From positions 97,774,001-97,838,000 of the forward strand of contig CM059435.1 in the NCBI GenBank assembly GCA_030390025.1: DNA of 64,000 nucleotides. The letters are read 5' to 3'. The DNA is from Squalus acanthias (taxonomy: Eukaryota). The notes below the pieces were generated by a model. The model did no database searches. It was not told where the DNA came from and saw nothing but the letters and a program-made list of their open reading frames with translations. Below are positions 1-64,000 of the stretch, piece after piece (the first letter of the stretch is position 1; the number at the start of each line of letters is the position of its first letter). The translations under genes were made by a program, and so were the position numbers.

Positions 1-1060
1 TCTAAAATAGTCTTCTCCCTGGTTGGTTCCACAGCGTATTGTTCCAAGAAATCATCCCTTATTCACTCTAAGAACTCTTCCTCAAGTCTACCTTTGCCAA
101 TTTGCTTTGCCCAATCAATATGAAGATTAAAATCTCCAATGATTATAGCCGTACCTTTCTTACAAGCCTCTATTATTTCTTGATTTATACTCTGTCGTAC
201 AGTGTGGCTACTGTTTGGGGGCCTGTAGACCACTCCCACCAGTGACTTCTTACCCTTATTATTTCCTATCTCCACCCAAACTGATTCTACATCTTGATCT
301 TCTAAGCCAATATCATTTCTCATTACTGCACTGATCTCATCCCTTATTAACAGAGCTACACCACCTCCTTTTCCTTTCTGCCTATCCTTACGAAATGGCA
401 AATACCCCTGAATATTCAGTTCCCAGCCTTGGTCACCTTGCAACCACTTCTCTGTAATGACTATCAGATCATACCCATTTATTTCTATTTGTGCTGTCAA
501 ATCATCTATCTTGTTACGAATGCTGCGTGCGTTCAGATATAGAGCTTTTAATTTTGTCTTTTTACCATTATTCCCTTCTCTGACCCCTCTTTCTGATGCA
601 CTCTTATGTGTATACGCTCTGTCCCTTCGTGTCACACTCTGGTTATCGTTACCCTTATCGCTACCCTGCACTTTTGCCTTCTCATTTTTCTTTGACTTTT
701 TTAATTTCCGCTCAGCGTATACCCCCCCCCCACCCCACCCCCCCACTATTTAGTTTAAAGCCCTATCTACAGCCCTAGTTATTCGATTCGCCAGGACACT
801 GGTCCCAGCCTGGTTCAAATGAAGCCCGTCCCAATGGAACAGCTCCGTCTTATCCCAGTACTGGTACCAGTGCCCCAAGAATCGAAACCCATTTCTCCCA
901 CACCCATCTTTGAGCCACTCGTTCATCTCTCTGATCTTATTTACCCTATGCCAATTTGCACGTGGCTCAGGTACTAATCCAGAGATTATTACCTTTGTGG
1001 TTCTGCTTTTTAATTTAGCCCCTAGCTGCTCATACTCCCTCAGCAGAACCTTTCTTTGTC
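1..1060 (-). mobile_element. CR1 LINE fragment: 3' part of ORF1 (SGNH esterase-like) plus start of ORF2 (APE endonuclease); runs off the window edge
   Basis: ORF 63..746 has APE motifs YLNARSI, VITEKWL, GVVYRPP and IIGDFN. The minus strand at ~760-1050 reads WDGLHLNQAG...RALN*, the DxxH motif of CR1 ORF1 esterases. Confidence 0.92.
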
Positions 1061-1232
1061 CTACCTTTCTTTGTCACACAGGGGGATCCCCACTAACCTC
1101 CGTTGATTTGAATTGAAGGTCGGAAAAGCCGAAGTTCTCGACACAGGGATCACGAGATCCTTGTGCGACGCGTACTTCGGGGCCAGCCGTGAACGCCTTT
1201 GCTTCGCTGCTGACCGCAAATTCTGAGCCATT

Positions 1233-2977
1233 GGCTGCGATTTCACCGACCAGGTCGGTGTCGCAGTCCCAGCCCACTGCCTACTGCAGCCCACACTCTC
1301 CAAGCGATTTTTCATTGGTTGGGCTTGTTAAGCCCGCCCTGCGAGATTCCCGACCAATTAATAGGAAGCGGGTCTGATGACGTCATTTGATGACGTGTCA
1401 TCAGCCAGTTTCCTTAAAGGGACTATGCACAAATTGATTTTGACAGTTCTGCTGTCAGTGTTCTACAGCATTGAGGTGCTGCAAACACTGACAATCACTG
1501 CACAGAGGTGCACGGCTGCACCCAGGCTCCCCCATGACTCCCTCCATATGCAGGAAGGTTCTCTTCCCTTCCCATGGGCGGAAGAGACCTCCCCAGGAGA
1601 TCAACGCAGCCTGGTTGCACATTGCACAGGAGAACACAAGCAGGGATTTCGTCAGGAGGACCAGGCTTCAGTGGCGCAAAACTTTCAATGACCTGAGCAG
1701 ATCACGAAACGTTACTGCCAAGCCACACGCAACCTCATCCTGCTGTGCCATTCATCACATCCCCATCACTCTGCCTTCCCTACCCGACTCCTGCACATCC
1801 TTACTCACACCAACTTACCTTGCACCTCCACCCATCCCTCTCTATCTACATTCTCACGTCCCCATCTCACTAGCCACCCCTCACACTCACCCTCAACCTA
1901 CTGCAAGCATACCAACTAATAACACACAAGGGTAGGTACTTGGGTGGTTTAGCCAATGTTCATGAGAAGTTTCTGTTAATGTGGTGTCAAACATTGAAAC
2001 CTTTATTTTCAGCACTTTGCCTTCTTGGACAGATTTGTGTGCACCTTTGGAAGTGGCTTAGTGAGTTCCAGTGAATGGTGAGACATAACGATAACCCCTC
2101 CGCCCCCCCGCCCCCCCACTGCAATGGTGACGAGTGTGAAAGGAATAGCTTGGGCATTTGTAGGGATGCTTTATGGTGTTGGTGCTGCTGGTGGTGCCAA
2201 CCTGGCACATTATGTAGCAGCCAGGGTGTACAGCATCAAGTGAAGTAAATCTGGCCATAGTGAGGCCATCCCTGGCATTCCAGGCAGCAATGTGGTCGGG
2301 TGCTGATGCCCTCTGTCCTGTGCAGCATCAGGTGCTTGCGGAGAAGGTTGGTATTGTTGTTGGTGATGTTGGTGTGCCTGGTGATGTTGGTGTTGGGAAT
2401 TCAGAGGACCAAGGTGAGATTTTTTCAAGGGCACCGATGTTGCTGGAATAGATGGCAGCTGAAGTTGAGATGACAGAAGCGATCTGTCAGTGGTGAGAGA
2501 GCTTGCTCCAAGGAGGTGACAGTGGCTAGAGAGTTTACTCCAAACACTTCCAAGCTGCATAAAGCTCAAAAGTGTCTTCCAATTCCTGAAGGCTCCAGCT
2601 TCTGACATTGGAAAGTGAACAGCTGTGAAATGGTAGCTTTTATACTACTTTTGCAGCTGTCGCCTATTCACAGCAATGGGGAGACATAGAGAACCCGACA
2701 CACTTACCTGACATGATCTCTGAATGTCGTGAAGCCTGTTAAAAAAGTGGTAAAATAGAAATAGGCTGGCAAAATAGTAGTTAACAAGCATTTAACTATT
2801 TTAAATGCCTCCCCTGCTGCTTGGTGTCGGGTCTGTTCTGAAATCACAGACCCGACACTTTGGAAACTTACATGGAGGCGGGTACGGAGCAGGTTCCCAA
2901 CCTGCTGTCAATCATTTCGATTTTGACAGTGGACCCGCCTCCGAACCCACACTGTGAGCACCGGCAAAATCGCGGCC
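1233..2977 (+). mobile_element. Non-autonomous PIF/Harbinger element (~1.75 kb family), copy A
   Basis: Ends GGCTGCGATTT / AAAATCGCGGCC; 3-bp TSD ATT (1230-1232, 2978-2980). Myb/SANT-like exon remnant on + (AAPRLPHDSL...AWLHIAQE...LQWRKTFNDL). Confidence 0.88.
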
Positions 2978-3184
2978 ATTATTTCTTCTTTATTCAATAT
3001 TCAGTGACTTGTCAGTTTCATTGGTATACATTGCTGCATTTCACTTGTTTTAAATGAAGCAACAAAGATAATCTGTATATACGGATGAAACGTCTGAACA
3101 ATGGAAGATTAATTTAAATGGTAGTGCAATTACTATTTTATCAGGAAATGTATTGTTTTATTAAATCCTAAGTACAATACAATC

Positions 3185-5822
3185 TTTTTTTTATTCGTTC
3201 CTGGGATGTGGACATCGCTGACAAGGCCAACATTTATTGCCCATCCCTAATTGCCCTTGAGAAGGTGGTGGTGAGTCGCCTTAATGAACCGCTGCAGTCA
3301 GCATGGTGAAGGTACTCCCACAGTGCTCTTAGAGAGGGAGTTCCAGGATTGTGACCCAGCGACTATGAAGCAACGGCGATATATTTCCAAGTCAGGATGG
3401 TGTGTGACTTGGAGGAAAACTTGGAGATGATGGTGTTCCCATGCGCCTGCTGCCCTTGACCTTCTAGGTGGTAGAGGTCGTGGGTTTGGGAGGTGCTGTC
3501 GAAGAAGCTGCAATGCATCTTATAGATGGTGTACACTGCAGCCACCGTGCGCCGGTGGTGGAGGGAGTGAATGTTTAAGGTGGTGGATGGGGTGCCAATC
3601 AAGCGGGCTTCTTTGTCCTGGATGGTGTTGAGCTTCTTGAGTGTTGTTCGAGCTGTACTCATCCAGACAAGTGGAGAGTATTCCATCACACTCCTGACTT
3701 GTGCCTTGTAGATGGTGGAAAGGCTTTGGGGAGTCAGGAGGTGAGACACTCGTCACAGAATAACCAGCCTCTGACATGGTCTTGTGGCCGCAGTATTTAT
3801 GTGGCTGGTCCAGTTAAGTTTCTGGTCAACGGTGACCCCCCAGGATGTTGATGTTGGGGGATTCGGCAATGGTAATGCCGTTGAATGTCAAGGGGCGGTG
3901 GTTAGATGCTCTCTTGCTGGAGATAGTCATTGTCTGGCACTTGTGTGGCGCGAATGTTACTTGCCACTTATCAGCCCAAGCCTGAATGTTGCCTGAGTGT
4001 TGTAGCTGTACTGGAACAGCTTGGCGAAAGGCGTGGCTAGTTCTGGAGCAAAAGTCTTCACCACGACAGCCGGGATATTGTCGGGGCCCATAGCCTTTGC
4101 TGTATCCAGTGTGCTCAGCGTTTCTTGATATTATGTGGAGTGAATCGAATTGGCTGAAGACTGGCTTCTGTGATGGTGGGGACCTCAGGAGGAGGCCGAT
4201 ATGGATCATCCACTCGGCACTTCTGGCTGAAGATGGTTGCAAACACTTCAGCCGTGTCCTTTGCACTCGAGTGCTGGGCTCCGCATCATTGAGGATGGGG
4301 ATGTTAATGGAGCCTCCTCCTCCCGCCAGTTGTTTAATGGTCCATCACCATTCATGACTGGAAGTGGCAGGACTGCAGAGCATTGATTTGATCCATTGGT
4401 TATGGGATCGCTTATCCCTATCTATAGCATGCTGCTTCCGTTGTTTAGCATGCATGTAGTCCTGTGTTGCAGCTTCCCCAGGTTGGCACCTCATTTTTAG
4501 TTATGCCTGGTGCTGCTCCTGACATGCTCTTCTACACTCCTCATTGAACCAGGGTTGGTCCCCTGGCTTGATGTTAATGGTAGAGTGAGGGATATGCCGG
4601 GCTACAAGGTCACAGATTGTGGTGGAATACAATTCTGCTGCTGCTGATGGCTCACAGCGCCTCATAGATGCCCAATTTTGAGCTGCTAGATCTGTTCTGA
4701 ATCTATCCCATTTAGCACGGTGGTAGTGCCACACAACATGATGGAGGGTGGTCCTCAGTGTGAAGTTGGGACTTCGTCTCCACAATGACTGTGCGGTCAC
4801 TGCTACCAATACTGTCATGGACAGACGCCTCTGTGACAGGTAGATTGGTGAGGACGAGGTCAAGTAGGTTTTTCCTTTGTGTTGGTTCTCTCACCACCTA
4901 CCACAGGCCCAGTCTGGCAGCTACGTCCTTCAGGATTCATCCAGCTTGGTCAGTATTGGTGCTACTGAGACACTCTTGGTGATGGACATTGAAGTCCCAC
5001 ACCCAGAGTACATTCTGTGCCCTTGCTACCCTCAGTGCTCCAAGTGATGTTCAACATGGAGGAGTACTGATTCATCAGCTGTGGGAGGGCGGTAGGTGGT
5101 AATCAGCAGTAGGTTTCCTTGCCCATGTTTGACCTGATGCCATGAGACTTCATGGGGTCCGGAGTCAATGTTGACGACTCCCAGGGCCACTCCCTCCCCA
5201 CTGTATACCACTGTGCCACCACTTCTGGTGGGTGTGACCTGCCGGTGGGACAGGACATACCCTGGGATGCTGATGGAGGAGTCTAGGACATTGGCTGAAA
5301 GGTATGATTCTGCTAGTATGACTATGTCAGGCTGTTGCTTGACTAGTCTGTGGGACAGCTCTCCCAATTTTGGCACAAGTCCCCAGATGTTAGTGAGGAG
5401 GACTTTGCAGGGTCGACTGGGCTGGGTGTGCCGTTGTCGTATCCGAAGCCGGTGCCGGGTGCTCCGTCTGGTTTTATTCTTATTATTGTTTCTTGTAGCA
5501 ATTTGTTACAACTGAGTGACTTGCTAGGCCATTTCAGAAGGCAGTTAAGAGTCAACCACATTGCTGTAGGTCTGGAGTCACATATAGGCCAGACCAGGTA
5601 AGGGCAGCAGCTTTCCTTCCCTAAAGGACATTAGTGAACCAGATGGGTTTTTATGACAATCTGGTAGTTTCATGGTCACCAAGCTTTTTATTCCAGATTC
5701 AGAAATTAACTGAATTAAAATTCCACAGCTGCCATGGTGGGATTTGAATTTACGTCTCCGGATTATTAGTCCAGGCCTCTGGATTACTAGTCCAGTAACA
5801 TAACCACTATGCTACCATTCCC
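3185..5822 (-). mobile_element. APE+RT non-LTR retrotransposon with tRNA-like 5' head, internally deleted (RT core missing near 3990), copy 1
   Basis: APE motifs (TNIWGL, DIVILAESYL, TTYRPP, LLDLVLTN). C-terminal MEYSPL...LHHRRTVAA. 3' end has AATAAA and an A-tail (T-run 3185-3192). tRNA-like head at ~5730-5822. Confidence 0.9.
5730..5822 (-). promoter_or_regulatory. tRNA-derived (Thr-AGT-like) Pol III-type head at the LINE 5' end
   Basis: A-box-like TAGCATAGTGG; anticodon arm CTGGA-CTAGTAA-TCCAG (5779-5795) with a duplicated arm (5758-5774); degenerate B-box ATTCAAATCCC. Confidence 0.7.
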
Positions 5823-6107
5823 GAAATCAATATAGAATTTATTAGTTCAACTGTTACATAAAGTGTTTCCTTTTAATACAGTGCTTTTCAAAAACTAGTG
5901 AACTATTTTTGGAGAGAATACTTAAAGAAATTCAATCTCAAGAATGCCTTTGCCAATTCCCTTTGCTGCAGAGCTATCCCTTGGCTCCCCCCTTCTGATT
6001 CGCTATGCTTGCTGTGGCATTTTCGAATACGTTTCTAAATTTCAAAATTTTAGCATAAATTCACCACTGGGGGATCGGGGTGTACAGTAATATAACTTAT
6101 GGCATTT

Positions 6108-7160
6108 TTAAAATATTCGTTCCTGGGATGTGGGCATCGCTGGCAAGGCCAGCATTTATTGCCCGTCCCTAATTACCCTTGAGAAGGTGGTGGTGAGCTG
6201 CCTTCTTGAACCATTGCAGTCCATTGTGGTGAAGGTACTCCCACAGTGCTGTTAGCGAGGGAGTTCCAGGATTTTGACCCAGCACCAATGAAGGAACGGC
6301 GATATACTTCCAAGTCAGGATGGTGTGTAACTTGGAGGGGAACTTGGAGGTGATGGTGTTCCCATGCGCCTGCTGCCCTTGTCCTTCTAGGAGGTAGAGG
6401 TCGCGGGTTTGGGAGGTGCTGCCGAAGAAGCCTTGGCAAGTTGCTGCAGTGCATCTTGTAGATGGTACACACTGCAGCCACGGTACGCCGGTGGTGGAGG
6501 GAGTGAATGTTTAAGGTGGTGGATGGGGTGCCAATCAAGCGGGCTGCTTTGTCCTGGATGGTGTTGAGCTTCTTGAGTGTTGTTGGAGCTGCTCTCATCC
6601 AGGCAAGTGGAGAGTATTCCATCACACTCCTGATTTGTGCCGGTGGGACAGGACATACCCAGGGATGGTGATGGAGGAATCTGGGACATTGGCTGAAAGG
6701 TATGATTCTGTGAGTATGACTATGTCAGGCTGTTGCTTGACTAGTCTGTGGTACAGCTCTCCCAATTTTGGCACAAGTCCCCAGATGTTAGTGGGGAGGG
6801 CTTTGCAGGGTCGACTGTGCCATTGTCGTGTCCGAACCGGTGCCGAGGCCGATGCCGGGTGGTCCGTCCAGTTTTATTCTTATTATTGTTTTTCGTAGCG
6901 GTTGTGTACAACTGAGTGGCTTGCTAGGCCATTTCAGACGGCAGTTAAGAGTCAACCACATTGCTGTGGGTCTGCAGACACATATAGGCCAGACCAGGTA
7001 AGGAAGGCAGATTTCCTTCCCTAAAGGACATTAGTGAACCAGATGGGTTCCCCCTGATACCCATTGACCAGCTGCCGTGGTGGGATTTGGTCTCACATCT
7101 CTGGATCATAAGTCCAGGCCTCTGGATTACTAGTCCAGTAAGCTAACCACTATGCTACCG
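6108..7160 (-). mobile_element. Bipartite ~1.05 kb deletion derivative of the tRNA-headed LINE (head + APE start fused to 3' tail), copy 2
   Basis: 6108-6640 matches the 3' end of copy 1; 6638-7160 matches its 5' part. The junction lies at TGCC (6638-6641). Confidence 0.88.
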
Positions 7161-7274
7161 CTATGTCACCAATATTGTCATTACAGGAAATTCCCAACCA
7201 AGAAACCATTTAGTGACATAAACATTATTTTTCTCGGCTTGTATCATTAACGACTCGGGTTGTACTTTCTAAAA

Positions 7275-8670
7275 TATATTCATTTATGGGATGTGGGCAT
7301 CTCTGGCAAGGCCAGCATTTATGCCCATCCCTAATTGCCCTTGAGAAGGTGGTGGTGAGCTGCCTTCTTGAACCACTGCAGTCCACATGCTGAAGGTACT
7401 CCCACAGTGCTGTTAGTGAAGGAGTTCCAGGATTTTGACCCAGTGACGATGAAGGAACGGTGATATATTCCCAAGCCAGGATGGTGTGTGGCTTGGAGGG
7501 GAACTTGGAGGTGGTGGTGTTCCCATGAGCCTGCTGCCCTTGCCCTTCTAGGTGGTAGAGGTCACGGGTTTGGGAGGTGCTGCTGAAGAAGCCTTGGTGA
7601 ATTGCTGCAGTGCATCTTGTAGATGGTACACACTGCAGCCACGGTACGCCGGTGGTGGAGGCGGTGAATGTTTAAGGTGGTGGATGGGGTGCCAATCAAG
7701 TGGGCTGCTTTGTCCTGGATGGTGTCGAGCTTCTTGAGTGTTGTTGGAGCTGCACTCACCCAGGCAAGTGGAGAGTATTCCATCACACTCCTGACTTGTG
7801 CCTTGTAGGTGGTAGAAAGACTTTGGGGAGTCAGGAGGTGAGATACTCGCCACACAACACCCAGCCTCTGACTTGCTCTTGTAGCCACAGTATTTATGTG
7901 GCTGGTCCAGTTAAGTTTCTGGTCAATGGTAACCCCCCAGGATCTTGATGGTGGACATTCGACGATGATAATGCCGTTGAATGTCAAGGGGAGGTGGTTA
8001 GACTCTCTCTTGTTGCCTGGCACTTCTGTGGCGCGAATGTTACCTGCCACTTATCAGCCCAAGCCTAAATGTCATCCAGGTCTTACTGCATGTGGGCATG
8101 GACTGCTTCTTTATCTGAGGAGTTGCAATTGAACTGAACACTGCAATCATCAGTGAACATCCCCACTTCTGACCTTATGAAGGAGGGAAGGTCATTGATG
8201 AAGCAGCTGAAGTTGGTTGGAACTCCTGCAGCGATGTCCTGGGCTGAGATGATTGGCCTCTAACAACCACAATCATCTTCCTTTGTGCTAGGTATGACTG
8301 CAACCAGTGGAAAGTTTTCCCCCGATTCCCAATTACATAAATTTTACTCGGGCTCCTTGATGCCACACTCAGTCTAATGCTGCCTTGATGTCAAGGGCAG
8401 TCACTCTCACCTCCCCTCTGGAATTCAGCTCTTTTGTCCATGTTTGGACCAAGGCTGTAATGAGATCTGGAGCCAAGTGGTCCTGGCAGAATCCAAACTG
8501 CGCATCGGTTAGCAGGTTATAGGTGAGTAAGTGCTGCTTGATAGCACTGTCGACGACACCTTCCATCACTTTGCTGATGATTGAGAGTAGAATGATGTGG
8601 CAATAATTGGCTGGATTGGATTTCTCCTGCTTTTTCTGGGCAGGACATACCTGGGCAATTTTCCACATTG
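7275..8670 (-). mobile_element. 5'-truncated copy 3 of the same LINE, retaining a degraded RT core
   Basis: WKIAQVCP...NPANY...LSIISKVME...QFGF...ALDIKAA in ORF 8369..8677; same 3' end as copy 1. Confidence 0.9.
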
Positions 8671-9724
8671 ATATCATTGATTACAAAAGGCATCTACATT
8701 TTCAGAGCATCTAAATATCAATATCAAAACCTATAGCCCAATATGACTTTATTGCCTGAGTAACTTTACCAGCTCAAATCAGAAGACAGTGCTTAGTTGA
8801 CATCAGAATTGGTACAGTGGTACAAATAAAAGGATTTTAAAAAATTGTTTTTAAAATACATATAATCTGTTTTAGTAATCCAGTGGCTGACATGTTGAGT
8901 TCTTTTAGTTCTCAGCAGGCTATTCATGTACCAAATTTTACACTGACACAAATATCTCAAGCAAACAATGCTGGACTTCTGTAATTAGTTCAACATTGCC
9001 AGAAGCAAAGGCTCTCTTACTGAATGATAAGCTCACAGCTAAATTGGCATTTTTGTGCCGGATAGCTTTCTTACTGCTGAGGGGATGTGCGCTATACTGT
9101 ATGTTTCAACTAGTCTAATTTGTCATGGAACATACTGGGGCCTAAATTCAACATTGCTGCGCTCGTTTTACGAGCATAAAATGGGCGCAATGATAACCAA
9201 TTTAGTCGTGCTGAGGCCTGCGCCCAATCAGCAGAGGCATTCAAGCCATTGCTAAATTGGCTGTGTCCTTTTTTTAGGCAGCCCTGGCTAAAATCGTCAG
9301 GACGAGTCGGAGTATGACTGATATTTCTGCGTCTTGAGTTACCCAACTAGCGGTCCTTAAAGGGCCCGCTCGATGCCACTCAAAAAAAGGCTGCAAAACT
9401 TCAGAGATTTTGTGGAGTTGAAAGGAGCAGGAATGCTCATCCTGGCTCCACAAAACCAAGGCCACTTCACACTTCCTTTCTGCCCCTTTTTTGGCCTCCA
9501 AATGGCCAATTCCTGAAGAAGGCTTAAGTCAACACTATATTTACAAAAAAATGGCAGTGATTCACAGGTAGTCAGCAGCCCTTCAGTGTCCCACATGAGG
9601 CTTTCTGCGCATCATGTGCTACATGACAGGAGCATCATTAAAATATGTTAATAAGCTGCTGTCAAAATATTATGTGAGCAGCTCATTTTTGTGCAGGCTC
9701 TGTCCCAGGACTGTATTATAGTGT

Positions 9725-10015
9725 AATAAAAACAGAAAGTGTTGGAAATACTCAGCCGGTCAGGCAGCATCTGTGGAGAGAGAAACAGAGTTAACGTTTC
9801 AGGTCGATGACCTTTTGTCAGAATGGGAAAAAGTTAGAGATGTAACAGGTTTTAAGCAAGTGCAGGGTCAGGGAAAGGGGGAGGGAAGGAAAGAACAAAA
9901 GGGAAGGTCTGTGATAGGGTGGCGGGCAGGAGTGATTAAAAGACAAAAGGGATGATGATGCAAGGCAAAACAAGATGGTAATGGGACAAGTAAGAAACAA
10001 AAGATGGGTCTAGAT
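9725..10015 (-). mobile_element. Penelope-like element terminal fragment with decayed hammerhead core (9796-9822)
   Basis: Minus strand reads CTGACAA-A-AGGTC-ATC-GACCT-GAAAC-GTT, i.e. a CUGANGA/stem II/GAAA layout with one core substitution, followed by a PLE-type tail ending TTCTGTTTTTATT. Family assignment is from recognition. Confidence 0.7.
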
Positions 10016-10211
10016 ATTGTATTATACTGTATCTGGTCAGTAGATAAAGTCAAATTTAGCTTTCTAAGCATCTCTATGGGGCAATCTTCATTTCTTTACC
10101 ACCCCATTTACGCACAAAAATGGGGTGGTAGCAGATGGAAAATAAAATATCTGTTTCTCCTGGCCACTTAACACTGCTTTTACAGCTAACCTGATTTTTC
10201 AGAAGACATAA

Positions 10212-10625
10212 GGGGTGATTTTCTGAATGGGAAGCTTTTGGAGGCGGGACTCCCACTTGTCGGGTTTCGGTCCCGCCTCCATCAGCTTCACCCGCCCAGC
10301 GGGCTCAGCAGGCCAATTGGGGCGAAGGCACTTGCAGAGATGCCAACACCATATTCGAACCGCACCACTTCCTGCTCCCACCCACCAATCATGAGCAGTA
10401 CAAATCTTGAGGTGGCTATTTCATACGCTTTTTAGAGGGAAGCTTGCCGCTTCCATTCAAATGAGGCCGGATGCCGAATTTGGCTCGGGTTTTAGGCCAA
10501 CACGACCGGCACACAGAGCAATCGTTCCACCAACTCACTACCCATTTTAGGCGCAAGACGAATTCCCTCCACCACCACCCTCCCTCCCCACATGTACAGA
10601 GCCGTGAAGGGAAAATGAATGACAA
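10212..10625. mobile_element. Decayed Harbinger-type MITE
   Basis: TAA followed by GGGGTGATTTT, the same terminus as the 48855-49442 MITE; GC-rich body; right end degenerate. Confidence 0.45.
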
Positions 10626-10639
10626 ATGTCATTAAGTAT

Positions 10640-10805
10640 TTATACAGAGGATGACCAATATCTGGAACAGGCTGTCAGGAAAGGTAGTCAAGGCCAGGAC
10701 ACTACATCCATTGAAGAAACATCTAGATGCCATTCTGGGAACACAGCAGTGTTATTATTCTGGAACAATGAAACCAGATGGGCTGAAGGACCTTCTTCAC
10801 CTGGA
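10640..10805 (+). mobile_element. Old CR1 3' fragment
   Basis: Translates NIWNRLSGKVVKA...LKKHLD; ends in GATGGGCTGAAGGACCTTCTT tail motif. Confidence 0.65.
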
Positions 10806-11254
10806 TCTATCTTGTGTCACGCAGGACACTCTGTAATGTAAAGCTTGCATTATGTACATCACAATTTAATTCCAATCTGCATCAAAACTAATAAGGGACA
10901 AGAGGTTGAAGATAGGCAGAATTTGTCAATCCAGACTTTGTTATCCAAATGCATTTCTCAAAAAAAAGTCATCCCATTTCAGACTATGTTCATTATATTT
11001 ACATTTAATATTTGTGGTTAATATAATTTGCTGAATTTTCTTCTGCTACATAGTTAAATTGAACGGTCAATAAATATTTTAGTTGCTTTTCCTTGTAGAA
11101 ACTTCATTTAGTGTTTAATAATCCACCATTGCTGAAATTTTAATCCAATAACCAGATTAGGATAATTGTTAATTCTCAAATCACACAACTCTGAAAGGAC
11201 AGATTATTGAAAAGGTGCAGCTTCCAAATGAGAGGAGGGGAAAGTCCACACCTA

Positions 11255-13002
11255 GGCCGGAATTTTCTTTACCTTGGCAGGTCCGGTGCAGACGGTGGCC
11301 GTGTTGGGTCCTGAGCCCATTGCTACCTTCATCCTGCTGTTGAAAATGAACTTACCTTAATGGGGCCTATTAAGTCCGCCCAGTGCATTACCCAGCCCAA
11401 TGAGATGGAGCGGGTCTGGTGACATCATTCATGACGCGTTTTCAGTCGGGATCTTTAAAGGGACCATGGCCACATTACATTTGAAATTTCATCTAACATA
11501 GTGCTGTCCGTGCACTACAGCATTGGAGTGCTGCAAACAGTGACTGCGCAGAGGCAGAGGGCTGCACCCAGGCTCTCCCATGACTCCCTCCATATGCTTA
11601 TGGAGGCAGTCAGAGCACGCAGGGAGGTCTCTTCCCTTTCGATGGGCGGAAGAGACCTCCCCAGGAGACCAAGACAGCCTGGTTGCAGATTGCAGAGGAG
11701 GTCACAAGCAGGGATGTGTTCAGGAGGACCTGGGTGCAGTGCCGCAAACGTTTCAATGATCTCATTAGATCAGAAAACGTTAGTACAAAATCAAACTCAA
11801 CTGCATCCTGCTGTGCCTCTCATCACATTCCCATCACTCTGCCTTCCCTACCCTACTCCTGCTCATCCTTACACCAACATACCTTGCACCTCCACCCATC
11901 CCTCTCTCTATCTACATTATCACATCCTCATCTCACTAGCCACCCCTCACACTCACCCTCATCCTAGTGCAATCGTACCAACTAACAACACACAAGGGTA
12001 GCCACTTGGGTGTTTTATCCAATGTTTATGTAAAGTTTCTGTTTATGTGGTGTCAAACATAAAAATCTTTATTTTCAACACTTTGCGTTCTTGGACAGAT
12101 TTGTGTGCACCTTTGGAAGTAGCTTAGTGAGTTGCAGTGAATGGTGAGACATAACGGTACCCTCCGCAATGGTGATGAGTGTGAAAGGAATGGCTTGGGC
12201 ATTGTAGGGATGCTTTAGGGTGCTGGTGTGGGGTGGTGCCAACCTGGCGCATCATAAGGCAGCCATATGGGTGTACAGTGTAAAGTTAACTAAATCTGGC
12301 CATAATGAGGCCATCCCTGGCCTCCCGGACAGCAATGTGGTCAGGTGCTGATGCCCTGTGTCCTGTGCAGCATCAGGTGATTGCGGAGAAGGTTGGTGTT
12401 GTTGGGGTGCATCGTGGTCCGATTCTGTGGACCAAGGAGAGATGTATAAATGGCACCCATGTTGATGGAATAGATGGCAGGTGAAGTACAGATGACAGAA
12501 GCATTCTGCCATTAGCGAGGGAGTTCTTCTAATGAGGTGACACTGGATGGAGACTTTGCTGGTAACACTTGCAGCCTGCAGAATCTGTGCTGGAAATGGA
12601 CTGAGCAACAGCTTCTGCCTGAGGAAAGTGATCATCTGTCAGGTGGGAGCTTTTATTGTACATTTCATGCTGTCAAGTAATCAGCTGGAGCAATGGTCAC
12701 GGAACTCCCGCCTTAGGTTGACAGACGTGGTTCCCGAGCTGCGTGAATCCTGTGGCCTATGCAGGGAAATTTAAAAAGTAAGTGAAAACAGGCTCTTAAG
12801 TGCCTGTAAACTACAGGATAATCATCTCAATTGGGTCCCCCGCCGCTGCTAGTCGGGTCGGCTCCGCGATGACAGACGCGCCTGGGGGAAAGGCGCGTGG
12901 GAGCAAGATGACAGCGGGTTCCCAACCTGCGGTCAAAAATAACAGCTTTCCCACCCAACCCACCACCAATCTCGCCCGCTACCACCCCGGAAAATTCCGG
13001 CC
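11255..13002 (+). mobile_element. Non-autonomous Harbinger element, copy B
   Basis: Perfect 13-bp TIR GGCCGGAATTTTC / GAAAATTCCGGCC; TSD CTA (11252-54, 13003-05). Myb-like RAAPRLSHDSL...RTWVQCRKRFNDL. Confidence 0.92.
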
Positions 13003-13844
13003 CTAGAAATTGCTGTCAAACTAACAAAGGGAAATAACTGCCAGTATCAATCAACTTGGTGTTGTGTACAAGTCATCAACATCATTTGTTACTAATTCAG
13101 TATTTTGTTCTACAGTCACAACTCTGAAATAGACCGTTTTCTAGTGATACTGTAGCTTTATTTGGTGTAAGATGCTTTGCTGCAGTGGGGGATGGACAGA
13201 GCAGTAAAGCACAACAGCTGATTTCCATTGCACCCAAACTACTGCACAAGCACACAGCACTAGGCAATAACATGAAGTCGAAAATGTAGCACTGCCATCC
13301 ATCATTTTAATGAGAACAAAAGTGATTTTAATTCAATATGTGATGCTGAAAACATGAAAATTAAAATTAAATAAAAAAAACTGCAGAAACAAATTAACAC
13401 TTCTTACAAATGGCATTCAAAAACCGTAAAGTTCAATTTCTATCAGGTCTTCTATTTTTAACATAATTGCAGACTTCTTTAAATTTTTGTTTGTGGGAAT
13501 TTTGATTTCATTAAGTTGAAGGATGGTAATTCTGGGGGATTTAACAATATTTTCCTAATTGCAGGACGAAGCTCTCTTTGGTTAGGTATGAGATAGGTTT
13601 GAACTGGAAGCTTCTTGATCTGTTGCCATTGTGACATTTGCTATTTTCAATACCATTTATCTTTAAGCCTTTTATGAGTGAAATTAAATAACTGCTGGCA
13701 TGGACTCAAATCGCTGAAACTGATAAGATTCATGAAATTTGTCACAATAGACAAGTTTTATTATTACTTTTGTTTTATGCTTCCTCTGCAGAACCAAGAT
13801 TACTCTGGAAAATCCTATGATCTTACCTGCAAAATATAAGAACT

Positions 13845-14205
13845 GAAGACTGTGTTCAAAATTATGAAGGGTTTTGATAGAGTACATAAAAAGAAACTGT
13901 TTTCACAGACAGGAGGGTCGGTAACCAGAGAACACAGATTTAAGCAAAAGAGCCAGAGGGGAGATGAGGAGAATTTTATTTATGCAGCGAGTTGTTATGA
14001 TTTGGAATGCACTGCCTGAAAGGGTGGTGGAAGCAGATTCAATAGTAACTTTCAAAGGGGAATTGGATAAATACTTGAAAAGGAATATTTGCAGGGCTAT
14101 GGGGAAAGGACAGGGGAGTGCAACTAATTGGATAGTTCTTTCAAAGAGACGGCCTGATGGGCTGAATAGCCGCCATCTGTGTTGTACGAATCTATGGTTC
14201 TATGG
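13845..14205 (+). mobile_element. CR1 3' fragment
   Basis: QRVVMIWNALPERVVEADSIVTFKGELDKYL; tail TCTATGGTTCTATG. Confidence 0.85.
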
Positions 14206-15307
14206 TAAGACAAGGGTTAAGCTAAAAGATAATTGGTAGTGCACCATGATCTAAAATTGATAAAGTTATCAGTAAAATAAATTGCATGCGCTCCATTATG
14301 CTTTCCATATTATACGACATGAAATGTTGAGCATTTTGTTCACCAGCTACTTTTTAGTCAAAACTGTGGAAGGAAGAAACAAATATAGCTTCCCAGAGGT
14401 ATATTCAGAAAACATTATGAAAATAGGAAGAACTTGATGTGCCAAAAAAATTTAAAAGAACAATGATGAGAAGCTGATGTTGATTTGGAACTTATGAGAT
14501 GAGACATCAATGAAAATAAATCACTACAGAAAAGCCTGCTGTGCAAGTACTGTATATATCAGCTTAAGTGCATGGTAGCTGCAAGAAAATTTATAGTCTG
14601 GCAGTGAGTTATTAGTTTTCAAAGAAGGCATCTGCTAAATGTTGTAAAGTAATCCCAGGGGTCCTTGTATTATTTTTGGTCCTACATGACTGCTGACCTG
14701 CCATTCAACTTCAGTCACCCATAAAACTTTTAATCTCCATCATGCTGAAGCTTTACCTGACGAGAAATATAAGGAGTATAATTCTGATCCTTGGGACTGT
14801 GGTTCTGACATACAGTACTTGCTTCTGCTTGTTCTTTGTGGCTAGAACAGATTGCTTGTCATTACAAAAGTAAATCAATACTAGTTGATTTCCCATGTTG
14901 TTGCTCATGGACAGGGGGGAGAGCAGATTCAAGATGGGTGGAGGAAGTTAGGGCGTGGGTAGGCAGGAGTAAAACAAAATGATGAAAAGGGAAGGGCACA
15001 AAAATCAACTTAGAACTAGAACCCTAAATAATAAAAGTAGAAAATCGAAATGATTTCCTGTGGGGTTCTATTTGGTCCTATGTCATGGATCGGTCAGCAA
15101 TAGCTTAGGCTAATTACAGACACACTAACATACAATATTACAGGTACAAGATTTTGGATACTATAGCTATGGCGGTGAAACAAACTTTATGAATATTTTA
15201 TTTAGAATAAAATAAAATTCTTAACTTTTTTTCAATACAGGAGTTTCCTGCACTACATTGACACAAATTCCAAAATATTAAAGCAAACTGATTTTATTTT
15301 AGGTTTT

Positions 15308-15842
15308 ACAACAACAACAACAATTTGTATTTATATAGCGCCTTTAACGTAGTAAAACGTCCCAAGGTGCTTCACAGGAGTATTTTAAGACAAAAGATTT
15401 GACACCGAGCCACATAAGGATAAATTAGGGCAGGTGACCAAAAGCATGGTCAAAGAGGTAGGTTTTAAGGAGCGTCTTAAAGGAGGAAAGAGAGGTAGTG
15501 TGGCGGAGAGGTTTAGGCAGGGAATTCCAGAGCTTAGGGCCTAGGCAACAGAAGGCACAGCCACCAATGGTTGAGCGGTTATAATCAGGGATGCTCAAGA
15601 GGGCAGAATTAGAGGAGTGCAGATATCTCGGGAGGTTGTGGGGCTGAAGGAGATTACAGAGATAGGGAGGGGCGAGGCCATGGAGGGATTTGAAAACAAG
15701 GATGAGAATTTTGAAATCGAGGCGTTGCTTAACCGGGAGCCAATGTAGGTCAGCGAGCATGGGGGGAGGGGTGAACGGGACTTGGTACAAGTTAGGACAC
15801 GGACAGCCAAGTTTTGGATGACCTCAAGTTTACGTAGGATGG
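15308..15842 (-). mobile_element. L2 LINE 3' fragment
   Basis: LHWLPVKQRLDFKIL...FKTLLKTYLF; (TTG)n tail after GGCGCTATATAAAT. Confidence 0.9.
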
Positions 15843-16924
15843 AATCAGAATTTAAAAAAAAATTGTTATAGCAGAAAATGAAAAGCAATTTCAAGTATCA
15901 TTATGTAGATCTCCAATCTTAAGTTTAGCAAAACCCATGTCAAATTTTAAGAAACATCCAATTTCCCATCTAATTGTACCTTTTTAAAATATGATTAGAC
16001 TAGCTTTGATAACTTCTCAGAAATTTGTTTTCGCAATAAGGTGATGTAGATGTTTTCAACACACATTGTAAAAGTTGTATTAAATTTCCTGTGTTCAGAT
16101 TCGCTGAAAGAGAATTGTATGTTGCTACTGCCTCACTGGAGCTCCATATTTTTAGTAAGGACATAGTAAATTAAGTAAAACGATTACTGGTTTGCAATAT
16201 TGATACACAATATTTTCCACTACAAAATATACTACTTAGGTCTGTATCATGAGTACAATGTATTTGAAAGCAATTGCAAACAGAACATGATAAACAGAGG
16301 AATGAAAAATGAAAAATACACCGTTTGGACATTGCCTTGTTTGAAGTGCTCTCTAGTTTGCATTGTCCTTTGAGTGAAATTTTTCCTTACTTTATAGCTT
16401 GAACAACCTGTCAGCTGTACTTCTATGTACTATTTATCTTTTTTTTTAAATGATGTAAATTGAAAACATCTCAGGATTTCAAATGTTTTTTGAGCCCATT
16501 TTGAAGTTAATTTTTTCCCCTTCCATTGGGGCCCCTCCCATGTCATGTACTACCCCTCAATTGTGAGGATGAGCAGCCAAACTGATTCCACTGCTACTCC
16601 AGTGCTGATGTGCTAAAGATGCATGAGAGCACCCCAGGGTGACTCTGCTTCGATTTCCACACTTCCATCGAGGAGATTACCTGAATTCTACTTCACGGCT
16701 TCTCCTATCGACAGATCAAGATCTGGAATTTGTTGCATCGACAATAATTAGCACATACCTGCATGCTGCCACTCCGTGACATTTTCTTTTCCATTGGTGG
16801 TTCTGTCAGCTTCTCAGTTCTTCACTCAAGTGGCCATTCATAGTCATCCAAGTGACACTGGACAATGAGTGCCAGGGGACTATTCGGCTGTGGAAGCCAT
16901 CACCGTCGAGTTTGACTGTGTCAG

Positions 16925-17150
16925 CAACAAGTTGCAATTATATCATGCCTTTAATGAAAAGCATCTCAAGGTGCTTCGCAGAGGCTTAAGTAAAAAAATG
17001 GACGCCAAGCCAAAGAAGGACATATTAGGAGGGGTATGCAAAAGCTTGGTCAAAGTGATGGATATTAAAGAAGAGAGAGGGGTGGAGAAGCAGAGGCCTA
17101 AGCAGCTGAAGGACAACCACCAATAGTGGGAGAAAGGAAGTTGTGACACA
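16925..17150 (-). mobile_element. Old L2 3' fragment
   Basis: Degenerate version of the 15308 tail. Confidence 0.6.
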
Positions 17151-17444
17151 CAAGAGGCTGCGGGTTTTTTAGGCTCAGTTCATCTTGGTTTTAATCGCAT
17201 ATTTAATTGATGCAAATAATGCATCCATTTCATTCAAGTTTATTTTATTACTGATGATATTATTCTAAAAACAACCCAGCATAAAAACCCCATGTCCTTA
17301 TTTCTAGATTTATATTGTTGGTCCCTCTTTATAGTTTCATGCTCATTTACATGGAATTATACATTGGTTCAGATGGGGTTTACCCAAAGTTATTTGAAAA
17401 TAAAACATGTAACATTATGCAATGTAAAATAGAATGTAGGGGGA

Positions 17445-18620
17445 TTTTTTTTAATTAATTCATGGGATGTGGGCATCGCTGTCAATGCCAGCATTTATTG
17501 CTCATTCCTAATTGCTCTTGAGAAGGTGATGGTGAGCCGCCTTCTTGAACCGCTGCAATCCGTGTGGTGAAGGTACTCCCACAGTGCTGTTAGGGAGGGA
17601 GTTCCAGGATTTTGACCCAGCGACGCTGAAGGAACGCCAATATATTTCCAAGTCAGGATGGTGTGTGACTTGGAGGGGAACTTGGAGGTGATGGTGTTTC
17701 CATGCGCCTGCTGCCCTTGTCCTGCTAGGTGGTAGAGGTCGTGGGTTTGAGAGGTGCTGCCGAAGAAGCCTTGGCGAGTTGCTGCAGTGCATCTTGTAGA
17801 TGGTACATACTGCAGACACAGTGCACCGGTGGTGGAGGGAATGAATGTTTAAGGTGGTGGATGGGGTGCCAATCAAGCGGCTGTTTTGTCCTGGATGGTA
17901 TCGAGCTTCTTGAGTGTTGTTGGAGCTTCACTCATCCAGGCAAGTGGAGAGGTGGAAAAGGCTTTGGGGAGTCAGGAGGTGAATCATATGCTGCAAAATA
18001 CCCAACTTCTGACCTGCTCTTGTAGCCACAGTATTTATGTGGCTGATCCAGTTAGGTTTCTGGTAATGGTGACCCCCCAGGATGTTGATGGTGAGGGTTT
18101 CGACGATGGTAGTACCATTGAATTTCAAGGGGAGGTGGTTAGACTCTCTCTTGTGGGAGATCGTCATTGCCTGGCATTAGAGTGGCATGAATGTTACTTG
18201 CCACTTATCAGCCTAAGCCTGAATGTTGTCCAGGTCTTGCTGCCTGCGGGCATAGACTGCTTCATTATCTGAGGAGTTGCGAATGGAACTGAACACAGTG
18301 CAATCATCAGCGAATATCTCCACTTCTGACCTTATGATGGTGGGAAGGTCATTGATGAAGCAGCTGAAGATGGTTGTCCTGAGGAACTCCTGCAGCGATG
18401 TCCTGGGGCTGAGATGATTGGACTCCAACAACCACAACCATCTTCCTTTGTGCTAGGTATGACTCCAGCCAGTGGAGAGTTTTCCCACTGATTCCCATTG
18501 ACTTCAATTTTACTAGGGCTTCTTGATGCAACACTCGATCAGATGCTGCCTTAATGTCAAGGGCAGTCACTCTCACCTCACCTCTGGAATTCAGCTCTTT
18601 TGTCCATGTTTGGACCAAGT
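17445..18620 (-). mobile_element. 5'-truncated copy 4 of the tRNA-headed LINE family
   Basis: ALDIKAA, FINDLP, FADD and LHHRCTV motifs; same 3' end. Confidence 0.9.
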
Positions 18621-19229
18621 CTGTATTTCCTGGGGTTTACTTTTGTTACACGTAATTGATTCCTTTTTTGTCCCCAGTACTTTTTCTCAGGTATCATTGC
18701 ACCCAGACTCCCATTTCCTTCTTCTGCTTTGGGTTTCCAGGCACCTTTCCCTTTTATGCATATAATTACTTTATTACAGATGGACAAATTTAACCTTATC
18801 CTGTTAAATAAACTGGATCTCTGTACTGTTAATATAACAGTGTGCCAAGCAATTTAACAGGCAATATAAAGATTTTTTTCGGAAACATTGTTATTGGGCA
18901 GGATGGTGACATTATTTATAAATTGTTTTTAGCTGCAAAATAAATTATTTGGATGGAATGGTAAACTGTACGTGTTTCTGCCTTATCCTGCAATTAAGTC
19001 TGAAAATAGGCTTTACAGGTCCTGCACAGAGAAATACAAGTTACGCTCCTTCCTTATTAATTTTTGTACCTTGTATATAATTGATTCCTATCCATTTACT
19101 ACTATCAATAACTTCAAATCTTACTTACATTCAAATATATATGCTACAGGTATCCAGTAATTTGCCATTTAGGAAACCAAAAAGACTGTCTACCTTCATC
19201 ACTATGTAACACTGTATCAAAATCTTTAT

Positions 19230-19405
19230 CAGGAAAATTTAGAGACCTCCACTTTGGCAGTTGATGCTAGGTCAATTGTTAATCTATAAATCTCAGATTT
19301 AAAATTTTTGTTAACCAACGGTATTAAGGGATATGGGGTCAGCCATGATCTCATTGAATGGCGGAACAGTCTCAAGGGGCTAAATGGCCTACTCCTGTTC
19401 CCTTC
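19230..19405 (+). mobile_element. CR1 3' tail fragment
   Basis: AAGGGATATGGG...CAGCCATGATCTCATTGAATGGCGG...AATGGCCTACTCCTG, as in the CR1 tail at 60680-60790. Confidence 0.75.
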
Positions 19406-19419
19406 TTCCAAGAGTCTTT

Positions 19420-20055
19420 GGGGGAAAAATTGGGTTGCTTTGAGCCTCCCGTTAGCAACGGGGCGCAAGTCACCTAGCGCCCGGGCGTGGCGCCGCTAAC
19501 GCCTCCCGCGAAATTCAGCGGGAGGTTAGCGGTAGCCGGTAGCGCTGCGCCTCCGGCGATTACGTCATCGCATGCACAACGCCCCGGCTGCAAACTTTGC
19601 TCGCGCCCCCTGACCTACCACGAGACGATATGTCCGGCAGGGTCAGGGTGCTATTTTTGCGGCCGCAGCCGCGCAAATTAAAGGGCAGGTGCCCTTTCGC
19701 CTCCTCATGTGGGGATGCCGGCCGCGATCGGTCCTCTTGAGTGCCGGGCTCTTTTCCCGGTACCCCGCTCCCCGGTGGTCCAGCAGGGCCCTGGTGCATG
19801 CTGCACTAGGCCCCTCCCCTTTAATCAGGGGAGGGAGGCCTGTAATACCGCAGCGCTACGTACCGACTTGCGGGGCGCTGTTGTACGTAGCGCCGCGATA
19901 TTGAATGGTAGCACCCCAAGAGGGAGGGGGAGCGCTTCCAGTAGCGCCCCGCCTCCTGCTTGTGGTGCTACCATTCAGTTTACGGCGCGAGGGTGCTAAC
20001 TTTTTCGGGGCGCTAAAAGTAGCACCCCGGCGAAGTTAGCGCCCAAAAGGGGGTA
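19420..20055. mobile_element. CpG-rich Harbinger MITE related to the 36286/37793 MITEs; right TIR lost
   Basis: Starts GGGGGAAAAATT...GCCTCCCGTTAGC like 37793; many TAGCGCC/GGCGCTA subterminal motifs. Confidence 0.7.
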
Positions 20056-23043
20056 AACAGCGGACTGCGTTGAAAACACCAAGGCTAAACAAAGCCTCCA
20101 GTTATAGAACAACTCGTTTTCCCCTTCTTGAAAATGGATTTTGTTTTTGAATTGTTAATTACAGTATGTTCAAAATATAACAGAACTCCACTATTTCAGC
20201 TGATATTTATTAGTCAGTAGTACTTCCACAATTAATTGGCGTTTAAAAAATTAATCTCCACAAAATATTAACATGTTAATCGCAGAAGTTAACTGAGATT
20301 AATTGACACCCCTACTTATAATGTGAGCCTCGTTTGCAGAACCGTGACATTTTTTGTAAACCAATTAGTCTTCAGTTTGAGCTTGTATTCCTGATTAGCT
20401 CCTACAGTGCCTCATCTAACTTCTGTGTTTTTCTGAATTAATGATGTGAAATTATATCTACGTTTCAAAATCTGTAGAATATTAATATTGTAAACATGCT
20501 GGAGGCAGTTTTTGTCTTATTATTACACACTGTTTTTGCCCAGATGTGTGATTTGACCCAATCCAGATTGCCCAGAAACTAGGGGACAGTGGGGTGGGGC
20601 GGAGATTTCCAGGTCGCCAGAGCTCCCATCTGAAACAGATGGGACCTTCCGTTACATACTGAAAGGGAGGCGAGGAAGAGCACCACCCTATTTTCCAGCC
20701 TGCAGGATGCCAGATGCCGAGCTCCGAGCGTGCCTGTGGAAACCTGGCAGACCTGCAGGTGGGTGGGCCTTCTGAAGAACCGTCCAGCATAACAGTTAAA
20801 GGCCCATAGATTAAAACAGTATGTGTTTTTCAGGGCTTTTAAAGGCCTTTCTTGTATTTTATTTACTGCAAGCACTTAGGTTTCCCTGAGTCTTTGTGCA
20901 AGTTGTCATTTATTTATTACCCCACCACCCCGCTCTATTGGCACCAGAGAGTTTGCCAATAGGGATCCCCTGAGCTGAGGAAGAGTACAGAGGGTGCCAG
21001 GCATCTCAGGCTGCCCAAGAGTTGCTGCATGCCTTCCCATCCACATCTACACCACCACATTTGCAAAGAGAGGTAACATGCCTTGCTTCGACAGACATTG
21101 TGCTGGTTGGGACTTTTCTTCCCAAAGCAGACCTCCCCCAGTGGCTTCACTTCAAGACATGAATGCCTCACTAACTGTTACGCTGGAAGGTTCTTCAGAA
21201 GCTTCCAATCACAGCATGCCATGCTTTACATATTACTACCTGAAGGAAAGCCTGTCACGGTGTTCAGGAGCCAGTGTTACCTGTTTGGCTGTACCTGCCA
21301 AGATGCCATCAATCATTTCTGCAGGCCCAAGAAAACAACCTGGGAATGACCGTGACAACCTGCCTTCTCACGGCCTGGGTCATCAAAGGGGCATGTGTTC
21401 AGCTGTGCCATCTGCTGCAAGAATACTTGTGGCTGCCATGCAGCATAGATCTTGCCGTGTGCACAAGGACAGCAATGGTCAGCTGTGGCCTGAAACCTGA
21501 CTGCACCTACTTGCAGGCATGCTGCAGTGCTGACTAATAGGATAATGCCGTAGAGTGGCACTGAGGGCAACCCTACTTGTGAGCATCTCATGCCGCGCCA
21601 CTTAGAATTCAACAGCCCTCAAAGAGGAGGACGGGCGCTGGGTTGTGCCATCATTTGTCTTTCTGAATTTTAATCCCTTTCCTTTAATTGTCCCCTTCTC
21701 TTTAAACTTGATTTGCAAAGGATTTTCCTCTCATACCAGCAGCATAATCCCTGGACCCATCTGAGTATGCAGCAGGAGATGTGAGTAATTATGCAAATAG
21801 GTTTAGACTAGAGCATTGAGTGTCATTTGCACTTGTAGTTCAAGCAGTCTTAAGGCAGTACAAACTAAATGAGAACAGACTTACACCTGAAGGTGAAAAC
21901 TGGTCCCATTTTATTTGCTACTTTTAATGCAAAAATATAGCAATATTCTCTCTAAAGTTTTTGAATTTGTGGCTATGGTTAGTCTAAATGCCAATACAAG
22001 GTGTTTTTCTTTTTTTTCAAATTCCTTTTATTTTGAATTCCTTTAACCTAAATACATCTTACAAGGTTACTGTACAATTTATAACACAGTACAGTACTTA
22101 GAGGTCTGCATTGTTACATAGTGGGATGCATTGGGTGGTCAGTACATTGTGCACACATGAGCACAGTGCATTGGTGGAGGATCAGGCCTATTTGGCAGTG
22201 GTTCCTGTGATTTGTTCCATTCAGGGGGTATGAAGGATCTTCCAGATGGCCCTGTGGTGTTGTGACATTTAGTGAGATATTCTGCATTTTCATTGCCCAT
22301 GTTTGGGATGTTTCTGGATGGCCTGGAGCAGGAAATATGTTAGGGAGCCATTCCACCAAGATCCCAACCTCTTGTGGAAATGATGGCAGGCATTGAACGC
22401 ACATGCACACTTTAGGGTGGGCCAATGCAAATTGTAGATTAACGATGAGAAAACAACATCTAACATATTTGCTGTCTTCAACAACTTAGCAGTGCTGGGC
22501 ATCAGGAATATTGCTCTGTTCCTTGCATCCAGCAACAGAGGAGGGTTTCAAAAATGAAAGGGTTGCCTTGCTTAGCGATCAATTGCAGTAGGCAGTGCAG
22601 GGTATTTAAAATATTTTTTTAAGAAACATTCTTGTCAGCCGACCCCTGCTGAAGCAGGCAATCTGGCAGTGGAGGAAATAACACTGGACAGGAAAATCTA
22701 GGCTTTTGTCTTTTGTGGAGCAGTTCAGACAGCATTGTTAGTTTGTGACTTTGTTCTGAATTTCTTGAGGGATGGACTGAGTATGTGTAGGCTGTGGGTG
22801 AGTCAGATAGGCTTGCAGGAATGGGCTCAAGACTGCTTCATATTTCATGAGTTCTTTACATCGTCCTCTCCACTAGTATATTTCCCAACAGTGTTTCATC
22901 CATGTGTTTTTAATGGGGAGGGTTGTGAATCATCACAGTTGGGGTCTTGCAGGTAGCAGTAACATTTGCACTAGCCTATGTATTACAGGGCGAATTTTCT
23001 CCTTAGCCGGTAGGCCTAGCAGGCTCAGATCAACCAGGATTAT

Positions 23044-24795
23044 AGGGGGAATTTTTCAGGGGGTCAGTGGGTGCATTCGGTGGCAGGTCGAGTGGGGAAA
23101 CTTTTTTTTGACAGCGGGTCAGGAACCCACTGTCAACCCGCTGCCAAGCGACTTTCGCAGATGTTGGTTCTGTCAGGGCCGAACAGACCCGACATGCAGC
23201 GGCAGGGGAGGCAATTCAGGTCATTATGACCTTGTTAACAGCCCATTAAAAAGTATTTTGAGCTCACCTTACCATTTTACGAGGTCGTCCATGCTGCTTG
23301 GGGATCACGTCAGGTAAGGAGGTCGGGAGTTGTATGACCATGGGATCATCTCATTACTTGACAGCTGCAAATGTGCTATAAAAGCTCCCATCTCACAGCT
23401 GTTCACTTTCTAAGCTCAGAAGCTGTTGCTTACCGCATTTGGAAGACAGATTGAGCTTTATGCAGCTTGCAAGTGTTTGGAGCAAACTCTCTATCCAGTG
23501 TCACCTCATTGGAACAACCTCTCTCATTGCTTCTGTCATCTCAAGTTCACCTGCCATATATTACATCAGCATCGGTGCCCTTTAAACTATCTCACCTTGG
23601 TCCTCAGAATCCCACCACGATCAGCCCCAACACCAGCAGCACCAGGCACACCAGCTGCACCAATAACAACACCAACCTTCTCTGCAATCAACTGACGCTG
23701 CACAGGACACAGGGCATCAGCACCCGACCACATTGCTGCCCGGGAGCCAGGGATGGCCTCACCATGGCCAGAGTTACTTCACTTGACGCTATACACCCTG
23801 GCTGCTACATAACGTGGCAGGTTGGCACCACCCCACACCAACACCATAAAGCATCCCTACAATGCCCAAGCCATTCCTTTCACACTCATCACCATTGCGG
23901 GGGGTACCGTTATGTCTCACCATTCACTGCAGCTCACTAAGCCACTTCCAAAGGTGCACACAAATCTGTCCAAGAATGCAAAGTGTTGAAAATAAAGGTT
24001 TCAATGTTTGACACCACATTAACAGAAACTTTACATGAACATTGCATAAAACACCCAAGTGCCTACCCTTGTGTGTTGTTAGTTGGTATGATTGGACAAG
24101 GATGAGGGTGAGTGTGAGGGGTGGCTAGTGAGATGGGGAAGTGATAATGTAGGTAGAGAGGGATGGGTGGAAGAGCAAGGTAAGTTGGTGTGAGTAAGGA
24201 TGTGCAGGACTAGTGTAGGGAAGGCAGAATGATGGGGATGTGATGAGTGGCACAGCAGGATGAGGTTGAGTGTGGCTTTTAAGTAACGTTTCGTGAGCTA
24301 CTGAGATCATTGGACGGTTTGCGCCACTGCAGCCTGGTCCTCCTGACGACATCCCTGCTCATGTCCTCATGTGCAACCAGGCTGCGTTGGTCTCCTGGGG
24401 AGGTATCTTCCACCCATGGGAAGGGAAGAGAACCTCCCTGTGTGCTGTGACTCATAAGCATATGGAGGGAGTTATGGGAGAGCCTGGGTGCAGCCGTGCA
24501 CCTCTGTGCAGTACTCGTCAGTGTTTGCAGCACCTCAATGCTGTAGAACACTGACAGCACAACTGTCAAAATCAATTTGCGCATGGTCCCTTTAAGGAAA
24601 CCGGCTGATGACGCGTCATCAAATGACGTCATCAGACCCGCTTCCTTCAATTGGCCGGCAAACGTGCTGGGCGGGCTTACCAAGCCCAATCAACATAAAA
24701 TCATTCTACAAAGCGGGCTGGAGCCAGCAGCAAGGTCGGGACCTGCCACCGACGCTGCCCGCCACAGACCCGCCGAGGTTGGGGAAATTGCGACC
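23044..24795 (-). mobile_element. Non-autonomous Harbinger element, copy C (inverted relative to A, B, D)
   Basis: Collinear reverse complement of copy A; flanked by TAT (23041-43, 24796-98); TIRs degenerate. Confidence 0.85.
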
Positions 24796-26249
24796 TATGA
24801 CTCTGTGTTGTCTTCCAAATTGTTGCCCTGAGAGTTCAGCAGTGCCTCCTTCTGGCTACAGGACTCCTACGTTTGTCTCCTAGAGAGGGGTGGAATTTCT
24901 GGACTAGATGTGGCATGCACTATACTTGATGTATTATCTTGACCTGCCATTCACACATGCTCCTGCAGGTAGTACTTCTGAGCGTTTACTTCTATACTTC
25001 TCCCCAATGTGGAGGCAGGGCCTAATTTGAAAATCATGGCTCGATGGGAGAACCGCACAGTGCCAAAACTGCGTGAAACCTGCCGTGAGGAAGCAGTTCT
25101 CCCCCGACTGGACTCAGCTCTGCAACCCCCACCCCTAGCACTTATCTTATAGCAGGACCGTTCCCTTCAGTTCCTGGCGATGTCCAGCTCCTGCCCCAAT
25201 TCCCACTCCCGGCCGGCAGCCTTGACGTCCTTTCCCCCAGCTTTAGGCTTGAGATGTTTAAATGAATCCCCGTAGCTAAGATGGCCCAGGCTTTACGCCG
25301 AGGAGCCTGTGCGTGACTCCCACCTACCCCAAACGCGTCCCAAGTTAAAATCAGGGCTGCAACTTCTGGATCGTAGAGGAATCTGTGAAACGATTTAGAA
25401 AATAGTTTTATAAAAACCTAAAATTGTTTAACACTTATGCACTCAAAGCAAAAATCTAATTTATGTAACATTGTCCCAAATGTAAATACATCCTACCATG
25501 TTCCTGGAAAAAAAACCCTAAAGAAATAAGATAATTGAAATGATGTTAGTTACTGTGACTGGTGCATAGAATTATTTTTACAAAGGTGCAGCGTGTGCAG
25601 ATGTCTCCTGTCTGACAGTTTTTTCCTGCTTGAGAGGGAGCATCCAGCCATACAAATATGTTGGATAATCACCAGAATGTCAGAGGCGATATGGTCAGAA
25701 TGGCATGCCGCTGCAAATTATGTGGGAATGCCCCTGATGCACTCCATCCTGGGGACATGTGGTAGTACAATTCTATTTATAATCCTGGCCAATTTTTGTT
25801 CAAGATAATCAAGTATCCATATGCTTAGCTGAATGTGCTAACCTATGAATGTCATTGTAACCTTGGCTACTAACCTTTGTATTGGAATCCCATTGTGTGC
25901 TATCCCTGTGACTAAATTGCACCAGTCAATATTTGAGAATACTTGGAGGACTGCATTGGAATATCTGCAATAAAATTATGGATATTTTTAATTCAGTCCA
26001 ACAATATTGTGATTTTTTTTGTTTCATACATTTCTCTAATTCTGCATGATATTGTTTTATTGAAATATTTTAGTCACTAATTCTTGTGCATGTTTTATGA
26101 AAAATGATACGCAGTATAGAATGCTGAAGCAGTCTATTGGTACTGAAAGCTTTAATGTTGCAATCGGCAAGTAGATATATGCTGTGAAATTGGTCTCTTC
26201 GAATGTTAGCGCACAAGTATTTATTGTGTTTGTATGTAAAATTCTTTTA

Positions 26250-26500
26250 GAAATTAGACATCAGTACTAGAAGCATAAAAAAGATTTCTTTTCACACAAA
26301 TAACTTTGAAAATGGGATACATTACCTCAAGAAGCTATTGAAGCTGAGTCGATCATGACATCTAAGAGGGAATTAGTTGAACACTTGAAGAAGAATATTA
26401 AAGGTAATAGGAAGAGAGAAGCTTAATAGTAGACAGCTTGCATGAGCACAGGGACGATTGGCTGAATGGCATCCTTCTAGGTTAAATTCAATGATATTAT
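26250..26500 (+). mobile_element. Very old CR1 3' remnant
   Basis: Degenerate similarity to the CR1 tail (GATTGGCTGAATGGCATCCTTCT). Confidence 0.5.
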
Positions 26501-26634
26501 GAAATTCCTTTGTGTTATTTTGACAGCAATTTTAATCCATTTTTTTCAAATGGGTTAGGGCCTCTATTGAAATAGCAGACAAAGGAATTTCAAAAGAATT
26601 CATGTATGCTAACATTTGAAGAGTCCAGTTTCAA

Positions 26635-26960
26635 GGCACTTGTTTGGTACTGAGCCATACAGACCAGGAACCTCCCATGCTTGATCCTTGACTTGTGCTA
26701 AGTTCATTCATTTTAAATGGGTAGTAGTGCTACAAGTCATGTCAGTGCCCCTGAGCTAGGGAGGAATTCTTTCTTCTGTTTACTGTCCAAAAATACCTCC
26801 TGCAAAGTACACGTGTGTGAATGTCAGAATTAGCTTTGGCTATTAGGTCCCTATTTGCATAGTCAAATATCCAGGGGCACACTTGAAGATTGGCCACTTG
26901 TTGAGTTATGGGAGGTTGCCAGTGCCTGTGGAAACATAATCCAACATGAGCCACTGCCTA
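26635..26960 (+). mobile_element. Ancient SINE-like remnant (family not determined)
   Basis: Decayed similarity to the reverse complements of segments at 53770-54000 and 16780-16920; by recognition only. Confidence 0.35.
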
Positions 26961-28307
26961 AAACAGAGCAGGGGAGAAAATGAAACACTTTTACCATGTT
27001 ACTCATTTGTAACTGCCTCTATCGTTAACACAATTAATAAAACTCTGAGGATAGAAATTGGTGTAGGTTCTATTGATATTTGCCCATCAGTATACTTCAA
27101 CTACATATGACTAGGACATGCCTGTATATTTTGTATGTTGGATTGCAACACAATTAGAATCACTTACTAAGTACCACTAGTTTATCTTCTAATAAGATAC
27201 ATCAATGTGTAAACAGATGCACATTGTTTGGAATTTGGCCCAATGCCTGCATTGTTTATCTCATGCCGTAAAAGAAAAGAACATAATCAAGACTATTGTT
27301 GCAAGGCTTTCTTTCTCATTGTGAAATGTAGTCTGTTGGGAATTTGTTCTGTTTCTGCATGTCTGGCATCCTTTTAGTTGTATCTGGGACATGCATAATT
27401 TGAATAATGAAAGTTCTTTTGCATTTGTTATTAGTAAACCCCCAAATAGGTAATAATATGCAGATCTTACAATTGTATATTAGCTGTTACTGTACTTTTT
27501 AAAAAGAGGAAGTAAGATTTTAATTGTTAGAATTTTTGATGTCATGTAAGTGCAGTCTCCCAGTGATCTGTACACAGACCAGCTGGCACTGTGACTCTGT
27601 ATTCACAGCACACTGTGCTACACTGATGGGCCACTCTCTGCACAGTCTGTTGCTGTCATCTTCTTTTCATTTTACAAAGTAACTCAGGACTTCAATTTCC
27701 ACTGGCTGCTTCAGTCAATATGCTATTAAACATAGCCTTATCTCCACTGAGATGCAGTACGTTCAATAATGCATTATGCAAGGTACTGCATAATATACAA
27801 CTCAATCAATATACAGATAATTTTCAAAACTGATAAATATTTAGAGACAAGCATATACAAAATTATTGTTGATGGTTTCGTTTAATATCTATCACTTTCT
27901 TTCCATAAATGTTGCTGATTCCAAACAGTGCCATAATTGTAATTACCCTAATTTTTCATTCATGGCTTATGATGAATTAAAATAACTAATTGAAATAATC
28001 GTACTCAAATTCTGAAACTACTCGTAGCAGATGAAGCAGATGGAAAGTCGTGTCCCCTACTGCTCTGGGCTCTCCCCCCGCCCCACCCCAGTTCCTCCTG
28101 AAAGCCCCCCCTCCCCAAAACCCCGTGTCCACTGCTTAACCAGAGGTCAGCAGGTGGCCAAGGGCCACCTGATCTTCACCTGGCAGCAATCGCTCTGCCC
28201 CACCTGCATGCCCAATCCAGGCAGGAAGTGGTTGGCGGTATTTAACTAAGGCCCAGAAGGTAAAATGATAGTGGCCTTAGGCTGACACTGAGAGGCGGTA
28301 AATTAAC

Positions 28308-28425
28308 TTGTGTTGCTTAACTGGGAGCCAATGTAAGTCAGTGAGCACAGGGGTGATCAGTGAACAGGACTTGGTGCGCATCAGGACACGGGCAGCAGAG
28401 TTTTGAATGACCTCAGGTTTACACC
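28308..28425 (-). mobile_element. L2 internal fragment
   Basis: IQNSAARVL...ITPVLTDLHWLPVKQ. Confidence 0.85.
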
Positions 28426-29209
28426 AGAAACCCGCTCCAAGCTGAAACGCGCCACCTAATGTCAGTGTCAAAAATATACAGCAGTTCCTGGAAATATATA
28501 TTTCAAATGTCATGTGCTAGCTATAAAATGTTATCTTTGGGAGTCATACTGTGCTTTGGTGAATAGGATATTATTGGAACATTATTTTATACGGTGTCTC
28601 TTTGACAGAGTTATGAATGATGCACGTCATACTGTTTATATTTTTTATTTTAAGGCACTGATCAAGATGAGAGAGTAATTTTCGCACTTTTTTCACTGAA
28701 CATCAGTATTGAGTACAGTTCCCACCACTTACATCGTCCATGCTTAGCACAGACAGCCACCTATATCAGGCAAATGGTGCTAGCCATTTGCCATTGTCGT
28801 AGGAGTCAAATGTGAAGGTGGCGCTTAAAACGTATTAAGCGGGCCGACTATTTCAGGCAGTTCAATAAGTTCTTACCCTGTACTTATTGACTTATCGGGT
28901 CTTCAAGCAGTTTCAATTAGCTGTTCACACCTCGTTAAAGTGCGATTACCTTGGTGATGAGATTCTGGATGCAACTGCCAACAAGTAGGAGATGCAATTG
29001 CTAAGTGAGATTTCCTGTTTTTAAAAAATATGTTGGCTACTTACCATCCATTGCTTATAGCGGGCAAGTTAGTGTTTCCGCGATATGCCCGCTATATGCG
29101 GTAAAACCGAAAAGGTAAGTAATCCATGCTTGGTATAACATGGATAAAGCTCCCTGTGATCTGCCATGAAATATGCCTTTATTCCAGTCTCAAAAGGGTA
29201 TCCGGTCCT

Positions 29210-30405
29210 TCAACAACAACAACAACTTGTATTTATATAGCGCCTTTAACGTAGTAAAACATCCCAAGGCGCTTCACAGGAGCGTTATCAAACAAAATGA
29301 CACAAAGCCATGTAAGGAGATATTAGGGCAGATGGAGGTAGGTTTTAAGGAATGTCTTAAAGGAGGAAAGAGATGTAAAGAGGTGGAGCGGTTTAGGGAG
29401 GGAATTCCAGAGCTTAAAGCCTTGGCAGCTGAAGGCACGGCCGCCAATGGTGGAACGATTAAAATCGGGGATGCTCAAGAGGCCAGAATTTGAGGAGCGA
29501 AGATATCTCGGAGGTTTGTAAGGCTGGAGGAGATTACAGCGATAGGAAGGGGCGAGGCCATGATGGGATTTGAAAACAAGGATGAGAATTTTTAAATCGA
29601 GGCGTTGCTTAACCGGAAGCCAGTGTAAGTCAGCGAGCACTAGGGTGATGGGTGAACGGGACTTGGTGTGAGTTAGGACACGGGCAGCAGAAAATGGGAG
29701 CCCAGCCAGGAGTGTGTTAAAATACTCAAGCCTAGATGTAACAAAGGCAAGGATGAGGGTTTCAGCAGCAGATGAGCTGAGGCAGGGGCAGAGTCGGGCG
29801 ATGCTACCGAGGTGGAAATAGGTGGTCTTAGTGATGGCGCGGATTTGTGGTCAGAAGCTCAGCTCAGAGTCAAGTATGACACCAAGGTTGCAAACCGACT
29901 GGTTCAGCCTCAGACGGTTGCCAGGGAGAGGGATGGAGTCAATGGCTAGGGAATGGAATTTGGGGCAAGCACTGAAGACAATGACTTTGGTCTTCCCAAT
30001 ATTTAGTTGGAGGAAATTTCTGCTCATCCAGTACTGGATGTCGGATAAGCAGTGTGACAATTTAGAGATAGTGGAGGGGTTGAGAAAGGTGGTAGTGAGG
30101 TAGAGCTGGGTGTCGTCAGCGTACTAGTGGAAACTGACGCTGTGTTTTCGGATGATGTCGCCGAGAGGCAGCATGTAGATCAGAAATAGGAGTGGGCCAA
30201 GGATAGATCCTTGGGGGACACCAGAGGTAACGGTGCAGGAGTGGGAAGAGAAGCCATTGCAGGTGATTCTCTGGCTACAGCTGGATAGATAAGAATGGAA
30301 CCAGGTGAGTGCAGTCCCACCCAGCTGGACGACAGTTGAGAGGCGTTGGAGGAGGATGGTGTGGTCAACCATGTCAAAGGCTGCAGACAGGTCGAGAAAG
30401 AAGAC
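29210..30405 (-). mobile_element. L2 LINE, 5'-truncated, with RT motifs
   Basis: LDLSAAFDMVDH, GVPQGSILGPLLF, YADDTQLY, LHWLPV; (TTG)n tail. Confidence 0.93.
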
Positions 30406-30790
30406 ATTGTTTTGTCTCTCACATGAACTCTTCTTGTGACTATTCTCAGGGAGACTTGTATTTATCCACAGCGTTATCCCATATACAAATCTTGTTGCAG
30501 ATACTATCCTGTTATTTCCTACACTGCAAGTATAATGAAAACATTTAAATGTAAATAATGTCAAAATTTGATCGTTCTTGCCATGCATAGATGAATCAAC
30601 GGGACCCGGGCATATATTTTTTTTTCTGTAGCTAAGGAAAAGACTAGTAAGCCAACAGTATTTCACTGCCCTACAGCTAGTAAATACTAAAATAAAAATG
30701 TAGAAACTCATTTAATTACGAACCTACTTGGGCATTTCCCACCTGAACATTCTACAGTACTGTGCTCTCAAGAAGGGAATTACAGTGAAG

Positions 30791-33030
30791 ATTTTTTTTC
30801 ATTCATGGGATGTGGGCATCGCTGGCAAGCCCTAGCATTTATTGCCCATCCCTAATTGCCCTTGAGAAGGTGGTGATGCGTCGCTTTCTTTGAACCACTG
30901 CAGTCTGTGCGGTGAAGGTACTCCCACAGTGCTGTTGAGTAGGAAGTTCCAGGATTTTGACCCAGTGACGATGAAGGAACGGCGATATATTTCCAAGTCA
31001 GGATGGTGTGTGACTTGGAGGGGAACTTGGAGGTGGTGGTGTTCACATGTGCCTGCTGCCCTTGTCCTTCTAGGTGGTAGAGGCTGTGAGTTTGGGAAGT
31101 GCTGTTGAAGAAGCCTTGGCGAGTTGCTACAGTGCATTTTGTAGATGGTACACACTGCAGCCATGGTGCGCTGGTGGTGGAGGGAGTGAATGTTTAAGGT
31201 GGTGGGTGGGGTGCCAATCAAGCGGGCTGCTTTGTCCTGGATGGTGTCGAGCTTCTTGAGTGTTGTTGAAGCTGCACTCATCCAGGCAAGTGGAGAGTAT
31301 TCCATTATACTCCTGACTTGTGCCATGTAGATGGTGCAAAGGCTTTGGGGAGTAAGGAAGTGAGTCACTTGTCGCAGAATACCCAGCCTCTGATCTGCTC
31401 TTGTAGCCACAGTATTTATAAGAACATAAGAATTAGCAGGAGTAGGCCATACGGCCCCTTGAGCCTGCTCCACCATTCAATAAGATCATGGCTGATCCTC
31501 GACCTCAACTCCACTTTCTCGCCCAATCTCCATATCCCTTGATTCCCCTGGACTCCAGAGTTTAGTCTAGTTACGTTTCTGGTCAATTATGACCCCCAGG
31601 ATGTTGATGGTGGGTTGATTCGACGATGCGAATATCGTTGAATATCAAGGGAAGGTGGTTAGACTCTCTCTTGTTTGAGATGGTCATTCCCTGGTATTTG
31701 TGTGGCGCGAATGTTATCAGCCCAAGCCTGAATGTTGTCCAGGTCTTGCTGCATGCGGGCACGGACTACTTCATTATCTGAGGAGTTGCGAATAGAACTG
31801 AACACTCTGCAATCATCAGCGAACATCCCCACTTCTGAGCTTATGATGGAGGGAAAGTCATTTATGAAGCAGCTGAAGGTGGTTGCCCTGGTGGTTGACA
31901 CTGCCTTGAGGAATTCCTGCAGCGATATCCTGAGGCTGAGGTGATTGGCCTCCAACAACCACAACCATCTTCCTTTGTGCTAGGTATGAATCCAACCAAT
32001 GTGACTTCATTTTTAGGTACGCCTGTTGCTGCTGCTGGCTTGCTCTTCTACACTTCTCAGTGAACCAGGGTTGGTCCCCTGGCTTGATGGTAATGGTAGA
32101 GTGAGGGATATGCCGGGCAATGAGGTTACAGATTGTGATGGAACACAATTCTACTGTTGCTGATGGCCCACAGCGCCTCATGGATGCCCAGTTTTGAGCT
32201 GCTAAATCTGATCTGAATCTATCCCATTTAGCACGGTGGAAATGCCACACAACACGATGGAGGGTGTCCTCAGTGTGAAGACGGGTCTTCGTCTCCACAA
32301 TGACTGTATGATGGTCACTCCTACCAATACCATCATGGACAGATGCATCTACGACAGGTAGATTGGTGAGGACAAGGTCAAGTAGGTTTTTCCCTCGTGT
32401 TGGTTCTCTCACCTCCTGCCCCAGGCCCGGTCTGGCAGCTATTTCCTTCAGGACTTGGCCAGTTCAGTCAGTAGTGGTGCTCCCGAGCCACTCTTGATGA
32501 TGGACATTGAAGTCCCTCACCCAGATTACATTCTGTGCCCTTGCTGTCATCAGTGCTTCTTCCAAGTGGTGTTCAACATGGAGGAGTACTGATTCAACAG
32601 CTGAGGGAGGGTGGTAGGTGGTAATCAGCAGGATGTTTCCTTCCCCATGCTTGACCTGATGCCATGAGACTTTATGCGGTCCGGAGTCAATATTGAGGAC
32701 TCCCAGGGCCAGTCCCTTCCGACTGTATACCACTGTGCCGACACCTCTGGTGGGTCTGCCCTACCGGTGGGAGAAGTCTGGGATGTTGGCTGAAAGGTAT
32801 GATTCTGTGAGTATGACTATGTCAGGCTGTTGCTTGACTAGTCTGTGGGACAGCTCTCCCCATGTTGGCACAATCCTCAGATGTTAGTGAGGAGGACTTT
32901 GCAGAGTCGACTGGGCTGGGTGTGCATTTGTTGTGTCCAAATCTGATGCCAGATGGTCCATCCGGTTTTGTTCTTCTTATACTTTTTTGTAGCAGTTTGG
33001 TACAACTGAGTGGCTTGCTAGGCCATTACA
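30791..33030 (-). mobile_element. Copy 5 of the tRNA-headed LINE family; internally deleted (~32000) and ending just short of the head
   Basis: APE (TTYHPP, DFNVHH, LLDLVLTN, SDH) joined to late RT (FADD) and the 3' end; 5' flank matches 5400-5540. Confidence 0.9.
31418..31560 (-). mobile_element. CR1 3' tail inserted into LINE copy 5
   Basis: ATAAGAACATAAGAA...GGAGTAGGCCAT...ATCATGGCTGATC interrupts otherwise collinear LINE sequence. Confidence 0.8.
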
Positions 33031-33269
33031 GAAGCCAGTTTTACAGAAGAGAACCAATAACGCCCATATTAATTTTTCTTCATATGGATTTGATGTGTTT
33101 AATTAAAAATTGTATGCAGAATTGTCATTTTAGTTAAACTGCTTCACTTTTTACAATTACAGTAAAACATGTAGAAGTCAAAATGTTGAGGCTTGCTGGT
33201 GCTGCATTTCACCTATTTGGTTTATTTTCATTGAGTAATTGCACGTTTCATTTGAGCTGTAAGACCTAT

Positions 33270-34545
33270 TGAAATCTCAACATTTAAACCCAAAAATAGC
33301 AAGCTTCTGCAGAATGGCCGTTAATTTATTTATCAGTGGCATTGTAAAACTACTAGTAGTTAACTTTTTTAATGGAATATACTTATCTGTACCTTTGCAA
33401 TCTTTTTTAAAAACATCCCACTGTTGCTCTAGATTCCTGTGGGCCAATTTTTCATTCCACCTTGCCTCAGCTAGCTCACTCATATTTCTGAAATCTGCCC
33501 TAATCCAGTTTTTGTATTGACTTTTCCCTTTCTAATCTTAAGGATCTTAAACCTTATCATATTGTGGTCACCCACATTTAGCTCAGCTACCTGATCTGTA
33601 AAATTATTCATAAAACAAACATAAAAACAGTGGTCCCAGCACGGATCCCTGCGGAACACCATTTCCCACTTTCTTCCCTTAACTCCTACCCTCAGTTTTC
33701 TGTTTTGTAGCCATCTTTCAATCCATTCTGATACCAGCCCCTAACTCCACATGTCCTGACCTTTGTCATGAGTCTATTAACACCTTACCGAAGGCCGTTT
33801 GAAAGTCCAATTATACCACATCCATTGCATTGCCCTTGTCCACCATTTTTGTTATTTCTTCAAATAATTCAATATGGTTGTTTAAACGTGACCTTTCTTT
33901 TAGAAGTCCAGGTTGACTATTTTTTATTATATTCTCCATCTCCAGATGTTTTGTTATCTGATCTTTTAACAAAGATTCCAATATCTTTCCCACCCCCAAT
34001 GTTAAGCTAACTGGTGCATAGATCCCTGGATTAGTTCTATCTCCCTTTTTGAAGATAGGAATTATATTTGCTGTTCGCCAGTCCTCTGGCACTATTCCTT
34101 TTTGCTATTGGATTTTTCTATATGTATACTGGTGCCTCTGCTATCTCTTCCCTAGCTTCTTTCAGTATCCACAAGTAAAATCCATCTGGACCCGGGACTT
34201 GTCCTCCTTAAGTTTGATTAATTGTTGTACTATTGCTCTTGACTTCGTCTACTGTTGTAATTTCCTCTTTGTTAACTTCTTCAGTGAAAATTGAGGCAAA
34301 GAATCTATTCAGTATTCCTGCTATTTCAGTATCTTGTGAGTTTATATTGCTCATTCCTTGGTGGACCTATCCGTATCTTAATTCTCCTTTTGTTACTTAT
34401 GCGAGTATAGAATACTTTACTATTTCTTTTTATATTCTTTAATATTTTCAAATAATTTGTCTATTTAATCTCTTTCCTAAGCTAATCATATTCCCTTTTC
34501 TCATCCTCTCCTTTATTGCTCATGTACTTTCTGTATGCCTTTTTC
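33270..34545 (-). mobile_element. Old CR1 ORF2 fragments (RT region plus a separate linker piece); left part of the interrupted element
   Basis: PEDWRTANIIPIFKKGDRTNPGIY, VPQGSVLGP, GDHNMIRFKI, KKAYRKY. Confidence 0.85.
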
Positions 34546-34547
34546 AC

Positions 34548-37500
34548 GAGAATTTCCTTGACCAGTATGTTCTTCGCCCAACTAGGAAGGAGGCATTGCT
34601 GGATCTGGTGCTGGAGAATGAGGTGGGCCAGGTCGACCAAGTGTCTGTGGGAGAACACTTGGGTACGAGTGATCATCGTATCATAAGATTTAGATTAGCA
34701 ATGGAGAGGAGCAAGGAACAATCTAGAGTGGAACTTCTAAACTGGAATAGGGCTATCTTCAATGGGATGCGAAAGGATCTAGCCAGAGTAAAATGGAACC
34801 AAAGACTGACAGGAAAAACTGTAACAGAACAATGGGAGATCTTTAAGGAGGAGATGATCCAAGTACAGGCTAGGTACATTCTAACAAGAGGGAAGGGTAA
34901 GGGAACCAAAGCAAGGGCTCCTTGGATGATGAGGGAGATAGAGAAGATGATGAAACAAAAAAAGAGGGTGTATGATGAATGTCAGGTGAATTCTTCAAGG
35001 GAGAACCAGACCAAATACAATAAGTTGAGAGGGGCTGTGAAGATGAAAATAAGATTGGCAAAGAGAGAATATGAGAGTAGAATGGCGGTTAACATAAGAG
35101 GGAACCCAAAAATCTTCTACCGGCATGTAAACAGTAAACGGGTAGTAAGAGGTGGGGTGGGGCCTATTAGGGACAAAGAAGGTGATATATGCTTAGAGGC
35201 GCAGGGCAAGGCTAGAACACTCAATGAGTACATTGTATCAGTGTTTACTAAGGAGGTGGATGCTGACAAAATATCAGTAGAAGTGGAAAAGATAGAAGCA
35301 ATGGAAGGGGTGAAAATTGATAGACAGGATGTAGTAGAAAGGCTGGGTATGCTTAGAGTGGATAAGTCGCCTGGTCCAGATGGCTTGCATCCCAGGTTGC
35401 TAAGGGAATTGGGGGAGGAGATAGCGGAAGGGCTTGCCATAATTTTCCAATCTTCCCTAGATGCAGGGGAGGTGCCTGAGGATTGGAAAGTGGCAAATGT
35501 GACACCATTGTTCAAGAAAGGGTGGAAGGACAATCCTAGTAACTACAGGCCGGTCAGTTTAACATCAGTGGTGGGTAAAGCTTTAGAAACAATAATCAAG
35601 GAAAAAATTAACGGGCACTTGAGTGGTTAAGCTAATTAAGGAGAGCCAACACGGATTTGTAAAAGGCAGATCGTGTTTGACTAATCTAAGTGAATTTTTT
35701 GATAAAGTAACAGGGAGGATTGATGAAGGGAATGCAATGGATGTCTACATGGAATTTCGGAAGGCGTTTGACAAAGTACCACATAGAAGGCTGGTTAACA
35801 AAATTGAGGCTCATGGAATAGGTGGGTCAGTGGCAGCTTGGATAAGGAATTGGCTTAAGGACAGAAAACAGCGAGTTGTGGTAAATGGCTGTTTTTCAGA
35901 CTGGAGGATGGTAGACAGTGGTGTTCCCCAGGGGAGCCACTGCTTTTTTTGAGATATATAACTAACCTGGATATTGGAATACAGAGTAGAATTTCTAAAA
36001 TTGCCGATGACACCAAACTTGGGGGTCTGGCAAACAGTGATGATGAAAGCAATCGACTGCAACTGAACATAAAAAGGCTAGCAGAATGGGCAGACAAGTG
36101 GCAGATGGAATTTAATACAGAGAAGTGTGAGGTGATGCATTTTGGCAGAAGGAACGGGGAGAGGCAATATCCACTTAATGGCACAGTTTTAAAGAGTGTG
36201 CAGGGACAGAGGGACCTGGGAGTTAATGTGCATAGGTCCCTGAATATGGTGGGACATATTGAGAGAGTGGTTAACAAAGCATATGGGGGGAGAAATTCAG
36301 TATCGCCCCATTTGGGGCGCAGTTATCGGCCGGGCGCAAAGATTAGCGCCTGGCGCTCATTATCGCCTCTGACTGCAAACTTGACTTTTATCGCCCCTGG
36401 AGGTGATTGGAGCGCTAAATCAAGCGCTACACACCTGTCTTAAGGCGCAAAGGCCGAGGAGCGAGGTGCTACCTCAGAGCGCTGGCGAAGCTCATGTGAT
36501 GTCAGTCAGTAATGGAACACAGACACACTGGCGCCGGCCAGTTCTTAAAGGGGAGGGTCGATCTTGCTCTCCATCCACACCCTCCTCATTGCAGCCTTGA
36601 ATCTCGGCCTGGAGAGACCTGTACATCAAATCTGTTGGAAAGAACAATGGAGAGGCCCAGGGAAAAAGCTCAGAGTGCAGCCCCCATATTCTCTTCTAAA
36701 TCGATGCAAGGAAGATCAAATCAGAAAGAACCTGCAAAGTGCTGCTCAATAGCCAAAACTCCTCAACACAGTTTTGAATATCTCCTGCAGTCTCTCTCAC
36801 TCAGAATGCGTGGTGCAAAAATTTCGCCGAAAAAAAAGGCAGGAAGCGGTCGCCTTTAAATAGCGCTCCCCCAGTCCCTTCCCGACTGCAAAACGCTCCG
36901 CTCAACCTGTCGTTGCTAGCGGCAGGTGGTAAGACAGTGGACACCACTCAATATCCGGTCCGGGGCATTGCACTCTCGACTGACGTCACAATCTGCGGGC
37001 GCAGGAGATCGTGGCGGTAGTGTTTAGCGCCGCCGCAAAATGTCTAGTTAATTTTGTGAGCGGCGCAAACATCACCGTGCACGGGCGCTAGTTGCTTTGC
37101 GCCCCATTAGCGTCCTCTTAAGGCGCTAACGGGAGGCACAAACCAACCGAATTTTTCCCCCATGGGATCTTGGGTTTCATAAATAGAGGTATTGAGTACA
37201 AAAGTAGAGAAGTTATGCTGAACCTTTATAAAGCGCTGGTTTGGCCACAACTGGAGTATTGCTTCCAGTTCTGGTCACCACACTTTAGGAAGGATGTGAA
37301 GGCACTTGAGAGGGTGCAGAGGAGATTTACCAGAATGGTTCCGGGGATGGGGGATCTTAGCTACAAGGACAGGTTGGGGAAGCTGGATTTGTTTTCATTA
37401 GAGCAAAGGAGGTTGCGTGGTGATTTGATCGAGGTGTACAAGATTATGACGGGTTTGGATAGGCTAGACGGTGAAAGGCTGTTCCCACTAGTTGATGGTA

Positions 37501-37792
37501 CAAGGACTAGGGGACACAGATTTAAGGTTTTGGGCAAGAGATACAGGGGGGATGTGAGGAAAAACTTTTTTATGCAGCAAGTGGTGAGGACCTGGAACTT
37601 GCTGCCGATGGAAGTGGTGGAAGCAGACACACTCAATGTTTTCAAGGGGAGACTGGATAGGCACTTGAGGGAAATAAACTTGCAGGGCAACGGGGATAGA
37701 GCGGGGGAATGGGACTGACTGGATTGCTCTACAGAGAGCCAGTACGGACTCGATGGGCCGAATGGCCTCCTTCTGTGCCGTTATGACCCTAT
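34548..37792 (+). mobile_element. Younger CR1, 5'-truncated, frameshifted ORF2; interrupted by a MITE at 36286-37161
   Basis: ORFs 34596..35630, 35623..35952, 35949.. and 37170..37718: LDLVL, SDH, KSPGPDG, KAFDKVPH, GVPQGS, IADD, LEYCFQFWSP; CR1 tail. Confidence 0.95.
36286..37161 (+). mobile_element. Harbinger MITE (876 bp)
   Basis: TIR GGGGGAGAAATTC / GAATTTTTCCCCC; TSD ATG (36283-85, 37162-64). Removing it restores the CR1 peptide KAYGILGF. Confidence 0.95.
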
Positions 37793-38683
37793 GGGGGAAA
37801 GATTCAGTTGGTTGTGCCTCCCGTTAGCGCCTTAAGAGGGCGCTAATGGGGCGCAAAGCATCTAGCGCCCAGGCGCGGCGAAGTTTGCGTCGCTCGCGAA
37901 ATTAACTAGACATTTTGCGGCGGCGCTAAACACTACCGCCACGATCTCCTGCGCTGGCAGATCGTGACGTCAGTCGAGTGCGCAACGCCCCGGTATCGCC
38001 CCAGAGCGGATATTGAGTGGCGCCCCCTGCCTTACCGCCTGACGCTAGCAACGACAGTTTGAGTGGAGCGTTCTGCAGTCATGAAGGGAAAGGGGGAGCG
38101 CTATTTAAAGGTGACCACTTCCTGCCTTTTATTGTTGGTGCCATTTTTGAACTACGCATTCTGAGAGAGAGAGAGAGACTTCTGGAGAGTTTCAACGTTG
38201 TGTGAAGGAGTTTTGGGTACTGAGCAGCACTTTGCAGGTTCATTTTGATTTGCCATTCCTTGTATCGATTTAGAAGAGACTGTGGGGGCTGCACTCTGAG
38301 CTCTTTGCCTGGTACTCTCCATTGTTCTTTCCAGCAGATTTGATGTGCAGGTCTCTCCAGGCCGAGATTCAAGGCTGCAATGAGCAGGATGTGGATGGAA
38401 AGCAAGATTAACCATCCCCTTTAAGAACTGGCCCGTGCCATTGTGTGTGTGTTCCATTGCTGACTGACATTACATGAGCTTCGCCAGTGCTCTGAGGTAG
38501 CGCGTCGCTCCTCGGCCTTTGCGCCTTAAGACAGGTGTGAAGCGCCTGATTTAGCGCTCCAATCACCTCCAGGGGCGATAAAAGTCAAGTTTGCAGTCGG
38601 TGGCGATAATTAGCGCCAGGCGCTAATCTTTGCGCCCGGCCGATAATTGCGCCCCAAATGGGGCGATACTGAATTTCTCCCCC
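37793..38683 (-). mobile_element. Harbinger MITE (891 bp), inverted relative of 36286-37161
   Basis: TIR GGGGGAAAGATTC / GAATTTCTCCCCC; TSD TAT (37790-92, 38684-86). Confidence 0.95.
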
Positions 38684-38686
38684 TAT

Positions 38687-39090
38687 ATCTCTTTAGATTC
38701 AATTCTATCCTCACCTCTTTATTTATCAGTGGCACCTCATTCTTGGCTAGTTTGTTCTTATATTTTAGTGGAATATATTTCTCCTGAACTCTATTAATTT
38801 CTACTTTAAATATTGCCCACTGTTATTCTACTTCTTTGTCTGTCAATATTTTTCTCCAGCTTATCTTCCTTAACTGCATCCTCGTTCCCTCATAGGTGGC
38901 TTTTTTCCCAAACTATTACTTTGGTCTTTATCCTATCTGTACCTCTCTCAATGATCATCTTAAACCTCTTTATATTGTAATCACTACTTCCTAGGTACCT
39001 TCCCACGCATACTTCTCTTATCTGCTCCGGTTCACTTGCCATTACTAGGGCTAACAGCACTTCATTCCTTATGGGGCTTCTTACAAATTG
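38687..39090 (-). mobile_element. Old CR1, right part of the element interrupted at 34545
   Basis: Minus strand reads GSSDYNIKRFKM...PLINKEVRIELNLK, which would continue into KKAYRKY at ~34540. Confidence 0.75.
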
Positions 39091-41734
39091 GGTTTAAAAG
39101 GAGCCTTGTACACACTGTCAAAACCCAATTCCCCTTCTCCCTTCTCACTCCCTTCCCCTGCCAGTTTATTGGTCCACGAATATTGCGTTGAGTTGCTGCG
39201 ACAAGCGTAGGACCCCAATTGAAATATTTAAATGAGGTTCCCGCGCTGGCTGGCATTTTGAGATCCGCTTGAAAATTGAGTTGGGCAAGCCTCAAGCGGC
39301 CAGTGGGCGGGTCTCTTTTTAAAATAAAAATTGCTTGCCTTTCACCCTGTTTTACAGCGTAAATGGAGCAGTAGGGATACATAAATCAGCCCCCGTGAGA
39401 TAGTTGCACTGCAACACCATAACATTCTTCTTAATTGAAACAGCTGATTAATGACCTTTTACTCCACATGTTGGTTTTTAACAGTATAAATTTCAAGTTA
39501 GGTTATTTCAACTTAACTTCAACTCATAACACTCAAAAATACAATGAGACAGTGACAGATTAATAGAAACTGTTGTCATAGCAACACTGAAGCACTCAAT
39601 GTTCTGCCTTAACACAGTTTGTTGACCCAAGGAAAAAAAATAGATTTGCTCTAGATCTTGTCTGAGGTCCCTGTTTGAAGCTGTAAACTAGAAAAATAAG
39701 TGGAACCTTAAAATGTCAAAGATATGAATCGAAGATTGAGTGAAAATGGTAATTTTTTTAAGTGGCTGTAACTCCTGTGGTGCCCTCAGCAGAATTGAAG
39801 AGTAGCAGAAGTTAGCATCCTTCTGCTAATTTATCATGAAGTCACAATTGGTGTATAAGGTAGCAATATCCTTATTTGCAGGTGTTAATACACCTTATAC
39901 AATTATGCAGGGCTAAGTCCAAGCAAGACTACTGCAAATTCCAATTTGCTGCATCTAACTTATCAACACTGGTATGTTTAGGACACACAACCAGAAATTC
40001 GTTGGAATAATTCAACCATCTCAACAGAGTAGAATGTATAAAAACAAACAATAATGAACATAACATAACATGATGTGCTGGAGGTGGTAGAAACACAGAA
40101 TAGAAATAGCAAAAACAACGACATCTTGCTGCAGCAGAATCGTACTCATGCAGTTAATTACATTTAAAGATGCTTTCTTTGCCATGAGACCAGCAAGAGC
40201 AATCACAGAGATGTTATCTTTAGAAAACTCCACTGCCTCTATCCCTGAGGCCATAATCATCTCAAAGGAGGGCAGTGACGAGGCACAAGAGAATTTAAAA
40301 TCCTTGCGCAGGGAGAAACCAATGTACAGCTTCTGAAACTATACCACCCAGGGAACAAGAGTCCACTGTGTTACTGATCAGCAGGAAGACTCATCATCAG
40401 TCACCCAATCCTCCACAGGCCCTTCTCCCGATATATCATACAAACAACAAGGTTTTCAACAACGGGGCAGGTTAAAACATCAACTACAAATGATAGATGC
40501 TGGCCTTTCAACACATTCACCACTATCCCAGAGCTTGATTAAAAAAAAAAAAATCTGCTTTATTAAAACATTAGCAACACCTATAGCAGTGTGCCGAGTC
40601 TGGTTACATCCAGATGCTAATCTGGCCGCAATGCGTAATATTATGCATTTGGATTAGCTACAGATACCAGAGGAGATTATCATGCCAGTCAATCTGCTCA
40701 TCATACTGGTACAAAATCAGCATTGCTCTTCCACATTGCTCCAGCATCTTGCTGCTCATCTGAAAGGCTTACTGTGGAGCTTCTGTGTCCAAAATGTAGT
40801 TCTCCTGTGGCGAGTGATCCAGCTTGGAGTGGTGTGCTGAAACTTCCTTCTTTCCCTGCAGGCTTGAAATGCCTTGAATGAAATGAAAAAACGACCCATA
40901 ATTTAGCAGTAATTGGCAGTCTTTTTCAGACAGGCTACGAGGATAGTTCATCAGAACACAAGTGTCACTGTACCTCTAACCCATGCTATACCTGACCTAG
41001 TGTGCTTTGATGCTAACTCTGGGTTCAAACAGTCAGAATATGCTCTTTCCCAAGTCCTTATATTCTTTATTTTGGCAGGCACAGAGTACACTAACACTTA
41101 AACCACTTCCACCAATTGAAACTGCTGAAGTTACTGTATCCTGTGCACTTTATAAAATGATTATTCAACATTGCTGTCCGCAATAACACTTTTATTTTTA
41201 GGGGCGGATGAGTGAAAGGGTTTGTTGCACTCTTCTAATTATGATTATTGCAACACTTGAGAAACATAGTACAAATGTTATATAACCAAGCCTTTATAGT
41301 GCTAATTTGTAACTTACAACAAAATAAAAATATAGTGATACCCCATATTGTTCATTTTATAGCAATAAGAAACATTCACTCATAGTCCCATTTCCACATC
41401 AGCCCATATATACAGTGATCAATGGTATAATTGATTTTTATCTTGTGGACATTTAGCATATTCACTATCATGTGATGTGATCATTTACTGCACTGAAATA
41501 AATGATTCATTACAGTTCATTAACACTTGTGGCTTTCAATGCACAATGCTTCAGTGGAGTATTATACTTATACCATAAATGTATTTCAGATTGGTTTAAT
41601 TTTCTAATTTGTTGCAAAATTATTGTTCAAATCATGTTATAGGCAAGAGCAAGGCAAAGGTGAGGCCTTTTTTAGGGAAGGCAGAGCAGTCTGTGTCATT
41701 GTGTAACACAGGTTGAATGTGAGATTGTATTTGA

Positions 41735-42265
41735 ACAGCAACAACTAGCCTTTATATAGCGCCTTTAACGTAGCAAAATGTCTCAAGGCACTTCACAGGA
41801 GCGTTATCAAACAAAATTTGATACCGAGCCACATAAGGAGATATTAGGATAGATGACCAAAAGCTTAGTCAAAGATGTAGGTTTTAAGGAGCATCTTAAA
41901 GGAAGAGAGAGAGGTAGAGGGGAGGAAAGGTTTAGGGAAGGAATTCCAGAGCTTAGGGCCTAAGTGGCTGAAGGCATGGCCGCCAATGGTGGAGCGATTA
42001 AAATCAGGGATGCACAAGAGGCCATAATTGGAGGAGCGTAGAGATCTCGGAGGGTTGTTGGGCTGGAGGAGGTTAAAGAGATAGGGAGGGGTGAAGCCAT
42101 GGAGGGATTTGAAAACAAGGATGAGAATTTTAAAATTGAGGCTTTGCCGGACTGTGAGCCAATGTAGGTCAGTTTGCACATGGTTGATGGGTGAATTGGA
42201 CTTGGTGCGAGTTAGGATACGGGCAGCAGAGTTTTGGATGAGCTCAAGTTCATGGAGAGTGGAAG
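41735..42265 (-). mobile_element. L2 3' fragment
   Basis: IQNSAARILT...DLHWLTV...FKMLLKTYIF; L2 tail. Confidence 0.9.
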
Positions 42266-44029
42266 ATGAAAATGAGTGAAAGACGAAAATAGAAATGAAC
42301 CCAGCTCCTGCTCCCATGTAAGATTTATTGTCTGATTATGTATGATAGTGAAAAGTGCAATAGATAAGTTATATTTGCAACGAAGTGTTGCAGAGCTACC
42401 TGATTTTTGGTTATCTGCGCTTGTATAGAATCAACAGCTAGCAACCCCTAACTGCACAGGTCACAGCCAGCAAGGAAGAGAAAAGAGCATCTGCAGGTTG
42501 GTGCCTTGTCTTGCGTTACACCTTTCATTACACATCTATACAAAACAAAAGTATGACACCTCTTCATATTTATGATGTAGTGTACCCATCTAATCAGTCT
42601 TGCAAAACAATGTAAATCAGGTGTGATACAAATATTTAAAAATGATTTGCATGAAACTGAAATAATCAGTTTCATTTAGTATACTTCTGCAATATTAGTT
42701 CAATGATATAACTTTTTTCAACTAGTGAAAGGCCATTTGTGAGGCTCAGATTCTAGAATCACTTGAATATATACATCAAAATGATTTACTGGCTTCATTT
42801 GTTCTTAATGATAATCTTATGAATGCATTTTAAAATGGCTTCTGGCACAGATTTCTGATGAATGTTTTTGGCAAGGCAGAAAGCATGATAAAAAGATGTG
42901 ACTGGAATAATCTCTAGGATTAAGGGGAAACTAGTTCTTCTTCCTTCATTATCCTGCAGATCCCATAAGTAAATCGGGCAGATTAATGAGAGAATTGACA
43001 AATTATGCCAGCCTATTTTAATTTAAGCTACCCAATTCTCTTTCCTTTGCCCTATATAGGGAGCCCTCAAGTGGTAATCTTTGGTTCTTTTTCTCCTGTT
43101 GTTAGCATCAGTAGCAGTTGCTTGTTTGCTTGTTTGAATAAGGAAAAACTTCTAGACAAAATGTAGGGTTTTTTTTCATACCAAGGTCTTGTGAATTACA
43201 GTATTTTCATTACAGCACATTTCAATTTTAACTAAACGTTTTAAATCAAATTTAATTGGTCAGTGTCAGATCCTAACTTCAAAATTAACTATAACTACTG
43301 CATCTAGCAATTATAATGAATCACTCTGATTATTTCACAAATTATGACTTAAGATTGCATACTTTCTACCAATGTTATCAAAGATTTTTTGTTTTAAAAG
43401 ATCCAGTGGTCAATCCCATGATGGCTGAATGATGAGTCCTTGGTACAAATTGGCTCACACAACCTTCTGTTCCCACTTCTTTGAAGGTAATCTGACCACG
43501 AAAATTGAGGAGGACTTAACCCAAGTGCTTTTCCCCTATCCAATTTAGCATCACATGAATGTTTTCCTTGGCACTGAATACAGTTATTAAAAAGTCCCTT
43601 TGTTTAGTTTTCTTTGTAAATACTTTATTTAACTGAATACCCCCTTTCATTTTGTTGCGGTGCATTGCTTCTTATCATGATGTACTTGAAATGTGGTTCT
43701 TGAAAGGACTGAAACTGGAACCCAGGGAAAGTCATACAGTATTTGAGAGAGAAAATCATTGTGTACCAGCCAAAATATATCTGAAAGGAATAAATGGTAT
43801 GGCATGGCTAGGTTGGCTATGTGCCCTATCATTGGTAGTAACATTCATGCAGTAGCCTTCAGTCAAAGAATGATGAAATCTACACTTAATCATCTACCTT
43901 CTCTTGAACTCCAAAAACATCACTTAAATGAAGAATATGAGATTTATTAAGTGCTTTCAGTTTTACCAAAACTTGCACTTCTACAGCACTTATCTATACA
44001 GAGAGAAATCGCTTAAAATTTTACAGGGT

Positions 44030-44495
44030 AATGGATAACAAGAGGACCCTGAGCAAGAGGTAGAAAGGGAAGAGGGACAAGAGCGAGCAAAAGCAGTCAA
44101 AAAGCAGAGTCTTGAAGAGGTTTTTGAAAGCTAGGAGGAAGATGTGAAGATGGAGATGTTGAGAAAGTTCCAAAGGACAGGTACACAATGGCTGAAGGAA
44201 CAGCAATCAAGTGACCTGGAGGAGCAGAGGGTGCATGCAGGCACATAATGCTCCAGGAGTTTGAAGCGGTAGGCAGGGATGAGGTGAGGGATTTGAAATG
44301 GAGGACAAGAATCTTTGTTTTCTGGGATATGGTAAGCTAGTGGTGCTTGGGAAAGACAGGTGTGATGGGGATGTGGGCCTTAGTGCAGATGAAAACATGA
44401 GCCAAGGCATTTTTGATGACTTGCCGTTTATGGGTGGTGGATGCAAGTAGACTAGCTAGGATAGCATTGGACAAGTCCAGCCACGAGGTGGTAAC
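44030..44495 (-). mobile_element. Very old L2 fragment
   Basis: Degenerate FKNLFKTLLFD; nucleotide similarity to the younger L2 copies. Confidence 0.55.
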
Positions 44496-44553
44496 ATTAA
44501 TCCAAAGCTTGACTTATGAATTGTAGTGAAGAATAATCAATATCACTTATAAA

Positions 44554-44862
44554 GGGCAACACGGTGGCATAGTGGTTAGCACTGTTGCCTTACAGCGCCA
44601 GGGACCCGGGTTCGAACCCGGCCTCGGGTGACTGTCTGTGTGGAGTTTGCACATTCTCCCCGTGTCTGCGTGGGTTTCCTCCGGGTGCTCCGGTTTCCTC
44701 CCACAGTCCAAAGATGTGCGGGTTAGGTTGATTTGGCTATGATAAATTGACCCTTAGTGTTAGGGGGGATTAAATACGGGGATAGGGTGGGATATGTGTC
44801 GGTGCAGGCTCGATGGGCCGAAATGGCCTCTATCTGCACTGTGGGGATTCTGTGATTCTGTG
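44554..44862 (+). mobile_element. tRNA-derived V-SINE (HE1-type) with CR1-derived tail, apparently full length
   Basis: A-box TGGCATAGTGG; B-box GGTTCGAACCC; V-domain GGAGTTTGCACATTCTCCCCGTG...GGGTTTCCTCCGGGTGCTCCGGTTTCCTCCCAC; tail GATGGGCCGAAATGGCCTC plus GATTCTGT repeats; possible TSD ATAAAG. Confidence 0.92.
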
Positions 44863-47800
44863 ATAAAGACTAACATATCATCTATAATGGAAATAATTAT
44901 TTAACTGGACTTATATTCTAGTTGACCCCAAGATTGTGCAGCTTCTAATCAAGAAATACAGTTATTCCTGTATTTGGAATGAGCAACTGTTGAAAAAAAC
45001 ATCCAGACTACAAAGACACTTTCTCACAACATGGTATGCAATCCCTCTTATTAGAATAAATGGCACAGTAAGACAGCTGGTCTCATGAATTCAGCAATTA
45101 GCTGCAGGTGGAAGAGGCTGACAGAGTAATGTGTTGGACCTGTTGTGTCTACCTGAAAAGTAAATGCATGTCAACTATTCTGTGGAATACAGAAATTAGT
45201 CTTTAGATTGCCGCTCAATGCCACTTAGTTTGAATTCCCAGAGCTGGACAGTCTCAAGCTAGAAAATGAATCTGCTGCAGAACATGTTACAGATTTTTTT
45301 TTGAAACATATACACAAGAGACCAAATAATGGCTGAATATAACATTTTCCTTGGTTTAACATTTGAAAACAAATGAGCTAAATAACATTTTCATCTGTTA
45401 TATATGAAGTGGGTTTTTGAATGCCATTATACAGTAATAAGGAGGTGCTTATTGTTTTTTTGCTTATTAGAGGTTTAGGCAGATGATACTCGGAGAGCCT
45501 CACTGAGGAATGAAAAGTAGCTGCGTGGCCACAAGGTAATTATGTAAAATATAGCCCATGGGTTTTGCACATTTGCAAAGTTAATTCAACCTCGTGGAAG
45601 GGTGTAGACAACCTAAATTGTATAGCCAATGTAAGCTACTATATTCACTAACTGTAGTGTTGATACTAACCCAATATTAATCATAGCATTCTCTCCCAAT
45701 TGCACTCACACATTTCTTTTCATTAAAATTGACATACAGAGGAAAATATACCATGAAGAAAATATTCTGTGATTTCTTCATTTTGAATAATTGCTTTTCA
45801 ATACTGCCATTTATTAGCTGCTCGCTCACTGCTTGTGGCAGAGGCAAATAGCCTGGACATTTGAGTGATACGGAACACACCTGAAATGCTTTCCGCCTGA
45901 CCTGACGCAACCCTCCTGAATTTCTGGGTTTAGATGATTATCCTAAGGCAGACCCTTCCCGGCACAGACGCAACCCTTGGCAAGGACTTGCACCTGGAAT
46001 CCAAGGTCGAAATCCAGGCCTGCAGCAGTGCTACTGGCTGTCAGCTGTGGGGCATTCTGGTTGCTGTCCAAATATAGCAGCCAGGAAGCTCCAGATCCAA
46101 GAATGCAAAGGAAAAGTACTTGTCTTTTTCTGAACGCAGTGGGTCTGGGCACAGGGGCTAAGACCCACTTCAGGTAACCCTTCTGGCATTGGAGAAGGAA
46201 AATGAAGTGGGTTATGCCTCTCTTGGAGCACCACCGCACCCCAACCGAAAGGACGCGGACACCTGGATTATCTACCTGTGCCCAGGAATTGAGTATTCTC
46301 CAGGTACAAAAGGAGAGGAGAATCAGCCCTATTCAGGAATGACTGATGCTCATAAACAGACGAAGAGCTTCTGAAGGTTTCCGTGTGACCATTTAGCTAG
46401 GTTAAACTGGGAAAAATAAAAAGGAAAGCAAACTTCATTCATGATTTACCTAGATACTATCAGAAGAATAGCATCATGGAAATAACAGATAAAGTATAAT
46501 AATTTTGCCAAATGAAATAGGGCACACAACACTGCGTGTCAAATACTTTCACATGACAGAACATTAACATAATTGAGAATGAGAAGAAACATTTTTATTG
46601 CACTTCTCTATCTTTCCCTTTCATGTTTGTACACTTTTTTTATGAGTTTCCACTGCCAAAGGTAACCTTTCATCATGGTTGATTACAGTCCTTAATTTAA
46701 TACAAGTTCCGTTAAACCAGTGATTGGGAAACACAAAATACACTGAAAAAAATGCACCAGAAATATATATTAAGTTGTATATTAGAACATAGACAAGCAC
46801 ATAGCACTTAAAATGTGCATTGGTGCCACTTGTCACTACAAATAAAATATTAAAACTTACCAAATATCTTAATGCCCGACAAAAGCAAAGAAAGAAAGTA
46901 AAAGAGGAAAGGAGAAAAAGAAAGAAAACAAAACTTCGATTAACATGGCGCCTTTCACAACCTCAGGACATTCCAAATCACTTCACAACCAATGAAGTAG
47001 TTTTGAAGTGTAGACAAATGTGGCAGCTAACTTGTGCATAGCAAAGTCTCAGAAACACCAATAAGATAAATGACCAGATAATCTGTTTGATGGTGTTGGT
47101 TAAAAAGCATAGCTGAAACTTCATTGCAAACAACTCTGTACAATTACTGTTAAGAATAGATTTTACTAATTTCACAGACAGCTATATGTAGAGAAATGTA
47201 AAATATATTAAGTATTGTAGATCATTTCAAAATTATTGAGTAAATCCTGGATAAAACTTGTATCAAGACTGGGGAGGAAAATCCGGGTGGGCGAAATGAG
47301 GACACATCCCAATGTAATTTGCAGGGTTATGGGGAGGTTGCTTGATTTAAATATGTCGGGATTGGGGGCACATTTCTGGTGATGCCCGATCCCTTCCTAG
47401 ACCCCCAGAAAGAACTCTTAAGTGCCCCCTCTGTAAAGGAGCTGGATTAAAATTTTTAAAAGAAAAATGTACTCCTTTATCTTTGAGGGTCAAGGCCACA
47501 ATCCCGGCCGGACCCCCTGGTGAAGTCCACTACTACCATTTGGCAGATCAATATGCCTGGTCTCACCAGGTGTATCACCACCAATCCTACGCAGGGCACC
47601 TCTGAGAGCTAGGGACAAGGGAACTCCCAGTTTTGTGGCATATGACTAGACCCAAATAATGGGAATAATGCACCCTCCCGTATTTGGACAGGCTTAATAT
47701 ACGGCCAAGATTACTAATGGTAAAAAAAAAAGCCAGAAGTGGTAGAGATGAGCATGGAGCTGACAGAGCAGCTCATAAAGAATGTTCAGCGCACAGCTCT

Positions 47801-48854
47801 CGAGCCTGTGTTACTCCTGCAGAAAATCTTGCCTGCTGTGTTGGCGATCGTGGAGACATCTCTATTTATCAATCTAATCTCTCGCGTGGGTCAACATCCA
47901 AATGCTTCCCATAAATATAGCATGTCTCGCAAACATTAGTTGTGTGTAATATATATAAAATATGTATCAATATATTATACGGTACCAGTGTTCCCTTTTG
48001 CATTGCATACTGCAGGAAAAGAAAATTGCTGAGCTCTCCATGGTGCTGAAGTGCAGATTAGTGAGCTGCAATACTGTCAGACTCATCTCTTTGTACAGCG
48101 TGTTCAAGTCAAAGCATTCAAGGTTGTCATAGATTTATTAGGCAAATTAGCAAATTGAAAAAAATCTTGTTGTAGTGCAGTGTACAAATTGATAAATTTA
48201 ATGCTTCGATTGTTTGGATAGGAAGCTTTGTTTTAACTGAGTGGTCTTTTGGGGATATAATTGTCTCGGACAATATTGACCTGTTGTGGTAAGTAATGCT
48301 GTTTGTAAACTATTTTCAATACAAACAAAGTCCAATTTAGATCAGATATTATTACACAATGAATTATGGTTCACATGCTGTAATAATGGTGCCACTGGTG
48401 ACTACAAGTCATTTGTTAGGATACGTAAAGAGCTATCATTGCATCTGATTGAATGTTCTAACTGCAGTCATGTTGTGCTTGATCTTTTGTTTCATGAGAC
48501 AGGATTGAAGATGGATTGTAAGGTAAATGTAATGTATCTGGTATCTGATGACTGTTGTAAACTCTGAAGCATCTCTTTGCTTTAATTGTATTTGCAGACA
48601 GAGTCAATAAGAGGTTATGTTAAACATGGTATCTATATCAAGAGTCCGCAACTGAACTGAACCAAAATAAATTAAGTGAAACTCATTATGTCTGCTCACA
48701 GTTTCTAGGAAACTTCAAATTATTCAAGCTCTTTTCGACTGCATTTAGAAATGGAAATGAATAAAGTGACATCCAAACAAGTCTTAAAACTGAAGGTAGG
48801 CCAGTTTACTCAAAAAAAACCCCACTTTTTTAAAATTATTATTCATGATATAAC

Positions 48855-49442
48855 GGGGGGGGGGGGGTGATTTTCAACTGCTTCTCACCTGAAAAGTGGG
48901 CAACCAACGGTTGAAAATCGGGGATAGGCATCCCAGGCCACCCCACTGATGCCTAAGGGACCGCTGGTCTTTAAAGGGCAGAAATGTGGAGTTCTCCTCC
49001 TGGCCAATGTTTCCCCATATTTTTTTGGGTGCGCGGCCCATTCAAAGTTTGAAATTTCACATTGGAAAAGCCAGCCCCAGTCTGCGCAGAACCGGCAGAC
49101 AACTGCGCATCCACACAGCTTCGAGAGAACGTTGCTCCTAACTCCACAAAATTACTGTGGGCCGCTGCCAGCACATGCTCTAGGATCAGCCTCCTCCCGC
49201 CTCCGCCCATGCCTGACCTACCAGCCAGCTCAGCATAGGAACCAGATGATTTCCCACCTTCCCGCAACTGAAGAGCTGCTGTGGAGTGCTCACTTGGTGC
49301 CCGCAGCTCACCGTCAACATTCAGCTTCAGATCAGGCCCAAACCTGAAAATGGTTCGGGCGTCGCGACACCTGCTTTAGGTAGGCCGTGTGGCTGCTCTG
49401 CTGACTTCGTGTCCGTTTCGGAAGGAAGTCAAAAATCGCCCC
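48855..49442. mobile_element. Harbinger-type MITE with expanded terminal G-run
   Basis: GGGGTGATTTT / AAAATCGCCCC; TAAC on both flanks (48851-54, 49443-46). Confidence 0.75.
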
Positions 49443-50224
49443 TAACATCCTCTTGATTACTAACATTAAAACAGGTCCTCAGCAGCTCCATCAACTCTTT
49501 GTACGAAGCAAATTTTGTACGTTAGCAGAAAAAAATGAATGTCCACTTATTACGATAGGGCTATCATCCATAAAATTTTACTGACTGCTGAAAAGTATTA
49601 GTCATAATAAATGGCCTCTCATTGCCAATGAAGTTAGACAACAAAAGTGATAAAAATGGCAGCATAATTACAATATAATATTTTTAATTATTTACCAAAG
49701 TAAATTTCTTTTTTAAAGTGCTCTTCTCTCTTTGGGTGCAACATTCAGATCCTTGGTGACGATTTTTTCTCATGCTATGAGTGCTGTTTTGGCTCCAAAA
49801 TGGCGTCCGCACCACGCGCGTACACTTCTGGGGCAAACCGCGCCAGATGTCATATTGGTGAAGGCGTTAGTGCGCACATGCGTGCGCAGTGAACGTCCGC
49901 AGAAGTATGCAGAGTAGACAGATCATGATTTGACGCCAGTGGTGCCATTTTGGAATTCAGCGCTCCAGTTAACGCCCTCTCTTAACCTCACACAGCTGAA
50001 CAAGTGTTCAGCAGCAGGAAGGACACCCTACCAGCGCTATTTAAAGGGATCATCACCAACTTACAGGTTAGTTGCTGATTGATTTCTACTGGCTGTTGCT
50101 ACAATTCTACAAGTGTTTGGTGCTTTCTATAAAAGTTGCTAAAGTCTACAGTGAATGGTGTGGCAGGTGCTGAAGGACATTTTCCTGATTTCAAGGCTTC
50201 TGCACAAACCACTTGCTGCCAGAC

Positions 50225-51342
50225 ATGGGTGCGCTAGTAGGCATTTCCCTTGGAATACAGCATGACTTGGAGACTGAACAGAGGCCACGCAGAGCAGGAC
50301 AAGCTGCTGAAAGCGGGAGGAGGAGGAGAGGGCGAAGGGCTCTCAGCAGGAGGCCACATCCACCCAGGGTGTTCAGGGAGCAATTCTGCTAGGAACAATG
50401 TGTGAGATGTCTGCGCTTCAGTAAGGTCGTCGTCATTATAATCTTCCATCTGCTGCAGCCACAACTGCAACCTCAGAGCCGGCCAATGACCGCATCGTCA
50501 GTGGCTATGAAAGCGACCGTGACGATTAACTTTTATGCGTCTGATTCCTTCCAGGCTGGAGCTGGAGATATTTGCAACATCTCACAGTTTGCCGTCCATT
50601 GTTACGTAAGGGAGGTCACTGAGACTCTCTACTCCAAGAGAGCTGATTACATTTCATTCTCTCTTGCCAGAGACCCGCAGGCAGAGCAAGCACATGGCTT
50701 TGTTAGGATTGCAGGCTTCTCCATTGGGCAGGGTGTCATTGACTGCCTGCACATCGCTTTGCGGGCGCCTCATGTCAACTCTGCCATATAACAGAACTGA
50801 AAGGGATTCCATTCCCTCAACGTTCAGTTTGTATGCGACCATAGGCAGCGAATCATGCAGGTCAATGCCTGGTATCCTGGCCACAGTCTTGATGCCTTCA
50901 TTCTATGGCAGTCCGCTGTGCCAGCTGCATTTGAGCCACCTCGGCAAACCAATGGGTGGCTACTGGGCGACATGGGCTATCTGCTGACGACATGGCTCAT
51001 GACTCCGATGCGCAACCCACAGACACGTGGGCAGCATGCATACAATGTAAGCCACGCAGCCACACGAATTGTGATAGAGCAGATCATTGGCGTGCTGAAA
51101 CAACGCTTCCGTTGCCTGGAGGTGCCCTGCAGTACTCGGCAGAGTGGGTGTCAAAATTCGTGGTGGTTTGCTGCATGCTGCACAAACTCGCCTTCATGAG
51201 GGTACAGCCCTTGCCACCAGCTATACGGCGACTAGCTGAGGAACAAATGCATGAGGAGGAGGAGGAAGGGAGGAGGCCACCTAGACAGCCCCTTTCTGCC
51301 CGGGCTGTCCGTAATCAACTCATCCGAGTGCGATACGAGTAA
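50225..51342 (+). pseudogene. Harbinger (HARBI1-like) DDE transposase with stops and frameshifts
   Basis: NFYASDSFQ, GVIDCLHI, KGFHSLNVQFVCD, YPGHSLDAFI, WLLGDMGY, VIEQIIGVLKQRFRCL, CCMLHK. TATTTAAA box at ~50038. Confidence 0.93.
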
Positions 51343-51559
51343 CCGCCACCCCAATTCCCCATTCACCAACAGTCCCACACCTTCCCTTCCTCTGTCACTG
51401 ACCATTACAGCTTCGTCTTGGTCACAATGCAAAAATAAAAGCCACCACAAAATAAACATTCCAAACCAATTTTATAATTGAAATCATGCCATATTGCAGA
51501 CAAAAGTCAACTAATCACCCTTAGTGCCTGTCTTCCGTGTGCCTTTGCCTGTCCTAATA

Positions 51560-53343
51560 CTACCCCAGTGTCTGCAGCATGGCTGGTGGAAGGCTGCTGA
51601 GTTTCTTTGAAGGAGACTGCAGATGGCCTTGGAGGATGACCTCAAGCAGCTCTGGGCCTAGAAGGCCCGGCTGCAGACTGCTCCATCTCGGCACGGGCTT
51701 GCTGGCTGGCTGACAGGCAACAGCAAGGACACTGGCGGAGTGGCAGTGGTGGGAGGATGAATGCTGTCATCCCGAGAGAGGACAGCAGGTTCGTGCTCCA
51801 TGGAGCCACTGCCACTCCCCTGGGACGGCACCTCAGCAATCCTAGTAATCTGTTGGAGGACAGATTGCTAGACTGCTGTGACACTCTGCAAGCTCCTTTC
51901 AACACTGTAATCCATAGCCATAATGGCAGCAAGCTGACTTTGCATGACTTCAATCTGAGCTTCCACTGCAGCACTCAGACTTTTGGTGGAAGCTGCTTGT
52001 GCTGCAATGGAAGCTGAGACATCGGCTATCAGACGCTGCATCATGGTTGGGTCCACAAGTGTGCTAATGGAGTTGGCCACCACTGGAAAGGATGGGCTCC
52101 AAGCTCTGCGCAAAGCCCTGTGCCAAGTTGGTGCCGGACTCCTCCATGCTCCTTAACATTGAATGCAGGGTTTCTGGGAAGCGTCCCAATGCACCAAACA
52201 TTTTTTTGTGCATACCCAGCAGCCTTCTTCTGTATCCTGCCCCATTGAAGTCCTCATCTGAGTCCTCTGCAGCAGAACTCGTGTGCGACCTCACCTCTGG
52301 CAAGCTGGCACCTGCGCTATTCTTGCCCCCAGCCCTGGCTGCAGGCCACTCGTGCCCGGTGTCTCACCACGTGCAGATCCCATCTCTATGCTGTCCTCTA
52401 AATTACACGCAGCGCCAGTATCTGAGCTGGTGCCTGCGATTGTGAAATCGAGTGACTGTGTGTCTTCATCATCACTGTCTTCTTGCTGTTCCTCCACTGC
52501 CTGGTCAGGTTGCACTTTTTCAGTATCTGAAAAGAGAAAGGCACAAGGGTAAGGTTGTGATGAGGGGTGAGGGTGAAAGTAAGAGATGCATGCTTACACC
52601 ATATGCAGCTTGTAAGTCAGAAAAGATTGTGGTATGAGGAGGAAGTGGGATGTGAGAAGAAGGATTAGATAGTAGGATACTATCATCTTCAATTGATTCA
52701 GCCCTGGTGCTGGCCATGGGCTCAGCAATGTCCATCCCAGTAATGGCCAGTACTGTCTCCTCCATTGGGGTTAGGACATGCAGGCGTGCCCTTGCTGCCT
52801 CCGGTTGTATGCCACCTTCTCCTGCAAGAGAGAGGGAAGTGTCTCAATAAGTGTCGTGCAATCTATTTGGGTGATGTGGCTGTCATGGTTGAATAGCTAG
52901 CAGTGTGTGCAAGCTGTGAGATGTGGGTGTGAGGCCTGCAGCAGTCCTAAGTGTGTGAAAGTGAGATGAAGCATATAAATGCTAGGTATGAAGTCTGATT
53001 GATAGAGATTGTTGATAGGTGAGTGATTGGGATGTGGTGATTTGAGCAGCGTCTGAGGCTAGTGGTGCAGTTGGTAGGATATGGCATTTGAAGATGCATT
53101 CACTGACCTTGACCACTCGTGGTCAAGGTCAGTGAATGCATTGCAGCACTGCACCCATGTCCTCGGGGCTTGACTCCTGGCATTGACCTCCATGGCTATC
53201 TGCTCCCGCTGCCTTCTGACCGTGTGTCTGGAAAGCCTCCTTCCCCCCCTGTGGATACATGACACCTCTCTTCCTTTCTACTTCCAGAGCAACGTCCGAG
53301 AACCTTGGAACCTGCTCTCTCCCCTGTTGTGCTATTCCTCATT
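51560..53343 (-). pseudogene. Harbinger Myb/SANT-like DNA-binding protein gene, 3 exons (approx. 53343-53108, 52821-52681, 52526-~51560), disrupted
   Basis: PRFSDVALE...EQIAMEVNARSQAPRTWVQC. Splice sites AAG|GTCAGT, ctctcttgcag|GAG, ATA|GTATCC, tctcttttcag|ATA. Acidic linker and heptad-like C-terminus. Confidence 0.8.
53094..53141. repeat. Perfect 23-bp inverted repeat with 2-nt spacer
   Basis: ATGCATTCACTGACCTTGACCAC-TC-GTGGTCAAGGTCAGTGAATGCAT. Confidence 0.97.
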
Positions 53344-53769
53344 CTTTCCCAGGTCAGAATCTCATCAACCACGACTCCCAGCACCTGATGCAGCCACAAT
53401 GCACCTCCCCTTTAAGAGGTACAGGCTTGCTTTAACTGGTGCTAGCCTCTCACGATTTTGGCCCCCTACTGATGCGTCCAGCCAATGAACAGCACGGTTA
53501 GCGCTGGCTGGACACTAAAATCATTTAAAAACGCAGGCAGCACAAAGGTGGCGTGCTGCCTGCATCGGACTCAACATGCACAGGTTAATCGCGCATCGCG
53601 ATCCCCGCGCCCGTTTTCGGAGGCTATCGAATTTCGCAGCCCTCCTCTCCTGAAAGTGGTGATTCATATTGAGGTATGGTTTCATGGGTGCTGGAAGCCT
53701 TACCATGAATCCATGACAATAAAGGTTGGCAGGCTACAAATGAGCTTTACCCTGTCCTTGCCTTATGTT

Positions 53770-54000
53770 CATGCACATCCATTGCACTTCTAGCAGGAGC
53801 CACTGAATAGTAATTAGCAGCAGGACCCTTGACTGACATTTCTATTCTCTCCGAGATACTGAAACCAGTTGTAACACACCAGCTGCTGCCCTGGCTGAGA
53901 TCAGCTAAATCAGTTTGGACTAGGAATTGAACTTGGAAGTTTTCTGATTTAGCCAAGTGGGAAGCCACAGTCTCTGCATTCATTGAGCCATCAAGAAAGC
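53770..54000 (-). mobile_element. Ancient tRNA-SINE-like remnant
   Basis: GGCTGAGATCAGCTAA...GGAATTGAAC (reverse B-box-like)...TGAGCCA; by recognition only. Confidence 0.45.
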
Positions 54001-55824
54001 CAAAGCAAATACTACCTTTGGACCCCAGTCACCAGTTTGAATCTATATTGATGTTCAAACAAAATGTCACCCATAAAATTAAGTCAATGGAAAGGAAAAT
54101 CGGGTGGAGTGTATAATGGGCGACGATTCGCTGCTGCCCGTTTTGCACACCCGCCGAAGTTGAATTTCACGCACGTTGAATTGTTTTCTATTTATATTGT
54201 TACTTTTGGGTTAAATTGATAGTATTCGGCAGCAGCACGCAAAATGGACACATTATTCTAGTTTTCCATCAACATTGGTTTAGGATTTCAGTGGCATTAT
54301 GGAGCAGCTGAAGGCAGGAGATTTTCAGTAATGTGGCATCTGAAGTTGTCTTCTCTATTCCCCAGCACAATTCTGTCACTTGCAAAAACTTGCCCTGGCC
54401 TCAGACCAGATTTGTTTAGCAGCCCCCTGTCCCACCAGTTTCATGATGCATTGTTTTTAATTACAAAAATGATCTATTCCTTTGTACCATTTTTTGCTGT
54501 TTGTCACTGGCATTCGGGTGTAATTCACATAGTCCTATTACAGAACTAGTTCTTGAAATGGGTCTGTAATGTAACCCAGTGAAATGGAATTAGCCTTATT
54601 TGTAATTGCAAGGCTGTTTCCACAGCATTGGATCAATAAAAGAACACAATGTGTGCAAACTTGTGCATGAGTATTGGTTTCACAACTTTATTTTCTGCCG
54701 CACTACCTTCCCCAAAGGCTGAAGAAGGTTCTTACTAGTCAACCAGTGCAAAACTACTTTCCTGGCCTGTATAGATGCGCTAAGCTGCTCAGTCCATTGA
54801 CAGCCAGAAGAGATGGCAGCCCTTCCCTCCTGTGAAACTATTTCAAATGCTGTCAAGGCAGTATACTTCATGAGGCCAGTAAAAACCACGGCCCCAAAAA
54901 TCCATGTGAGGGTAAATCCAGCCGAGGTGCCTAGATGCGCCTGCTGGGAACCTTCACCACTGACCCTGGCAGACTTACTATAATCAGGACGAGGTTCCCT
55001 GCCTTACATTGCAATGGTGGGTGCCCGTGCCACTATGGACACATCTAGACCATTGACTATGATGAAGGCGCCAGAAAAACCAGCAGAGGTACCAGGCCAG
55101 GGAAGGGAGTGTCAGTTCTCCTTCCCCGAAACAAAACAAAACTGGCTCCAGCAGCCCCTTTGTAAGAAGGCAATTTTTTAAAATGGTTTTCCTCTTTGAC
55201 CCAGATAGGCCCCACTTTCACTCCTCATCAGCATGCTGTGCTTGGTCTCACCAGACATACCTCTACCGACCCTACGCCCAGTGCCACTGAGGGCCGAGAA
55301 AGTAGGAACTCTTGACATAAGGAGTGCCCAATTCTTTGCTCTGCCCCTCTCTTATCCGATAGCCATGTTTGGGGCAGGTGGTGGCTCCGTCCCCAACAAG
55401 CTATCTTGGAATCCCTGATGTAAGACTTAGGCGTATCCAGGTCCGGACCTAATTTCCGGTCCTCTCCTGCCAAAGTTATGACAGGAGAGCGCTGGAAGGT
55501 CTACAGATGTTCAGCCTCCACTTCTTTCGGTGTTATTTACCTTACAGTGCTGCCACTGAAATGGGAACCTTCACTAGCCATAGAGCTCTAAAGTAACTGG
55601 GACATTAAACGCCAATAAAACGCACCAGAATATATTTAAGTGAGCCATTAGTTGTTAATAGAATGAAATAATTTTTCGTGCCATGACATTACAAACTGTT
55701 CTTTCCAGCGTGATTATAAAATTCATCCATTTTGCTTCCTGTTTAAATGATGACCTTACCAATGTACCTGTTATTCTATGAATGAAATGCAATAAAGATG
55801 CAGTTGAATGAGTGTTTTAAGTAA

Positions 55825-56040
55825 TGATGCAGAGATGCCGGCGTTGGACTGGGGTGGACAAAAATGAGAAGTCGCACAACACCAGGTTATAGTCCAACAG
55901 ATTTATTTAAAATTACAAGCTTTCGGAGAAGATTCTCTCACAGTAACTTTGCCTGACGAAGGGGCGACAGCTCCAAAAGCTTGTAATTTTAAATAAATCT
56001 GTTGAACTATAAGCTGGTGTTGTGCGACTTCTCATTTTTG
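55825..56040. mobile_element. Minimal Penelope-like insertion: inverted pseudo-LTR halves with hammerhead core
   Basis: 70-bp inverted arms 55859-55928 / 55971-56040 (3 mismatches); TSD TTTTAAGTAA (55815-24, 56041-50); core CTGACGA-A-GGGGC-GACA-GCTCC-AAAAGCT. Confidence 0.85.
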
Positions 56041-57448
56041 TTTTAAGTAAAGCAGTAGATCGTCCCAAGTGCTAAAAGGTGAGTTGGGATATGTATGGCC
56101 AGTAGAGCTGAAAAGTGCAGGCGGAGTCTTGGTTCAAGTCAAGGTATGGAAACTTGGGCAGTGTGGATACAAATTGTTACATTGGATTTAATGAGTGTCA
56201 AATTATAATGGGTCTTTTGTGGCGTAGTTATGGATTATGTGTCTGTCGCACAACATGGTTAGATAAAGAAAGGAATCTCTGATGGTTATGGATTGCAGTT
56301 AGAAAAATAGATAAATATGTGATTCTGAGCCTCTTGGGTGCTTTGTTGTATTATAATTCGAAATAGAATAATTGAGAATCAGAAGCGTAGATAATATACA
56401 AGAAAGGAAACTGCATGTAAATATTAGAACTAGTGAGTAGATAAACATTGGAAATGTATATAAATACATGGAGCAATATACATGTCTGAATATATGAAAT
56501 TATTACGTTAACGAGAGGGCTGCAGAACAGGTGTGGAAAGCAGCAGGAAGTGGAGCATGTTGCTGGGGAGTGGGAGCAGTGGAGCCAGAGGACAAGACTT
56601 GGAGCAATGGAGAGTGATTGGGAGGGGGGAGAGGGGCTAGTTAAGTTTGAAGCCAGGAAACAAGACCAGGTTTAGTCAAGGTGGTAATAGGATCCGGTCA
56701 TGTTGATTAAAAAGCAAGTTAATTTTCTTTCTGCCTGGATCTGGGTGTTTTTCACAGTTCGAACACTGAACCAATAAAAAAACTGGAAAATGAGTCTAAC
56801 TAATCAATAAGTAAGTTAGTGCATGAGTCGACAGACACGGAAAGTTATATCGATATATTGTAAAGTAACCGGTGGTAATAAACAGCCAAAAGTAAAGTTT
56901 AAAGAAATGTTGGGGGGATATTAACTCCCTTCACCTAGCAGAAACTTGGCAGTATGGAAGTTCAAATCAAAGCGGTAGACTTTCTGCCCCGAATTACTCG
57001 GGCGGGAGCCTCAGGAATACATTTAAATCAGGGCCCCGTTACCAAGATAGGACCCCAAAGCTATTTTTATGGTCTACAGGACGGACCATCCATCATGAAC
57101 ACTCCACCGTATACAACCTGTTGGCCAAGATGCCCTCAAAGGTAGGTGAAAAAAATATTTTTGAGGAGCCAGGAGGAGCAGGGACGCCTATTTAGGACGG
57201 GGAGCTCTCTGGTTTTATTTAAATAAGGTCCAGCCCTCAAAATGGTCCTGGCATCTCACTGCACCTCCTAGTGGGTTGGCTATCAAGATATATCACACAC
57301 GTAGGCCGCGATTTTCCCGACCTCGGCGGATCAATGGCGGGTCGCGGCCTCGCTGCTGGCTCCATCCTGGCCTCCGACATGACTTTCCCCTGATAGGGCT
57401 AGTTAAGCCCGCCCAGCGAGTTTCCCGGCCAATTGAAGGAAGCAGGTC

Positions 57449-57512
57449 TGATGACGTCATTTGATGACGCGTCATTTGATGACGCGTCATCAACCGGTTT
57501 CCTTAAAGGGAC
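57449..57512 (+). promoter_or_regulatory. Putative Harbinger Myb-gene promoter: CRE palindrome plus TGATGACGCGTCAT repeats and a TTAAA box
   Basis: CCAAT...GGAAG...TGACGTCA (57452-59)...CCTTAAAGGG upstream of the Myb-like frame; equivalent motifs at 1378 and 24624. Confidence 0.45.
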
Positions 57513-58082
57513 CATGGCCACATTTACTTTGACATTTGTGCTGTCAGTGTTCTACAGCATTGAGATGCTGCAAACACTGACGAGCACTGCACAGAGGTGC
57601 ACTGCTGCACCCAGGCTCTCCCATGACTCCCTCCATATGCTTATGGAAGGAGTCACAGCACGCAGGGAGGTTCTCTTCCCTTCCAATGGGTGGAAGAGAC
57701 CTCCCCACGAGATCAACACAGCCTGGTTGCACATTGCAGAGGAGGGCACAAGCAGGGATGTCGTCAGGAGGACCAGACTGCAGTGGCACAAACCTTTCAA
57801 TGATCTCAGTAGATCACGAAACGTTACTACAAAGCCACACTCAACCTCATCCTGCTGTGCCACTCATCACATCCCCATCACTCTGCCTTCCCTACCCTAC
57901 TCCTGCACATCCTTACTCACACCAACTTACCTTGGACCTCCACCCATCCCTCTCTATCTACATTATCACTTCCCCATCTCACTAGACACTCACCCTCATC
58001 CTAGTCCAATCACACTAACTAACAACACACAAGGGTAGGCACTTGTGTGTTTTAGCCAATGCTCATGTGAAGATTCTGTTAA

Positions 58083-60811
58083 GGTATTCAATATTCAGGA
58101 AGGACAGGCAAAAAGGAAAAGGAGGTGGGGTAGCATTGCTGGTTAAAGAGGAGATTAACACAATAGTAAGGAAGGATATTAGCTCTGATGATGTGGAATC
58201 TGTATGGGTAGAGCTGAGAAATACCAAGGGGCAGAAAACGTTAGTGGGAGTTGTGTACAGATCCCCAAACAGTAATGCTGAGGTTGGAGATGGCATTAAA
58301 CGGGAAATTAGAGAAGCGTGCAATAAGGGCACAGCAGTTATCATGGATGACTTTAATCTACATATAGATTGGGCTAACCAAATTAGTAACAATACTGTGG
58401 AAGAGGAATTCCTAGAGTGTATACGGGATGGTTTCCTGGACCAATATGTCGAGGAACCAACTAGAGATCAGGCCATCTTAGACTGGGTATTATGTAATGA
58501 GAAAGGATTAATTAGCAATCTTGTTGTGCGAGGCCCCTTGGGGAGGAGCGATCATAATATGATAGAATTCTTCATTAAGATGGAGAGTGAAGTAGTAGTT
58601 GACTCAGAGACTAGGGTCCTGAATTTAAATAAAGGAAACTACAATGGTATGAGGCGCGAGTTGGCTAGGATGGATTGGGGAATGTTACTTAAAGGGTTGA
58701 CGGTGGATAGGCAATGGCAAACATTTAAAGATCGCATGGATGAACTACAGAATTTGTTCATCCCTGTTTGGCATAAAAATAAAACAAAAAAGGTGACTCA
58801 ACCATGGCTAACAAGGGAAATTAGGGATAGCATAAGATCCAAGGAGAGGACATATAAATTGGCCAGAAAAAATAGCAAACCTGAGGATTGGGAGCAGTTT
58901 AGGATTCAGCAAAGGAGGACAAAGGGATTAATTAAGAGGGGGAAAATAGAGTATGAGAGTAAGCTTGCAGGGAACATAAAAACTGACTGTAAAAGCTTCT
59001 ATAGATATGTGAAGAGAAAAAGATTGGTGAAGTCAAGCGTAGGTCCTTTGCAGTCAGAATCAGGGGAATTTATAATGGGGAACAAAGAAATGGCAGACCA
59101 ATTAAATACATACTTTGGTTCTGTCTTCACAAAGGAGGACACAAATAAACTCCCAGAGATGTCGGGGAACATAGGGTCTAATGAGAGGGAGGAATTGAAT
59201 GAAATCAGTATTTGTAGGGAAATGGTGTTAGGGAAATGGACGGGATTGAAGGCCGATAAATCCCCAAGGCCTGATAATCTACATCCTAGGGTACTTAAGG
59301 AAGTGGCCCTAGAAATAGTAGATGCATTGCTGGTCATCTTCCAAAATTCTATAGACTCTGGAACAGTTCCCATGGATTGGAGGGTAGCTAATGTAACCCC
59401 ACTATTTAAAAAAGGTGGTAGAGAGAAAACGGGGAATTATAGACCGGTAAGCCTGACGTCGGTAGTGGGGAAAATGCTAGAGTCCATTATAAAAGATGTA
59501 ATAGCAGAGCACTTGGAAAACAGTGACAGGATTGGACAAAGTCAACATGGATTTACAAAAGGTAAATCATGCTTGACTAATCTACTGGAATTTTTTGAGG
59601 ATGTAACTGGTAGAATAGATAAGGGAGAACCAGTGGATGTGGTGTATTTGGACTTTCAGAAGGCTTTCGATAAGGTACCGCATAAGAGATTAGCGTGCAA
59701 AGTTAAAGCACATGGGATTGGGGGTAAGGTACTGACTTGGATAGAAAACTGGTTCGCAGACAGGAAGCAAAGAGTTGGAATAAATGGGTCTTTTTCCGAG
59801 TGGCAGGCAGTGACAAGTGGGGTACCGCAGGGATCGGTGCTAGGACCCCAGTTATTCACAATATATATTAATGATCTAGACGAGGGAACTAGATGTAATA
59901 TCTCCAAGTTTGCAGACGACACAAAGCTGGGTGGCCGTGTGTGCTGTGAGGAGGATGCAGAGAAACTCCAGTATGATTTGGGCAGGTTGGGTGATTGGGC
60001 AGATGCAAGGCAGATGCAGTATAATGTGGATAAATGCGAGGTTATCCACTTTGGTGGCAAAAACAGGAAGGCAGATTATTATCTGATTGGGAAAAGGGGA
60101 AGTGCAACGAGACCTGGGTGTCCTTGTGCACCAGTCGCTGAAGGTAAGCATGCAGGTGCAGCAGGCGGTTAAGAAGGCAAATGGCCTTCATAGCGAGAGG
60201 ATTCGAGTACAGGAGCAAGGATGTCTTGCTGCAGTTGTACAGGGCCTTGATGAGACCACACCTTGAGTATTGTGTGCAGTTTTGGTCGCCTTATCTGAGG
60301 AAGGATGTTCTTGCCATGGAGGGAGTGCAGCGAAGATTCACCAGACTGATACCTGGGATGGCAGGAATGACGTATTGGGTCGATTAGGCTTATATTCGCT
60401 AGAGTTTAGAAGAATGAGAGGGCATCTCATTGAAACTTATAAAATTCTAACAGGACTAGACAGACTAGATGCAGGAAGGCTGTTCCCGATGGCGGGGGAG
60501 TCCAGAACCAGGGGTCACAGTCTAAGGATAAGGGGTAAGCCATTTAGGACTGAGATGAGGAGGAATTTCTTCACCCAGAGAGTGGTGAACCTATGGAATT
60601 CTCTACCACAGAAGGCAGTTGAGGCCAATTCATTAAATATATTCAAGAAGGAGTTAGATATATTTCTTAAGGCTAAAGGGATCAAGGGATATGGGGAGAA
60701 AGCAGGGACAGGGTACTGAATTTGGATGATCAGCCATGATCGCATTGAATGGCGGAGCAGGTTCGAGGGGCCGAATGGCCTACTCCTGCTCCTATCTTCT
60801 ATGTTTCTATG
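58083..60811 (+). mobile_element. Young CR1, 5'-truncated within APE; ~2 kb of ORF2 is open, with frameshifts near 60085, 60180 and 60372
   Basis: ORF 58043..60172: GGGVALL, DFN, SDH, YLDFQKAFDKVPH, GVPQGSVLGP, FADD; tail TTCTATGTTTCTATGT. Confidence 0.96.
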
Positions 60812-63705
60812 TGTTGTCAAACATTGAAATCTTTAATTTCAACACTTTGCGTTCTTGGACAGATTTGTGTGAACCTTTGGAAGTGGCTTTGTGAGTTGCA
60901 GTGAATGGTGAGACATAACGGTACCCCCCGCAATGCTGATGAGTGTGAAAGGAATGGCTTGGGCATTATAGGGATGCTTTATGTTGTTGGTGTAGGGCGG
61001 TGCCAACCTGGTGCATCATGTGGCAGCCAGGGTTGCAGTGTCAAGTGAAGTAAATCTGACCATGGTGAAGCCATCCCTGGCATCCCAGGCAGCAATGTGG
61101 CTTGGTGCTGATGCCCTCTGTCTTGTGCAGCACCAGGTGATTGCGGAGAAGGTTGGTGCTGCTGGTGTGCCTGGTGATGCTGGTGTTGGGGCTGATCGTG
61201 GTCAGATTCTGAGGTCCAAGGTGAGAGAGTATAAAGTGCACCCAGATGGCAGATAAGTAGAGATGACAGAAGTGATCTGTCAATGATGGGAGAGGTAATG
61301 AGGTCAGACTGGATGGAGACTTGTGTAAAGACTTGCAGCATCCTGAATCTTTAGTGGAAATGCAGTTTCGAGAAGCTAGTGGTTAAGGGAACATTTCTCA
61401 ATCAGCTGGGAGCTTTGACTTGACATTTGAAGCTGTCAACTCATCAGCTGATTCAATGGCAAGTGACCTCCCACCTCAGCTTCACAGACGAGGTCTAGGC
61501 ACAGCAGGAAACCGTTGGGCGACCTGTCAAGTTCAAAGAGCTGGGAAAAAAAGCATTGTCAAGTCGCTGTAAACAAGCCACTAATGATTTGAATTGGGTC
61601 TCCCCGCCGCTGCCTGTCGGGTCTGCTCAGCGCTGGCCGACCCGACGTCAGGAAATGCAGGTGTGCACGTTTTGACAGTGGGTTCCCGACCCACTGTCAA
61701 TCATTTTAAAATTTCACAGCTGACCCGCCACCCATCGCGTCTGCTGAGCGCCAGCAAAATCACGGCCGTAGTGTTGCAGAAACGCATCTGGCCAGTGAAA
61801 GGGTTTTAGTCACTGTGGCTAATCAGTCTGTAAAAATATGACAAGCCACTAACAGACATGATTAGCTTGGAGCTAGTTAAGGCCCCTGAAATTTATGAAC
61901 TGCAAAGTTGATGGATGGGACTTTGGCAGCATTCCACTTTAAAAGTCTTGGGGGGTTCATTAAACCTGCTGTATTTTAATTAGCTAGTGTATATTGCCAA
62001 TATATTTCTTAAGCCACAGATTGAGCACAGTGGCGTTTGGCAGATAACAGTTGTGCCCAATAGGGCTACTATATACTTCCTGAATTAAAACAGTGAAAAA
62101 GTAAACAAGCACAGTTAAAGCAATTTCCTGTTATTGATTCTAAACCACTTGCTGAATTTCCAAACAGATGTTTCTGAATTATAGAGCGAGCTATATTTAA
62201 ACAGGCCTTCATAGGAAATGATTCAAGTAAAATGGTAACATTCAATCAAATGCAACCCTTCAGCCAAGTCCAATTTATATTATCAGGAGTGCCCTCTTAT
62301 CAAGTCGTATTATGGAAACCCATCCATGCAAAACTATTACAAGCTGCAAAGCCAAAAGCAAGTCTTACCTTCTTAATGAAATGAGCACAGAGCAGCTCTC
62401 TACCCAAAGTCCATATGGCAGAGCTGAGGATGGAAATACTTCCCTTTGAGACTTGGATGCAACACCTAGGTACTTGGCTAAATGGTGGAAGTGATATTCT
62501 TCTTCCTCTGGCAAGAGCCCGAAAGGGCCAGTTGAACTCTGTGGGTTCAAAAGTTCCATGCAAAAGAAATTAACCATTTTGTGCTGGTTCTAAATAATCC
62601 TTTGGATTATGGCAGAATTTTATTAGAATAACTTATTCCATATTTTGTTAAGCGATCCACTGTAGAATTTAATGCAACACATTAATGGTTATGGTGCTAC
62701 AGAAAGCAACCAGACATTACAGTGGGTTAAAATGCTATCCTTTTTCTGATGGGACCCAAGTTAAAATTGAGGCAAGATTGATCGCAAGAAAACCTTTTCA
62801 CTATGTTGGCTGTAAAATGTCTATTTATATTTGTTTTCTACTAGCAAGTAACTAATGTGACAACTCATGACCTCAGTTACATACGAGCATGATATAAGTG
62901 AGAGTTGATTTACTGGGAAAAAAACATCTGGTTAAGAATAAGCCCACTCATTCTTTAAACATGGCCACACACTGACTGGCATCATTGTGTTTATTTTTTT
63001 TAATAATCTTCTGTTCCTTGTCATCAGTCCTTTCACAACATTGCACTGCACCTTCTTTCATATTCATGATATTTAAAACAAAGTGAAAATGTACTTGGAA
63101 AGGTTTATTGCTTTCTGATTAATGACAAATAAAAGATATTCCCTGAGTGAATCTTTGCTTGAACTATTCCCAGTTGTCTCTGAAAATTCAAGATAAATGT
63201 ACTGCAACATGAATTCAGTGTAAAGATTAAATGTTGTTCTAATTACTAGTCTAATGAAAAGCTGCTGTAAATACATAGATATAAGAAGAAATACCTATAA
63301 AACTAGAAGGTAGTGTCCAATGGAGTGGAAAATATTGCTGCTTCTGTGCAGTCTTGACTTTGTTTTTAACCAGCTTGGTGCGATTTTCTGTAGAAGTCTA
63401 TTAAACAGTTACAATTCCCAGCAACCCTTGCAAACTCCCCAAGATAAAATCAATATTTCTTAAATTCTGTAGAGATATGACTCAAACACCTTACAGTTCT
63501 TAACCTTAAGCAGATACAGTACATTCAAACTTACAGTCTGACATAGCAACCACCAGATATCTTACATTGACTCTAAGCAGAATGCCATCACAGAAAACTC
63601 TTCTGCTTTGCAGAAAGATTTCTCAAAACATGTTAATGTCCTATAAATGTTGGCAATAAACCCCACTAAACCTATGCTGAAGAGTGAAAGAGGATATAAG
63701 CAAAT

Positions 63706-64000
63706 GTCATAGAAACAGGAGTAGGCCATTCAACCCCTAGAGTCAGTTCCACCATTCAATTACATCATGATTGATCTTTACCTCAACTCATTTGCCCGCC
63801 TTTGCTCCATACCTCTCGATACCCTTGCTCAACAAAACTCTGCCAATCTCAGACTTGAAAATTTCAGTATCCACAGCATTTTGGGGGAGCGAGTTCCAGA
63901 GTTCCGCTACCCTTTGTGTGAAGAAGTGCTTCCTGATTTCTCTCCTTAATAGCCTAGCTCTAATTTTAAAATTAAATGCTGGATTCCCCCACCAGATGAA
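63706..64000 (-). mobile_element. CR1 3' fragment running off the window end
   Basis: CATAGAAACAGGAGTAGGCCATTC...CCCTTTGTGTGAAGAAGTGCTTCCTG is the reverse complement of a CR1 tail. Confidence 0.8.

What the first reader, a model, noticed from the sequence alone, without database searches (positions are those of the whole stretch)
3185..5822. LINE with a tRNA-derived 5' head and no ORF1 (possible Pol III-type or SINE/LINE hybrid retroelement)
Seen: in two copies (5' ends ~5822 and ~7160) the APE reading frame (TNIWGL at ~5395) is preceded by only ~420 nt. That leader begins with a tRNA-like unit: A-box TAGCATAGTGG, a perfect 5-bp anticodon stem around CTAGTAA (the tRNA-Thr AGT loop), and a decayed B-box. 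A third copy (to ~33030) shares the downstream leader. There is no room for ORF1. Known: CR1/L2-type LINEs normally have Pol II 5' UTRs and an ORF1; tRNA heads define SINEs and are known in only a few LINE lineages. Inference: the head belongs to the master element, and the family could be both the engine and the source of a SINE. This family may already be in repeat libraries.
Basis: partly seen in the sequence, partly recalled or inferred. Interest (0 to 1): 0.7.

Follow-up and report, generated by a model that had tools for sequence, protein, structure and literature searches.

The report
Shark LINE with a tRNA promoter
This is a broken copy of an abundant 3.3-kb shark-and-ray jumping gene that codes for its own copying enzymes, yet starts with a tRNA-type promoter, avoids runs of T and has no normal start codon, so it is likely a protein-coding RNA made by RNA polymerase III, an enzyme known for short non-coding RNAs.

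Summary
Confirmed and extended. The copy (3185-5822, minus strand) is dead: 637 nt covering the RT core are deleted. It belongs to a 3.30-kb family, about 6% of sampled DNA together with its SINE. The head belongs to the master: full-length copies share one 5' end, no copy examined extends into an ORF1, and head-to-tail units interrupt other repeats cleanly. The family has intact A and B boxes and one 969-codon APE-RT frame under purifying selection. That frame has no AUG before codon 283 and no sense-strand TTTT. T-run-making synonymous choices are avoided stepwise, unlike in the host's CR1s. A ~430-bp SINE (leader plus tail) comes in several junction types and two age classes. Corrections: the B box is decayed only in these copies, the donor tRNA is not clearly Thr, and no TSD of 5 bp or more abuts the ends. 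The family is catalogued (elasmobranch Zenon, Stuart 2026), and lack of ORF1 is normal for Zenon; that paper never mentions tRNA or Pol III. Pol III transcription is inferred (~0.7); an anticodon-mimic start is weak (~0.2). This scan found the same thing before on other DNA (93 notes).

The parts
3185..5822 (-). Copy 1: 5'-complete, internally deleted, dead copy of the tRNA-headed Zenon LINE (family nt 1-1847 joined to 2485-3301)
   Evidence: blastn to the family majority, 92% and 91%
5735..5822 (-). tRNA-derived head, family nt 1 to about 88
5804..5814 (-). A box (family nt 9-19)
5779..5795 (-). First anticodon-like arm, loop CTAGTAA
5758..5774 (-). Second, duplicated anticodon-like arm; absent from an older single-arm class
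5740..5751 (-). B box (two changes in this copy; intact in the family majority at nt 72)
5509..5645 (-). Conserved leader core (family nt about 185-328), kept in the SINE and nearly unchanged in the five published shark and ray consensus groups
   Evidence: (read by eye)
5497..5531 (-). Candidate start region: putative hairpin with loop CTAGCAA (5531-5517), in-frame TAA (5508-5506), in-frame GCT codon (5499-5497)
   Evidence: hairpin not supported by folding
3996..5505 (-). 5' part of the single ORF: Arg-rich N-terminal extension, APE domain (NIWG at 5391) and linker; broken by stops and frameshifts in this copy
   Evidence: Pfam APE in the better-preserved copy L288
3250..3989 (-). 3' part of the ORF after a 637-nt deletion that removed the RT core motifs QGS and FADD
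3185..3260 (-). 3' end with predicted stem-loop and short A tail, shared with the SINE
6114..7160 (-). Copy 2: head (nt 6-98), leader and APE start (186-595), joined to the 3' end (2768-3294)
7277..8670 (-). 5'-truncated copy (nt 1861-3294) with an RT fragment
17446..18625 (-). 5'-truncated copy (nt 2072-3301)
30792..33040 (-). Copy 3: truncated inside the leader (starts at nt 289), internal deletion 1354-2222, small unrelated insertion near 31420-31565

Best explanation
This is a dead copy of a single-ORF Zenon LINE of sharks and rays whose master carries a tRNA-derived head with A and B boxes and is likely transcribed end to end by RNA polymerase III, likely translated from a non-AUG start, and likely the source of a 430-bp SINE by internal deletion. 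SHOWN: the head, the 969-codon APE-RT frame and the A tail move as one 3.30-kb unit; the frame is under purifying selection; it has no AUG before codon 283; the sense strand avoids T runs; the SINE equals nt 1 to about 330 plus the last about 100 nt. INFERRED: (1) TFIIIC binds the A/B boxes and Pol III reads through 3.3 kb, because selection removed T4 terminators, then stops at the first T run in the flank. (2) The uncapped RNA is translated from a start just after the in-frame TAA at nt 327-329, helped by the conserved leader; the exact mechanism is open. (3) The protein binds the 3' stem-loop and inserts by target-primed reverse transcription with 0-4 bp duplications or small deletions. (4) Frequent internal deletions give derivatives that keep promoter and tail, so they are ready-made SINEs.
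For: One unit: 27 of 37 fetched loci have head and tail, and 18 of those are 3.2-3.35 kb. Of 30 loci picked by APE sequence alone, 11 reach the head and 19 end at scattered points in nt 42-436 with no shared upstream sequence. Removing the whole unit rejoins the interrupted repeat in 6 of 24 LINE and 6 of 22 SINE copies, against 25 of 600 mismatched pairs. Coding: the majority of 18 copies has one open frame at nt 330-3236 with APE and RT motifs and Pfam APE/RT hits in real copies. Shared variants are 31 synonymous to 17 non-synonymous, private ones 270 to 1065 (Fisher p 9e-11). Pol III signature: 0 T4 on the sense strand vs 15 A4; raw copies 0.11 T4 per kb vs 2.3-4.7 in host CR1 pile-ups. At synonymous sites T is chosen 140/473, 40/226, 5/54 and 0/6 times when it makes a run of 1, 2, 3 or 4+ (p 0.0015 for runs up to 2 vs 3 or more). 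C, A and G show no such decline, and five CR1 pile-ups choose T at 7/24 to 17/25 of run-4 sites. Non-AUG: first in-frame Met at codon 283; the conserved out-of-frame ATG at nt 358 is ATA in 33 of 87 copies; the GCT-to-APE distance is a multiple of 3 in 77 of 87 copies, modes 105, 108, 117, 120. SINE: 29 of 30 loci are leader plus tail with several junction types. An older single-arm class has 19 of 29 loci joined to the tail and 2 of 29 running into APE. About 20 different internal deletions occur among LINE copies.
Against: No transcript evidence: only contigs of guessed RNA runs were available. T4 = 0 alone is not significant against synonymous shuffles (expected 1.8, P 0.12) or dinucleotide shuffles (P 0.20); only T3 depletion is (5 vs 11.3, P 0.004). 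No head-less Zenon DNA was available as a control, so T-run avoidance could be a trait of all Zenons. The majority of the older SINE class has one TTTT in its AT-rich stretch. The 3n length variants lie in short direct repeats and an AAT-type repeat, which favour 3n slippage anyway. The leader core folds no better than shuffles (z -0.86). Copies are 93-96% identical to the majority and no intact copy was seen among the 150 best protein hits (longest open frame 619 aa), so present activity is unknown.
Confidence: 0.68

Rival explanations
1. The element is made by Pol II (its own weak promoter or host read-through), and the tRNA-like head serves as a processing or protection signal, for example an RNase P-type cut that sets the sharp 5' end. 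T-run avoidance has another cause, such as RNA stability or RT slippage.
For: The 5' end lies within a base of a mature tRNA 5' end (A box at nt 9). An older single-arm head can fold as a full cloverleaf. T4 = 0 alone is not significant. Lepidopteran Zenon and its SIDE have no Pol III promoter (PMC6740152).
Against: The acceptor stem is poorly paired in the young family while the B box stays intact. Avoidance is specific to T runs, graded by run length and absent from host CR1s. A4 runs, which would favour slippage as much, are not avoided.
Confidence: 0.2
2. The long form is non-autonomous: a SINE 5' module fused to a start-less Zenon ORF and moved in trans by an unseen AUG-bearing Zenon.
For: No in-frame AUG, two in-frame stops just upstream (TAG+TAA in 50 of 87 copies), and the SINE/LINE breakpoint lies near the start of the open frame.
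Against: The majority frame is open for 969 codons and shared variants are strongly synonymous. No alternative 5' end was found in 30 APE-selected loci. All seven published elasmobranch Zenon consensuses begin with this head.
Confidence: 0.05
3. On translation only: the ORF starts at an AUG after all, either at nt 303 (good Kozak context) with read-through of TAG and TAA, both followed by CAA, or at the out-of-frame AUG at nt 358 with a frameshift or re-initiation.
For: ATG303 is in frame and present in most copies. 17 of 87 copies have CAG or GAG with TAA, and a few older copies lack both stops. ATG358 is present in the published shark and ray consensuses.
Against: Only 1 of 87 copies is open from ATG303; the older class has GTG there; the whale-shark consensus is 1 nt shorter there (counted by eye). 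ATG358 is lost in a whole amplified subfamily that includes copy 1.
Confidence: 0.2
4. On direction only: the SINE came first and a Zenon captured its whole 5' module. The present SINEs then keep that ancestral module with swapped tails and are not deletion products of the LINE.
For: Hagfish and coelacanth Zenons show no such head in their first 400 nt (by eye), so the head was gained. Older single-arm heads sit mostly on SINEs (19 vs 2 of 29). Head addition to bipartite LINEs is a known route (PMC5786205).
Against: SINE junctions differ on both sides (5' side nt 300-343, 3' side nt 3150-3245), and some keep the first ORF codons or the last coding nucleotides. Young SINEs and young LINEs share the doubled arm and about 94% identity. 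The rival is compatible with an ancient capture followed by repeated deletion.
Confidence: 0.25

Closest known systems
Elasmobranch Zenon LINEs (CarCar, HypSab, RhiTyp, ScyCan, SquAca _Zenon consensuses; Stuart et al. 2026, PMC13343379)
   Same: Same family. The first ~345 nt of SquAca_Zenon-1 (3314 characters) match my majority almost letter for letter (compared by eye; cells cut at 400 characters). The paper gives Zenon as ORF1-less with a poly-A tail.
   Different: The main text has 0 occurrences of 'tRNA', 'polymerase III' or 'Pol III' and mentions SINE only in a reference. The head, T-run avoidance, missing AUG and partner SINE are not described there.
Lepidopteran Zenon and its SIDE Persaeus (Wang et al. 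2019, PMC6740152)
   Same: About 3.3-kb single-ORF CR1-group LINE whose internal deletion repeatedly gives short non-autonomous elements with 5' and 3' ends and a poly-A tail.
   Different: Persaeus has no tRNA homology and no Pol III promoter; here the LINE itself carries the tRNA head, so its deletion products are true SINE2-type elements.
Bipartite-LINE SINEs: Bov-tA/Bov-A/Bov-B, SINE2-1_ACar/Vingi-2_ACar, CoeSINE4 (Kojima 2015 PMC4494074; Kojima 2018 PMC5786205)
   Same: SINE = tRNA head + LINE 5' UTR + LINE 3' end.
   Different: In those cases the head is added to the non-autonomous derivative and the paper lists only RTE and Vingi as donors. Here the autonomous LINE has the head, and the clade is Zenon.
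Canonical host CR1 (esterase ORF1; window 63-1073)
   Same: APE-RT ORF of the CR1 group.
   Different: 25-31% protein identity, separate clade at 100/100 support, has a GDSL ORF1, and does not avoid T runs.
Dicistrovirus intergenic-region IRES, pseudoknot I (recalled, not from a call)
   Same: An anticodon-like loop (AGC) sits 12 nt upstream of a cognate in-frame GCU where a Met-less ORF must start.
   Different: Only 3-4 pairs, no covariation, loop position 33 variable, no support from folding, and no upstream pseudoknots identified.

Membership tests
Zenon (CR1-Zenon) LINE | Single ORF with APE and RT, no ORF1 | tested here: met
Zenon (CR1-Zenon) LINE | Poly-A tail rather than a tandem-repeat tail | tested here: met
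   short A tails in the full-length copies listed
Zenon (CR1-Zenon) LINE | Sequence identity with a consensus placed in Zenon by phylogeny | tested here: met
   first ~345 nt vs SquAca_Zenon-1, by eye; the rest of the cell was not visible
Zenon (CR1-Zenon) LINE | RT clusters with named Zenon references | tested here: inconclusive
   RT tree separates it from host CR1 and groups it with mostly unnamed single-ORF relatives at 34-39% identity; no named Zenon protein was in the tree
Canonical CR1 | Esterase ORF1 and clustering with vertebrate CR1 | tested here: not met
Pol III type-2 transcription unit | Internal A box and B box at workable spacing | tested here: met
   A box nt 9, B box nt 72 in the majority; spacing tolerance is recalled knowledge
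Pol III type-2 transcription unit | No internal oligo-T terminator | tested here: met
   0 T4 in 3301 nt; graded avoidance
Pol III type-2 transcription unit | Transcripts made by Pol III from the head | not testable with these tools
   only contigs available
SINE2 (the ~430-bp form) | tRNA head, short, non-coding, 3' tail shared with a partner LINE | tested here: met
SINE2 (the ~430-bp form) | Target-site duplications | tested here: not met
   0 of 18 with 5 bp or more; 1 of 18 with 4 bp, chance level. Not required: blunt and truncated sites are known (PMC4494074).
Dicistrovirus-type IGR IRES | Anticodon-codon mimic pseudoknot directly before the first codon | tested here: inconclusive
   AGC in 79 of 87 and GCT in 61 (ACT, the CpG product, in 15) of 87 copies; no compensatory change; hairpin in the majority fold but not in two real copies, z 0.07 and 0.57
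Dicistrovirus-type IGR IRES | Upstream ribosome-binding domain with nested pseudoknots | not tested
   no pseudoknot model built; leader core not more stable than shuffles

The most novel reading that the evidence does not exclude
An autonomous vertebrate retrotransposon that lives wholly outside the Pol II, cap and AUG system: Pol III makes an uncapped 3.3-kb RNA from a tRNA-derived promoter, and a tRNA-mimicking fold (loop AGC pairing with the in-frame GCU) starts factor-independent, Met-less translation as in dicistrovirus IGR IRESs. The same 5' module makes every internal deletion an instant SINE.
Probability: 0.2. Interest if true: 0.9.

Novelty: new variant of a known kind. Interest (0 to 1): 0.63.

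Why it matters
SINEs are defined by Pol III transcription and LINEs by Pol II mRNAs. A self-mobilising LINE on a Pol III promoter would erase that line and give a natural, multi-kilobase, protein-coding Pol III transcript in a vertebrate. It would also force a cap-independent, non-AUG way to start translation. It offers a one-step route from LINE to SINE, visible here in two age classes. All of this can be tested with simple reporters, and the compact promoter-plus-leader module could be useful in its own right. The family is a major part of this genome (6.2% of 400 kb sampled).

Tried and rejected
TSD test: 2 of 27 vs 23 of 702 controls in a loose search for 7 bp or more; 0 of 41 at 5 bp or more abutting the ends and 3 of 41 at 4 bp or more, p 0.08 (3 of 44 copies dropped for an unparsable tail; an earlier stricter pass on 24 copies gave 1 with 5 bp, L037). 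Not informative. Expression: no RNA holder listed; laying 4 of 24 runs gave contigs only, with no start or strand. Donor tRNA: the Rfam search returned only Lys and Cys genes; with Gln and Thr genes added the donor stays ambiguous. T4 = 0 against codon and dinucleotide shuffles is not significant alone. Leader and hairpin folding z-scores show nothing. The conserved +1-frame ATG/uORF as the start: rejected because a subfamily lacks it. In-frame ACG after GCT as a near-cognate start: present in 41 of 87 copies, but the older subfamily has ACA. A head-less Zenon in this genome as a control: none found; diverged hits are old copies of the same lineage. The first protein search returned only two host gene models holding Zenon pieces. 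One search covered mostly flank plus head through a coordinate slip; its hits were used as a sample of single-arm heads. Literature: ten searches listed no paper on a tRNA-headed or Pol III-driven autonomous LINE or on this SINE. Repbase, Dfam and subscription journals could not be searched, so absence from print is not shown.

Full report
1. Observation. The features are at the stated places on the minus strand: 5' end 5822, A box 5814, arm with loop CTAGTAA 5795, B-box position 5751, NIWG 5391. Five pieces of the family lie in the window. The copy under study is family nt 1-1847 joined to 2485-3301, so it has lost the RT motifs QGS (aa 663) and FADD (aa 690) and is dead. Alone, the heads score below the Rfam tRNA cut-off and ARAGORN finds none.

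2. The head belongs to the master. With a head+APE query, 37 of 40 hits start within about 8 nt of one base, and flanks of the 30 loci inspected are unrelated apart from one triplicated locus. That query favours heads, so I repeated it with APE DNA only. Of 30 loci (one is the window's own), 11 reach the head and 19 stop at scattered places between nt 42 and 436, with no shared upstream sequence in register. None runs into an ORF1. Of 37 extended loci, 27 have head and tail. Instead I removed the head-to-tail unit in silico. The two flanks rejoin into one continuous known repeat in 6 of 24 LINE and 6 of 22 SINE copies, against 25 of 600 mismatched pairs, with a few bases duplicated or lost.

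3. Anatomy of the family. A majority of 18 copies of 3.2-3.35 kb (the 9 other head-to-tail loci, with insertions or deletions, were left out) is 3301 nt. It has the A box at nt 9, two tandem anticodon-like arms, an intact B box at nt 72, a leader to nt 329, one open frame of 969 codons (nt 330-3236), a 3' stem-loop and a short A tail. Copies are 93-96% identical to it. Pfam finds APE and RT in real copies. Shared, non-CpG variants are 31 synonymous to 17 non-synonymous, against 270 to 1065 for private ones (p 9e-11), so masters needed their own protein. In 40 evenly chosen 10-kb stretches, 24,617 of 400,000 bases belong to the family; I counted 4 head-bearing LINE copies and 4 SINEs there, roughly tens of thousands of each genome-wide. 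The donor tRNA is unresolved between Gln and Thr(AGT).

4. Pol III signature. The majority has no T4 on the sense strand but 15 A4. That zero alone is not significant against shuffles (P 0.12 and 0.20), though T3 is depleted (5 vs 11.3, P 0.004). The stronger tests are comparative. Raw copies carry 0.11 T4 per kb against 2.3-4.7 in pile-ups of host CR1. At synonymous third positions, T is used 140/473, 40/226, 5/54 and 0/6 times as the run it would create grows from 1 to 4+. C, A and G show no such fall, and the CR1 pile-ups use T at 7/24 to 17/25 of run-4 sites (the five pile-ups overlap and are not independent families). Oligo-T as the Pol III terminator is standard (stated in PMC4494074). 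Against: no head-less Zenon DNA was available as a control; the older SINE majority has one TTTT; no transcript data could show start, strand or polymerase. I put Pol III at about 0.7.

5. Translation. The first in-frame Met is codon 283, far past the APE start at codon 39. A Pol III RNA would be uncapped (established knowledge). An in-frame TAA at nt 327-329 sets the upstream limit. The stretch from the GCT at nt 336 to APE varies in length among subfamilies only by multiples of three (77 of 87 copies; modes 105, 108, 117, 120), while a non-coding control stretch has modes 100 and 101. Repeats favour 3n slips here, so this is supportive only. The stretch is Arg-rich, like the Met-started N-terminus predicted for relative P0079. 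AUG routes fit badly: 1 of 87 copies is open from ATG303, and the out-of-frame ATG358 is ATA in 33 of 87. In 10 of 87 copies an in-frame Met exists, six of them at the ACG codon after GCT, as expected from CpG decay. The boldest option is an anticodon-codon mimic: loop C-T-AGC-A-A, then the cognate GCT 12 nt beyond the stem, as in dicistrovirus IGR IRESs (recalled). AGC is kept in 79 of 87 copies and in the published consensuses, but position 33 is T/C/G variable, there is no compensatory change, and folding gives no support. About 0.2.

6. The SINE. A ~430-bp element equals nt 1 to about 300-333 plus nt 3189-3206 to the end (29 of 30 loci). An older class (about 88% to its own majority vs 94% for the young one) has a single anticodon arm and junctions up to nt 343; 19 of 29 such heads join the tail and 2 continue into APE. 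LINE copies show about 20 different internal deletions. Repeated deletion from a head-bearing LINE is the simplest reading. An ancient capture of the head from a SINE or tRNA must still have happened, since hagfish and coelacanth Zenons lack it in their first 400 nt (by eye).

7. Comparison with what is known. The family is the elasmobranch Zenon of Stuart et al. 2026 (PMC13343379; I saw the abstract, outline, passages and supplement rows cut at 400 characters). All seven shark and ray consensuses there begin with this head, but the text never mentions tRNA or Pol III. ORF1 loss and the A tail are known Zenon traits. Zenon-derived deletion elements are known in Lepidoptera, without a Pol III promoter (PMC6740152, parts 1-3 of 5 read). 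Head-plus-bipartite-LINE SINEs are known from RTE and Vingi, where the head sits only on the SINE (PMC5786205, PMC4494074, PMC7245038; passages). Passages only were also seen of PMC11481361, PMC10294476, PMC4016481, PMC3531059 and PMC3747384, whose SINE table lists HE1, SacSINE1 and SINE2-1_CM for cartilaginous fishes with CR1-type partners; I did not compare their sequences. My RT tree separates the element from host CR1 but has no named Zenon. Ten literature searches listed no description of the head; Repbase, Dfam, subscription papers, bioRxiv supplements and the uncut supplement cells were not visible and may bear on novelty.

8. Verdict. A real feature: a catalogued LINE family with an apparently undescribed architecture. 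New variant of a known kind, interest 0.63. Earlier agents of this scan reached the same reading on other copies (93 notes; the mimic idea in one). These are not independent evidence; I took the Stuart paper lead from them and checked it.

Noticed in passing
window 63-1073 (minus): Canonical CR1 piece with a GDSL esterase ORF1 fragment followed by APE.
   Followed up: partly
window 1306-2911, 11253-13008, 23040-24797, 57335-61771: Another repeat family, 74-86% alike, in both orientations; its open frame at 1492-1935 looks Myb/SANT-like as in Harbinger transposons (recalled, untested).
   Followed up: no
family nt 309 and 316 (window about 5526 and 5519): Two leader sites vary far above background and across subfamilies (309: T 52, C 15, others G, of 76; 316: C 43, T 25). 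Possible gene conversion, many masters, or misreading of a modified base during reverse transcription.
   Followed up: partly
L134-L137 and about 20 equal-score hits on C29, C53, C470, C1494 and others: One internally deleted Zenon copy (nt 1628 to 2100) has been amplified as part of a larger duplicated unit.
   Followed up: no
P0001, P0002, P0173, P0178, P0179: Annotated shark gene models (exoribonuclease 1, JmjC-8, aldo-keto reductase, SVEP1-like and others) contain Zenon-derived protein stretches: exonisation or annotation error.
   Followed up: no
L188, L190, L267, L279: Single-arm heads followed by the body and tail of a different abundant SINE; either insertions or chimeric SINE families.
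   Followed up: no
L035, L077, L083, L084, L090, L094, L258: Several copies sit at or next to the same TATATAAATG-type 3' end of another SINE, hinting at a preferred target.
   Followed up: no
G000 C26:41.6-44.0 Mb, C2208, C29: Tandem arrays of tRNA-Thr(AGT) genes at about 2.06-kb spacing and of tRNA-Lys(TTT) genes at about 1.8 kb.
   Followed up: no
head, family nt 49-69: The second arm differs between this family and three published shark consensuses by changes on both sides of the stem (by eye), which suggests a conserved RNA hairpin rather than mere promoter spacing.
   Followed up: partly
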